A DNA stretch of 64,000 nucleotides, taken from assembly GCA_000934665.2 (NCBI GenBank), contig JYFJ02001089.1, positions 1-64,000 of the forward strand, read 5' to 3'. The position numbers and the translations under genes were made by a program. Under the pieces are notes generated by a model, which saw only the letters and a program-made list of their open reading frames with translations, had not been told where the DNA came from and ran no database searches. Shown one piece after another: positions 1 through 64,000 of this stretch. How positions within the stretch are numbered: position 1 is the stretch's first letter; each line of letters begins with the position of its first letter. This DNA is from Catajapyx aquilonaris. Taxonomy: Eukaryota.

Positions 1-269
1 GGAAAGTTCTGGAGTTTTGTCCGTTTGGAATTAAAGTTAAGGTTTTAAAAATAACTTACTACCATTAATGGAGTTTTGTAAATATTGCTGCTAAGGCCGT
101 TTAATAATCCAGCATAAAGATATTTATTCTATATGCCTAATGCGCCCTCGCGATGAGATTTCCTGTATTTTTTAAAAAAACTTTTAGTAATTTTTAAATT
201 TAGAAATATTACCGCGGCCACGCGCTACCCCGCGGAAACGCTTCGCGACCCCCAGGTTGGGAACCACTG
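1..269. mobile_element. End of a hAT-like DNA transposon/MITE; the other end is outside the window
   Basis: Ends in CGCGACCCCCAGGTTGGGAACCACTG. Its reverse complement CAGTGGTTCCCAACCTGGGGGTCGCG resembles hAT (Charlie/MER-type) termini. The partner TIR and TSD are not visible. Confidence 0.55.
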
Positions 270-327
270 GCTCTCGACTGCACACTCTATAGACCTAGAG
301 AATAAGACAAACTTTCGGAGTATAAGG

Positions 328-440
328 TAATAATAATAATTATTATTATTATATTTATATTATATTATTATATGATAATTATAACATTGATTGATAATAT
401 TGATAATAATGATAACAACAACAATAACAATAATAATAAT
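328..440. repeat. AT-rich compound microsatellite (TAA/TAT/CAA)n
   Basis: taataataataat-tattattatt...aacaacaacaataacaataataataat seen directly. Confidence 0.85.
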
Positions 441-1769
441 ACTCCAAGAAATAGTAGGGCTATCTTTGAAAGCAGAGAATATGCTTCCACCTATTATGGA
501 AGAGGTTCATCTCTTTGGTTCATCTGAACTTGACAAAGTAACATAACGTAGGATTGTGATATCTCCATGACACTCGAAAAAAGTGGAGTGAGAAGATAAA
601 TTTGTCGCACGGTGTAGTGTGCGGTATGACGGCTGACATTATAGGAGGAGAGGATGACCTTCGAGATATCTTAGAAGTGCTTTGAAGTCATTATTTTTCG
701 TTCTATTTACGTAATAGTAGTTTAGTTAATTGTGTATGTTATTATTGTTGCAGGTTTATTATTTCCCAGTGTCACATATGACCTACAGGAATTGGTTCAA
801 ATTATGCTCGCTCATTTTATATCCAATTATCCATTAAAAGCTAGATCATCCATATAGGCCTACTATAGGCCTACTCTTTTACAAACGCATCGTTTGAGAA
901 TTTCATGAACACAATGGAAAGTTGTAATGATCATGAGTGACCGTAAGTCAGACCTAACCTCCACTCCCGAACAAAAATCCTCATTTTTGGCATCACAAAT
1001 CTTTGACATTAGAACTCTCTGCGTGCCAGTTTCCGCCCATTTTGAACCTAATTAAAGAGTTAATAAACTCAAATCCAGCTTATCAAAGGGCACACACCTT
1101 TCGAGACTTTTTATTACAATATAGTGCAGCCTATCAATAGGCACTATCACGTTATTTTTTTTTTTCTTGCAAATTGACAAGTAGTATAGTCAAGATTGGG
1201 AAATTCCGCATCGACATCGTAGTTTCCAAAAGGCACAGCAGAGGGCATTGAATCCAGTGTGCATGAGTCAACCACATAGAGCTTACCCCGCCATCTCTGC
1301 ACGGAATGTGCACCCTCTCAGCATTCCTCTCCTTTCAATGAACTTTGAAAACAACCATCAGACTCCGTACAATAACCCACCAGCTGTACCCACTCCTCCA
1401 ATCACATTTGAAACTTATTGCCAATTTTACACATTACACCTGCAAATTTTTCCGCAAACAATATGTCAACCGCCAATCCGCGGATGACAAATTAGTATTA
1501 AGTTCAGAAATAAATTAGGTGTTTTAAAGTTGTATTTAATTTCATTTAAAAAATATATTAAAAGGCAATGGTGGTGAGGCCAGCAAGCTGGTGCAGGCAG
1601 GTGTTGGTCGGCGGCGGCGTCGGCAGAGCGAGTTCCAGTCCAGGTGTAACCTTGAAGCGTTTTTCTTTCCTCTGGTTCACTTTCCCACTGAGGAGGATCA
1701 GTCACCTGGCCGGCTGGCTTTTCCACCAGACGCACTTCCATCGGAGGGCCTCTCTCTCCATCCTCTGCA

Positions 1770-1904
1770 ATGGAGAGACGGCCCGAATTATTCATCGGAC
1801 AGCAAGATGGACAAGTGGTCATATCACCTTGCTGGCCCCAGCAGCACAGGCCACCATCTAGGTGTGCAGACCCCGTCTGTCTGCCTCCAAAAGTCTCGCA
1901 CCAG
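1770..1904 (+). CDS. ARHGEF10: RhoGEF10-like exon 1 ([17 protein letters not shown]...PPKVSHQ)
   Basis: ATG at 1770; donor CAG|GTAAGC, phase 0, joins 5093 in frame. Confidence 0.65.
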
Positions 1905-4900
1905 GTAAGCTGGCATCATGGCGGCCATTACTGTGGTGTGAAAAAGAATGGCTTTGGCGTCAAGTCTGTAACATTGTTGCGTTTATATTGCCTCCTAATG
2001 GAAGCATTTGTTTCATTTGGTATTGCCCACGTTAAATTCGGATATAATGTGGACTATCAGCTATATAGCCGATAGTCCCGTTCAAAACTCCGCTACAATG
2101 GGGAATGGGCAAAAAAAATAGCAGCTGGTACAGATTTTTCTTTTTGTTGTAAAACACATCTGCCAGGTGACCATGTTGCATGTACGTGGGACAGGTGTTA
2201 AGCCCACTGCCCTCATGGCCCTCAACATCCAGGATTCGACCATTAGAAGCCCCCAAAAAAGTGGAAAATTTGAAATTCCAATCGCAGACTGGATTTGACT
2301 TTTTTTTGTGCACATTGTTGTTGTTGCCCGTTATTAGCGCACCTTTCGTAAAGAATTTTGTGGATGTGACAGCTGGTATGGTCAAGGGTGACAATTTGCG
2401 GGTATTTGCGGTCAATGTCGTAGGAAATTATGACAGAAGCCTGGGGGAAACCATGGGTGACTTGCTTGAAGTTGCACGATTGGTATGCTGTGGAAGAGGG
2501 CACTTCAGAACATTACTCCTGGGCTCCAACCGGCCGCTAGGGTATTTTTTTGTGCCATCGTGACTCGTATGTTACGTCAGCGATAATGACCCACATACAC
2601 TGTTTTTGTACACTTTCGCTTTCCTCCGACTTTCATCACTTGCAATTTCAGATCGAAAATATTCGGCCATATGTGGCAGACTAACTGTTATTTTTTTCTG
2701 GGGTGCTGGTCAGGCACAGGAAACCAAGGGGGTAGATTAACTGGCTTGATGAATTACGTGTTTCCCTTTTGAAGGGGTTGTGCGTGTGATGCCATCAACA
2801 TGGATGTCATACACGACCGTGAAAGACGATTTTTGAGCACCGCTTTTCCGCGACAAACCGTTGACGAAATACGGGAAATAATTGGCATACCGCTAACAAT
2901 GAGAAGTAACTTACAGCAAGTACCGTGAAATATGTCTTTCAGTATTCACTCACCATACAGCAACACACAAGAATACTTGACATAGTTGGAAAATATCACT
3001 TTATACAGTACAAACACACTATAATAGTGCAGAGTATTTAATATTCTGAAAACTGAGAAGAGCAGTTTGGATACTGTTATATATAGGGTATGAACATTGG
3101 GTATGAATCATCGCGATTGAGTGTAACGGTTGCTGTTTGTATGGTAGAGAACCTCGTAACGTAAATAATTGAAGGGAACGTATGACTCATCAGGAGCGAG
3201 TGGGACACCTGCCACCCCCCAAAAAACGTAATGGTCCACAGTCTTTCAAGGCAAAATTTTATCAGGTCGTTTGCGTGTGTCGTGTTGGAACAGTCGACGT
3301 TGGAGCAGTTGACGTGGTCAGACCTGCGCACTATGACCCGAACCGGCTACACTATTTAAAGGGACCGCGTCGAGTAAGAATCGAGGAGAACATCGACGTG
3401 ATTGAGCTAGTAAGCTACATGTGTGCATGGTTATTAATCAGTAGAGATGTGCACCATTCATATTTTAATTCTCGAAGTTCATTTATTTAACAAACTGGTT
3501 TGAATTTTTCCATTTACAAAAATGTGACAGCATTTTAATGTATGCAAAGAAAATGAGTACTTGTCATTTTAATTACTACACTTTTCGCACTACTCCGCAC
3601 TTGAAAATGGTGTTTGCAAATATTTGTAGCACTTCATCAATTTTATTATGTGCAATTGAAAGTGTGTGTGTTATTGAAAGCACCTGCTGCATCTTATGTA
3701 ACTACTGGAGTAATGTTAGATTTTTTATGAACGATAGCACTTGTGTATACTGTACGTATGACCACTTCACATAGCAATTTTATTTGAGCCTAATATTTAC
3801 GACCGTGCAAACTAATGTGCACAAATAATTGCACTTTTTACACAGACTCTGCCGGCATGCCCATTGTGCTTTAACCGATAATTGTTATGAAACTTGCGGC
3901 ATAATGACAAAAACGACTGCGAAATATTGATTTCAGCACAATCTATTTTGATTGCTCCACGGGGCGTCCTGAATATATGCCATCACCTCGCATAAGCCAA
4001 AGGTCGATGCATGAAACCTAATGAGGAGAAAATCTCTGATTACTTATTACCTACACATAATGGATTGTCCCTAACACAATTTGATCAATTTTGACCTCTA
4101 AGCCTTTTCATTTTCCCAAGCATTTTAGGGGCTAAAGCTTTGCTTAGAAAAGTTAGTGGCTGTCTGAATGGGCATTAATAAAACTCGATTAATTTTCTAA
4201 AAATAAATAAATAAATTTCTATAAAAATGTGACCCATGTAGTGTATTATGCTTTTGTTGTCAAAATTCAACCATTCATATTTTAATATTCAATGCGAATA
4301 GTGTAGCGTGCATAAATAAATTTAGATGGTAAGAAGCTGTTCGAGCATGACTTGTGAGTCATGCTATCGACCAGAAACCAACAGGTAACGTTGTGCTAGT
4401 GTTAGTCACCCTTCTGCTCGATATATAGGCGTGTATGCCGACGACATCCCCACAGAAGCTGCTCATTTGTTGCGAACCGCAGTGCGGTGCGTTACCTCAC
4501 CCACTTCAGATGGGGGTCACAGGTGCCTGTGCATAATGTCAGAGGTGTCGTCACATAAGTGCAAGAAAAATTTTGACTCGATGGTGAGAATTACTGTCAG
4601 TATATATCCGCCATCTGGTTATTGACTTCATCAATTGTCGAGCCTGTTTCCTGTGTGTGTCAATGAGTGTCCGGCTTTTTGATAAGGATGGCGACAGGAA
4701 AATATCCGTTTTTAATATCATCAAGAGGAGAAAAAAAGGGTAGGTTTCCACATATTTTCTTCCCACCTGCTGCCAGAGCCTATCTTTGGCTTCATCTGGC
4801 ATGTATGCGTGTCTTAGGGATGAAGAACCTTTCCTCCAAGCTATCATCTTGCGCTTGACTTGAAGGGAAAAATAACTTGAATGTGCATATACGTAACCTG

Positions 4901-7900
4901 TGGTCATACATGATATAAGCGAAGTCACGAAAGGCAATGCAGTCGACTGTGACCGTATTCCACGTAAAGTCGCTTGTAAAATCAACTTATGGCAATGTTG
5001 TAAAAATTTCACAGGGATTGTTGAAGCAAACGGGTCAAATTAAAAGTGGATTTTCTGTTTTGTTTGTTTATTGTTGTTGTTCCTCTTTGAAGGTTCCGGA
5101 TGAGATGGCAGCCGCTCTTCACGAGGTGGTGATCAACAACACGGTGTACTCGGCCAGATACGCCACTCCTCCTCGACCCCGGAAGTTCTCGCAGCATCCC
5201 GTTGCCAGGTCCAGCGTGATGGTCGGAGGAAAGGGTGGCAGGTGCAGCACTGTTAGCACCGGGGCGGTCCCTGGCGGCGGTGCATCCAGTAGAGCTGGCC
5301 CTCATCAGCATCCCCATCTGCAGCACCAGCATCACCACCACCAGAGTGAGCCTCAGCAACCCAAGTGGGCGCCCCCTTCTGGATCTGTGGTGACCATGAC
5401 CGATCCAGACTCTCGCGGGGATTGCTTCATACTGATGGAGGCCACAGATGGGCACGGCAACAGTCGCCTGGCAGTCATGAGGAGCGCTCCTTCCGAGTGG
5501 GATCGTAACAGGCATGCTGCTCCATCCACCCAAGTAAGTCACCTTTGACCCCCTCCATGCTGCCAAACTTATGTAGATATATCTTATCAATGGGGTAAGA
5601 CCCGGATATACCTTATGTCTAGTTGGAATGTGGGGCATGTCTGTTCAATGGGGATTGTTCTGTAACTCACGAGTGAAGTGGGCAAAGAGCCAACCGATTC
5701 TCTCGCAGTGCCAGTACAGCAACAGGGCTGCGACCTTTCTGGACGAAGGCTACGTGGCTGACCCCAACGACAACCCGGTGCCTCATCACGACTACCTGTA
5801 CTCGTACGCATACGATTGCAACGTGGTGCCAGAAGACAACAGTCCAGCCCAGGTGCCCCAACAGCACCTGGGAGCAGCCAGCATGAACCAGCCTCGAAGC
5901 AGGCACCCGGTGGCGGCCATACCAGAAGAGAACATCTACGAGGAAATCTCGGAAGTGCTTCCTGTTTGCGCCTCTTCTCAGGCCGCTCGAAATGTGTACT
6001 CTCGGATGGAGGACCAGTTTGGGGAACCCTCCTCCAAATCCCCCCTCTGCAGGACCCCAACCAGCCCTCTTGAAAGCCCCAACCCCAGGTCCAAGACCCG
6101 CAGCTTTGTGGAGGAAGTCATTGATGAAGTGGAACGGGTTCAGATGAGACACAACAAGGTGGGTTCACACGGGTGTCGTTGCCGATGGCGCCTAATTGTT
6201 GTTGTTCTCAGGTGATGGGGGAGTTGAATTTGGATATGGAAGCGATGCTGATGCCGGCACATCCGACTGAAGAGGAAGAAGTGGATGTTCAAGTGGGACC
6301 TACGGATGAACTCTTGTGTCCCGATAGTGGTTTTCAGAGCGGTTCAGGGTGTGTGGGTTTTATTCCGTCTCCACCCCCGCCCCCTTTGGTGTACCCGCGT
6401 TTGGGACCTGAAACACCCAGGACAGCTCGGTATGTCAGTAGTCCATCGAGGGCAGCTGCAGTGGCTGCGGCGGCGGCTGCAGCTGCTGCAGCCGCCGCAG
6501 CTTTTAGCGGACAGAGAACTCCGGATCCCTTGGACCCAAGGATTATGCAAAGGAAGCTAAGTGCGGATGCTGCAATGTCGTGGGGTGTTGGTGCCTGTGG
6601 GAGGAACAGTTGTCGCGAAGTGAGGGACTCTGACATTGGTTCTTCAGGAAGGACACCCACATCCAGGAAATCCCTGCTTGGATTCAAGTTTCGAGGATGG
6701 GGAAGCGTTAGAGGTGAGTACACACTTTTTTGTAAGTACATCGTGAAGGCAATCAAAAAGTTCCTTAAGTTTCACAAGAATTCATAAGGGTGGTCGTGTG
6801 ACGCTTGCAACACACCCAATGACGAGGATCCATTGTTTTGCACAGACAGCCCCTGCAAATATAACTATATGAAGTCAGCCAAGCTATGCGGCGTGTAATG
6901 TGGGGAAAAAAGGAGTGACTTATGCAAGATATTCGTGGAATGGAGGCGTTGACAAGTTGTGTCTGCGTCTTGATCTATTAGGCTGGGCTTAACTGCAGTT
7001 TTCTGGAACTATGTACGGTTAGCAAAATCGCGTGCAGATTTGAATATTCGCGTATCCTGGTTAAGCACTACCGTGTTGCTTTTGAAGGCCATTGCAAGGA
7101 AATAATTGCGTAATACTGCAGACTTCAACTACCTTTCAGCTACCGCATATGTTTTTAAACAAATTTTTAACACAGCTCATTTAAGTTCGAATCGGAATGC
7201 GACCTTGGTTCATATTTTTACTACCTTGAAGATTGTTTCCCACGGATGGGAATTTCCTCTACCAAAAGTTAATGACATGTGTTTAAATTCCTTCGACATG
7301 CATCTTGGCCTGGGTTCAAACGTGCCCTCCACCACTTGCGAACGGAAGTTTTTTTTTTTAAAAAAAAGACACAGTTCCAAGCACGTGCACCATTCCTTCT
7401 GCCAGAATATGGGTCCAAATTCTAACAAAAAAATTACATGTTGTGCCCACGTGTCCTCCGAACCGTTACTGTCGTGCTGGATTTGGATTCTTTCAAGAAA
7501 TTTGTAGAGCCGAACCTGTTGTTTTCTCCTGTTGTCACGCCATTAAATAATCCTCCAAGACCAGCGATTAGAGACCGGACCATTAGTCAGGCCCTTTTGT
7601 CCCCCAATGGGTCATTTCCCGTAACCTTGGACTTGGGTAGCACCCATTTTCAACGAGGGTAACACTTCTGTACTGTTTTAATTTACTATCGATTCTACTA
7701 AATCGTGGCAGTTCGTTACCCCTTTTCATATCTATGTTCGTTACCCTTCTGGTTGATAACCCCTTCCATTTTTGGTCATTATGTCAGTGATGCCCATTGC
7801 TGCTGAAGAAAGCAGCCGACAGTATTCACTTTCTTCTCGCTCTGTTGAATGTCCAACCCTTTCAAAAAAAAAAAAAAAAAAAAAANAAAAAAAAAAAAAA

Positions 7901-10900
7901 AAAAAAGCCGGCCTCCAAAAGTAACGAACAGGAAATTTTGGCACGGTAAAGCGCGCTCTTGCTCAACCAAGACCTGGAAGCGCTCGCCCATAAACAGCCT
8001 GTTTTACTGCCGATTCTACATCTTAAAAAACCGCTGTATTTCGAAGACATGGGGCTGACGCAAGATTTTGCCTTGAACACCTGGCAGGTGCGGGCCACTC
8101 CTTAATTTTTGCTGTATTTATATGCATTAAATGTGCGATATAATCCCGGGTCAGGTAGTGCCATCTGTATAGTTCACTTTTCCAGCCACAGATGGAGCAG
8201 AATTGTGGACCAGAAATTGGGGGGCGTTGATTTGTCTGGAAGGTTTTCTTTTTTTAAAAAAATTTTGGCCGTCTGCCAGTTATATCTGGCCCGGGGTGTT
8301 ATTTTGTCTGGAACATTGTTGACTAAATGCACCGCTAAATGCTCCATAAATGCTCATGCTCCATAAGGACAAAGGCGAACCCGAAAACCGGTTGGGTGTC
8401 CCCAAATGTGCCGTTACCAGTGAAAGTGACGCACACATTGTTGTGAAATTGGAAAGCTACGAGCGTATATGACGAACACGCATTAAAATTTAAAATTATT
8501 AAACTTTTTGTGGCGTCACAATGAGGGGCGTAACCTGACCAAAAAAAAATGTTCAAGGTCGTCTAATTTTGAGTGTAACTACTAGTTGAACCCCACTGTA
8601 AACATTTTTCACCTGCCAGGTAGTATTGTGGGGGTGAACCGCTGCCAGGGCCGGTGGGGGACAACTTCAGAAGAGAAAAAAAAGGACTGAGAGGGGGTTA
8701 GTTGGAAGCATGAGTCAGTCTGTGAGGGCCATCGAGCTTGGCGGACCGGAGTGAGTGTGGTTCACAGGCCACAGATGCCAGGCCGAGGCTTCTAATTGCG
8801 AAATTGAGGCCGGGAGTGCGTGTGTGAGTGTGTGCCTGTAATCCTAGCTGTAGTCCCCAGAAAATGCTGGCCTGCATGCACCCAAAATGGACAAGGTGCA
8901 AGAAGGAGTCGTGCTCTTGAATTGTGAGTATGTACAGTCACGAACAAGAAGATGTGGGCGGGGGTGGTTCAGCATAAGACCGCTGGGTGTCGCTCTCCGA
9001 CTTATGTAATTTGGGGGTGTGGGTGCAACAGGTGAAGTGTATACTGAAATTTCATACAATTGGTGGATCGGGTTTAATAGTCAGGAAGTAGTTTTTTTTA
9101 ATGTAGTTAGGGGGGGTCCATGGTTGTCATGGCTTCGGAGAGGCAGCTGGGGTTGGTGCTGATGAAGGAGTGGTTGTTTTTTTGTGCGTTGGAGGAGCTG
9201 GCTCAGCCCCTGCCTGCCTTCTGCTCAGTTGTAACCAAGGAGGCGTGTGGGCTTGGTTGCTCCTTTGTGCGGACTATGAAACGGGTCCGGTTGTTCGGTA
9301 GGTGACAAGTGTAATCACGTCATATCCATGATGAGTAACACTGGTGGTTTCCCACATATGTGTCACCCTTCCACACACACACTAGTTCATCAAGTGTAGA
9401 AATAATGAAAGGGTCGTATTTCTTGTTGGCAGACAAAAGGGCTTCCCTGGACGTTTCGAGTGGAGCTTGTGATGGAGCAGATGGTCTGGCTGTCAATGGA
9501 ACACTCGGTGGGCGAAGAGGAAGTTTGGGTCATCGAGTTCCGCCAGGTGAGTACACACACGTCTGAAAACCTTACCAAAAAGACAGCATCACACATTGGC
9601 ATTTCGCTGACCCACATAATATGTGGCATAAACAAGTCGAGGCCACGTACATGTGGTAATGTGACACTCAACTCGTGGGAAGATGCACAGTTAAGCGTGG
9701 ATAATTCGCACCCCGGGGATAATTTTTGATTAACCCACCCCTCATCTGAAATGTGTTCCTGCCTTATTGAGCAATTTTGATATATTGCTGCCGGTGACCC
9801 AAATGTTCCGGGAGTGTGACCGCCAGATGCGTATGATGAGACTCTGTGGGACACACAGCATCCCACATGCGCCCCCAGCTGAGACTCCCAACAGTTTATT
9901 AACCTCAACGTATGCAAATGCATGTGTGTCCTCTTCCGTTTTTTAAATACTGTCCGGCAGGGTTGGCAGACGTGGGCGGATACACATATGTGAGGGGGGA
10001 AAAAGGGCGGTTCCAACACGTATTGTTCAGGGAGGCTGAGTTTTATTTGAACAAAAGAACTGTCGTGAGGACTGTGTGAATAGCATCTGCTTACAGATTC
10101 TAAAAAGAGCCAAGCTAATTTTGCTAATTGCTCACGTTCTAGTTGTACAGTAGGCATAATGCAAGCTGTAGGCCCCCTGGCTCCCAACTAGGAGAATTTA
10201 CAATTTCCTTATTAAATGTTGATAGGCAGATATGCAGCATGGCCCGAATTTGCATGCTCAATGGGTCGGCTCCCTTTCACCCCGACTCGTATCTGCCATG
10301 CAGAAATGTTTTGATGACGCAATAAATTACGAACCAAGCGTATGCCATCGGGGGCCCAAGATAACAGTGCTTTCGTCCGAGGTGGTAAAACCAGGCGGGG
10401 CTAATGGCCCTAAGTTCAGGTGCAAATTGGGCAAACGCATCTGGTACAATTTAATTGGGCCAATAGACAGCAAGTCATACTTCAATTAGCAAACTCCAGG
10501 CTGGATAGCAACAGCCGGAGATAAATGATTGAACCTTCATGGTGTGGAGGATTGTTGAATGAAAGCCAAGTGTGTCTTCGGCCTACCTTAACTCTCCTTG
10601 GAATGCATATCTCAAGTGGCGCCTCTGGTTCGTAGAACTTACATTTCCGTTGGTTTTTTCGCGTATGTTTGTTGTGTGTATAAAGGATGATAAGTAGATG
10701 CATTTTTGTACGAGTTATTACTGACTTGTGGTTAAAGGGCGGAGTAGTTGTTTTGTACTAACTGGTTCTAAAGGTCACAGTTTGAGTTTCTGCTGGCTTT
10801 TTCCTCACCCAAGTGTAGTGGGCAGATCTGATAAAAATTTTAGAAGACAAAAGAGCTGGATATAAAGTCTAGAATGGAAACTAACTGTCCGGTGTCGTCC

Positions 10901-13900
10901 AAGTGCAAGGCGTGTATAAATCGCATCTTGATTTATTTCTTCAGAGTTCGGAAGGCAGAGCCAAAGACCTCTGAAGTTTATTTGCTGGGCGAAAAGCCAG
11001 CACTTTTTCTCTTCCAAAGAACGTCGGGAAAAGTTTGCTGGGTGTATTTTTTGACCCACCATAAAAAAATGGTGTATTTGCTTTATAGCTGGCTCACAGG
11101 TGACCCATACATTTTTTTAAAGTGCTTGAGTGGTATAAGGTCGTCTGAGAACAATCGCAGCGTAGGAGCGGAAGGTCGTAGATATACACACTGCAGCCTG
11201 CACATCACATGCATGTTTGTGCCTGACTAATGAGACTGTTTCTGCTCTTGGCTGCCTTCCTTGAGGCTCATAAACAGTCAGGAATGGAGACAGCATCTTA
11301 AAATGTCCGGATGCTGCAGCAACACAGGAACTGTCGTCATTTTTTAGCCAGAATATTTGCATACAGTGGGTTGAAAAAAAAACAACTTTTAACTGATTTC
11401 TGATGGAAATTAGAGTTCGGATTTAGTACTTAGTAATTTAACTTGCGTGGGAAGTTCACCCATCGTGTTCGGGCTAGTTCTATTGATAATTTCCTCCCGT
11501 CCCCTAAGGGTGCAAGGAGTTAGGGATTATTTTTCTAACCCCGTTTTTCCCCCTCGTGATCCTTCGGGTTATTTGCATACTCATCATGAAGTGAGCCCTT
11601 TTTTTGTGTGTAATTAGGTCGTTACAGGAAATTGATCCCTCTGGGAAAACAGGGGGGGTCAAACCCCATGGAATGCGATGGGGGTGGGTTTATTTTAAGT
11701 TCATAGCTGTGGAAGACAATGCTGGGTTTTCGATATGCACTGTACGTACCAAGGCGTTACGTTGGTTTGAAGATGGCGGAAGAGGCTTGAGACAAGAGAC
11801 GCCATTGATTGGAGTGGTTGTCCGCGTTGGAAACGTTTTTTTTCTTTTTACAAGGGTGGCCTGGAATGGCCCACTTGGAAGCTGTTTATGGACCGCATAG
11901 TGCAGATAGCCGGGCTGTAGGTTCGGGCCACTTCCCAGAGGCTATTTTCAGGGAAAATATCGGCGCAACTATGGCTTTCAAGTGGATGACTGCACAACCG
12001 CCTCTTCTCAATGCGCCGTGCATGGACCTTGGCACTTGCATGCCGCCACCGCATGTTGTCATGTCACTATGCATTACAGCATTTGCTTAATTAGGCAGCT
12101 TTGACACACACAAAAAAAAGAGGTTGCGTACAGTGCAACAAAACTGAAATTCGTAGATTGTTTACCCCAGCAACTTGTTGAGTCACCAGGAAAATATTGC
12201 TCACGCGCGATATTTCAAAAGGATATTGCGGTTGCGATTGACTTCCGATGATGTTTTTCTCAAGTAGTTCTCATGAGTCATAGTGCAATAGCCCTGAAAT
12301 TAATACTCGCAAACCAACTGGCTGCTTTTCATAGCAAGTTTCGACATTTTCGCACCAATGAGTGCTCCTTTTAGATGCTTGTAAACTGTGACTTCCGGAA
12401 GGTGCTTCTTAAAAGGACAGTGCGACCTTGCCACTATTCCCTGACCATTGTGGATGGCTGGCTAGAAACAGGAAAGGATGCAAATGAGTCTCCCCCACTC
12501 GGGAGCCGACCCCATGTGTGTTGCATGTAGGGGAGACAAATAACATGCTGGGTGTGAAGGCGTCGCCTTTTGAATGGAGGCCAAGGGGAAATGTACTAGC
12601 CCAATACATGGCGTGTAAACAGTTTCTGGTAATCAGTTCCCGGAAAAATAAGAATTTAGAGCAGTTGACCGGTATGACAAGAACCTGCCGCTTGGCTGTG
12701 CCAGTGTGACCGATGCATAATTTGGTCTGATCCGTCTTGATTCTTTGCCAGTAGTGCTTGAGCTTTGGGTGCGAGCAGTTGAGTTTTACGACGAACGGAA
12801 CAGGATAAAATTGCGAAACATTTACTCAAAGCTGTGTACAGTTGCGTGACTAGTTTATTTAGTGTGCGGAAGTGCAGTGTTACGCTACGCAGATGCGTGA
12901 TATTTACAGCCGAGTGTAGGTCATGTACTTGAAAATTGGATCGTACACGCGAAAACTTATGTCTGTGGGCCCTCCCCTGGGGCGTCGTCATCTGATCACC
13001 AAGGACAAATTATTTTTAGTTGACCTCCTGTTACCCACAAGGGTCTCACAAAAGCTGTAACCCTCCCCATTCAGCATGACCAATTCCTCCTAATGACACA
13101 CTGGTTGTCTTCTACGACCAGCCGAGGAATCGATTACACACGGCCTACATACGCAGGATGTCACATTACGGTAGTGTCCGGATTTAAATATTGTTGGCAT
13201 TTTCCAGAAGGACGGAGGAGGTCAACAGGGGGTTGGGAAGGCTGTAGTCCACCACCATCCGGAGCGGCCACTTTGTGCACATCCCAACTGTACGAAGAAG
13301 TGGACAGCACCTCGGACAACAGACAGGTGTGCCACGAGGAATCCTGGTGGTCTGCCGACTCTGACCCAGGGTCATCTCAGTCCTCGGGCGACGAGGCGGA
13401 GACCGAAAGCGAGAAGAGCAATGAGTCTACGTCCAGGTAAAAATTGCGACACGTGGCATGTAATGGCACATAAATCATGGGGTCAGCAGCAGGTGGTCAT
13501 TTGGTCCGCGAAATTTTGCGCAACAAAGGAGCAGGCATTTCCGCTGAATTCATGCTCGGTTGGAGGTGCACCTTTTAATGGGACTATTAAAATTCGTTTC
13601 CGCGCCCATCAAAAAAAAGGCTCTTTTCCTAATGAATCTGAGGTTCCTTACCCGTAAAAAGATATATCCGTACATTTAGGGGATCGATACAGATGCTCTC
13701 ATCTATCTTGGTTCGGAGATGTCGGTGACGTCAATAGCTGGATTTTCTCTAACGTCACCTCTGTTTGGGTATGGGAAGAGAATAGGATATAAAAGGTGCT
13801 CATAAGATATGCTTTTTTTTTCCAGAGGGACAGACACATTCAAGTCAAAGTTCCTGCGGGCAACGGCTCTGAAGGAGAAGTGGAAGGAAGCAAGGAGTAG

Positions 13901-16900
13901 GACTAAAGAGAGGGAGATTCAGCAGGACGAGGGTCGTTTGTCTCGATGGTTCTCCCTACGGAAGAGCCAGCATTATGAGGCGGACAAGACTGCAGATCGA
14001 CCCAAGACTAAGATGCCCCAGCTGCCTGAGGAGGAGGTTTGTGTTGGATGAAGCATGGCTGCATTTTGAAAGGGGAAAGGGGGATGTGAATTGCATTATG
14101 GGGAAGGTCAGAGTCAGTGACAATATTGCCGGGGATGAAAATGGCTGTCTCCTTCACGGCTGTGGAAATGTTGAAAAGGAGAGGGAGGAGCGCAAAGGGC
14201 AACTTGTTTGTTCCAGTGAAAGGCAAGTCTAATCAATCTCTCGCTGCCCACTTGCTGGATTTTCAGCATCAATGGGCTCAATGCTAGCCGACAGAAAAAT
14301 GATTGTCCGGATATAGTTGGGGAGACACAAGCATTTCCAGGTTTCACGTAGCTGTAGCAGAAGGTGATTATTTGCTTGCTGACAGGTACACCAATTAGAG
14401 CCCTATCTGGCTCACTAGAAAAGGCATGTAGCAATCAATGTCCAGGACAAGCCTTGCTTATTAGCCCCTAACTGGTGTACAGGAGAAAATAATGGTGCTA
14501 CATGTGTGGGCAAACAAGTTTGATTAGAAGGAAGTCTTTCCTTCTGCTTCCACTTCATTCAACTCTCCTCTAAGTGACTTGTTTTGATTTTAAGGAGGGC
14601 GCTGGATTCATCAACCTCATGTTTCATCGTCGCCATCAACCTCCCAGCCTGCCACCTCTACCTGCCGGACTCTCTCCTGAGCAGATCAAGAGGAGACACA
14701 TCGTGGCCACCATAGTTCACAGTGAGAACTCCTATGTGGCTACATTGCAGAGATTAGTCAATGTAAGTGCTACATTATATTTTATGCAATATAACGATTA
14801 ATAACAATGGCTCATTTTGCAGGACTACAAGAAGCCACTAGAGGAGAGCAGTCCACCAATCCTAAATGCAACCAAGATCAGCACTCTGTTCCACCGAGTG
14901 CCAGAGATTCTTCAGTGCCATACCTTGTTCCGTATTGCTCTCTCGGAGTATGTCAGGAACTGGGACAAGGAGGAGAAGATCGGGGATGTGTTTGTGGCAT
15001 CCTTCTCGAAGGCGATAGTGCTTGAAATTTACAGTGACTTTATTAACAATTTTTCCATTGCCATGGACCTGGCCAAACATGAGGCAAAGAGGAAGTCTGC
15101 CTTAGCGGACTTTTTCAAGGTGTGTATTGGTTACGTCTTGAAACAATAGCGGTGCCCATAGTAAGAGGGCATGAGGTGGGATTGAGTAGGAGTCATTGCC
15201 AAGACAAGGGGAAGGTTTAGGTGTTGCACTTGATCAACTTTGGCCAGATCCCAACTGGCATGCAGGGAACTCCTGTCTACTTGAGCAGTGTCCTTGAAGT
15301 TGCAAGTGACTCGTTTCAGCTGAAAAATTTTCATTGCGGGGGGAGATAGACATGGGGCAGCTGCCAACTAAATATCCTTGGTACACTGTTGCGCTCCACA
15401 GTCAAAGATGAGGAAATTGCAATTTGCCGTTGCAGCTGTTGCAGAATTCATGGAAATATTTGCCCCCCTTTTCAGGTGAAGCAAATCACTGCACATGACC
15501 GTCTGTCCTTCTTCGGACTTATGGTGAAACCAGTGCAAAGGTTTCCACAATTCATCCTACTGTTGCAAGTGAGTACCGTTACTTATGAGGAACTCTGATC
15601 ATATATTAATTTTAATACATTGTGTTGCGACTGTTTGCAGGATCTTTTAAAGTACACCCCTCAAGGGCACCATGACCGCATGTCTCTTCAACTTGCACTC
15701 ACTCAGCTGGAGAGTTTGGCAGAGATGCTGAATGAGAGGAAAAGGGAAGCAGAGCAATACCAAGCCTTCAAAGAGATGCTCAGGAACATCAGTGGGAAGT
15801 TTGCCTTGAAGCCTCTGTCTGATGGGAATAGATACCTGTTGAGAGATGACAACATGACGCACTTGGTGAGTATTCCTTCTGATTTTTAGAGATGAATGTA
15901 ATGCTAACGTGCTGTATGAATTTCAGGAGTTTAGCCAAGCTGGACTCATAACCAAGTCGAAGTCACGTCGCCTGCTGCTCCTGAACGACCTCCTCCTCTG
16001 CGTTTCTGTGGTTCCGAGGCCCAGTGACGACTTTGGCAACAACGAAAGACTGACTCTGAAGTGGGCACATCCTGTGACTGACATTGACGTACGTATCTTC
16101 AAATCAGAAATTATACAGTGAAGCGTGTTTGGCAAAGTCAGAGTTGTAAGGTATTGTTTCTACCTTGGGCCTGCTGCGTAGCTAAAATGAGTGTTCAGGG
16201 AATTACAATGGCCTGCTCTCGTCTTACATTTTGAACAGCTGGGTTCCCAATGAAAGGGTGATTGTGCAACTTATATTATGCAACTTGCTTGTTAAGTTAA
16301 GTGAATTAAGGCTTGACCTTTTGCCATTTCAGATTCAGGACACGAGTGCATCGCCAACATTAAGCCGAGTCCTTGCTGCAGGACTGAACAAAGGAGGGAG
16401 CCTGAACAAATCAGACCGCCCGCCTGAGAGCCAAGCAGGTGTGGACAACCTCTGCCAAGAAATGAATGATCTCATGCACGACTACGAAGTGGTCAGCAGG
16501 ATAGCAGCCCTGATTTCCACACTCAAAGGAGAATACCAAGTAAGGCTTGGTTTTCAAGACTGTCAGACCTTATAAATTGAACTAGTGTTCCAACCTTTCC
16601 CTTCAGAACCTGAACTTGGACCTGACCAGGTCGGTACTCAACTCCATCCAGCAGTCCATTCAGCAGAAGGATGAGGAGATTGCCTGGGTCGACTCCTGCT
16701 GCTTGCAGTTCCTAGTCAGAAACAAGTCTGGAAAGGAGGAACAGTTTACATTCCAAACTGAAAATCCTAGCATCAAGAAGGACTGGGTTGTTGGTATGTA
16801 CTGCGCACCTCTTGTTGCACTTCGTGCACTATTCGTGTTAGCTGAATTTGAAGAAACAGTCCTGTCGCAGGGTGTGCAGTTACAAAATAATTGCAGATGA

Positions 16901-19678
16901 GTTCCAAGAAAATACTGACTCGTGCGTGGTACATGTGGCCAACAAATGTTATGTATTCAAAAGTGTTCAGAATTGTTGCCACATCTGCTGTCGAGATAAT
17001 TCAACCACAAGTTGTAGGCTATTTAGTATGTCAGGTATAGGCAAATATAGAATAGCCTAGTGGGCGGAACAAAAGTCTGATCATTATGCACATTGCTGTG
17101 GACAGCGTGCTTATTATCTGGCATATCTGATAAGCGGTCTTGGCTTGCATGGTATTTACTTATGAAGGTGTGTTCTTTTATCAATTACTATTGCCCTTGC
17201 TGCCCATTTATGGGGGTCATCTGAAGAGTGAGAAGTCTGCAACTTATCATTATGGACATGAGCTGACTTTTGTTCCATATGGTGTATGGGATAAGTTATG
17301 TTTGTCTGGTATGAGTTTCAAATCCAATGGGTGATATTTAGGAACATATTGCTATTCTTCAGGTTTCCCAATGAGACTCTTTTGTCAACCTGCCTATTCC
17401 CACAGGAATGAAAGTTAGACCAAGAGTTAGACCCTACTATTCCAGGTTTCGGAATATGGCCATCTGACTCCAAACGTTATTTTATGATGGGTCATGAGCT
17501 CTTATTTGCTGATGTAGCATTGTTAGAGATTTTGGTCTCGCAATTGGAAATGATTAGACCTATTGTGTGGCATTGAAAATGGAGTTAACGCTGCTGTTAC
17601 CATATGGAGTAGCTTTATAGCTGACCTTATCTAATCTTCATGCAACTATAGCCTTTATAAGTTCTTGGGTACAGTACCGGTTTTGATAATATCTTTGGAT
17701 TGCACCAGGTAATATTTCTGATTTTTTTCAGAGCTGAGATTAGCGCAGCTTGCACTGGATCAAGACAACTCTCCAGCATGGGACATTCCTGAGCAGGAAA
17801 GGCGGCCATCAACGAAAATGCCATTGTTTGTAAAGAGTGTTCCTGTGTACAAGTCACAGCATCAAACAGAGGTAGGTCTTACAATCAACCTGCGAGTTGG
17901 GATGTTGACAAATGTACTGAATATGGAGAAAATTATAATGAAGGAAACTTAAAAGTTTTGATAGTAAATTGTTGGCCTAAGTTATGTAACATTTTAATTT
18001 TGGTTGGATGTTTCACCAGGTTCGCTGTGGGTGCTTCTACACAGTGACGGTTTACAAGCCAACACGGCGGGTGAGGCACCAAAGCTACCTGTGGGTGTGC
18101 ACCACGGACGGGATCAGCAGTCACATTGCCATTCACGTGATGCAGCAGGTGGGGATGACTGAAGTGGGTGCATTTGACATGGTGGAAACTCGCATCACAG
18201 CCATGGAGTTCACACCTGGGCTACTTCATGAAGAGAAGCTGAAGGGAGACTTGGTCTGGATGGGAACAGACAGTCGCAAGCTGCTCCTATATTCAGCGTT
18301 AGATCCAGAGAAGCAAGATGAGGTTTCCTCATGTACCGTGCCATCTTCAGTGTGTCAGATCACATACCTCTGCGGGCAGGTGTACGTTGCATTGGGCAAT
18401 GGGAGTGTGGCTGTGTTTAGGCGTACCCAGGATGGAGACTGGAACCTAAATGAGCCACAAATGGTGTTGATTGGTCTAGAACCAGTGGCTAGCCTGTTGC
18501 CAATTAATCACTGTATGTATGCTGCCAGTGGGAAGAAGGTGTGGGTGCTTGATGGTGTGACAGCAGAGGTGCAGAAGCACTTTGGAGTCCAGCATGAACA
18601 CATCGGCAATGTGCACCTCATGGCACACTCTGGAATAGGACTGTGGATATCCCTGAAGTCATCCTCCACCATATGTCTATATCACACGGAGACATTCAAG
18701 CACCTTCAGGACATCAACATTGCCTCCAACGTGAACAGGATACTGGCAAATCGAGATTTGGCGAAAGCAAACAAGACAATCCATGTGACCGCTTTGATGG
18801 CATGCAAAGGGTTGTTATGGGTTGGAACTAACGTTGGAATTGCACTGACCATCCCGTTGCCAAGGCTGGAAGGTGTCCCAATCATCAGTGGTCGTGCAAA
18901 CATATCGTACCATGCACATTTTGGTCCAATCACGTTCCTAATTGCACTCAGCCCTCGAAGGGAAGAAAGTGCTCCTCGGAAGCTTGAAAAGCGGATGTCA
19001 GATGGCCAGCTTGAAGTACCAAACAGCAAGCCAGGACTTAAACCCCAACTGAGCTCACCTCTCATACTGAGGCGAAAACCAAAAGAAAACGGTGCATTGC
19101 GGTCATGCAAAACACTTCCGAGAGGGGTTGGACTTCTCTCCACACAGAATTCAAGTGAGGAGTATGATGTGTACGGAGTGTGTGGAAACCTGCTTAATCC
19201 ACGTGACTATGAAGCAGACCACTCTTTGATGGAGTCTGCGTATGAAGCACTACGCCGCAGCGATCCTGAGCTGGCTGCACTTCCAAATAAAGTCAACACA
19301 CTGGACAGGCGATTGAGGATGAAGGCGAGCAGACCAAGGTCTTTGGACCTGTCTAACTGGTCAGTTGAGAGTCGGTCTTCTGTGTACACATCCTCGGGTT
19401 CGGAAGAATCGGTGCCTGTCAGCCTACCATCAGGAGCAACCCAGGCACAGAATGGTGGAACAAAGAGTGTGCAAGGAACAGTGAAAAAGGGAGCAGGGGG
19501 CTTGGATGTTACAAGAACTATTGTTACGTTGATGGGAGGTCGGGGGTACATCAATTGGAGGAAAGCATCTATAGAGAGCAGACCAGAGAAGATGACGAAG
19601 GCGCAGACGTCTACACTGCCCACGATCAAGGCCAACAGCAACAATGCCCATGTCATCCTCTGGGAAATGAAGTTGTGA
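1770..19678 (+). CDS. ARHGEF10: Rho guanine nucleotide exchange factor 10-like (DH-PH plus C-terminal beta-propeller region), whole gene, 16 coding exons, about 1739 aa
   Basis: Exons 1770-1904, 5093-5533, 5709-6158, 6212-6713, 9433-9546, 13208-13436, 13826-14036, 14595-14762, 14823-15119, 15476-15568, 15641-15865, 15927-16088, 16333-16539, 16607-16793, 17732-17871, 18020-19678. All introns are GT-AG and phase-compatible, total 5220 nt. The DH segment ([13 protein letters not shown]...[11 protein letters not shown]...[21 protein letters not shown]...[25 protein letters not shown]) closely matches ARHGEF10/10L. Confidence 0.92.
5093..5533 (+). CDS. ARHGEF10: RhoGEF10-like exon 2 ([16 protein letters not shown]...PSTQ), His/Gln-rich
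   Basis: Long pyrimidine tract plus AAG| acceptor; donor CAA|GTAAGT; open frame. Confidence 0.8.
5709..6158 (+). CDS. ARHGEF10: RhoGEF10-like exon 3 ([15 protein letters not shown]...EENIYEEI...RHNK)
   Basis: tctcgcag| acceptor (an alternative in-frame AG ends at 5714); donor AAG|GTGGGT, phase 0. Confidence 0.8.
6212..6713 (+). CDS. ARHGEF10: RhoGEF10-like exon 4 ([15 protein letters not shown]...poly-Ala...GWGSVR)
   Basis: 53-nt upstream intron ending ttctcag|; donor GAG|GTGAGT, phase 1. Confidence 0.8.
6452..6502 (+). repeat. Coding poly-alanine tract ([17 protein letters not shown]), mixed GCN codons
   Basis: gcagctgcagtggctgcggcggcggctgcagctgctgcagccgccgcagct. Confidence 0.85.
7864..7906. 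repeat. Poly-A run spanning an N at 7886
   Basis: About 42 A with a single N; the length is probably unresolved. Confidence 0.8.
8887..8923 (+). CDS. Candidate alternative first coding exon of the RhoGEF ([12 protein letters not shown])
   Basis: caaaATGG start context; donor T|GTGAGT in phase 1, compatible with exon 9433; Inr-like TCAGTC at 8715-8720. Confidence 0.4.
9120..9297 (+). CDS. Candidate alternative first coding exon of the RhoGEF ([18 protein letters not shown]...RVRLF)
   Basis: ccATGG start; open frame ending at donor TCG|GTAGGT in phase 1, compatible with exon 9433. Confidence 0.35.
9433..9546 (+). CDS. ARHGEF10: RhoGEF10-like symmetric phase 1-1 exon ([11 protein letters not shown]...[11 protein letters not shown]), 114 nt
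   Basis: ttcttgttggcag| acceptor; donor CAG|GTGAGT; open frame; skippable without frameshift. Confidence 0.65.
13208..13436 (+). CDS. ARHGEF10: RhoGEF10-like exon (EGRRRSTGG...QLYEEV...NESTSR)
   Basis: ttttccag| phase 1; donor AG|GTAAAA, phase 2. Confidence 0.75.
13826..14036 (+). CDS. ARHGEF10: RhoGEF10-like exon ([11 protein letters not shown]...[10 protein letters not shown]...PEEE)
   Basis: tttttttttccag| phase 2; donor GAG|GTTTGT. Confidence 0.8.
14595..14762 (+). CDS. ARHGEF10: RhoGEF10-like exon, DH domain start ([24 protein letters not shown])
   Basis: DH CR1 motif SE-x-Y; donor AAT|GTAAGT. Confidence 0.9.
14823..15119 (+). CDS. ARHGEF10: RhoGEF10-like exon, DH domain (DYKKPLEE...ADFFK)
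   Basis: ttttgcag| acceptor, AAG|GTGTGT donor; strong ARHGEF10 DH similarity. Confidence 0.95.
15476..15568 (+). CDS. ARHGEF10: RhoGEF10-like exon, DH CR3 ([31 protein letters not shown])
   Basis: KPVQR motif; canonical splice sites. Confidence 0.95.
15641..15865 (+). CDS. ARHGEF10: RhoGEF10-like exon, DH end / PH start
   Basis: [36 protein letters not shown]; canonical splice sites. Confidence 0.95.
15927..16088 (+). CDS. ARHGEF10: RhoGEF10-like exon, PH domain ([17 protein letters not shown])
   Basis: PH motif [11 protein letters not shown]; tttcag| and |GTACGT. Confidence 0.92.
16333..16539 (+). CDS. ARHGEF10: RhoGEF10-like exon ([10 protein letters not shown]...LKGEYQ)
   Basis: Canonical sites, phase 0-0, open frame. 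Confidence 0.88.
16607..16793 (+). CDS. ARHGEF10: RhoGEF10-like exon ([11 protein letters not shown]...[16 protein letters not shown])
   Basis: PH C-terminal helix KKDW; donor G|GTATGT, phase 1. Confidence 0.9.
17732..17871 (+). CDS. ARHGEF10: RhoGEF10-like exon ([18 protein letters not shown]...[19 protein letters not shown]), not in the supplied ORF track
   Basis: tttttttcag| phase 1; donor GAG|GTAGGT; LAQLAL-x-x-x-N-x-P-x-W pattern typical of ARHGEF10. Confidence 0.9.
18020..19678 (+). CDS. ARHGEF10: RhoGEF10-like terminal exon, beta-propeller (WD40-like) region to the stop (...HVILWEMKL*)
   Basis: 552-codon open exon; motifs [40 protein letters not shown] and GGRGY as in ARHGEF10/17. 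Confidence 0.95.
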   Translation, partial: VRCGCFYTVTVYKPTRRVRHQSYLWVCTTDGISSHIAIHVMQQVGMTEVGAFDMVETRITAMEFTPGLLHEEKLKGDLVWMGTDSRKLLLYSALDPEKQDEVSSCTVPSSVCQITYLCGQVYVALGNGSVAVFRRTQDGDWNLNEPQMVLIGLEPVASLLPINHCMYAASGKKVWVLDGVTAEVQKHFGVQHEHIGNVHLMAHSGIGLWISLKSSSTICLYHTETFKHLQDINIASNVNRILANRDLAKANKTIHVTALMACKGLLWVGTNVGIALTIPLPRLEGVPIISGRANISYHAHFGPITFLIALSPRREESAPRKLEKRMSDGQLEVPNSKPGLKPQLSSPLILRRKPKENGALRSCKTLPRGVGLLSTQNSSEEYDVYGVCGNLLNPRDYEADHSLMESAYEALRRSDPELAALPNKVNTLDRRLRMKASRPRSLDLSNWSVESRSSVYTSSGSEESVPVSLPSGATQAQNGGTKSVQGTVKKGAGGLDVTRTIVTLMGGRGYINWRKASIESRPEKMTKAQTSTLPTIKANSNNAHVILWEMKL

Positions 19679-20935
19679 TACTGTTGAATCTCTACGGATG
19701 GATTTGTCACATTTTCAGGCTGAGATTACGAGTTCGGAACAACAAAGTAGCAGCACTACCCATGTCGACCACACATTATGAAACTGTGATAACTGCTATT
19801 CTAGTGGGTTATGTCACACTTTCATTTGCCAATATGAGTAATGTTGCTGGTGTTTAAAAAATAAGAGTACAAAAAGTTTTTCCCCCTCCTAAATCATAAT
19901 CCTATTCTCAGACCAAAGTGATTTTCTCTGGGCCATTTCAAGTGTGCGATTGAAAAGAGAAGCAACCTTTCTTATTGTATTTATATTGTGTACATAGAGC
20001 CATGTCAGATTTATAGTAGTATTTGCAAACCGTTGGAAATAAGATGCCCTGTTTTCTCTATCGAAAAAGTCTATTTGGAATCTCTATATATTTTAGAAGC
20101 AAAACAAAAAGGATAGCAACATTGAGAGCCCACAAGTTTTGAGTTGAGCAACAGATGCCTTGAAAGGATTCATTTTTATTCTCAACAACTTCTGGTTTTT
20201 AGAAGTCCTTGAGAGCAAAAATGTCAAAAAAAATAATTATTTCTGTACTTTCCAATTGTTGTGAATCGCATCCTTTGTACGGTGTAGATTTATGTGAAGA
20301 CTCTGATGAGAATAAGCTTAGTGTGTGTTCAGTGTAAGAGAAACATTCATGTTCTCGGTCCAAGTAATGGAAATCTACAGATCCATACTTGCATCATGAT
20401 TTTTAATTTCATGCTTTGCAATGTTCGAAGCTTTAAAAATTAAAATATTGAACACCCCCTTCAAAGAAGGTACTGTTGTAAGTACTCTTGTAAGCTTGAA
20501 TCTCATTCCTTTCTGTTAATTATTACCCCAAATTCTGGGACAATAATGAACAAAGTTGCCAGCTTCGAAGCAGAGGTGCTAATACGTGCATTCAAGTCTG
20601 GATCTGTGTTTGGCGCAAAAAGCTTGGTAATACATATATGCCTCCTAATTTATACCATGTAATTTATGCCAATATCTGATACTCACTTGTGAGAGAAAAA
20701 AAAATGCATACGGCTCAGCAATTATTCACTTTAAAAATAAGCAGGTAATCCCATCAACAATGTTAGTTCAGCGGCAGACTTGCCCACTTATTGTCAATGA
20801 ACCTCATAAAACTTATATGTTTGCATTAAATTTTCATGTTAATTGTAAAATTTGTACTCATTTCCATGCCCTCTTTTAAAATTTTTTTTCTAATTTTTAT
20901 GCAGGCAGTCCACTCACTGGCATATGAAATAATTA

Positions 20936-21236
20936 CACTGTACTCTGGATTATCCAAGGTAATGAATACACGGGTGTCGCCGGATGATCTGAAAATGGCC
21001 CATGTACTGCTGTACTTTTGTACATAGTGCGCATGCTGTTTTAACTACCGGTATGGTTTAATCAAAATTATGGAACTCGCCATACATTTTAGTCATCTAG
21101 AAAATGCCTGTTATTTTCTTCATTTGTGAGACACATTCACATTTTTTTTTGTACTTTTATTTTTAATTTTAATTATTTGTCGATGCACAGATAATCCTCA
21201 GCACCCGTCCTCACCCGGATAATCGGTAGTACAGTG
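20936..21236. mobile_element. pogo/Tigger-type MITE-like element, about 300 bp, TA target duplication
   Basis: Left TA|CACTGTACTCTGGATTATCC vs right end reverse complement TA|CACTGTACTACCGATTATCC; subterminal inverted match ACGGGTG..GGATGATCTG / CAGATAATCC..CACCCGT. Confidence 0.7.
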
Positions 21237-21250
21237 TACTTATTTAATTA

Positions 21251-21591
21251 CACAGGGTGACCCAAAAGTAAACCAAAATTGTCAACCAACAACACAATGG
21301 GTATGCCATGCAATGCAATTAACATATAGAAAGAATGTCACATCAGCTACCTGACCCCACCGGAGTACTGCTGAGTGCTGAAACTTGGCACACTGTCATC
21401 TTGTGTGCCGCTAATTCAGGGAAACGTCCAAAAACCGCACTTTTTAAAATGTAAATACCCCCAAATTTTAAATTTTAACATGATGTTTGGTGTCTCATCT
21501 GGGGTAATTATGGCACGGATGTCTTTTATTTATCAATCACCGTGCGACGAACAGCTACCCAGACCGATCCAGACTTTTGAGTCACCCTGTG
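21251..21591. mobile_element. Tc1/mariner-type MITE-like element, about 340 bp
   Basis: Terminal inverted repeat CACAGGGTGACCCAAAAGT / ACTTTTGAGTCACCCTGTG (18/19). CAGGGTG ends are typical of Tc1/mariner MITEs. The TA TSD is degenerate. Confidence 0.7.
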
Positions 21592-21760
21592 GATAAATAT
21601 AAAACCCGCTGGCAATGTCCATTAGACCGGCTTAGTCTAGGGGGCGCACCAGCTATATTAGCTTGATCCATTCCAAACTATAGCTATATTAGTTATAGCT
21701 GTTGGTGGATCCTCTTGAGAGAGAGAGAGAGTGGCAGAGTTTCCCGCTGGGTGTCTCTAG

Positions 21761-21927
21761 ATGGCAGCAATGGCGTCCCCGATCCGCCATGTTCCCAAGA
21801 TGAACGTGTCGTTCTCCGGTCGCGGGAGCCTCCTGGGCGGATTCTCCTTCGAAGGCGAATCCCTGCCCGACTTCTCCGAGTTCGATACCACAGCGGAGGT
21901 ACTGGAATACAAGGCGGAGGCTGAGAG
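21761..21927 (+). CDS. TMEM47: Candidate upstream coding exon of the TMEM47-like gene (MAAMASPIRHVPKM...EYKAEAE)
   Basis: GC3-rich open frame; donor AG|GTACGG, phase 2, joins acceptor tttcag|G at 25233 in frame (R-R-P-S-E-E-K-MAPTTT). Confidence 0.65.
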
Positions 21928-23882
21928 GTACGGTACATATCTCCTTCTTAATGCCCGTACAAACGCAAGTAGCGCACCCCTGGGTTGCTTCCCAGGGATG
22001 TGTCTAAAATTAGTACTCAGGAACCTAACCTCGATTCCTGGCTGGAGGGCATGTTTATGCAGATCGTTGCACCTCACCCGGTCGGACTGTAGCACACCGG
22101 TTGTATTATGAAGAAAAAAAGAAATGGTTGTTTACATACCGGAGCATGTGGCATGCCATGTGTTATGAGTGACGTAGGCTTTTGCGCAGACTTGACATAG
22201 GCGCTAATGCGGGTGGAATTTTGGCGCATTTTTTGGCACATGCGCGCGTGTACTTAGAGGCACATGTACGTACCCGACATGTAGTACAGCACGTACAGGT
22301 AACGACACGTTTCCTGGTATGCGACCTTGTTAGTCATCATCACCACGCATGTATTGGTTGCATAAGAAGGCTGCTTGATGCAGTATGCATGAGTAGACTC
22401 TGCCCACTTAATTCAGACTGCGAGTGAATATCTGAGCGTGTAGCTTGCACTTGAACTGTACCCTAACATCAGTGTTATTGATCTGCATTGCAGTGTTGTG
22501 TTGACCCACTAACACTGCTTCCTTTCGTGAGTCTGATGAAGACTGAAATCCGCACGTCACTTCAACACTGTGGCAGTCACGTCTGAGTTTTGTGAGTATG
22601 CACATGTCTTTTTTATCACTTTTGAACAAACAATTCACCAGGGTGGTCACATAATTGTTTTAATTGCACAGCGCATGTGAATTGATTTCTATCCAGTTAT
22701 TGACGTGTCTATGTTTACTAACGGGACAAGAATATTTCAATGCCATGGCTTGGTCTTTTTTTGGGTTCCCTCTCCAGAGAGGGGGGAACTATTATTCTTC
22801 GAGTGCAGTGGACGTTAAAATCTTCAAATAATAGTTCTCTTAAAAGTTTGTGGCCATTTTCAAACTCGTGCACCCGGTCAGCCACCAAAAGTCTGCCGCC
22901 CCTTCCATTTTAGGGGACTCTAAATCCTTTTTGTGAATGAGCCACCTGGAAAGAGGGGACAGAACATGGAAGAAAGAGTGAAACTGCTCCCCTTTTACCA
23001 TCCCTGCACCTGGTTTTCATATAAGGCACACTCATAACTACTAACATGTTTGGAAAAATATACAAGGCTGTTTACTCATTTTTTTTACAAACAAAATTTC
23101 ATGAACAGATGTTGTTTTCACAGTAATGCACACGTGAGTAATGTTCTGCTCCAATGGTCTCACTTGAAGGAAAAGGACTTTGACCTTAACGCTTTCTTTA
23201 TTCTCTCACCGATAATTTGGAAGAATATACAGTTAGAGGCTATACTTTATATTAAAACACCGTTTCGTTATTGGGAAGAGGAGGTCGAAGACTTAACTGT
23301 ATCAAGGGAGGGGAAATTTTAATAAAGGGCGCAGAACAATGCCGGTGGGCTGTGCTGAGCCCTGCCTTTCAAGCAGCCGTAAATAACACTCAGAATTTTT
23401 TTCTAATTATAGACGTGACATTTTCAGATTATAACTATAAATATACAGGCGCCTCATTGGTGTGTGTGGAAAATCATATTATAAAAAAGAGACAGGTAAT
23501 GTCTACAGTGGGCGTTGCACTAGTTTTCCATGATTCACGTTTTCCAATTAAGCCAATTACAAAAAAACGGATGGTAAGAGGGCGCTTTTGCAAGTGGCGC
23601 AACACAAAGCACAAATTCCGTTATTTTCCCTCGGGGAACTGCAGGGGAAGACTCGAAAGTGTGCAATGGGGGAAAGTTACGAGTACACACAAAAAGTGGG
23701 CAACACACACAAAAAAAGTTGACTACTTCCGAGATGATGAGCAAGTTGGCAAAGTACGGCCATTATTGACTTTTTTTTTAACAAAAAAAAATTCTGAAAC
23801 TACCTGTGTCACTTTTCATTGTCCGCCGGTATAATATTCGAAATTTCCCACGAGACGTACGCTGTATGTTTTAAGGAAGGTC

Positions 23883-23995
23883 ATGGGGTCAGACTGTGGT
23901 GTGTATACAGCAGCGTCAGAATATGGAACTGGCTGCAGCAGAAGGGAAAGTGCGCACCCGTTTTGGGTCAAGGGGAACCCTTCGAGAGCAGGACG
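23883..23995 (+). CDS. Candidate second alternative upstream exon of the TMEM47-like gene (MGSDCGVY...NPSRAG), or a 5'UTR exon
   Basis: Strong donor CG|GTAAGT at 23995, phase 2 and in frame with 25233; a second strong donor CA|GTAAGT at 24070. Confidence 0.4.
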
Positions 23996-24299
23996 GTAAG
24001 TTGCTGCGGTACAGTTTCGTGTGAATAAGCAGACAGGCATGAAGTGACACGCTGGGACCACCAACACTCAGTAAGTATCTGGAGTACACAATGATAGAAT
24101 TATTTAAAATTATTCCCCGAATACCCTGTAAAGGGTGGCAAGGGGTACTTAAAATTAAAAAAATAAAATAAACAAATTTAAAATTATTGTGTTATTTGGA
24201 CATGCAGTGTGTGTATGAAATGCATAACCATATTATACTACAAAAATTAATGCATTTCGTATACACTCTGCATGTGCGAAACTAATTAATTACTCGAGG

Positions 24300-24870
24300 G
24301 GGAAAGTACGCTGATGAAGACTCGAGATTTATGGTAGGAGGAGTTTTATGTGCTGTAGGTTCGGTGATATCTCAACTTGTGTTGCTCTTGAGATAGGAGT
24401 GGGAAATGGATACGGCTCGATAACGAAGTTGGGTAACTAGTCTTCTAATGGTCCGCCGTTGAAGTTGGATAAACTTAGACACTGGGAAGGTCAGTTTATC
24501 ACTGCCAGACCTCGTATTAAACCGTAGTATTTGCGTATTGCTGGAGATACCGGATTATTTAGTGTCAACCGTGTTTCAGGTAGATATCCGACCAATAACC
24601 GCCATGGTTCTTATCAACTCCTAGGGGTTATAATGACTCACTTTCCAAGACTTTGTGTAGGAATGATAAAGTTTGGGAAGTGGTGCAGCATGGAGCAGAT
24701 GTTATTAGGCGAGTGAAGCTGTAAGGTAAGGGGATCCATGGAAAAGGGGTGGATGTTGCCGAGTTTTACGAGATTAGAGTGCTTTTCAAGAGGCTCTTGA
24801 ACGAGGAATGTTGCATTCAGGGGTCTCGAATAGCCTCCTTCTCTGGCCTAATCCGGTTGCAATAAATCTT
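24300..24870 (-). pseudogene. Possible degenerate non-LTR retrotransposon ORF1 (gag-like) fragment
   Basis: Minus-strand pieces broken by stops and frameshifts (KLGNIHPFSM, FIIPTQSLGK*VII, ILRFNTR, LPNFVI, LRYHRT) occur in the same order as motifs of insect LINE ORF1 proteins. Recognised by eye only. Confidence 0.3.
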
Positions 24871-25232
24871 GCGCAGCATCACCTACCGAGAGGATTTTGC
24901 ACACTTTCGGCGAACACCCTGCAGAGGATTAGGGGGACTGGGTTTTTTAAAATTTTTGTGCCCATTTTTAAAGCAGTTTTTTTTTAACCAAAAGCGGGGA
25001 ATAGAATGGAAAAGTTGCGGGTCCCAAAAAACCTTTGACGGAATCCGCACAAATATTTTACTGAATCGTAAAAGCAAGTATGCATTTTTAATTTGGACGC
25101 TAAGCTGGGCGCTTTATGATGGTGGTTTTAGAAGCCTCGCCTGTCCGCTTTTTTGTGTGAGTTTTTTTTAAAGCGTCGGATTCTCGTGAAAAAAGCTGGA
25201 CCACTAACCTCACTTTTTAATATACCTTTCAG

Positions 25233-25302
25233 GCGGCCTTCGGAAGAAAAGATGGCACCAACGACCACCATCGAAACCATCACCATCACCAGACCATTAA
25301 AG
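25233..25302 (+). CDS. TMEM47: TMEM47-like exon with the canonical start (RPSEEK-MAPTTTIETITITRPLK)
   Basis: Branch-like CTAAC at 25204, tttcag| acceptor, AAG|GTAAGC donor. Confidence 0.9.
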
Positions 25303-28300
25303 GTAAGCCCGTTTAAAGTTACTGCCAAACCGCCAAAGGTGAGCCACGGCTTGAATTTTATGACCCCTGCAAAACTTTGGGAGCCCGAATGAAATTGAGA
25401 CAAAAGCAGCGGTTTGTGGGAGTCCAAATATTGGAAGTCGCCCACTGCAGTTTGTGGAAAAGAGTCTGAGGTGTTATCACGAAGAAGAATTTCCGCTCCT
25501 GTTTCTTCAAGAGAAATTCTTCACGATAACAGTGCTACAAATATTTCTACAATTGTAACATATTATTATGCAATGAATACATTCAAGCTTTTCTTCTTGA
25601 TGTGAAGAATGTGTGACATGCTCACATTTTGTGACTATCTGGTTATGTTCTACCTGCATAACCAGGCCCAGCACCTGGGGCGTGATTTGCCTGCATTGCA
25701 CAGGGCAGCAATTTAAGCCTCATCCTGTGCCAACTCCTAGAGGTCCCCTTTTCACACACCACCCCTCTTTGGACCCCCTTCACCTCCATAAAGCTGTTTT
25801 ATATCCCGGAATGGCGCGAGTTAAAGGGTCATTTCGCTAATGAGTCCGCCTGCCTACAAAACTGAGGGAGGGAAAACGCACAAGTTGAATGTGTCCCGGA
25901 TAGTTTCCGGAGGTTTGCTGAAATCCTGTGGAATAGAGACGGGTGTGGTGCGAACACCCAAGGTAAACAGGAAGCTGCGGGGAGAGTATGTGTGAATGTA
26001 GACTCTTCCGGGCATTCACTTGATGGATAGGTTGCGTCAAGGTGACAACTCTGCGACCCAAAAGATACGCACAATTCGTGGCTTAACAAAAGCTGTTAAT
26101 TAGTAGCACATGTGAGCGGAACAATGAGCTAGATAAAAAGGCCAAATCGTGTCGCATTTACGACATGGGTTCTATCAGTTGACCCGAGCAGAAGAATGGG
26201 GACGATGCCCGTAAGTGTACCGGACATGCACGGTGCTTGATTAGCCATAACTTAAATTGAATGGAGAGCAAGTGCCAAATGGTCCTTTGGTGAATTGATT
26301 CACTTGTGCTTTGAATGGAATAGATCATGGCATAGAGTTGGGGATGTCGAAATAGTCGAGGACGTGACTGACTGCCAGCAACTCCGGGATGGATATGGTG
26401 GCCAAGGGGGTCAAGGTGTCGCCAACCATCATGATTTTCTGATGTGCTCAGCCTTCGTCATCTTTCCGTGGGCGTCTCAGAAGGACGTGTCATACAGTGT
26501 GACTCAGGGATTCGCCGGAAGGCAGTTTCTACACCCAGTTTTTGTTGTAAAGGCGAAAATTTTGTCACGCCAACATGAGGGCTACCAAATTACATGGTTC
26601 TCTGATTCAGTTGAAAACATATTTTCACCTTTTTGATCACACTTGCTCCTTATATATTTAAAAAAAATTAATTTAACCACTAGCTGAATATGCTATCAGC
26701 AGTGTTGCCCAAGTCAGCTTCCTGCACTGTCAGATGTTAAACAAATATTCAAGTAGCTCCTCAATGTTGATGCTAATGAATAGTTATCAGCTGATTATTA
26801 CGCATCATTGTGCAACTTAGCCACCTTCAGCTGACTCACCCTTCATTTTGCATATCTCCCTTAGGCGATAAATGCACCAAGGCTAGTTTTGAACCCTTTC
26901 AACTGTATGAGCACTTTAGTTGGCCCTCGATTATCAGCTGTAGCTGTACTGCCTGATAATCGAGTTCCCAACAGCTACCTGAACGTGACTGCGGTTTTTG
27001 CTGGGATTAAGAACCGCGATGCGTGGGGCTGTGCATCTGCACGAGTGCGGCCATATACTGTGTGTACACGGCTAACAGGCCGAATGAACATAATTCTTCT
27101 CGCATGATAGAGTGGTAGGGGGTATGGCAGAGTAAGTGCGGAGAGAATTGTCGCGCTGTTGTCGGAGTCACGTGGCAGAAGAAAAATCGTTGCAGCATTT
27201 CGTGCAGAAAAATGGAAATGTGGCTCAAGTGCCAGAATGAGCTTATTTCCGGTCGTGTGGACGGATTATACAGCGAGAGGTAGAAAATGTTTTATGAACG
27301 GGTGCTGCTGCTGGTCCCCCCCTTTTTTTTGGTGATGAATTGCCAAAAAAGGCTTTTCGGGTTTCGTTATGCGTGAATGTGAAATATTTGCGCGGCGGCA
27401 AGAGGAATCCATCTTCATTACAATGTGAACAGTGGACGCAGAGGGACCTTTCGATTCCAGGAAAATTTTCAGCGTTTTCTGGACTCGTGAAAAATGGCAG
27501 CTCAGGTGTGGTGGATTTCAATAAATCACTGGACAGTTTTGCAGATCGTAATCATAGCTGTTAATTATTAACGGACCAAACTGGCATGTTCATTTCGGTA
27601 CCTCTGGTGTAGTAATAACATGCCAGGGCCTTATTATCGATCAGAAGGTGTTGGACATTCCAGCGTTTTCTATTAGATGTAATGATTTTCAGAGTTAGCA
27701 CATGCGAGAGGACCGGTAATGTAATTTAGGCAAGCTCTGCGATGCTATAACCCAGCACTTTGGGTTCCTACGCTCGAGTATTGGAGGATTCATTTACGAA
27801 ATGGGGATTTATACTCCCTTCGGAGGCATAATTATGCCGCAATGCGGCCAGATAGACTCATAATGTAACTATTTAATTAGCAATACTGTACACTACATAG
27901 GTCATGTCTGGAAATCTTCAGTTAAATTTGGTTGGACTTGGGCACTTGGGCAGTGAGTTGTCCTCTACACTTAAGGACATTTTGATAGGCTCGTAGGCCA
28001 GAGATTTTGAATGCTCAGCTGCAGAAAGTGAGATAACCCTGCATATGTCAGAGCAATAACCTCTCTACAAATCTCGAGGAAATCTTGTCTGACAACTGTC
28101 TCTCCTGCGCCAGTCTGGAATTCTATGCCTCGAGTGCCTGCAGATAAATTATGCACTCCATTGAAGTGCATATTAATTTTCCGCCTTTCTTCTATATCCT
28201 TCCTAAGAGCTGCACTGTACTCTGAAAGTAATGAGATTATTTTTCAGAGCTTTCCGGCCCGTTTGTTTGAGCTAGGTCAAGAGGCCGACTCTTTTTCTCA

Positions 28301-31300
28301 TGATACCTGCCAATCTGAACAGAATGTTCTCCCAAAAAATTCTCTTAGCGCTGAGAGAATCTTTTCAGTGGGAGAAACCTTGTTCTGTGTTCAGGTAGTT
28401 ATATAGGAGGCAAGAGGCTGGATGAAGTATGCGGGTAGTTGGCCTGGCAGGTCACGGGGTGGTGACACGACCCTCTTTTTTGGTCGAACTGCTCATTACG
28501 GATAGGTCTGGCCAGTCGCCAGCCACATGAATCTTTCATGAGGGTTGAGGGGGCCAGGCTTGCTCCATTTTCCCTAATGGAGAAGAAAAAGGGAAGGAGA
28601 ACAAGAAGTTCAAGGGGTCACTCTCCAGTAAGGAAAATATAAAAAAGGAGTCAGTATGTGTCTTTGCGCCAGCAGGTATGAAAGCCTATAGAGAACTTCC
28701 ATCAGATGATTGGATCCTTTGAAGGGAAGCAAATGGACAAAAGGATCTGCCAAGAGTTTGCTAGGTGATCAATGGTCTTTTCCTTCTGGCCTGTACACAC
28801 ACTCTTCGGGACTGTTTGTAGACGAAATGTCAGCTCCTTCAGCGATCGACTGTTGCCAAGACATAGCGTGTGTTGAAGCCCAATGTTTGTCACATGCTGC
28901 TAAGGTGTAAGGGCCAGGTCGCATCATCTTTTGGGCTAATGCAAGGGTGGGCCACGTCGTTAGGAACTCGTTTCTGCACGCCCTGCCGTCTCCCTAAAAC
29001 CATCTTTATTGACTTTTCGCCTTCCGGCTTCCAAATGAGCCCCCCCCCCCCCCTCCCACCTACCATCTTCGCCCAACTTGCCAAAAAAAACCCTCTTATG
29101 CATGAGAAGTCAGGTGAATTATTGCCCACTTTGGAATGACGTGATTTTTTTCGATACTCAAAAAATTGGTCTGTTTTGTAGGAATCAACAGTAAACATAG
29201 CATGCGGCATTGCGCCTGATTTCCTCGTTCCGTGATTGGCTCTCGTTAAGGAAAGAAACCGCGGTGTTTTTTTCGAGGGAGGGTGGGGGGGGGGGCTATT
29301 TTAGATTGACCCGTTTTTTTCCCGTCCATTTCCGGGAGGCCCTTTTTTCGCAACCGACATCCACCTTGTCTCCAGAGGAGCCTGCTAGGAATGCGAAGGA
29401 GACACGGTGTGGAATGTCAAGATGGGGAGGGGTTTTGGGTTGATCGATTAATCGCTATCGATTTCCGATACGTTTTTCACGGCACACGTGCCTCGACGCG
29501 TTGATTACGCTGGAATACCGGGGAACAAGTCTATCGGATTAACTCCAGGTTAGAGATACCCTCCCTGAAGGCTTGCTCTTGCCTGAGAAACATTTTGAGC
29601 AGGGAAGTACATCAGTATGCCACTATCAGAGAGTTAAGGCTAGTAAAGCTCGAGCCCATATTTTTTGGGAGGGTTGTTAATGCTGGAGGGGGTATCACGC
29701 ACTAGGGTGGGGTAAAGGCACGCACTGGACACATCAGCTGAATCAGGTCTGCGTGTGGGTTATGGAAGTTTTATGAGCGGGGCACAAGGGCTCAAATTGG
29801 TCTATGGACAGTAGGCAGCTCGATAAGCCCATTCATGAAAATGCACTGTACAACAGGGATAGAGCAAACGTGGGGGTGACGTCCAATGAAGTGCTGGAGC
29901 AGAGGGTTTGGCTAATAAAGGGAAATGTACCTGAGGGGGGATCTTGAAATAGGGGTTTGTACTTTGGAGGCTGAATGCACATTGTGGGTTGCAGCGTCCC
30001 TCCGTTTTTAGTACGCTGCTCGGCATATTCAGTATGTATGGAAAATTGGGTGGCAGTGGTCGTTGTCACTGCTGGGCCAACCAGGTCCTATGCAAATAAC
30101 AGCTTTTACTTTCTGCTAGTGAATTCGTTGCCAGAATTTGGAAAAAAAACCCTATATAATCAGTATGCCAGTGACAATCAAACAACAGCTGGCCCGCAGA
30201 TTTACCACGCAGTGCTATTTTTCACGCATAGATGGCGCATACTGCCTGTAAAGACTTCTCCCACCCTCAGGTCGTGCGAGAGATAGAGATACTGTCAGGT
30301 CGGACAAACATCCGACGGAGAGAATATGCCTATTAGGAAAAAGATACAGTACCTTGCGCGATTACCTATAATTGAGGGGGATCAGAAGCAAGGTGTTCCA
30401 GGAATAAATTACGTGACTGTTACGTATTTCAGTCTGAGCATAGTACAGGGTGGGCGAAAAGTCCCATGACACCTGGCTTTTTTTTGCCTGCAAAACAAAT
30501 CCGTGCATGGAAAATGTGTCGGAAATGCTGGTGTAACATCTTCTGGACACTGACGGAACTGTTTGATGAGGGGAGACATCTGAGGACCCCCAACAACACC
30601 CATAAAAGGCATTTAGCAAGGGAAGTGTCTTTCACGCTTCCCCGTCTTTCACATTTCCCATGCTGAATGTTTTTTTCTCCCTCTTGTTCAAGTTACATCT
30701 TCTCGGTGGCACCTTACCAAAAGGAGCCCTGATATCCTGCATTATGTGCGTTATGTTCTTTCCCGTGTGAGGCCTCCCGTGGACCCACACAGTAGCCACA
30801 AGTCTCTCCTCCACAGTGAACCCGCTCGTATCCGCCATCTTGCACTGTTAACATTGTTAATTTATTGTGGGTGTTGTTGGGGGTCCCCAGATGTCTCCCC
30901 TCATCAAACAGTTCCGTCAGTGTCCAGACTATGTCACACCAGCATTCCCGACACATTTTCCATGCACAGATTTGTTTTGCAGGCAAAAAAAGCCAGGTGT
31001 CCTGGGACTTTTCGCCCACCCTGTACTGACGTGTAATTGTTAGTTACATTGTCGACTGTTTTGATATCAGTGCAATTATTCACGGCTACATGAATTACAG
31101 TAAAACTTCTACAAGTCGAATCTCCATGGGACCGGGGGGGGGAAAACTTCGAGTTATGAGTAGAAGATTTGAGTTAGAGAAGTTTTGATTTTTTTAAAGC
31201 ACATAACTCTATAAGGAAGCCTACCTTTATATCCAGCGACGAAAGGTGTTCAAAACTTTAAAAATAACTATCACTATCACACTTACAATGTTCCTCGTTG

Positions 31301-34300
31301 TTTTGTTGTAAAATAATCTCCGTCTTATGGACATTTTCCTACTCTTAGATTCAAGGATTCTACGATTCTCATATTGTCACAATCGAGTCAAACACTTCTT
31401 TCGGTATACAGTACGTCTGGTAGACGGAGATAAGGAAATTGAGCCTTTCTGTACACGTGGCCTACGCTCGACCCTTCGTCTGGGAAATGAGAAAATTTTA
31501 CGTACTCGCCAACATGAACTTCGACTTAGGGAGACTGAAAATGCGTTGATATCCTATCGTAAGGCCCTGCCTGAACTTCGAGTCATGGAGAACTTCAAGT
31601 TATAGAAATTCGAGTTACGGAAGTTTATATCCTATTCTTTTACATTGTGACCAACCAAGCTCATCATTTTCTTCGACTTGTAGAGAACTTTGACTTAGGG
31701 AAGTTCAACTTATAGATGTTTTACTGTAAATGGAAAGTGGAAAATTAATGGTGAATCGCTATATTGTGTGATTAATTTTAGTTTAAAATGCTCCAACTGT
31801 ATAATAAAGTACACACTCTCTTTCCCGCAGTTATGACCGCACATACTCTGTAATCCAAATGGGATTGCTGACGTTAATTTATAATTTTAATGAAATATGC
31901 GTTGCTGCCCAAGCAATTTGCCGAATATTTGAAATTCCATCCATAATAAAGGGCCACCAACATTGCATATTTTACTAAAATTTTAAATCAACATTTTGGC
32001 CTCAGCGGGTACAAAGTGCGGTCTCCCTTTACACAATAAATAAAGACCAAAAAGGATAATGTGATTTTACTCCCTTTTTAGTTAACATAACTAGAATAAT
32101 CAACACGAGTTTCACATATGCAGATGCGATTATGAAAAACTGTATTACTAACACAGCTTTTAGTACAATGCTTCCATTCACACTACATTATGCAGTGTAT
32201 GCCTACTTGTACAGTCAAAAGCCGGAATATAGATTTATGAGCAGAGTATTATTTATCTGAGCATATATATTAAAGAGCAAATATATCACGTTAAATTATT
32301 TTTCGTGACAATATACCTGTAATGAACATTAGATTTTTCTACTTTGAGGCTAACGCTGCAAAAGAACGAAGCTCGAGTTGAACCCCATGAGATTAAAGGA
32401 CAGAATTTTCTCACCGTCCTCCAATGACCCTCCTCATTTTGAGCCATTGCGCAGCAAAAGCTCTCAAGAAAATAAACGAACCATACATGCCGACAGTATT
32501 CCAAATGACGGCCCCTTACGCCTCTCAGTGGCACATTAGAGCACCACACCTGCGTTTCTCACACACCACTTTATCACGTTTCTGCCAGGCAATTTTTGGC
32601 ACTCCAAGATCCCTAGCAGTTGGCATGTGTCCCCCTGCGAAAAGCCGTCAAGATCAGGAAGTGTGCTAATGACTCGGAAAACCAAATCGTGGCTACCATT
32701 ACTCGACATGCAAGATTCGGGTCATTGCATTCCCATCAAGGACTAATTTTTGTACAAATTCCAGGTACGCTGGAAAATGTGCAGGCGCACGTCCTTGACC
32801 CTTTTGCAGAGATGAACGGATGAATTTTCACCCGGAGACGTTCAATACTCCGGGTCCAGCGTAGCACGCAGCCATGATATTGCGTCATTACGCAGGTACT
32901 CCCAACAGTGGAGGACGCGTATTTTTTTATTCGATACCGGGGGGGGACCCTGTGATGAATGGTGGGTGGGAATGCAAAATGGGGAGAAAATGAGGTTTGA
33001 AACATTTCTGCATTGCTGCCATATATCAGTCTCGACAATATTGCCAAAACAAGGGGGCTTGAGGCTTACAGTATCCAAGAGGAAACCTTCTGCTCTTTTC
33101 ATCGACCTCTGGTTTCACATGTAAATTCTTCTTTTCTTGAAGTTCCTCCCCTTCCTCCAGCTTCCTCAGACCCCAAATTGTCTTGGGGAAAGGTGATGGG
33201 AAAGAAGCCAATACTAGGAGGGGGGAAAAAAGAAAGAGAGCGTGTGCTTGTTAAGGGTAAGGAGGGGTCCATTTTGCCCTAGGTCTGATTGGCTGTTTGT
33301 CACTGAAGGAACGAAAAAAAAGGGCCGCCAACTTGCTTCTTGTCGGCAGGAAACATAATAAACACCTCTAGAGATTTCATTGATCCTCATCCACCCCTCC
33401 AACAGCATTTTTATAACAACACGCCTCATTTCCCTCCCACGAGATATTTCCAGGTCTCTCGGGGGTAATTGAATTAGCCTTCTATTGTTGCTATCCCCCG
33501 CTTTCAGTGACCGGTATATCGATCTGGTCACATTTTATGCACCAGGTTCATGTTCACAAAATTAGGGTTTGAATTTGGGCCGATACATTTTTAATAGCTC
33601 GATTTTGCAATGAGGCCATTGACCACTATTGTCAGAAAAAAAAGGTCCGGCTCTGTCCAACCTACAGTATTTTAGTGGGGGGGATCGCCAATTGTGGTGA
33701 CATCTGGGTAGGCATCCATTAACTACCTGCAGACCGGGCGTAACCAAGCGAGAAAATATCTTAAATGGCGCCAATTTTGCATTATTTGTTAGATGGTGCA
33801 TAATTCACGAGAGATCGGTAAGCGTGGCCTCGGTGCGGAGAAATGCTTGTCAGAATGACACATAATGTTCTTTCCGAGGGGTAATTAAACGTGACAAATG
33901 GGGTCCTGATGGGGTTTCATTACCCTAACCTCCAAACCCGATTCTAACTGACGGATCGGCCGCTCCTTTACGCCTCATTTTTAAGGAACCGGAGCCTAAT
34001 TAGATAGCTGTCAAGTATAGGGTCCTCCCCAAAGGCATTCCAGAAGCAAACCACTATATAGTCCATTGCATGTGGCCGCAACTTTTGCCAACTTTTGCCT
34101 CTCAACACTAGGGGATTATTCGCGAAAAAGAAAAAAAACTGTGGGCGTGTATCATAGGAAGTGGGAAAGGTTGCCTAAATGCTCATTGATTATTCAATAC
34201 AGCCACGGTTGTTAATTAAGTATGGTAATGGGCGGAGCCATTCTGAAGGGAATCCGGTTGATAGGTGTGTAAAAGGCTCGTATTAAACGCCGTAAAATAG

Positions 34301-37300
34301 AAACAACGTTGCTCTTAAGTCACAGGATCGAATTTTTTGGACAATGGGTCCTTTTACGCGAATGGGGCGAAGCCCAGGGGGGGCGAAGCCCCACCGCCGA
34401 GCGTAGGGAGCCACCTTTTACAATATCGGTGGCCATATTTTTTCAGGGCTGGTTGGTTTTAAAATTAAATCTGCTCCAACACTATTAAAACATCAACAGT
34501 TGTTCCCTGGCTATGCTTCATTATTTAGCGGTTTTAAGTGAGGATTTACTAGTTTGGATGCCAAAGGGGGCTCTGGAGAATGGTCGTGGCTTTTGCGCCC
34601 GGTTTCACTGCTAAGTCCGGGGGCTTTACACTGAATCTTCGCCTTTGTCATTACAAGCGCCCGTCAATAATGCCTCGGGACATAATTACGCTGGCGGTTC
34701 TTACGTCGGTTTAAGACTTGTTTGCGCTGATTGCCGATTCGAAATCAGAGCACATGCCAGGTGGGCCTACCTCATACTCTGCACACTATTATTACAAACC
34801 TCTACTGACAATAGCACATTGCGGATTGTTTGCATGCTTTTACTGTACAGCCCACAATGCGACGTGCGAATTGGGACACAGAACATATACATCAAGTTAG
34901 CAGAGCGAGATGGATGAGTGGAGGCACGGAAATTTCCGGTTGCCAGCCCGAGTATCCCTAGGCTTGAATTTATAATCAAAAGAAGATGGAAGCGATGAAT
35001 TTTGCGTATTTCCATGCAAATGGAAAAGAGAGGGAAAGTCTGAAAGTTGGATTGATTTCCCCTTCCCTGCTTCTGCACAACCCCCTACCCACATCCATGG
35101 TCGAACCACAAGCACACTTCCTCGTGGAAACCGCCTCCCTTTCTGCTGTTATTGGACTCAGAATGGAAATCCGTGGAGGGAATGTGCTCATGGCCTCTAC
35201 CCCGCCAGGAGATATTGAATGTTTAATTACCCTGTTTAATTTGCCAACTGGGGACTGTCAGTCTCTAGGGCGGGTCGGTTGATTAGCCTATCACGCGTCT
35301 TAGTTAATCCAACCCTGTAATGTAAGATCTTTTATAGTCTGACAAACAACCGGGCTGTACCTGGTGCTGCAATTAAACTAGCAGTTTTGTACACAAAACT
35401 GGCTGTTTTGTTAATTAACTACACCAAACAGCTGATTAACACTTTTGTTAGTGATGCTTCTAATTACAGGGGGGTTGAATACGACATAATGGAAATGGAG
35501 TTTTGGGTTTGCTCGGGTGCCTTTTGAGAGTGGAGTCCAGTTGGTGGTGGTCGTTGAAGCATGCCTCAATACACTACTAAGGCTGGGGCTGGGGAAGGGG
35601 AGATCTTGAGGCAATTTCCAGCGAGAGAGAGAGAGAGAGAGAGAGTCCTTTCGTAGCTTCTTCCATCCCTGGAGGCTCCAAAGCCCCAGCTGGCACTTGG
35701 CACAGGAATCCCACTAGAGGCGAATATGGCCCTGCCGGTCTGGAGGTCCTAACTTTTCCCCTACTCAAACTCCACATCTCTTCTGCTTCAGATGCTTGAT
35801 CTCCGCAGTTTCCCTCCTTTTTTCGCACTTTCCAGCAGAACCTCCGGATACATTTAGGATTTGGTCTGGAAATTTTTTTCGGACCGCAAATTGGTATCGA
35901 CACTTCAGGAAATCCTGGAGTATCCGAAAAGGATTTGGGGGATTGAATCACTGCTCTAATCACTGCCCATTTTTGGAAAGAACTGATGATTATTGAAACA
36001 GCTTGTGCTGGCCATGATTTGATGCCATAATCGTGAATGGTATATGATCAAACTGATCAAGGTTGATCCGAACTGGTTAAGTCTCAATATCCGGCTGAAC
36101 TGGATCGACAGGTGATCGAATAACCGCTAGCGGATGAGGTAGAGGGGAACAAATCGCAAATTGCAGTAAATCAGACCATGCTACAATGTAAGAGTATCAA
36201 ATGAGGTTTAATACGTGTATAGTAATTATTTTTTAATGCATTACGAAAGCTATGTCAATGTGGATTAAAAGTGAAAGCATGGCTGTAAGTGCGATTTTAG
36301 CTGCCTGATTGAGTCTTGAGTCGCATGCAAACCGTAGCGTGACGCAGGGTGACAAATGCTTTCTGGACACGTCGTAACTTGGAACGCAACCGTTTTTTTT
36401 TCTCTCTCTCTTTCCTTCCCAAACAGCTCTAGCTCTAATTTCTGCCTACTTCCACTCCATGCATAAATGGATCGCTTCGCCTTGTTCTCAGCCGTATGGA
36501 AAAATGGCGAGATAAATTATGGAGTGCGACCCGGTGCAGTTCTGCGCCATCAATTCTGCGTGGAAATTAGCAGGGAAATTGTGAGTGGCTGCTGCAGATT
36601 TCAGAGGAAGTGTGCAGTGTATAACGAGAGCGATCATACAGTCTATTAATACTGAAACCTACACAGGCTGACTAACAATAGGTCATTAGGAATTATTAAC
36701 TCGGCGTAAAGTGAGACTCAATTTCCGCGGCCTGGATTTTTCATGCACTCGACAGTATTGCCATGAGTTATTCAAGCACTGCTTGGCATAATCTGATGAA
36801 AAGGACTCTAATGGGAACCCGCATCTTAAAGCAGAAGGCTGACGAGGGGGAAAAAAAGCGTAAGTCACGAGGCTGAGGATTTTCCTAGGAACTCCCCTTT
36901 TTTATGTGCAGCCTGTTTTCGAGAACTGATTATATGCATGGCACCTTCTGAGTGAGAGGAACACGGAATGGCCATTTACGTCGCAGGAAAAGGCGCGACT
37001 TTTTGACACCCTGCTTTCTGCGGTGTTTTCCTCCACTTTATAATGGCGACTGTCTCACTGCAAGACTCCATGATAATGAACACTACTGCCTTGGGAGAAA
37101 CTTAACCTAAACCATATGCAAGTATAGAAACACAAATGTAATTAGTGGGTTATAGGCCCAGTGTAACGAATGAATAATTTAAAGGGGCCTACCAGCATAA
37201 CGAGGAGCGGACAGGGCTATGTTTTCATGGGAGGCAATTCCCTTGCGAAAGGGCTGATTATGGAACCTTATCTGCATGTGTATGTGAAGGGTTGCTGCAT

Positions 37301-40300
37301 GAATAGGATGAAAGGGTAGCTTCCTCTTACCTATCTTGCTCTGTGCACTGCAGGCTCGGCATATACCATGCATATCTATTACGGGTCCACTGGTTATCAG
37401 ATTTTATCTCAGAGGATATTCATCACTGGGCTGCAAGTGGACCTGTGGATATGCTCGAAATAGTTAGTGACATTTACATTTTTTAAATAAATAAAAAGCG
37501 AACGATGTTAACCTCTGAGGGAGGCCCTATGTTTTCCGTGACCTGTCGCAATTTAGCAACTTGTGAAAGAGCTATTGATTATCTGAGAGCTGAGAACATT
37601 CTGTTGTTTTGCAAATATTGCTTTATTGTTCTTTCTGGCAATGGCGCGGGTAGAATCTTCAATATTTATCGACTGTTGTTTACGTTTGCAAGCGCCCGCT
37701 TGCAGCAGCTACGTTCGAAAGCTCTTATTATTATTGCTTCTGGCAGAGTATTTTTTATGGATTTCCAACTGCTGCAGGCTGCTTCACTTACACAGCATCT
37801 TGACTCCACTTCATCTAGGATTGCTACAGAGGAGTTTCTTGGCAGGCAGCATCTCTGCTTTTCCTCTTATATTACCAGAGTGGTTCACGCCTGCAACCAA
37901 AGCGGTTCAAGATGATTGAGACTATAGAACTTTGCACTATACCTTTGTACTGTACGTCATATGCTTTCAGTCGTTACAAGGAACGAGTCATGTTGGATTG
38001 AATACTGAGGTCGTCGTTGCATGTATAAGATCAAAGTGAACTCTCTTTTGCCTAATTTCCATCGGAGCTTTGAGTCGAAAGAGTAGGTTCGGAAGGAACA
38101 AGGCCTTACTTTGTTGGTCGTTGTTACTGTGTGTTACTGACCTTTGCTATTCCTTGTGCAATAAAATATTTTCCAGTTCAGACTATATTTCTGTCCCGAT
38201 TTTTTCAAGATGTTTTAGCACAGGCCATGTGCTAATTCCCTTTGACTGGGGATAGCAAAAGTGTGCAAGGGCCATTAAATTTTCCTGGGCCCGTGATGCA
38301 GTGGCGTCGAAGCGTGAACATGGCCCGATGACGAATGACTCCCACCGCTGGGATTTCATCTGATCAAGAACCGAGTTAGTTGCAACTTGCCATCATGGCC
38401 TTATAACCCAGATGCCAGCAGATCCCCAAACTCGAGAGGGAAGTTGGTAGTTTGCAGACAGCTAGCTTCTATATGCAGTGGAAACAAAGCCCAGCACTGC
38501 ACGGCCAGTAAACTTCGACAATCTTAAGCACAGGTGTCACCTGGGAACTCCTGCTTAACATCCCAATGCACGTACAACGTGTTCAGAAGCGCGATATTGT
38601 CAGCCTTGATTAACTCTGAGCTTGGAAACTGTACCCCTGATATCTTGCCAGGGAAATATTGCAGCCAGGCGAACCACCAACTTGGTACATTCCGACAATT
38701 CTGGCCTGGTTAAATATATTATTTTGAAGGGTAGTTCCGATGCTGTTATCAGCTTTTCCAGACATGTCAGCAGCTGGTCGCGAAAGTCTGCATATAACTT
38801 GAGTTAAACAAGTCGACTGGGCTTTGTTGTACTTGGTGGCGAAAACGTTCCCGGAGAGTGAACACTTCTCGCGACGGTTACTTCAGATTCAAAAAGAGCC
38901 TGATGAATGCACCTGCAAATTGAAAATGGTTGCAATTCTAAAGAAACCCCCAGGCCGCAAGTAATATCGCAGGAACAATGAGCCCTCAGGGGGTTCGCAA
39001 GAAGTCGTGAAATTTGAACTGAACTGTACTTGCCGTAACTAATTGACCGCCTTTGCCGTATCTGTAATGTAACTAGTTTTCGAAAGGGACGTTCGACGGT
39101 AATTTAATCAGTATACACAGCGTTAACACCCTACACGAGCCGAATCAGGATAGGATTTGTACGGCCCGTCAGCCTTGATTGAGAGAACCCCGCCGAATGT
39201 GCCAACCTTTAAAGCCATCATGAACTTTTTTTCACTGCCATCCGGATTTTTTTAAATGTAATAATCAATCATAGGTTGGTCATATCCAAAAAGATGGCCA
39301 TTTTCACCATTAATGCTGCCTGTGTCAATGTGGGACAGGGTAATGAAAGGGAGATTCTAGCGTCTGAGATGGGTGGGTGGCAATTAGAATCTGTGGAGGT
39401 GGACATAGCCATGTTTGTCCGTGCGGTAGAGAGAGCCCGGGAAGTGTCAACAGGGCGAGAGTCCGGTCCAAATTGACATTTCGACGACCAGTCTCCCCCC
39501 ACCCCACCCCACCCCACTTTTTTTNTTCTTTCTTTTTTTTTTTTTTTGCGACCGCCCTTCCCCATGCAAATGAGGTTCAATCAATCACGCCCAACGTTTG
39601 AGGACCCTTCATTTCTAGTGGGATACAAAAGTGTCACATGAATCCATCACACCTACTTTTGCAAGCTCATAATTCAGCATTTAAAATGTTTGGTGCGTTG
39701 TGCAGCCGGTCATTAGAGTCGAACAGGATTGTTGATCAGCACTTGTTTGAATTGGTGATTCATATATATTTCCGGAGTTGTTACAGGTGTAATTCTGTCC
39801 GGTTGTGATATTGACGGATTCTCGGTGGAAGTTGTCATACGCTAGACTAGATGAAGCTACAGTGCGTGTCAACAGGGTTTATTGGACAAATTTATTGTTA
39901 GAATTCTGCTGGATGCTTGTGCCACGATATTCTTGTCCAAACATTTTAATTAACGTTATGGTGCATAACTCTTCATTGCTGTAATGTTGCCCAAAATGTT
40001 GCAAGTGTATACTGTACGGTCGGATCCCATGTGGCGTTTTACGCGACATTACTGCACTGGATGCTGTTGAAAATGTATTTTAAATTCTCTTTGACCCGAG
40101 AGAATTCCCTAGTTGACATTGTACTGTGGACTGTGTTAGATGCACTTAAAGCTACGGAGGGCAACGAACTGACCACATCCGCAATTAAAGGGGGATAGGT
40201 GAAGAAGTTATTAATTTAATGGTGTAGCAAACAGTTTAAAGAGAACCGACCGTCACAAGTGTATACAAGTTGCTTATTTTAAAAGTGGTGTTTGGGATTT

Positions 40301-43300
40301 AAACAGACCACAACTTCTTCCCCTACTACTGGTACACTACCACGTATAGGTTCCATCGGGTTCCATAATTAACGAGATGGATGAAGCCTATACGGTGGGA
40401 TTAAATATCAATGCATCAGACACACGACTTCCAATTATAGTCCCGAGGCAGGGTCAATTTATGCAAATGTGATATGTGATTACACTCAGGTGACTACACA
40501 TGCGAGAGAAAAATCGTTTACGATCTGATATTATCCTCTGATTGTGATTTATATTTACATTCTTCTACCTAAATCTATAGCCGGTTTGCACCATCACCTT
40601 CAAGAACATTATCCAGTTGGCTAAATGTTGTTAGTAGCAATTGTTTCCTGGAGGTTGTGCAACCGGACCTGAAGGAAGTTATTGCTCCCTTTATGAACCT
40701 CACGTATATAGAAACTCCATAACAAGCGGCACGTTGTTCCCAGATATTACTCGAGCACGCAAAGGCCTCTGGGTATTTGTAATTATCCTATATATCCGCA
40801 GCCGTCCGGAACATAATATCAGAAAAATGTATTAACTCGTATATGTACACAATAAACGCACTAACAAGGCCTGCTGAACAAGTTTCATAAGGAACCCATA
40901 AAAAAAACCTTTATGCATCTAACCATGTCAGATACTAAACATCTTTCCCCCCCCCTACATTGTTATACACACCATAACGAGACTCGGAGTGTATAAGGCT
41001 CCCCTGTTTTTAGCTCTATAGAACTATAGAGTCTATATACCGCTCCCCCTAGCCGCGGCCTCCCCCCAGGCAGACACTCCCCCGCAAGCGCGTCGGCTGC
41101 TACTCGGAGAGAGCCAGCGCGAAGTTCCCGAGGTGTGGGCGCCAGGTGATGTGGCCCGCAATACCAGTTCTCCACGTCCACCAGACGCACACGCGGTCCG
41201 ACCCTTGTAAGAACCAACAAAAGTTGAAACCAGGCGCGGGGAATAGGCTGCACAAAAAAATATTAGAAGGTGGGGGAGGGAGCGGATGGGGAAGCCACCA
41301 CGTGTGGGAGTCACGTCGCATGCAACTCGTGTTCACACGTGACCGGTACACGCGAAAGAAGTCATAAAAGGATAGTCGCATAATAGGTGATTGATTAGCC
41401 GGATTCACGTTGGAATTCAATGTAAGTAGCAATTTTTTTTTTCTAATGGTCTATTGTGTAGTACCTGTCAAGTGTTCAAAGTCATTCTGAACAGCACGTG
41501 CTATGTAGGGTGACCATAAAGTTTTGACACATAGGTTGCCAGGTGTCAACCAGCTATATAATGTGTCCAGACGTTAGGGTCACTGTTTGTCCAGATTATA
41601 TTCCTAAAAATACTTGTTTCACCCCTTGTTGCATTTACGTCTACTAGATCGGCGCACTATTTTTACGAGCCGGTTGTGTGTATAGTAGCGCAATGACGTC
41701 ACAGTGTTTTACGATATTAGTTTTTGGGGGGAAGCTGGAACCTATCACAGGGGGAAGGGAGGGAGCTTAATGCAATGTGTAGAATACCGTGATCGATAGA
41801 TTGATTTTTGGATGCGAGTCATCTATGCGGGGGGAGATACGCAATTTGTCCGTAAATGCTGTTCAGGGGTTCTATATTGACGGTTTCATGCGATGCCCAC
41901 ATCACACACGCACTGGGTATTAGGAAAAAAAGTCCAATGAGGGACAGGATGCGACGGGTGGAAATAATGCCCGAATTGGTCTCTGACAAGTGGTGGGCAG
42001 GCTTGGTCATTTTAAGGGGAGGCCAAGCTGTGGACAGGTGCATACCCATACATACTGGTCATGCTTCACCTGCTCGATATTTCTTTGCACTCACCTTTCG
42101 TTCTCAACTGGCAGTCCTCAGATCGATAAATTACAGGTCTGGGCGTGGCTTTGACGTTTCCCCGCCGCCGACACCATCTCCGCGTGTGTGTATCTATCCC
42201 CCGTTCTCTATCATGCCGTGCTAACGAGGCAGGGATGCGATACAGATCGGCCTCTAGAAGGCCAAAAGTGCGCCAACTTGAAGGTACCGGGTGAGGCAGG
42301 AGCGCGCCCCGATTTGTGACGACGAATTGGTCAAAATTTGCATCAAATTTTCGTATACTTGTAGTTTATGCTGTTGGCTGTTGTATAACCAGATGTTACA
42401 ACCCATATTCTGAGAATAATGCACATGTTGATTCTGGTAATTTTCACTATCTGCGTTAGGTCAACTGCCCTGATAAGAGAGCTCTTATGGAGTTATTTCT
42501 GTACAAGAGGGAAGATTTATCACGAGCCAGAAATAAAACGCTGAAATCTCTGCGGTATGCTCCAAGTACGCTGGTCGATTCCGTTTTTTAAATTATTCGT
42601 TGCACCTACTTAAGTGACATTATCACCTGTAGCGTAACCGCCGACATGCACTTTATAATGGTACAGCCTTTTATCCTGGCAGTCATACATCCCTTGTGCC
42701 TTCCATGCTTTCCGTGTTGTATGCACGAAAGGGGCTTAGCAACACTGAATGTAGAAGCACACATAATCCTTTCTACCGACTGAAAAAGCCTTTAAATTAT
42801 GAAGTTGTAATGCAGTGACGGAAATTACGTCGCATTTTTTTTTTTTTTTTTGCTGCTGGCCTTTTGACTGTACTGTACATTGCAGTAGTACGAAGTTGTG
42901 TCAGGCTGTAGTTGGCAGAGGTCTGAATGGTTCCGCTATTATAACGACACACAAGCGAGCGAGTATTCTGAGCAAAAATTGTAACCGCCGCGCCCGCGGA
43001 AGCGAGATCCGCAGAAATTACTGCCTGTAATTATCCGAATTAGTAGTTTCGGGATTGTCATATTTTTTTATTAGCCCGCACTTTTTTGTGTGCAAGCTCG
43101 TAGCCCGAGACATCGATTGCTTGCAGCGCTTTCGGACATACATGCGCCCCACCAAAAAAAATGTAAATGATGTTTTCGGTCCCCTGACTTCTTTATGGAT
43201 CTCCATTAATTAAAATGGCGAATTGTGCCAAGGCAGAGTTTTGGAGAGTTTGTTCAAATGTGTCTGTCACATCAGGTACCGGTGTATTTCCGAGCCAGCG

Positions 43301-46300
43301 ATTTCTGTCATCAGCACCGGGTAGTGCGCACCATACCAGGTGATGAACCTACCGGCCTCGTATTAAAGATTTGGTGCGGATTAATTATTCATTCACGTGT
43401 AATGGAAAATAACCCGCGGGCCTTTTCCTGTGTAGGCGCTACGTGGGGATGAATTAAAGCCGTGGAATTAACTGCATAAAGTTGCGAAAAACTCCGATGC
43501 GAATTTACGCGCGGCCTTTTTATTTTATCAAAAAATGAGGGTGCATTACGAATTAATGATTAATCGAGGGGTTTATTTTTTGAGGCGTAACTAAATAACG
43601 TAATTGCATGAGTTGCTAACCAAAATGAGGTGTAAGTACTGAAGCGATTAATTTACTACAGATATCTGCGCAGTGCTTCATTGCAATCTTATGATTAGGT
43701 ATTCAGAAGGTTTTCGTTATATGCAATATCATCAGTTGATTTGCCACACGCAGAATGCCAACTAAAAGGGGCCATCTCGAAATCCGATATGTAGCTGTAA
43801 TGGCATTGTCACATGAACCGTTCCTTCTGAACCTAGAATTACAGAACCTTCCCAGGGGCCACAGAGATGATTCCCAGCATCCCTAAAGTTATGCACCTGT
43901 CACGTGATCCGACTCTGGACCAGCCAGAGGTCTCAAGAGCGCATCAATCCTCCGCCTCCTTTTTTTTTTTTGCCTCTCGAAATAGAATATTAGATGCTTG
44001 GTGAGAGCTCAAAAGCCTCGAGTTTCCAGCATATCATAGGGAGGGTTAAATACAAGTCATGACATATAGAGGTATATAATACCTGACGTTTGGAGCGAAG
44101 AAATGGGTAGGATGCACCTACAAAGGGGGAAGAGTCCGAAGTGCTTTGTAAGGGTAATTAAAGCCCTTCTTTGTAGGCTTGATTCTCAATGGAAATGGGG
44201 TTTCAGCCAAGTCTTCAAAGGATTTTTTATATATATATAATTCTGAAGCTCCGGTTTTAGGCGGAAATGAGAGGAGAGCAAGGCAATTCGTCATGTGGCC
44301 AGAACAATAGTACTACCCTGCAAGTTAAGACAAATGCTGGTTTGTTTGATTCTCTCGAGTTTTTTTTATTATGAAAAAAGGGGGAAGCAGGGAGTGCATC
44401 CATTTTCTGGACAGAAGAGAAGTGATGAATACAGGTGGCCATTTTTTATTGTTGCTCCAATTAGCTGCAGGTTTTCGAAATGTTTGTCGGGCCAGCATGT
44501 GTGGAAAACAATCGAATGCGGTGAGTGTAAAAATGTGTGGGGGCGAGCTAAGTAATGAGACGCGATGCCAATGAAATCGCGATAAGTCACCGTGCGGGTG
44601 TTATTGGATTAGGAAATACAAGATCCCTGATTTAGGATTTTAATTTGGACTCTCTAGTATTGAGCTCCACACTTTTTTGGGGGGAAGGGCGGGGGGGAGA
44701 GAGAACTCTAGGATTGAGCTANCTAGGATTGAGCTATTTTTTTTTGCTCCCCCTCTATTTTAATTGAGCCGAAGCTCAACGTACTTTCGTGCCAACTTTT
44801 TTTTTTAGATGATTGCTTTTTCTCTTTCCCTTCTCCTCCAGTTTTTTTTTACGATTTTTGTCCGGGCTGTTATTACACAGGAAGGGAAGCCAGATTAAGC
44901 CCAGTTAGGAAGAAGGGAAGTTGTGCCATCAGGGAAAATTGTCTCTTTCTGGAATGGGGCGCGAGTGTTGCTGGAGGGGACCAAAGAAGAAGCATTTCTT
45001 TGTGGTGTTTTGGGTCGAATTACGCTTTTTTTCAGAAATGTCCTATGCTATTCAATCTCGTTTCTTGGCGGATCAAACCTCCGTTCGACTTCGATGACAT
45101 GTATGATTTGCTGGGCGGGAAAAGTGGTTTGGAATATGCGGTCGATTTTGCACATTTTTTTGCACATTTTTGATGGCTGGTGCACTGTGCTTTGTAGGTT
45201 GGCCTGAAAAGCTAAGCAAATATAATGCAGTCATGTTTGCATAACTGTCATCACTGAAATTGCCGACTGAATGTGAAACTAGCAGTTTTTTTTGCAGTGC
45301 TTTCAGTTTATTAAATATATAAAACGCACTTTATTAAGCACACGCATTATAGCAGGGTATTTGAGCAGGTAAAGTGGACCCCTATGCCAACACTGAGAAT
45401 ACTTGAACCCAATGGTGTTCTGCCATGTGTAATTCAGCTCTTTAATTAATGGCCAATTAAAGCATTGAGATGAATATACTATGAATAGTTTTTTTTAAAT
45501 AAATCCATTAAGTCCTCTTCTGCGTGGATAATGACAATATGGATTTTTATGACCGTCATTGGACATTCTGTATACATAAACAGTCCGGATTTTTAAATGG
45601 AATATGTTGTGTTTGAATCCGGCGGCATACACGCAATTTGTGTTGCCTCCTTCCCAGGATACATACCCTTAGTCCTTGATGCTGCTGCCCCCGTCAAACG
45701 AAGCCTGAAACAACATCTGATATGACCGAGGCTTGTAGAGACAGGAAGGAAGATCTTGATCAAAGCTAGTGTTGGCAGCTGCCTTGTGCAACAATGTCCC
45801 CATTAATGAATTAGAATCGGAGTGAAATGGCGCCTAAACGGGCCGAGGCCTATAGGCAGCTTTTACATGTTCAGCTTTTCGGCCCTGGTTCCCCCTCGGG
45901 ACGGATGAGCGTTTTAATGCCATGAAAATTGGGCGTCGTTCCGGGCCATAATATTCTCCTGCCCTGCTTTATTACTGCGATTAGCAGGTTGGGGGGGAGG
46001 GGGGGATTTTTGTTTCAAAATTTGGACTCTCCTGCGCTTGTTTTGAGCTTGCGGGCGCAGATTTTGGCGTTTATTAGCGCTGTCGAGATGTTGAGTGTCA
46101 CACGTGACGTGACACCCTTCATGTCCACAGGGCCGGGAGGGTTCCAAATAATTAAGGTGCCCTAATTTAGGGGGGACATGTAGCTTGTTGAGTCAAACGC
46201 CTCCGGACATTAGCACCTGTAGTTTCAAGTAATGCGCCACGTTCCATGACGGGTGTTCCGCAGGAGAGGGTACGCACCCTCTTGACCTTCACACAACCGC

Positions 46301-49300
46301 GATATTCCCATGCACATGTGGATTGTCACAATGAGCACAAGCTTGTTGTCCTTTTTATTTCGGGCTCCCAGTTCTCATGGGAATGGGATGGGTACAAACC
46401 ATGTAATGATACTGTGCGTAATTAATGCGTCCATAAACATTTTGAATTTCTTTCCTTTCAGGTAAGGCTGTCCGTTGCATCCATGGGGACTGAGGCTGTT
46501 AGCGGTGAGGAAGGTTTTCTGTGGTTTATGCAGAAAATCAGATGCCGGAAGGGTGTGGAAAAACGTTTGGCAGGCCCCCCCGAATCTTCTTGGAGGTGCA
46601 AATTCATCAAGTTAACCGAGTTATCAGGGGCCGCTGCGGGAGCTAATTAGGACCGTACGGCTAGAAAATTACGGTCGGCATTAACCTACTTGGACCGCCA
46701 TCCTCTGCTTTGCTTTCCTTATGATTATTACCCGACAGTGTAATGCGCCGGATAAAGTCCTGGATTACATAATCCCTGATCCTCCTAGCTTAATGACTCG
46801 CGTGCAAGACTCTTTCGCCAGTTTTGCGACTTTAAAGGTGACAACGGAGATGGGGGTGGGAGAGAGTATATGATGATATTAGTTTATACTGCATATTTCA
46901 ACATTAGAAGGTCGTTCCCCCAAGGTGTTTGCAGTCTGTAATGCCCCGGATATTGAATTAAGTATGTGGCTGAATTAAATATTGTAGACATAGATATACT
47001 GCCACTTTAAGGAGGAGGAATGAAAGCCTAATTGGGCACAACTTTATAGCGTAAGAAACTTTGGGTGAACACGGAACTTATTATAATGGCTTGGGTTAGC
47101 TGCAATTAACTGCAGGGCTGAAGGAAATTTTTCTTTCAACTTTGTGGGATTAAAGTTTGGCCAAGTTGAAAAGTAAATGTACCGCACTGTACATGCAATG
47201 CATTTGCTGGGTCTACTCAGCAGTATTATCGGTACGTGTTAAAAGTATACTGCCTATTACTAGTCGTGGTTATGTAAGCCCATTCAGTTCCGAACTGCTC
47301 TCATAACATTTAATATGCTTGCCAATTTAGTCCTTTACAAATTGCGAAACGGGATTTCGCATAAGGAAATGCATGATTTATTACCAGAGCATATTGTAAT
47401 GAATGAAAACTGCTCGCGTGGTATTCGCACATTGCGTTAGGTAAAATTAGAAACTTTTTTAACTCGCGTGCTGCATAATCGCACGTTTTCTGCTTATAAT
47501 ACTGAAGCACTTTCTCCTAACATTTTTTTTTCTATCCGCGAATCGCAAGTGCGAATCAATCTTATCGCCTCGCCATTCCATACGACTTATACAGCTCCCT
47601 ACCCGGCATTTCTGCGGAACCGGGAATTATTCTCCGATGAGCGTTTGTGTGAGATATGCTCAGTGTGTGAGCTACGCCTCGTGTCATTTTTCATATTATA
47701 TTCATCCCAGCAGACCTTTTGTCTTTTTTTTTTTTTCAACATAGCGCGTGCCAGGGCTTCCAAGATGGAAAAAAAATTCGGGTTTCGCGTCGTCGCAGTT
47801 ATAAAGCTGCTCATGGCAGGCCTCCCATATATATTTTTACCACGCTGTACTGACTGGATGAAACGCTAAATTGGCCCCTTAGTTATTTGAATGAGGGTCG
47901 GATGGTGTTAGTCGAGTGCCATCAGGCCTGACAAAATAATTCGGCCCCCAGTTTATCTCTCAGCCCCGCAGAATATACGGGGGGGCCGACTTGTTTACGA
48001 CCCTTCATTGTATTGGGTATTTCGCGGAAACGTTCTTTGTGATTAACAATTGCACGTTATCGCCAATTTATCATGTCCGCATAATTTTTCACGGGGGGGT
48101 TCGTCTGGACTGCGGAGGATTTTAATAATTAACTGGTTGGGGAAAATCCCTGGGTTTTTTTCGGGGGAGATGTAAATCATTTATAAGCGGTTTGGCTGGC
48201 AACGGAATTAGGTCCCAAGGAAAATAAGCATCCTAGTCTGTATACCATGGATTCTGCTAATTTCCAAAGCGGAGGTAGCTCGATTTATGGTTTGACCGCA
48301 ATAAGAATTATGGGCCGGTAAGCGTTAGCACCAGGATTGAATGCAGAGGGATTTTGAGCTACGAATTTTTAGGAGCGTCGGAAAAAAAAGAGCAGGTGGT
48401 GCTTTTTTCAGTGTTTGTGAATATGTACGGTTGACAGCCGGAACACATACGGTTTAGAAAAATTTGTACTGGGGCTGGGATTATAATGGTAAACAGTGCG
48501 GAATAATCTGAACGGGCCGGATATGCCGGATGAAACTTTTGTTGTATCAACATTGGAGCGGGTGTATGTGCGATTTGTTGCTGTATAGAGTCGGGCTGAA
48601 ATTTAGTGGAAGGAACAAAACTAAACACAAAAAAAGAGCGTGCTGCAGCGAAATGTTAATTTAGTCCGTTTTAAATGGACTGGGGCCATAATCTCGTTTC
48701 CGGGACATACGGAATTCCTGGCAATCACATTTGTAGACGTTTGGGTATAACAAGGTTGTAGCCACCATAACGATCCCATTTCCCGCCCAGTGGAGCAAAG
48801 TGTAACGTGAAATCCCGCAGTTGCTTTTTTCCTTCTCTATTTTTACTGATTAAGCTAGGGGCTTGTTGGGTCCCATAGAGCCTGGGTTTAATTAGTAACC
48901 AGGAAAAATTCCTCTGATTTTTTTAAAAAAATGCGTGGATTCGTTTACTCTGGGATCATATTTACACCTGTAAAATCTTCGAAGCTGGCTCGGACCCATA
49001 TTGCTCATTAATGAGTGGCTGAATAAGTAAAGCCATGAAACCTAAACCCTGTAGTTCACTTGTAATGCACTACTAATTTATTGCTAACACGCAGGTTGTG
49101 GCTGGAGGTTAAGTGAATATTGCAGCAATTCGTGGGGTATTTATGGCCATGGATTAGCCAAAGCGCTAATGGAGCCTGCGTCTGTATTCAAAGTCGCTTG
49201 GTGTCTAGTTAGCACATGAAGAATGAAGCTGACTTCACCAGGTCGGGCCAGTGGGTTATTCGGGCCGTCTCTTGGGAAAGGAATCCGTCATGCCACTTGG

Positions 49301-52300
49301 CCATATGCAAATGCTCTGGCATGAGATTATAATAGGCTGCTGCAGGAGAGCGTGGGAAATATGAGAAGGAGAGGCTCAAGCACGATCCGATCCTAAGTCA
49401 TCACCTCTTATACCCAAGCACGATCAAGAACCAGGCTGGAATGTCTCATACTCTTTTTTTTTTGTACATATGAGTTTCGCTGAGCTGAATTAGGGAGGTG
49501 TGGCAAGGCGGACGACCTTGAGTGTCCATTTGTTCCTCCTTGGTAAGTTTTGCCTCGAGCCATTCTGACCATCCAACCAGTTGGAGGCGGATGGTCGGCC
49601 CTGTTGGCATTCCAGAGGATCTGTGGAATCCGATCGTGTTGCTCATTCTTTTGTCTGCTGTGGTTGGACAGGGGGTACTCTAGGGCAGGTGAGGGGCACC
49701 CCTGTAAAAATAGGCAACCTTGGAAGGCAGGCACCTTTTTCTTGTGGCAGCTGGCAGACGGGGCTGATTGTGGCCAGCTAAGGATTTTTCTTACTCATTT
49801 GGTCGTCTGGAAAAGCATGAGTACGATGCGGTTTTAAGTGCCGGACGCTGCGAATGACTAACGTGATTTGGAGCCCATTGTGCAGTGAGTCAGTGACGGT
49901 GCAAGTGTCGAACATGCCGGCACCGTACTATCGCCTGGCGTTGTACAGCGGAGCTCGTTTGATCAGTGGAAAGGTACGCATTTTGTGTTGGGTCATTTTT
50001 CATCTTCCGGACAACTTTTGGGAAGCTTCCGGGTGGGCCATTTTGGATGGCGCAGTATTTCAACGTCCGAAATCAGATTGCGTTGTCTGCTCCTTAAGAC
50101 TGGTTGTCTAAGTGGTTATTGATCACGCACATGCATCATTCTGACGAAGAAGTATGGGAGGGCCAGAAATATTTTTCTCTCGGAATTTTTGCATCCGTAC
50201 ACGTGACGTCACCCTCTGGAAACCATGGCTACACGTATGAGATATTGGAACAGGCACGTACGACACATTCCTTGCCACGTGTTATCAGGGGGTTATAATA
50301 TGACAAATTCCAACGTGTTTGAACTTTTGAAGTACAGGTGACCCATGAAAAGGTGCGGACCTTGGGTGCCTTTTCTTCTCACCTTTTTTTTTTTAAAGTA
50401 GAACCTGGTCGTCACCTGCTCGGATTTGCTTCCCGCGGCGAATTTTAATCAGCGTGGGGGTTTGGGGGCCAAAGCCTCTCCATTACGTCCACGGGGTTAA
50501 AGTATCGATTCTACCGAACAAGGAAAGGTAATGGAGAGAAAGCGGGTGTAAACATCCATTATATTGGTCCTTGAGTCAACCTGTACACTCAAGATTCCTA
50601 GAAAAAAAAAATGGTGAGGTCACCTCAGCTATCAAAAAACCAGGTGTTATGACTCAGTTTTTGCAGCATCAATTGTGTGCAACCACGAAAAATCCGTGCC
50701 TAGAAAAAGATCTGGTTTGCAAACAAAAAAAAAAGAAGAAGGTAGAACCAGTTTCGAATCCTAAACAAGTCCGAACTTGAGGATGCGGATCAGGATTCTT
50801 AGAGCGAGGGCTTTTGTTTCTAGGAGTTGTGCTATGCCCACTTTGCCCCGTTTTTGCTTCTCTTTACCCCGGGTTGGCAAGGCCCACATTTTGAACAGGC
50901 AAATAGTGCTTTCAATCTCTCCAAAAAGAGGCCCGGATCAGCTCGGATCCGGGCTGATTTAATTCGATGCCAGTATATGCACTATTTGTAGCAAATTCAG
51001 GAGAAAGTTTAACTTGCAGGGGAAAGGAACTCATTAACACTTGGGGATCTTTAAGACGCTGCGGGGGCCAACTCCTTAATTGCGTGTTTTGACTAAAAGT
51101 TTACTATCGACACTCAGCTTCCTGTTTCCACACTTGACTTGTACCTTGAGGGCAGGTACACACTAAAATAGGCCTGAATAATTAGCAAACTGACCCCCTT
51201 TTTTTTCGGACGGATTTGGATTTGGATGGGGAAAAGGCACAAGGGAATCCCTTTTTTAGGCATTTTTTTGTGGGCACATCCGGTGCCCCTGGATAATGTA
51301 AAAGGTCTGGTTCGGGAGGCTGCCATGTGAAGCCGGCTTGTTTTTACCTGCCCACATTCTTGCGTCGCGTGACTACTCGATGGTCACTGCCTCCTATCCT
51401 TTAGGGCACAAATGGACTTTCATTACGAGCACAAGTCATTCATCTTTTTTGTGGGTTGGAACAATAAAGTACATTGTCAAGGTTTCTCAACCGCTTGTTT
51501 CCAACAATCCGGACCATCTTTGGGCAAGCTGGCATTTTGCGAATGGTCCTTTTTTTTCGTTTGGGATGATCTGAAGGCACCGAATGTACCGCATTTTCCC
51601 CCCAACTTGCGCCTCAACTGGTGTCTCCCCAAATCGATGCCCGGAGTCTGCGGCAAAGGCAAAACCCAAGGAGCCTTGCAGGCTCACTGGACCCCCGGTG
51701 GATATGCCCAATTACGGACTTTGCAAAGGCCCAGCTGCGGCCCCTATACCCAACACATTTGTAATTCTAAGTGATCATGCGTAGGAAGGGACTTGGGGGC
51801 CAACAGCACGCGATGCACGCACTAGATATGTCCATTTTTTTTATTTTATTCGGCGGATGGATGTCCCCAGGGTGTGCGTTATATTGCAGCCTATTCCCCA
51901 TTTTTAGGGTGGTCATGAAATCGACGCACCTGCAGCGTTCTGCTTTTTAATAATGTACTGGGTGTGCTGTACTGTATATGCTGCAGGGAGAGAGCAGTTA
52001 TAGGTATATATGCAATACTAGAAATTGGCGTCATTGCACAACTTCTGAAAGTGGCTGTTGGTATGGTTGAAGTGCACTTTTGGTTTTGAGTGCTTGTTGA
52101 CATAGTACTGTACAAATAAATCTAAATATTTACTTTAAAATGAGCGGGATGTACGGTTGTGAAGCAGTAGTTTTGCCTCCAGGAGTGTAATAAAATTTTG
52201 TAAAATAATTTTAAATTTATTGCGATATTACACGATTTAAATTTAATTTTTGTATCGAAATGTATTGCAACTGCACTGGTTTCCTGTATATCTCGACGCT

Positions 52301-55300
52301 TCTGTCTTAATTAATTTGTACAGTAAATTTGCAGTAAGATTGGAAAATTAAGCCGGAAGTGTGCCACGCCCATCAGACGCATGTTGCGAAGGATGTGTCA
52401 ACAAGAGACTCCCCTAAAAGTCATTATATTAATGCCTTGATTAACTCGTAGCTTAGCAGTGTGCATAAACAGTCTTATCCACGCCATATTTGGGGCAGAG
52501 TCACCCCCAACTTTAGATTGGCAATTGCTGTAACACCCAGTACAAAACGCGAATAAGAGCAGTGGAAATTTGACCACTGCAGGGCTAATCGTGCCGAACG
52601 TTTCCAACGTGCGTAATTTCGTGGGCTCCCCCAAAACTTGCAAATCCCAGCCCAATTTCGCTCTCGATTAGAGGTCCCGAAGTGTGAAAGTGCCGGCAGT
52701 GCAAAAGAAAGTGGCAAGAGTTAAGTGGTGTTTTGACGGCAAAAAATACTGGAGGGGGAACTATCCCCTCTGGAATAGTTCAGGATGAATATGGGTGCAA
52801 AGGTAAGTGCATGTTAATTTGCATGCGATGTCTTGTGTGTGTGTATGTGATTGGTGGATATCACCATTTGTTATGCGGATCACCTCAAGGGTTGGGTGAA
52901 AGGGGACTTTGGAGATACGCCAGAATTGGGTCTGGAGGGATTCGTTATTCCAGGAGAATATCTGGAGAAGGGGATAATGGCTCCCAGGATCTATATAGCA
53001 GTTTGGGACCGAATTCAATTAGTAGTTCCCCCGCGGCCTTGTTTCGTCCTGTAGGTGGAGGCAAAAGGATGGGATAAGGCATTATGCAGATGTGGAAGGG
53101 GGGGGGGGGTAGGGAAGGAGGGCTTAAGACAATGCTGGAGAAAGCCGCGCCTGGAATTATGGATGGGTAAATCCTTCCCAGTCCTCCCCATGTTACAAGG
53201 ATCAGGAGGGTAGACTGCCAAAGTCCGTCCCGCAAAATTCTATCCCAGAAAGGGTTGGATTAGGCCGAGACTGAGGCATGTAGTGCGGTCTGCACTTTCC
53301 AGGCAGGTATTGGATTCAAAAGCGATAAGCATGCGCAGTGTTCACCCCCAAAAATGTGGAGGAAAATTGTACAGTAGAAAACGGCCGTGCTGAGAGAGAA
53401 TTTCCAGAGGAGAGAGCTGGAGGATTTTCATTTAAATTCATTGTACACCTTCCTCCCTCGAAAAGTGCTGATAATTCAAATGTGCAATTTCCCGTGGACT
53501 CACTAATTCGGTCCCTAATCTGCAAATGTCAGGTGCTAATTAGTGGTGGCTCACGTGGCCGTAATTAGTTTCGCCAAACATGCGAAAACTTTTGCCGAAG
53601 AATTTAAACGGTCCTCTTAGACTTATTGTTTCATCATCTCGCACTTTTTGCGAAGAGTTCATAACGCCGTTTGTAAAGAATCCGTTTTTTTTCGGTCTTT
53701 AGGGTTGAATTAGAGCACATTAGGGGCACCCAGCTGATCATGTCGGTTCGTCTGATCCGGAACATGCATTTGAACTGCGAAGGTGGTTAACGCCACTTGT
53801 CCTCCTTCAACGCTTAAGCGAATAGAACAGTAATTGAGGAAATTCGGCCATTCTCGCACAATTAATTAGCAGCCTAATGAGATCCATCTCCATAGCATGA
53901 TCAGCGTCATTGCAACAGCAGCAGCAGCCAGGGGGTCGTGATTGATGGACAGCCCTGTAATCCTAGTGATGGTTTAACTAACCCTGCTGAGCTTCCCCTA
54001 CCCAAAAGTGCGCAGATCCAACACTCCACCCTTTTTTCGGTTATTAAGTGAAAAAATTTATTTTTCCCCCACTTATTAAACTGAGACAGTTTTGCACATA
54101 GTGTATGTGAAAGTTTAGATCAGCCGTACATTTATACGTTTAAATTTATTTAAATGCAATGAAATTACTGTGAGTGTAAAATGTGTAATTCCACTTAAAT
54201 ACCCGAAAGAAAAGTCACAATTTTTCTACTTACAAGTAAGTGCAAATCGAATTAGCGTATGTCAGCAGATGGCCCACCAGCATGAATATGAAATTCAAGG
54301 AGCGGTGATTTACGAGAGGAATCGATAGCATTTTACGACACAAGTGGTCATTCAGAATACAATATAGCTCAGTGATATCCGTCGTCACTTCCCATTGTTG
54401 GTCCCTTGCATGTTGATGTAGTACCTTTGGCCCCACGTATGCATCGTTAAGGAATCAGCGCTTGTGGTCAGGCCTTCCGACACAGGCCATGGGACCAAAG
54501 GAAACCAGAATCCGTTTGGGGATGTAAGAGGAGAGGGGAGGAGCGTAATTTGGTAAATTGGGCAGGAGACGATTCCTATTGAGCGTGGAAAGGGGATCCT
54601 GATGGAATTACCTGATGCTTGTGGCGTGCTGCCCTACTACCACTCACACGTGCCGACTTCTTCAGGTCGATAAAAGTTTGGCCTTCCAAACCATCATGAG
54701 GGGTGGACTCAACTGTATATTTTTATAATTAGCCGATCTTAGCTTCCGGTGAGGTAAGGTGATGGCGTCATCTTCCGGTAAGAAATTTTCGTTGAAGCTA
54801 GCCTTGATCTACTGCTACTTTGGCTGGCTTCCAAGGGCTCGTTTTCATGGTGCGTCACCTTTGCCTGACCGTGCCAATGAACTCGGTCGACGCCGGTGAA
54901 TGACCAAATTCGCGGAGGATCTCAGCCGGAGTGCCTACAAATATGATTACAGACGCGGAATAAATTGAGCAACGACGATGTCGTGGCTTGGAAGCAGCGA
55001 ATATTTAATATTAGAAAATACCAAAATATTTTAGTAATGAATGGATGGTGCATTGTTGGCCAGATTTTTTTGCCCTTTTGTGCGAGGCGACATGATCGCC
55101 GAAATCTGAAAAGAGCTAGGGGCCTAAGCTAGTAAACAAGAGGAAGGAGCAACAAAAAGGGGGGTAAGTGTAAGCCTCCCAAGTGTTGGACAATCTTATC
55201 GTATCCATCCAAGCAATTTACTGGCAAGCGAGCCTCTAATCCGACAAGGCAATAAAGCTTTAGGGACACGAAAGGCGGTTGGTTCTCCAGGGAGTAACGA

Positions 55301-58300
55301 GTCTTTTCTTCTCTACACTGCAGCATCCAATAGGCTTCAAGGCAAGGAAAAGGAAGCGAAAAAAAAGGTAGTGCTTATACCTTTCTTTTTACGTGCAGAC
55401 TCATAAACAGGAGCCAATTACCCTCCAAAAATGACGCCGTAACTGTACGGCCAAACCTCATATACACACACATCCACGTGGTTTTCTGCGTTTACGGCCA
55501 ACAATATGTGGCTTTTTTTCCGACCTTTTTTTTTGTGGAAGGCGAGCTTTGTTGCTGGGGCTGAATTAGCCAAGAGGTGGTTCCCGCAGGAGTTTTTGAT
55601 CAAAGTTTAGGGCATTCTCCGCCCCCGTCTGCCTTGTATTCTTGCCTTTTTTTGTATGGTAGTCTGAAAAGAGCTGTGCGGCGCAACATTCCATTTTGGT
55701 GGGAAAGCACGTGCTCCCATTCCAGAACTCATTTGTGGCACCCACTCTTGGGTTTCGCCATATCGATTTTGGCTATGTTCTTTTTTAACCTCAAAATTTC
55801 ATTGAAAGTACGAGCACCTAAAAATATTTGCAAATGCAGAGGACTTTTTTTTTCTCTTTCTTTCAACACATTTTTTTTAGATGGTTGTTGAGGGTTGTGT
55901 AGAGTGAAAAGCAGACTCTCTGCGATGCAAATCTCTCGAGAACTATTGCATACCGTACGCCCCGTTTGCTGGGGCTGCCACCAGTCCCTCCCCTACTACG
56001 AAAAGTTACAAATTCTCTGCAGGCTTTGTATGAATTCAGGTCGCCTCTCGAGTACGAAGCCAAGCGTGGCCGCGATAACACTAAGCTCCGCTATAAGGCC
56101 CTTAGAGATATCAAGGAAATTGCCAGAATGTTCCTTTCCTTCTCCGTTTTTTTTCTTCTTTTTTTGGAGCAAAGCGTGCCTTACTTCCCCCGCATTTTTT
56201 TTTTTCGTGGCGTATTTTTTAAAAGACGTCTGAAGTCATACTTATGGAGGAGTTGAACAAATTATGGCCATTATCTTCCAACGACATATGACTTGGGGCG
56301 TTATTTTTTGCGAGCACGTGGATATGTTGCCAAAATTGCACAAATTGCGTGGCGTTCATATTTAAGTTGTCAGATGCCAAACCTTTCAAGTTTCTATGGC
56401 AATTTCCAATCGGCTTCTATAGATGCTTTAAAAACGGGAGAAAATAGGTATAGGGGGTGGAGAGGCAGAATTTTTTCCTTTTTCGTTGCAGCCTCCTTTA
56501 GCGCGCAGATGAAAGGGCGGAAATGGTGAAGGAGGTGCTTTGACCTGTTCCTCGGAGATTTCTGCACAGAAAAATATTGCATCTAGTCCGTCCCCCTTCC
56601 ATGTCTTCAAGTCGATTCAGCAACAAACGTAGGGGGAGGTTGACGAATCTTTGATGTCGCCTGGGATCCGCAAAGGCTCGGCATTAAGTTATGTACGCAA
56701 GGGCTTTTGATCTATAGGAATGGTTGTGTTCATGGCGGCAAGTTTTGATTTTTTGAGGTAAAAGTTGGGAAATCAATTCTGGGTTCGACATGGAATTTCT
56801 ATTAGCTGTGATGGAGTTAGGCGTGTTGGTGGTTAAGAGGTTTAATAAATAAACGGGTATGAACAACATTGCGGGTTAGTGTAACTGTAGGTGCAAATTG
56901 ATGCGACCGTATTATTCAATTAGGTGTGGACGGCAAGGTAAACAACAAAAAAAACTGCTTAAATATTTAGTCGTGTACGTCAGGGATTAAAGAGTGCAAT
57001 TTGGGTAGTTAGAACTTGTTTCAAAATGTCACACACACTGTTCTGGTTCGTAAATTTGCTGAACAGTCCCCAACTTTTTCTCTAAAAAATTTACTGAATG
57101 TTCACTTTGCCACACTTTTGCTCCGGTTTGAAAGTCAATGAAACCTAATAAAAGTGGGTGGATTGTATAGCTGGAAATTGCCCTTTTTTATTACAGCAGA
57201 GGGACGCACCCAACGAGAATCAATTGCTATGTCCATTCGAAACACGCAATTTTCCATTTCCGACGTAAGTGCTTTTTTTTTTTTTGAGAAATAGAAAAAA
57301 GAGGCGATGAAAAGAGGATCTCTTGACAAATCTTGACGAAAAGAAGCAAGAAGTCCACAGAGTGTGTGAGATGATAAGACCACCACCCTCCACCTCCTCC
57401 TCCTCCTCTCTCAAAAAAAGGGGCATCGATTGGCCTCACGTCTGTTGAATCCACTTCATTTTTGCCCATTTCCTTTTATGCCAGCTGGAATTTTATCGGA
57501 GGCAAAAACCGGCGTTTCTTTTATAGCTGCTGCGAGCGGCCCCGCGTATATATATCTGAACACAGGGGAGCCAACAGGATGGCCTCCGTGATGGCTTCTC
57601 CTGGAGAAGGCAATCTTTGCAAAGACATTCGTGATGGGAAACAAATATCCCCGGTTGGAGTCGTCCGCCTCTCCACCTTACCCAAATCGATCCTTGCAAG
57701 CAAACAGTCCCCTCTTCTTCTTTTTTTTTTTGCCTATACCACCCTCGATGCCTTTTATGTCCCTCAGCAGCCATGGATTTCTTTGTCTCCTTTCGCGCCT
57801 CACCGACCTGTCCTTCCGAGCAGGACAATATTGATTGGATTGGCCATCTGATGATAATATTCACAATAGGTTAAAGATCCATTAAATGTGCAGTTTAAGA
57901 TAACTATTGTTGGGTGATTATGGGGGCACTTACCATTCCTCTTTTTTAAAAAGAGGTTTATATGGAAACATGCCATGGCGCCTTTTTCGTTCTCCAACCA
58001 ATTTGGCGGGGATAGAGTGCTGGGTGTGGGTGGGTGCCGCGTGATAAAAACCCTGCTGGGGGGAGGTAGATTAATGAGGGCGTGTTCCAGATCGGTCAAG
58101 GTGGGTCCCAAAGTGTCCAGGGGGCTCTAATGGAATCGGCCAGTGGATGAGGAAGGCGGAGTTGGCCCGAAAAAAAAGTGCACAAGTGAAGATAATTAGG
58201 AAGAAGTTGGAAGGAACATATGCGATCGAATTATAATCTCTTTAAGAGGTCAATTGAATGCAAATGATGTGACTAACTCTCGAGCAGTGTGGTTTTGACA

Positions 58301-61300
58301 GCCTGGGCAGTGGTTGACGTCAGCGTTCAGGGACGTCCGTGTAGGACCGTAATCAGAGGTCAGAAGAGGAGGATGCGGTTAGAGCATCTGCAGGTTTCGT
58401 TTCATCAAGGGCCACTCCCGGAGAGATTGAGAGGCCTCCCAGGAAATTGAAGTGGGGACGGGCCAAACCGCAGGACTTGGCTCTTTTCAACCACACATCT
58501 TTGTGCCCTGGACCTTTAAGTGCACTCCTCTCGACACTCTATACAGGAACCAACTTTCCAGGACTCCAGACACGTTTCAAGGAAACTTGTTTCCAATTAA
58601 AAAGATTGGACCTTCCCGAATTATCCGGTTGGCAAGAGTTAATTTATGGCGTGCACTTTGTTTATAGATCAAGATGCGGTACATAGCAACCCCTGTACTT
58701 TAATCCTAAATTGATCTCGGTTCAGGGATTGTCAAAGGCACATCCCGCGAGGCGTCAGTTTGCAGCACAAATAATGTAATAGTCCGCATCAAAGGCGAGG
58801 GCCTCCCGTTTAAAACATCATCAAGTGTTAGCTAAAAGGCTTGGTTGTGCAAGAGGGCTTCAGGGCACTGGACATAATCAGGGGGGGCTGCAAAATTATT
58901 TGGCAACCATTTTTGGAAATCAGGTTTTTGGAGGGTATATACCGGAAATTGAATCACCGTTTTCCTGGCTGCATTTTGCGGCCAATAATTGCAGCGAGGT
59001 CAGCCTAAAGGAGTTATGCATGCAGTCGAATGATCTCATTTTGTCCGGCGAGAAGAGCGCTCATCAGCTTTCCCAAGGATGTGTATTTTCCAGGCTTTGT
59101 TTATTTTGCCCTCCCAGTTCTTGGGAGGGGGGGATCCCTCCATAATCGATTCTCTGGAAACTTCCCGGAGGCTGTATACTACCCATAATGAACTGGTATA
59201 ATTTGAAAACTGGATGGAAATTTTTTGGGGGGGCGCAAACAATGTTCAGAATTGTGATCTTACCCAATCAAACGGTTCCGCACAAAAATAGGTTGGGTAT
59301 CTATTAATTAATCGGGTTAATTCCGGGAAGAAATGATCGGCTTGGTGTGCAAAAGACATTTCGGATGATGAGATATGTCGTAGGCACAATGGCGGCCGAT
59401 AGTCATCCAATATCGGCCATTGAGGTGGATTTATTCTCCTTTTTTCCTGCCAAACCTTTTGCTTCCAGAATGATGACTTACGGTCCCCGGGTTGGATCCG
59501 TCGTAAAATGTCCACTAATTCAAGGGAAGTACGTTCCGCATCCGAAAGATATTTTAATAGCAAAACCGCCACGAGGGTTTACGACCCCCGCCATAAAACC
59601 AGCCTCAATTGTAATGCACTGCAGGTCTCTCTCGGCTGTCTTGTGTATATGGATACATCGAGCGCTGTTATTTGTAAGGAATAGCAACTGTGTAAATCGA
59701 TTTTGGAGCTTTGTCTGGAGGACCACGGAGAATTAGGAGGACGGTGCCTAATCCAGTTTGGACCCTCCGAACTAAGGAGGTTTGCTGGATGAGGAAGAGC
59801 GTGTGCCATTTAGGGTCTTGCAATGATTGGAGACGACGGTGCTGCTGCATCCTCAAAATATCACTTCCACTATGCGGATGTAGGACAAGTTTTCGACTCA
59901 TTTCCCAGCCGGTACATGCCCGCCTGTAATTTTCGGAAGTGGAAAATGCAAAGTGTGTTCGTTGGGTTGCATCATGTCAGGATGAAACAAAGTGCTTTGA
60001 AGTGGGGAAGAAAAGACGGCGAGGCTGCTTTGAATTCGCTTTTTTTTTGTCTGCACAATTCTTGGGCGTAATCCACTTGGCATTAGTCAACTTCGTAGAC
60101 ACCTGCTGCATTAAATATTGCAAAAGGCAGCAGCCTCTCTTGTACTGAGGGATTGAAAAATGCGGACAAAAGGAGTTCATTCTGGGCACATCGATTACGG
60201 TCATGGCGCCTTTCGAGAGACAAATTGCGATTGTTCCGGACACAATTGTTTTATACGCCCTCACCTTTTATGTTCCTCAGCTTGTGTCGCAGTTTGAGAG
60301 ATGAGTCTAAGTGAGCAAAAAGCACGTCCACCTAGGGCGACGCCATTTCGGTGGAAATTGTTTTGTTGAAGATAAGAGACGAGAGTTGAAGAAGAAAAAA
60401 AAACGGGTTGGTAGTTCTTTGGCGGAAGATCAATTTGCTGTAGTAAGGGCAAAAGGAAGACTTGGGAAATTGGATTGGACCTCTTGTAGAGATTCAATAT
60501 TGGCACAAGGAAAAGGGGTTGCTAGGGGTTGGAAAAAGGTAGCAACTGTGCTGTGGGGGGGAACATGCGCATAACGACCTGGAACTGTGTAAATGGAATG
60601 CAAATTAATCCGACCGCATGTCATAAAACATGACATTTTACTACAGTCACACATCAAACCCCTTTGTGGAAACGCCGCGTTTTATAATTAATGAGTGAAT
60701 TATAATAATTGCTATCGGCGATGGATTCATCACTGCAGATGTGCAGGGCTAATGTGAAATTTGGTAAAATGAGGCTGGATTTTGATAGAATGGTCTGTGT
60801 AGTGTTTGTTGTTTCCTCAAGTTCTTTGTTCACATTGGCTAATTGCGCCCTTTTTTTTTGCTTGCAGGTAATCGCCTTCATATGTGGGCTGATTGTGATT
60901 GTCCTGATGATCATGGCGCTGACCAGCACGGACTGGCTGATGGCAGCCGGCTGGAGGCAGGGGCTGTTTGTACACTGTTTAGATGCAGATGCACCGACTC
61001 CAAACCCACATGGATTCACAGGCGAACCAGGATGTCACAACTCAGACCAGTCCAGTAAGCGCATTGTGGAGAATTATACTGTACAGCCGTACTGATCTCA
61101 TTTTTGTTTGCAGCATATGTCATAGTGTCTGCAGTGCTGTGCAACGTGTGTCTGCTGGCTGACATCTTTGCCACCCTTTTGACTGGCCTGGGTCTCAGAA
61201 GTAATGATCCCAACAAAAAGTACACCTACTACAGGGTTGCTGTGTATATTATGGTCCTGGCATGTAAGTATGGGGGCCTCGTAATCATTCTGCCAGTATC

Positions 61301-61991
61301 TGATAATTCAAGATTAACCTAAGTTTTGCACGTACAACCAGTTATAATTCTACTCCTAGTGATGTGCCAGTTCAAAGGGTTTTATTATTTTATTATTTTA
61401 TGTGGTTATGATTAGAGCATAAGTGCAGGCTAGATGAAAAGCCAGGGTTTGCAAACAGCAAATATAACAGGCCTGGGAATTGTGTTGATTGACAGAGGGT
61501 ATTAGTTGTTTTTTTCATTCTAAACAAACATGGTTGTACATATGCATCATTTGCTTGTGGCCTCAATATTTTCAGCGGGTGGTGATTTCAATCGAGATGA
61601 AATTGGATTTGAATTGATGCAATGAAAAACAAATGGATAAACAGCAGATCTGGCAGTATTTGGTAACAATTAACTAAATGAAATTTAATCTTTTAGTGGT
61701 GTCCGTCCTCATCGCATTGGTTGTCTATCCAGTCTGCTTTGCCAACGACATTGCAGCAAGTACGTTATGCATTCCAGTACTCTCGCGGTTGTTATTTTGG
61801 AATTTTTCTAAAGTCAAATTTGTTTTTCAGGTAACCGCAGCGTTTGGGAGTTTGGATGGGCATATGGTGTGGGTTGGGGAGCTGCCATCTTCCTGTTTGG
61901 AGCAGTGATCTTGCTCCTGTGTGACAAGGAATCAGAGGAGATCTACTACAAAGAGAGGACAATCATTCATGATTCGGATCCTAAGGTGTAG
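25252..61991 (+). CDS. TMEM47: Transmembrane protein 47-like (VAB-9/TMEM47, PMP22/claudin family), core CDS 203 aa in 5 exons
   Basis: Exons 25252-25302 (acceptor at 25233), 60868-61054, 61114-61263, 61697-61759, 61831-61991, total 612 nt. MAPTTTIETITITRPLK|VIAFICG...WRQGLFVHC..C (claudin W-GLW-C-C-like motif), four hydrophobic helices, WEFGWAYGVGWGAAIFLFGA..LLLCDKESEEIYYKE. Confidence 0.93.
30446..31023 (-). mobile_element. Tc1/mariner-superfamily internal-deletion derivative with about 155-bp TIRs and a truncated transposase N-terminus
   Basis: TA|CAGGGTGGGCGAAAAGTCCCA...TGGGACTTTTCGCCCACCCTG|TA. TIRs at about 30446-30602 and 30868-31023 differ at about 8 positions. Internal minus ORF 30632-30838. 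Confidence 0.92.
30632..30838 (-). pseudogene. Truncated transposase HTH (DUF4817-like)
   Basis: MADTSGFTVEERLVATVWVH...FGKVPPRR...KKTFSMGNVKD resembles the N-terminal HTH of insect Tc1/mariner-like transposases; no DDD/E domain. Confidence 0.75.
31098..31726. mobile_element. pogo/Tigger-type MITE-like element, about 630 bp, TA TSD
   Basis: TA|CAGTAAAACTTCTACAAGTCGAA vs right end reverse complement TA|CAGTAAAACATCTATAAGTTGAA; repeated subterminal motif TTCGA(G/C)TTA(T/G). Confidence 0.82.
35623..35645. repeat. (GA)n microsatellite
   Basis: gagagagagagagagagagagag; a shorter (GA)n at 21717-21731 precedes the TMEM47 upstream exon. Confidence 0.8.
46440..46510 (+). promoter_or_regulatory. Candidate recursive splice site (ratchet point) plus 43-nt cryptic exon in the long TMEM47 intron
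   Basis: ttttgaatttctttcctttcAG|GTAAGG at 46461/46462; no AG in the preceding ~88 nt; downstream donor GCG|GTGAGG at 46504/46505. Confidence 0.7.
60868..61054 (+). CDS. TMEM47: TMEM47-like exon, TM1 and first extracellular loop
   Basis: VIAFICGLIVIVLMIMALTSTDWLMAAGWRQGLFVHC; ttgcttgcag| and A|GTAAGC. Confidence 0.95.
61114..61263 (+). CDS. TMEM47: TMEM47-like exon, TM2 to TM3
   Basis: YVIVSAVLC...LLTGLGLRSNDPNKKYTYYRVAVYIMVLA; phase 1-1. Confidence 0.95.
61697..61759 (+). CDS. TMEM47: TMEM47-like exon (LVSVLIALVVYPVCFANDIAA)
   Basis: ttttag| and A|GTACGT; ALVVYPVCF motif. Confidence 0.92.
61831..61991 (+). CDS. TMEM47: TMEM47-like last exon, TM4 and C-tail (SNRSVWEFGWAYGVGWG...DSDPKV*)
   Basis: tttttcag| phase 1; FGWAY motif; TAG at 61989-61991; this frame is not in the ORF track. 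Confidence 0.95.
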
Positions 61992-63218
61992 TGCGAGTGA
62001 AGCCCGACTTGTAATACTGACTCTCCAGCCAGTGCAACTGTGGTGGATGTAAAGTCCTAGGGGCATGCTGGCTGTCCCATAGTGAAAAAGTTTATGTGCT
62101 GGGAGAATGCAAGCCAAAAATTTTCATGTGGGTGGTGGTGTCGGCAGGTTGCTATCACCTGAACTTTTTCGAGTAGCACTGCTTTGTCCTAACTTTTTAG
62201 GTTCTTATCGCTCCCAGCACATTGAAGTCTATTGCACTCTAACCTTGTAATTTTATCAGTAGCAATTGGGTTTAAAATATTTGTGTATAACAACCAAAAA
62301 AGAAAGAAAATTGACAGTAGCGAGTATTTCCAAGAGTAGGTATGGGTTGGTGTTGTAGCTCTCACACACACAAGCTGTGTATACAGCTTCTGCACTAACT
62401 TTGCCTCCACTTCACAATTGCGATGATGAATAGATGAGCTAAAAGTGAGTGTGTGACGTCCGAAGCAGAAAGCAATTTATTACCTTTTGAGATGACCATC
62501 TTAGTTCTTATTGGCAAAAATTTACTATTATCAAGGTTTTTTGTCAATGTACTCGAGCTTTTTGGAGCAAGGCAAGCCAAAAAATACAGGAGAATTGTAA
62601 AGTGATCACTGCCTCTTGCAAACAGGTTGATGCGGTGTTGATTTTACTGGCTCTTACAGTGTGACTTATTTGGAAGTAGGTATTAATACAAATATTAGGC
62701 AATAATTGATCGACTCAGGCTTTGGAAGATGAGTTGGTGCTATGCGTGTCCATCCAACATTACGAGAGAGGGTTTTTATGCTCGGCAGCTAATAAGCAAG
62801 GAGGCAGTTAATTTTATTTTTTGCTTTCAAATTCGCTAATTTTTGAATGCTTAAATTTTTATATGGTTTTTTGTGATATTTTTGCAGCTCTCTTGGCAGC
62901 AATGCGCAACCTACAGGGAATTTTAGACATTCTTTTTTGCAAAGTGCGCCACTCAGGTCTTGATTTGTTTGATTGCTCCCTGTTGAATAATCTGCAGTTT
63001 ATTTTGTAGAAAGTGACATGAATGAGTGGTAAAAAGAGTGTTGTGGGATGATTAGTATGGAGGGTTTGGACAAACACACACGACCCATGCATACAGATGC
63101 TAAAGACAAATCCACATTTAAAAAAAGAGAGAAATGATAATTATAATAATCCAGACTGACAAACCATCCTAGTGCCTTTTTAAGTCGCTCTTTGAAACCA
63201 TGGATGTGGTTTCCTTGA

Positions 63219-63253
63219 TCAAAACACAGTTACACGACGTAACTGTGTTTTGA
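63219..63253. repeat. Perfect 15-bp inverted repeat with a 5-nt loop
   Basis: TCAAAACACAGTTAC-acgac-GTAACTGTGTTTTGA. Confidence 0.9.
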
Positions 63254-63803
63254 AAGCATTATTTTGTATTGGTATGTAGCCCCTCTAATCCTAACCCACA
63301 CCCTTTACGTACCAATGACATTGTGGTTGGTAAGTGCACTTTAAACTCCTTCACGTCCCATCAGTCATGTGCACATAGGTCGAGTATATCATTCAAAAAA
63401 ATAATAATATTGAAAGCTAAAAAAGTAAAAAAAAAATATCAGCGCCCATTATCATGTGTTGTGATGTGAAGTTATCATTAGTGAGTAATGGAGTGGACTA
63501 TTGGTGATTGTGCAAGTGTGTTTTATGTTTCGACTTCTTCTTCCTAGCAGAATACTAATCATAGCCGAATTCTAGGCTCAATCGATAATCATGACTAGAG
63601 GAGATTTTGTGGTAGGGTTCACATGAAAACCATTTTGATGGTCATCTCTTTTTGGCTGCTCTTTTGCCTAAGGTAGACTCTTTGGCATTTCTCTTCATTC
63701 ATGAAATGCCTCTCAAATTACACTCTAATTCTAGTCATGTCAGTGTGTAGAACAATGCTTTTTGCGAGAAAAGAAACAAAAAAAAACAAAACAAAGGACT
63801 CAC

Positions 63804-63989
63804 CTTTTGCATGCCAACCAAAAGTTGATGGTCACCTTTTGCATCAATGTGTTCTGAGAGTCCGTCTTTGTTAATTTTATACAGACTAAATAAGTATCGT
63901 ATCTGATGAATTGCCAACAGTAGCTTTAGGAATGTTTGTGATCGTTTTATTAAGCCACTAAGGGGGCTCACAGCTTCCACATACAAACA
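63804..63989 (-). CDS. Possible exon of a neighbouring minus-strand gene, or a TE remnant; product unknown
   Basis: aatttag| acceptor and AAG|GTGAGT donor bracket a 62-codon phase 0-0 open frame (CLYVEAVSPL...LVGMQK); no downstream in-frame exon found. Confidence 0.3.
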
Positions 63990-64000
63990 CTAAATTAATA

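What the first reader, a model, noticed from the sequence alone, without database searches (positions are those of the whole stretch)
46372..46510. Recursive-splicing ratchet point with a 43-nt cryptic poison exon in the TMEM47 long intron
Seen: an AG-free stretch of about 88 nt, a branch-like TTAAT, the tract ttttgaatttctttcctttc, then AG|GTAAGG (46461/46462). It is the only YAG-GTAAG with a strong tract that I found in the 35.6-kb intron, and it splits it into 21,159 + 14,406 nt. The upstream exon ends in AAG, so splicing here regenerates a strong donor AAG|GTAAGG. A second donor GCG|GTGAGG lies 43 nt downstream. Established: Drosophila long introns are removed stepwise at AG|GT ratchet points defined by short cryptic exons. 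Inference: including the 43-nt exon shifts the frame to a premature TGA in the 61114 exon, giving a possible NMD switch on TMEM47 output. I know of no report of this for TMEM47-family genes.
Basis: partly seen in the sequence, partly recalled or inferred. Interest (0 to 1): 0.75.

Follow-up and report, generated by a model that had tools for sequence, protein, structure and literature searches.

The report
Candidate recursive splice site, TMEM47 intron
A long intron of an arthropod TMEM47 gene holds one sequence that looks just like the fly "ratchet points" used to remove long introns in two steps, but no RNA data could show that it is used.

Summary
AG|GTAAGG lies at 46461/46462. It follows an 88-nt AG-free zone, a TTAAT and a 17/20 pyrimidine tract. 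A weaker donor, GCG|GTGAGG, lies 43 nt downstream. The site splits a 35,565-nt intron into 21,159 + 14,406 nt.

The host gene is the orthologue of insect TMEM47 / Drosophila CG45049. One spliced contig of a public run confirms the exon model. It joins 25302 directly to 60868, so the 43-nt exon is absent from the main mRNA.

The site is the only AG|GT of 141 in the intron with a strong acceptor context. A site this good arises in about 3% of shuffled introns at moderate thresholds and in 0 of 2000 at the observed strength.

It meets every sequence criterion of fly ratchet points: TT at -5/-6, intron and segment sizes, a near-midpoint position, and a short out-of-frame cryptic exon with a weaker donor.

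The defining RNA evidence (exon-to-site junction reads, saw-tooth coverage, lariats) and conservation could not be tested. The NMD-switch idea has no support.

Verdict: a plausible new member of a known kind (about 0.45). It is unproven and of modest interest.

The parts
25233..25302 (+). Upstream coding exon (…RRPSEEK-MAPTTTIETITITRPLK). It ends in AAG and its own donor is GTAAGC.
   Evidence: Sequence. The loose end of the spliced contig before 60866 reads the last 30 nt of this exon. tblastn with insect TMEM47 proteins matches here.
25303..60867 (+). 35,565-nt intron, phase 0, between K and V of …RPLK|VIAFICG…
   Evidence: The intron position is the same in other arthropod loci.
46372..46459 (+). 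88-nt AG-free zone upstream of the candidate acceptor.
   Evidence: Only 1 of 3895 AGs on the window + strand combines an AG-free zone of at least 88 nt with at least 17/20 pyrimidines.
46422..46426 (+). TTAAT, candidate branch site (A at -37).
   Evidence: It is the only match to the yUnAy pattern that I found by eye between -40 and -15. This is an inference, not a tested result.
46440..46461 (+). Pyrimidine tract (17/20 Y, TT at -5/-6) followed by the CAG acceptor.
46462..46467 (+). GTAAGG. After ligation to …AAG it regenerates AAG|GTAAGG. This equals the exon's natural donor AAG|GTAAGC at 8 of 9 positions.
46462..46504 (+). 43-nt cryptic recursive-splicing exon. It is out of frame and absent from the mRNA contig.
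46505..46510 (+). Downstream donor GCG|GTGAGG, weaker than the regenerated donor.
   Evidence: Its match to the MAG|GTRAGT consensus was counted by eye.
60868..61054 (+). Next constitutive exon (VIAFICG…). It starts AG|GTAATC.
61160..61162 (+). TGA reached if the 43-nt exon were included. Two exon junctions lie downstream of it.

Best explanation
The site at 46461/46462 is a fly-type intronic ratchet point, that is, a zero-nucleotide recursive splice site.

Proposed course (inferred, not shown):
1. As the 35.6-kb intron is transcribed, the strong acceptor (branch near TTAAT, pyrimidine tract, CAG) and the donor 43 nt downstream (GTGAGG) define a short cryptic exon.
2. The exon ending at 25302 is spliced to 46462, which removes the first 21,159 nt.
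3. The new junction AAG|GTAAGG is a donor as good as the original one. It out-competes the weaker GTGAGG donor.
4. A second splice from 46462 to 60868 removes the 43 nt together with the remaining intron, 14,406 nt in all.
5. The mRNA carries no trace of the site.

Shown: the sequence anatomy, its rarity, the gene model, and the absence of the 43 nt from the main mRNA. Inferred: that the site is used at all, and the order of the steps.
For: Anatomy and rarity:
- The anatomy is exact.
- It is the only one of 141 AG|GT sites in the intron with a strong acceptor context.
- Of the 30 strong acceptor-like contexts on the + strand of the whole window, only 2 are followed by GT. These are this site and the real acceptor at 60866.
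- Chance estimates: 3.2% of 2000 shuffles at moderate thresholds and 0 of 2000 at the observed strength; about 0.03 expected from real-sequence frequencies. Only 13.6% of intron positions have a GTRAG 20-120 nt downstream.
- Controls found no other site, even at lax thresholds. None of the 4 AGGTRAG on the intron minus strand qualified, and none of the 6 on the window minus strand. On the window + strand the only one of 10 to qualify was this site.

Match to published fly features:
- Duff et al. preprint 10.1101/006163 (whole text read): TT at -5/-6 in 196 of 197 ratchet points; recursive introns of 11.3-132.7 kb; segments of 2.6-63.6 kb with a median of 16.4 kb.
- Pai et al. PMC6110457 (passages): 63% of fly introns above 40 kb have a high-confidence site, and single sites lie near the midpoint. 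Here the site lies at 59.5% of the intron.
- Joseph et al. PMC8605326 (passages): a cryptic exon of about 50 nt, generally out of frame, with a donor weaker than the ratchet-point donor.
- Motifs of fly sites listed in Pai's S1 table look alike, and one of them carries GTAAGG (part 1 of 11).

Transcript and host:
- The mRNA contig joins 25302 to 60868 with no 43-nt insert.
- The host is an arthropod gene, the TMEM47 / CG45049 orthologue.
Against: - No RNA evidence of use exists here: no junction reads, coverage profile or lariats. The direct 25302->60868 join in the contig is equally what one-step splicing gives.
- Conservation was not tested.
- The thresholds of the chance tests were chosen after seeing the site.
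- In 131 kb x 2 strands of other arthropod DNA, 1 of 28 AGGTRAG passed the moderate thresholds and 2 passed the lax ones. Look-alikes therefore do occur.
- Five other strong acceptor-like contexts in the same intron also have a GTRAG donor within 250 nt, yet none is in the main mRNA. A good acceptor plus a nearby donor does not guarantee recognition.
- The TTAAT branch A lies at -37, just outside the -36 to -21 range reported for most fly recursive lariats.
- The organism is not a drosophilid. How common fixed recursive sites are in its lineage is unknown. In mouse, human and lungfish, fixed sites are few (abstracts of PMC8797253 and 10.1101/2024.12.11.627982).
Confidence: 0.45

Rival explanations
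1. Chance juxtaposition. A pyrimidine-rich, AG-poor stretch happens to be followed by GTAAGG. The spliceosome ignores it or uses it only as rare noise, and the intron is removed in one step.
For: - AGGTAAG itself is at chance frequency: 3 in 35.6 kb.
- About 3% of shuffled introns give a moderately good site.
- One comparable site (16/20 pyrimidines, 40-nt AG-free zone, GTGAG) lies on the non-coding strand of another arthropod locus, L029.
- Five other pseudo-exons in this intron are evidently not in the main mRNA.
Across many long introns, such hits must turn up by chance.
- The only transcript evidence is what one-step splicing predicts.
Against: - At the observed strength, 0 of 2000 shuffles matched. 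None was found in about 355 kb of real control strand-sequence.
- Several independent fly ratchet-point features coincide: TT at -5/-6, near-midpoint position, a 43-nt out-of-frame exon, a weaker downstream donor, and a regenerated donor almost identical to the natural one.
Confidence: 0.37
2. An ordinary minor cassette or poison exon. The 43-nt exon (or a longer one using another donor) is included in a small share of transcripts by normal alternative splicing. It gives a frameshifted, NMD-prone isoform, and re-splicing at 46462 plays no role.
For: An acceptor and a donor 43 nt apart are present. Inclusion gives a TGA at 61160-61162 with two junctions downstream. Contigs drop rare variants, so a minor isoform would not be seen.
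Against: No transcript with the exon was seen. The exon begins with a near-consensus donor that matches the natural donor at 8 of 9 positions. On the fly model, that donor would remove the exon again (PMC8605326). A 43-nt exon with a weak donor is a poor cassette exon.
Confidence: 0.1
3. The acceptor belongs to another transcript, for example an unannotated alternative terminal exon of this gene or an intronic non-coding RNA.
For: Insect TMEM47 genes have several isoforms with other N-termini spliced to the VIAFICG exon (P0012, P0016, P0022). The long intron may therefore hold further exons.
Against: Alternative first exons need a donor, not an acceptor. tblastn with those isoforms found no match in the intron. 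No open frame longer than 157 codons lies in the intron. Rfam found nothing (0 matches). No contig of run X1 covers 46082-46722, although a blank in contigs is weak evidence.
Confidence: 0.05

Closest known systems
Drosophila intronic ratchet points (zero-nucleotide recursive splice sites) with cryptic recursive-splicing exons. Sources: Hatton 1998, Burnette 2005 and Joseph 2018 as cited in the papers read; Duff 2015 read as the preprint; Pai 2018.
   Same: - Juxtaposed strong acceptor and donor around AG|GT.
- TT at -5/-6.
- A long host intron, with segments of 14-21 kb.
- A position near the midpoint of the intron.
- A short (43 nt) out-of-frame cryptic exon with a weaker donor.
- The exon is absent from the mRNA.
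- The host is an arthropod.
   Different: The organism is not a drosophilid: the exon-2 peptide is only 59-79% identical to insect TMEM47 proteins. No junction, saw-tooth, lariat or conservation evidence exists. The host gene is not known to me as recursively spliced. No paper in the library holds both 'recursive splic' and 'TMEM47'. I could not check the fly orthologue CG45049 against the published site tables.
Vertebrate recursive-splicing exons (Sibley 2015; Blazquez 2018; both as cited in PMC8605326).
   Same: The first step depends on exon definition. Competition between the regenerated donor and the exon's own donor decides whether the exon is skipped. Inclusion would give a frameshifted product.
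   Different: According to the passages and abstracts I read, vertebrate fixed sites sit mostly in much longer introns of brain genes. Many vertebrate recursive-splicing exons are expressed. Here the intron is 35.6 kb and the exon is not seen in the mRNA.
Poison (NMD-coupled) cassette exons.
   Same: In silico, inclusion gives a premature TGA upstream of two exon junctions.
   Different: No inclusion isoform was observed. No conservation or regulation is known. The exon starts with a strong donor that should remove it again.

Membership tests
Fly-type intronic ratchet point | [quoted passage not shown] | tested here: met
   …ctttcctttcag|GTAAGG at 46461/46462. It has the best acceptor context of the 141 AG|GT sites in the intron.
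Fly-type intronic ratchet point | Prominent pyrimidine tract with TT at -5/-6 (196 of 197 fly sites, Duff preprint). | tested here: met
   17/20 pyrimidines. Positions -6, -5 and -4 are all T.
Fly-type intronic ratchet point | Lies in a long intron (11.3-132.7 kb in flies) and cuts it into segments of 2.6-63.6 kb, near the midpoint when there is a single site. | tested here: met
   The intron is 35,565 nt and the segments are 21,159 and 14,406 nt, so the site lies at 59.5%.
Fly-type intronic ratchet point | A short cryptic exon downstream (about 50 nt, usually out of frame) whose donor is weaker than the regenerated donor. | tested here: met
   The exon is 43 nt and out of frame. By eye, the regenerated AAG|GTAAGG matches 8 of 9 consensus positions and GCG|GTGAGG matches 6 of 9. 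No scoring program was available.
Fly-type intronic ratchet point | Branch point 21-36 nt upstream of the acceptor (most fly recursive lariats). | tested here: inconclusive
   The best yUnAy match, TTAAT, has its A at -37. No lariat data exist.
Fly-type intronic ratchet point | Leaves no trace in the mature mRNA. | tested here: met
   One 4531-nt spliced contig joins the end of the 25302 exon directly to 60868. This feature cannot distinguish recursive from one-step splicing.
Fly-type intronic ratchet point | Exon-to-ratchet-point junction reads, saw-tooth read density and recursive lariats in total or nascent RNA. | not testable with these tools
   Only one run (X1, 32 million letters, kept as contigs) holds the locus. 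No raw RNA reads were available.
Fly-type intronic ratchet point | The acceptor|donor core is conserved in related species. | not testable with these tools
   No genome of the organism or of close relatives is held. In the 31 metagenome loci the orthologous intron is either short (about 160 nt in L023, about 1.7 kb in L012/L013) or cut off after at most 6.1 kb.
Poison (NMD-coupled) cassette exon | An inclusion isoform exists and is stabilised when NMD is blocked. | not testable with these tools
   The single contig lacks the exon. Contigs cannot exclude rare isoforms.
Poison (NMD-coupled) cassette exon | Inclusion creates a premature stop upstream of an exon junction. | tested here: met
   The TGA lies at 61160-61162. 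The junctions 61263/61697 and 61759/61831 lie downstream of it.
TMEM47 / claudin-like (PMP22_Claudin) family, host gene | Significant sequence similarity to named TMEM47 proteins along the whole coding region. | tested here: met
   - The exon-2 peptide gave 106 hits with E <= 0.01 among 118 candidates, the best at 3.6e-21. Many are named transmembrane protein 47 and carry PF00822.
- One cluster holds D. melanogaster CG45049 isoform B.
- tblastn maps all exons.
- The joined coding sequence is 203 aa, the same length as that fly isoform.
- Pfam on single exons gave nothing significant: 0 families for three exons, and Claudin_2 at E = 0.16 for the last.

The most novel reading that the evidence does not exclude
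The site is a used ratchet point whose 43-nt exon is not always skipped. Regulated choice between the regenerated donor (46462) and the downstream donor (46505) would switch TMEM47 transcripts between a productive and a frameshifted, NMD-targeted form. Recursive splicing would then act as a dosage control on a junction protein in a non-drosophilid arthropod.
Probability: 0.04. Interest if true: 0.6.

Novelty: new member of a known kind. Interest (0 to 1): 0.3.

Why it matters
If the site is used, it would extend fly-type recursive splicing at a fixed site to a non-drosophilid arthropod. It would also add a new host gene, the orthologue of TMEM47 / VAB-9 / CG45049.

The orthologous intron is only about 160 nt to 1.7 kb long in some other arthropods. 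A ratchet point here would therefore have arisen along with a lineage-specific growth of the intron. That would be a small but useful case for asking how such sites evolve.

As it stands it is a motif-based prediction of a well-known element, and a specialist would not be surprised by it.

Tried and rejected
- **Whole genome of the window:** not held.
- **RNA runs:** no RNA holder was listed. Only X1 appeared, of unrecorded kind and kept as contigs. Laid on 44800-64000, it covers the exons and the 3' UTR but not the site. The blank over 46082-46722 says nothing either way.
- **Repeat check:** 46000-47000 has no second copy in the window. Copies elsewhere in the genome could not be checked.
- **Rfam on the whole window:** 0 matches.
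- **Open frames in the intron:** none longer than 157 codons from stop to stop. No nested gene or intact transposon frame was found.
- **Pfam on single exons:** nothing significant.
- **Protein atlas on exon 2:** gave only unnamed or claudin-like clusters, used as a lead only.
- **Earlier findings of this scan:** four look-ups, all empty.
- **Is the fly orthologue recursively spliced?**
  - 'CG45049', 'CG6982' and a FlyBase number that I recalled without verifying do not occur in the 5 supplementary files of Pai 2018.
  - Those tables list genes only by FBgn number, and I have no verified number. This blank is therefore not evidence.
  - The only paper holding 'CG45049' gives no such number.
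  - The PMC copies of Duff 2015, Burnette 2005 and Joseph 2018 are not held, and bioRxiv supplements are closed. Their site tables may bear on this point.
- **Literature searches:**
  - No paper holds both 'recursive splic' and 'TMEM47'.
  - 13 papers hold 'recursive splic' and 'arthropod'. Of these I read only the locust paper, where a site was predicted by motif and supported by U2AF65 pull-down.
  - One search was badly framed, because it did not require 'recursive splicing'. It adds nothing.
- **Orthologous introns from metagenome contigs:**
  - 31 loci were fetched, 19 of them with genomic sequence in front of the VIAFICG exon.
  - Of the 39,582 nt upstream, the + strand has 9 AGGTRAG. 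None has a good tract, and 3 are simply the donor of the upstream exon.
  - These introns are short or truncated, so this neither supports nor refutes conservation.
- **Alternative first exon ending at 46461:** rejected. Reading backwards in frame there is a stop at 46423-46425 and no ATG after it (read).
Full report
**What is there**

- The last AG before the site is at 46370-46371, so 46372-46459 (88 nt) is free of AG.
- TTAAT lies at 46422-46426.
- The tract ttttgaatttctttcctttc (17 of 20 pyrimidines, T at -6, -5 and -4) runs into CAG at 46459-46461.
- GTAAGG follows at 46462-46467.
- A second donor, GCG|GTGAGG, has its GT at 46505. The putative cryptic exon is therefore 46462-46504, 43 nt.
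- The upstream exon ends …TTAAAG at 25302 with donor GTAAGC, and the next exon begins at 60868. The intron is 35,565 nt, and the site cuts it into 21,159 + 14,406 nt.
- Inserting the 43 nt shifts the frame to a TGA at 61160-61162 in the exon that starts at 61114.

**The host gene**

- The peptide of the exon at 60868-61053 found 106 proteins with E <= 0.01 among 118 candidates, the best at 3.6e-21. Identity ranged from 59 to 79%. Many hits are named transmembrane protein 47 and carry PF00822. Every hit that carries an organism name is an insect.
- One cluster holds D. melanogaster CG45049 isoform B, 203 aa.
- The N-terminus MAPTTTIETITITRPLK|VIAFICG is identical in the fly protein.
- tblastn with insect proteins maps every exon. 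It also finds a further upstream coding exon of the long isoform near 21797-21922.
- The five joined exons give 612 nt, a 203-aa protein with a terminal stop.
- Pfam on single exons was not significant. I could not submit the joined protein.
- The window's peptide departs from residues that are nearly invariant in the insect sequences. The organism is therefore an arthropod that I cannot place more closely.

**Transcript evidence**

- No whole genome is held.
- One public run holds the locus: X1, of unrecorded kind, 32 million letters, kept as contigs.
- Laid on 44800-64000, one 4531-nt contig shows the joints 61054->61114, 61263->61697 and 61759->61831, all GT..AG.
- Its loose end in front of 60866 reads the last 30 nt of the exon that ends at 25302. 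The two-base offset arises because AG fits both sides.
- This confirms the gene model. It also shows that the main mRNA joins 25302 to 60868 with no 43-nt insert.
- Recursive and one-step splicing give the same product, so the contig cannot tell them apart. Contigs also cannot exclude a rare inclusion isoform.
- No raw RNA reads were available. Junction reads to 46462, saw-tooth coverage and lariats could not be examined.

**Is it more than chance?**

- AGGTAAG alone is not. It occurs 3 times on the + strand of the intron (46460, 52801, 54752).
- Among 141 AG|GT sites in the intron, 9 have at least 5 of 6 donor matches. Only 46460 combines that with a strong acceptor context (17/20 pyrimidines, 88-nt AG-free zone). 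The next best have 12/20 and 11/20, with AG-free zones of 9, 2 and 36 nt.
- I ran 2000 dinucleotide-preserving shuffles of the intron, scoring AG|GTRAG sites with a pyrimidine at -3:
  - 19.5% had a site with at least 13/20 pyrimidines and an AG-free zone of at least 20 nt.
  - 3.2% had one with at least 15/20 and at least 30 nt.
  - None reached 17/20 and 88 nt.
- Real-sequence controls found no other site, even at the lax thresholds. None of the 4 AGGTRAG on the intron minus strand qualified. On the window + strand the only one of 10 to qualify was this site. None of the 6 on the window minus strand qualified.
- The intron + strand has 20 strong acceptor-like contexts, and GTRAG occurs 54 times in 35,565 positions. 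About 0.03 chance coincidences are therefore expected.
- Of the 30 strong contexts on the + strand of the whole window, only two are followed by GT: this site and the true acceptor at 60866.
- A GTRAG lies 20-120 nt downstream of 13.6% of intron positions. The second donor therefore adds only modest weight.

Points against the reading:
- The thresholds were set after seeing the site.
- In 131,408 nt x 2 strands of other arthropod DNA from metagenomes, 2 of 28 AGGTRAG passed the lax thresholds. One, on the minus strand of L029, passed the moderate ones.
- Five other strong acceptor-like contexts in this intron also have a GTRAG within 250 nt and are evidently not in the main mRNA.

My estimate is that a look-alike this good arises by chance in about 1-5% of introns of this size.

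**Comparison with known ratchet points**

From the Duff et al. preprint (whole text):
- Fly ratchet points are juxtaposed acceptor and donor motifs.
- 196 of 197 have TT at -5/-6.
- They sit in introns of 11.3-132.7 kb (mean 45 kb).
- They remove segments of 2.6-63.6 kb (median 16.4 kb).
- Their branch points lie mostly at -36 to -21.
- Only 6% of introns above 11.3 kb were scored as recursive in that study.

From Pai et al. (PMC6110457, passages):
- 63% of fly introns above 40 kb have a high-confidence site.
- Single sites lie near the midpoint.
- The motifs in part 1 of 11 of their S1 table look like the present site, and one carries GTAAGG.

From Joseph et al. (PMC8605326, passages):
- A ratchet point needs a short cryptic exon of about 50 nt with its own donor.
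- That exon is poorly conserved, generally out of frame and always skipped, because the regenerated donor is the stronger one.

The present site meets each of these sequence criteria. The regenerated AAG|GTAAGG equals the exon's natural AAG|GTAAGC at 8 of 9 positions, while GCG|GTGAGG is weaker (counted by eye). The one doubtful point is the branch site, because the A of TTAAT lies at -37.

**Conservation**

I fetched 31 loci encoding relatives of the exon-2 peptide from metagenome contigs.
- Nineteen carry genomic sequence in front of the VIAFICG exon, always after AG|GT. The intron position is therefore conserved.
- The intron itself is about 160 nt in L023 and about 1.7 kb in L012/L013. Elsewhere it is cut off after at most 6.1 kb.
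- One predicted protein (P0043) reads straight through an intron there. It must therefore be short, and I estimate about 66 nt.
- The long intron thus looks lineage-specific, and no orthologous long intron was available. Conservation of the site remains untested.

**The poison-exon idea**

The frameshift and the TGA are real, and two exon junctions lie downstream. However, no transcript with the exon was seen. Being out of frame is the normal state of fly cryptic recursive-splicing exons, so it is not a sign of a regulatory switch.

**Literature on novelty**

- No paper in the library holds both 'recursive splic' and 'TMEM47'.
- None holds 'recursive splicing' together with 'CG45049' or 'CG6982'.
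- I could not check the published fly site tables for the orthologue. See Tried and rejected.
- Outside flies, a locust paper predicts a recursive site by motif and supports it with a U2AF65 pull-down (PMC8892266, passages).

**Verdict**

- The most likely reading, at about 0.45, is a fly-type ratchet point with a skipped 43-nt cryptic exon.
- A chance, unused look-alike is nearly as likely, at about 0.37.
- An ordinary minor cassette exon (0.10) or an exon of another transcript (0.05) are less likely.
- This is a well-formed prediction of a known kind of element in a new gene and lineage. It is of modest interest until RNA evidence exists.

Noticed in passing
window 60866-60873 and 61829-61836: Two constitutive exons themselves begin with a donor-like GTAA straight after the acceptor AG (AG|GTAATC at 60868 and AG|GTAACC at 61831). 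At 60868 the GT comes from a conserved Val codon, and all 19 genomic metagenome loci also show AG|GT there. After splicing, AAG|GTAATC is a weak regenerated donor. Fly work reports this kind of site as being kept silent by the exon junction complex (PMC8184009, abstract only).
   Followed up: partly
window 21797-21922 (+): A coding exon matches the N-terminal extension of the long TMEM47 isoforms of mayfly and Drosophila (…GGFSFEGESLPDFSEFD…). The exon ending at 25302 is therefore an internal exon in that isoform.
   Followed up: partly
window 25303-60867: Donor-like words are commoner on the sense strand of the intron than on the antisense strand: GTRAG 54 against 30, and GTAAG 32 against 15. 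Strong acceptor-like contexts are somewhat rarer on the sense strand: 21 of 2111 AGs against 32 of 1943. I did not test this against base composition.
   Followed up: no
window 36425, 36490, 43984, 59467, 60279 (+): Five further pseudo-exons lie in the intron. Each is a strong acceptor-like context with a GTRAG donor 20-250 nt downstream. None begins with GT.
   Followed up: no
L023 185-348; L012 1666-3393; L013 8259-10001: The orthologous intron (…RPLK|VIAF…) is only about 160 nt to 1.7 kb long in other arthropods, against 35.6 kb here. The intron has expanded greatly in this lineage.
   Followed up: partly
L029, minus strand, position 5700 of the reversed locus: A ratchet-point look-alike (…ttattatgtttttcag|GTGAGA, 16/20 pyrimidines, 40-nt AG-free zone) lies on the strand opposite the TMEM47-like gene of a distant relative. 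It is either chance or a splice feature of an antisense gene.
   Followed up: no
window 61992-64000 and beyond: The mRNA contig runs on for 1,696 nt past the end of the window. The 3' UTR is therefore at least about 3.7 kb, long for a 203-aa protein.
   Followed up: no
window 7886, 39525, 44722: Three isolated N bases lie in the window, two of them inside the long intron.
   Followed up: no
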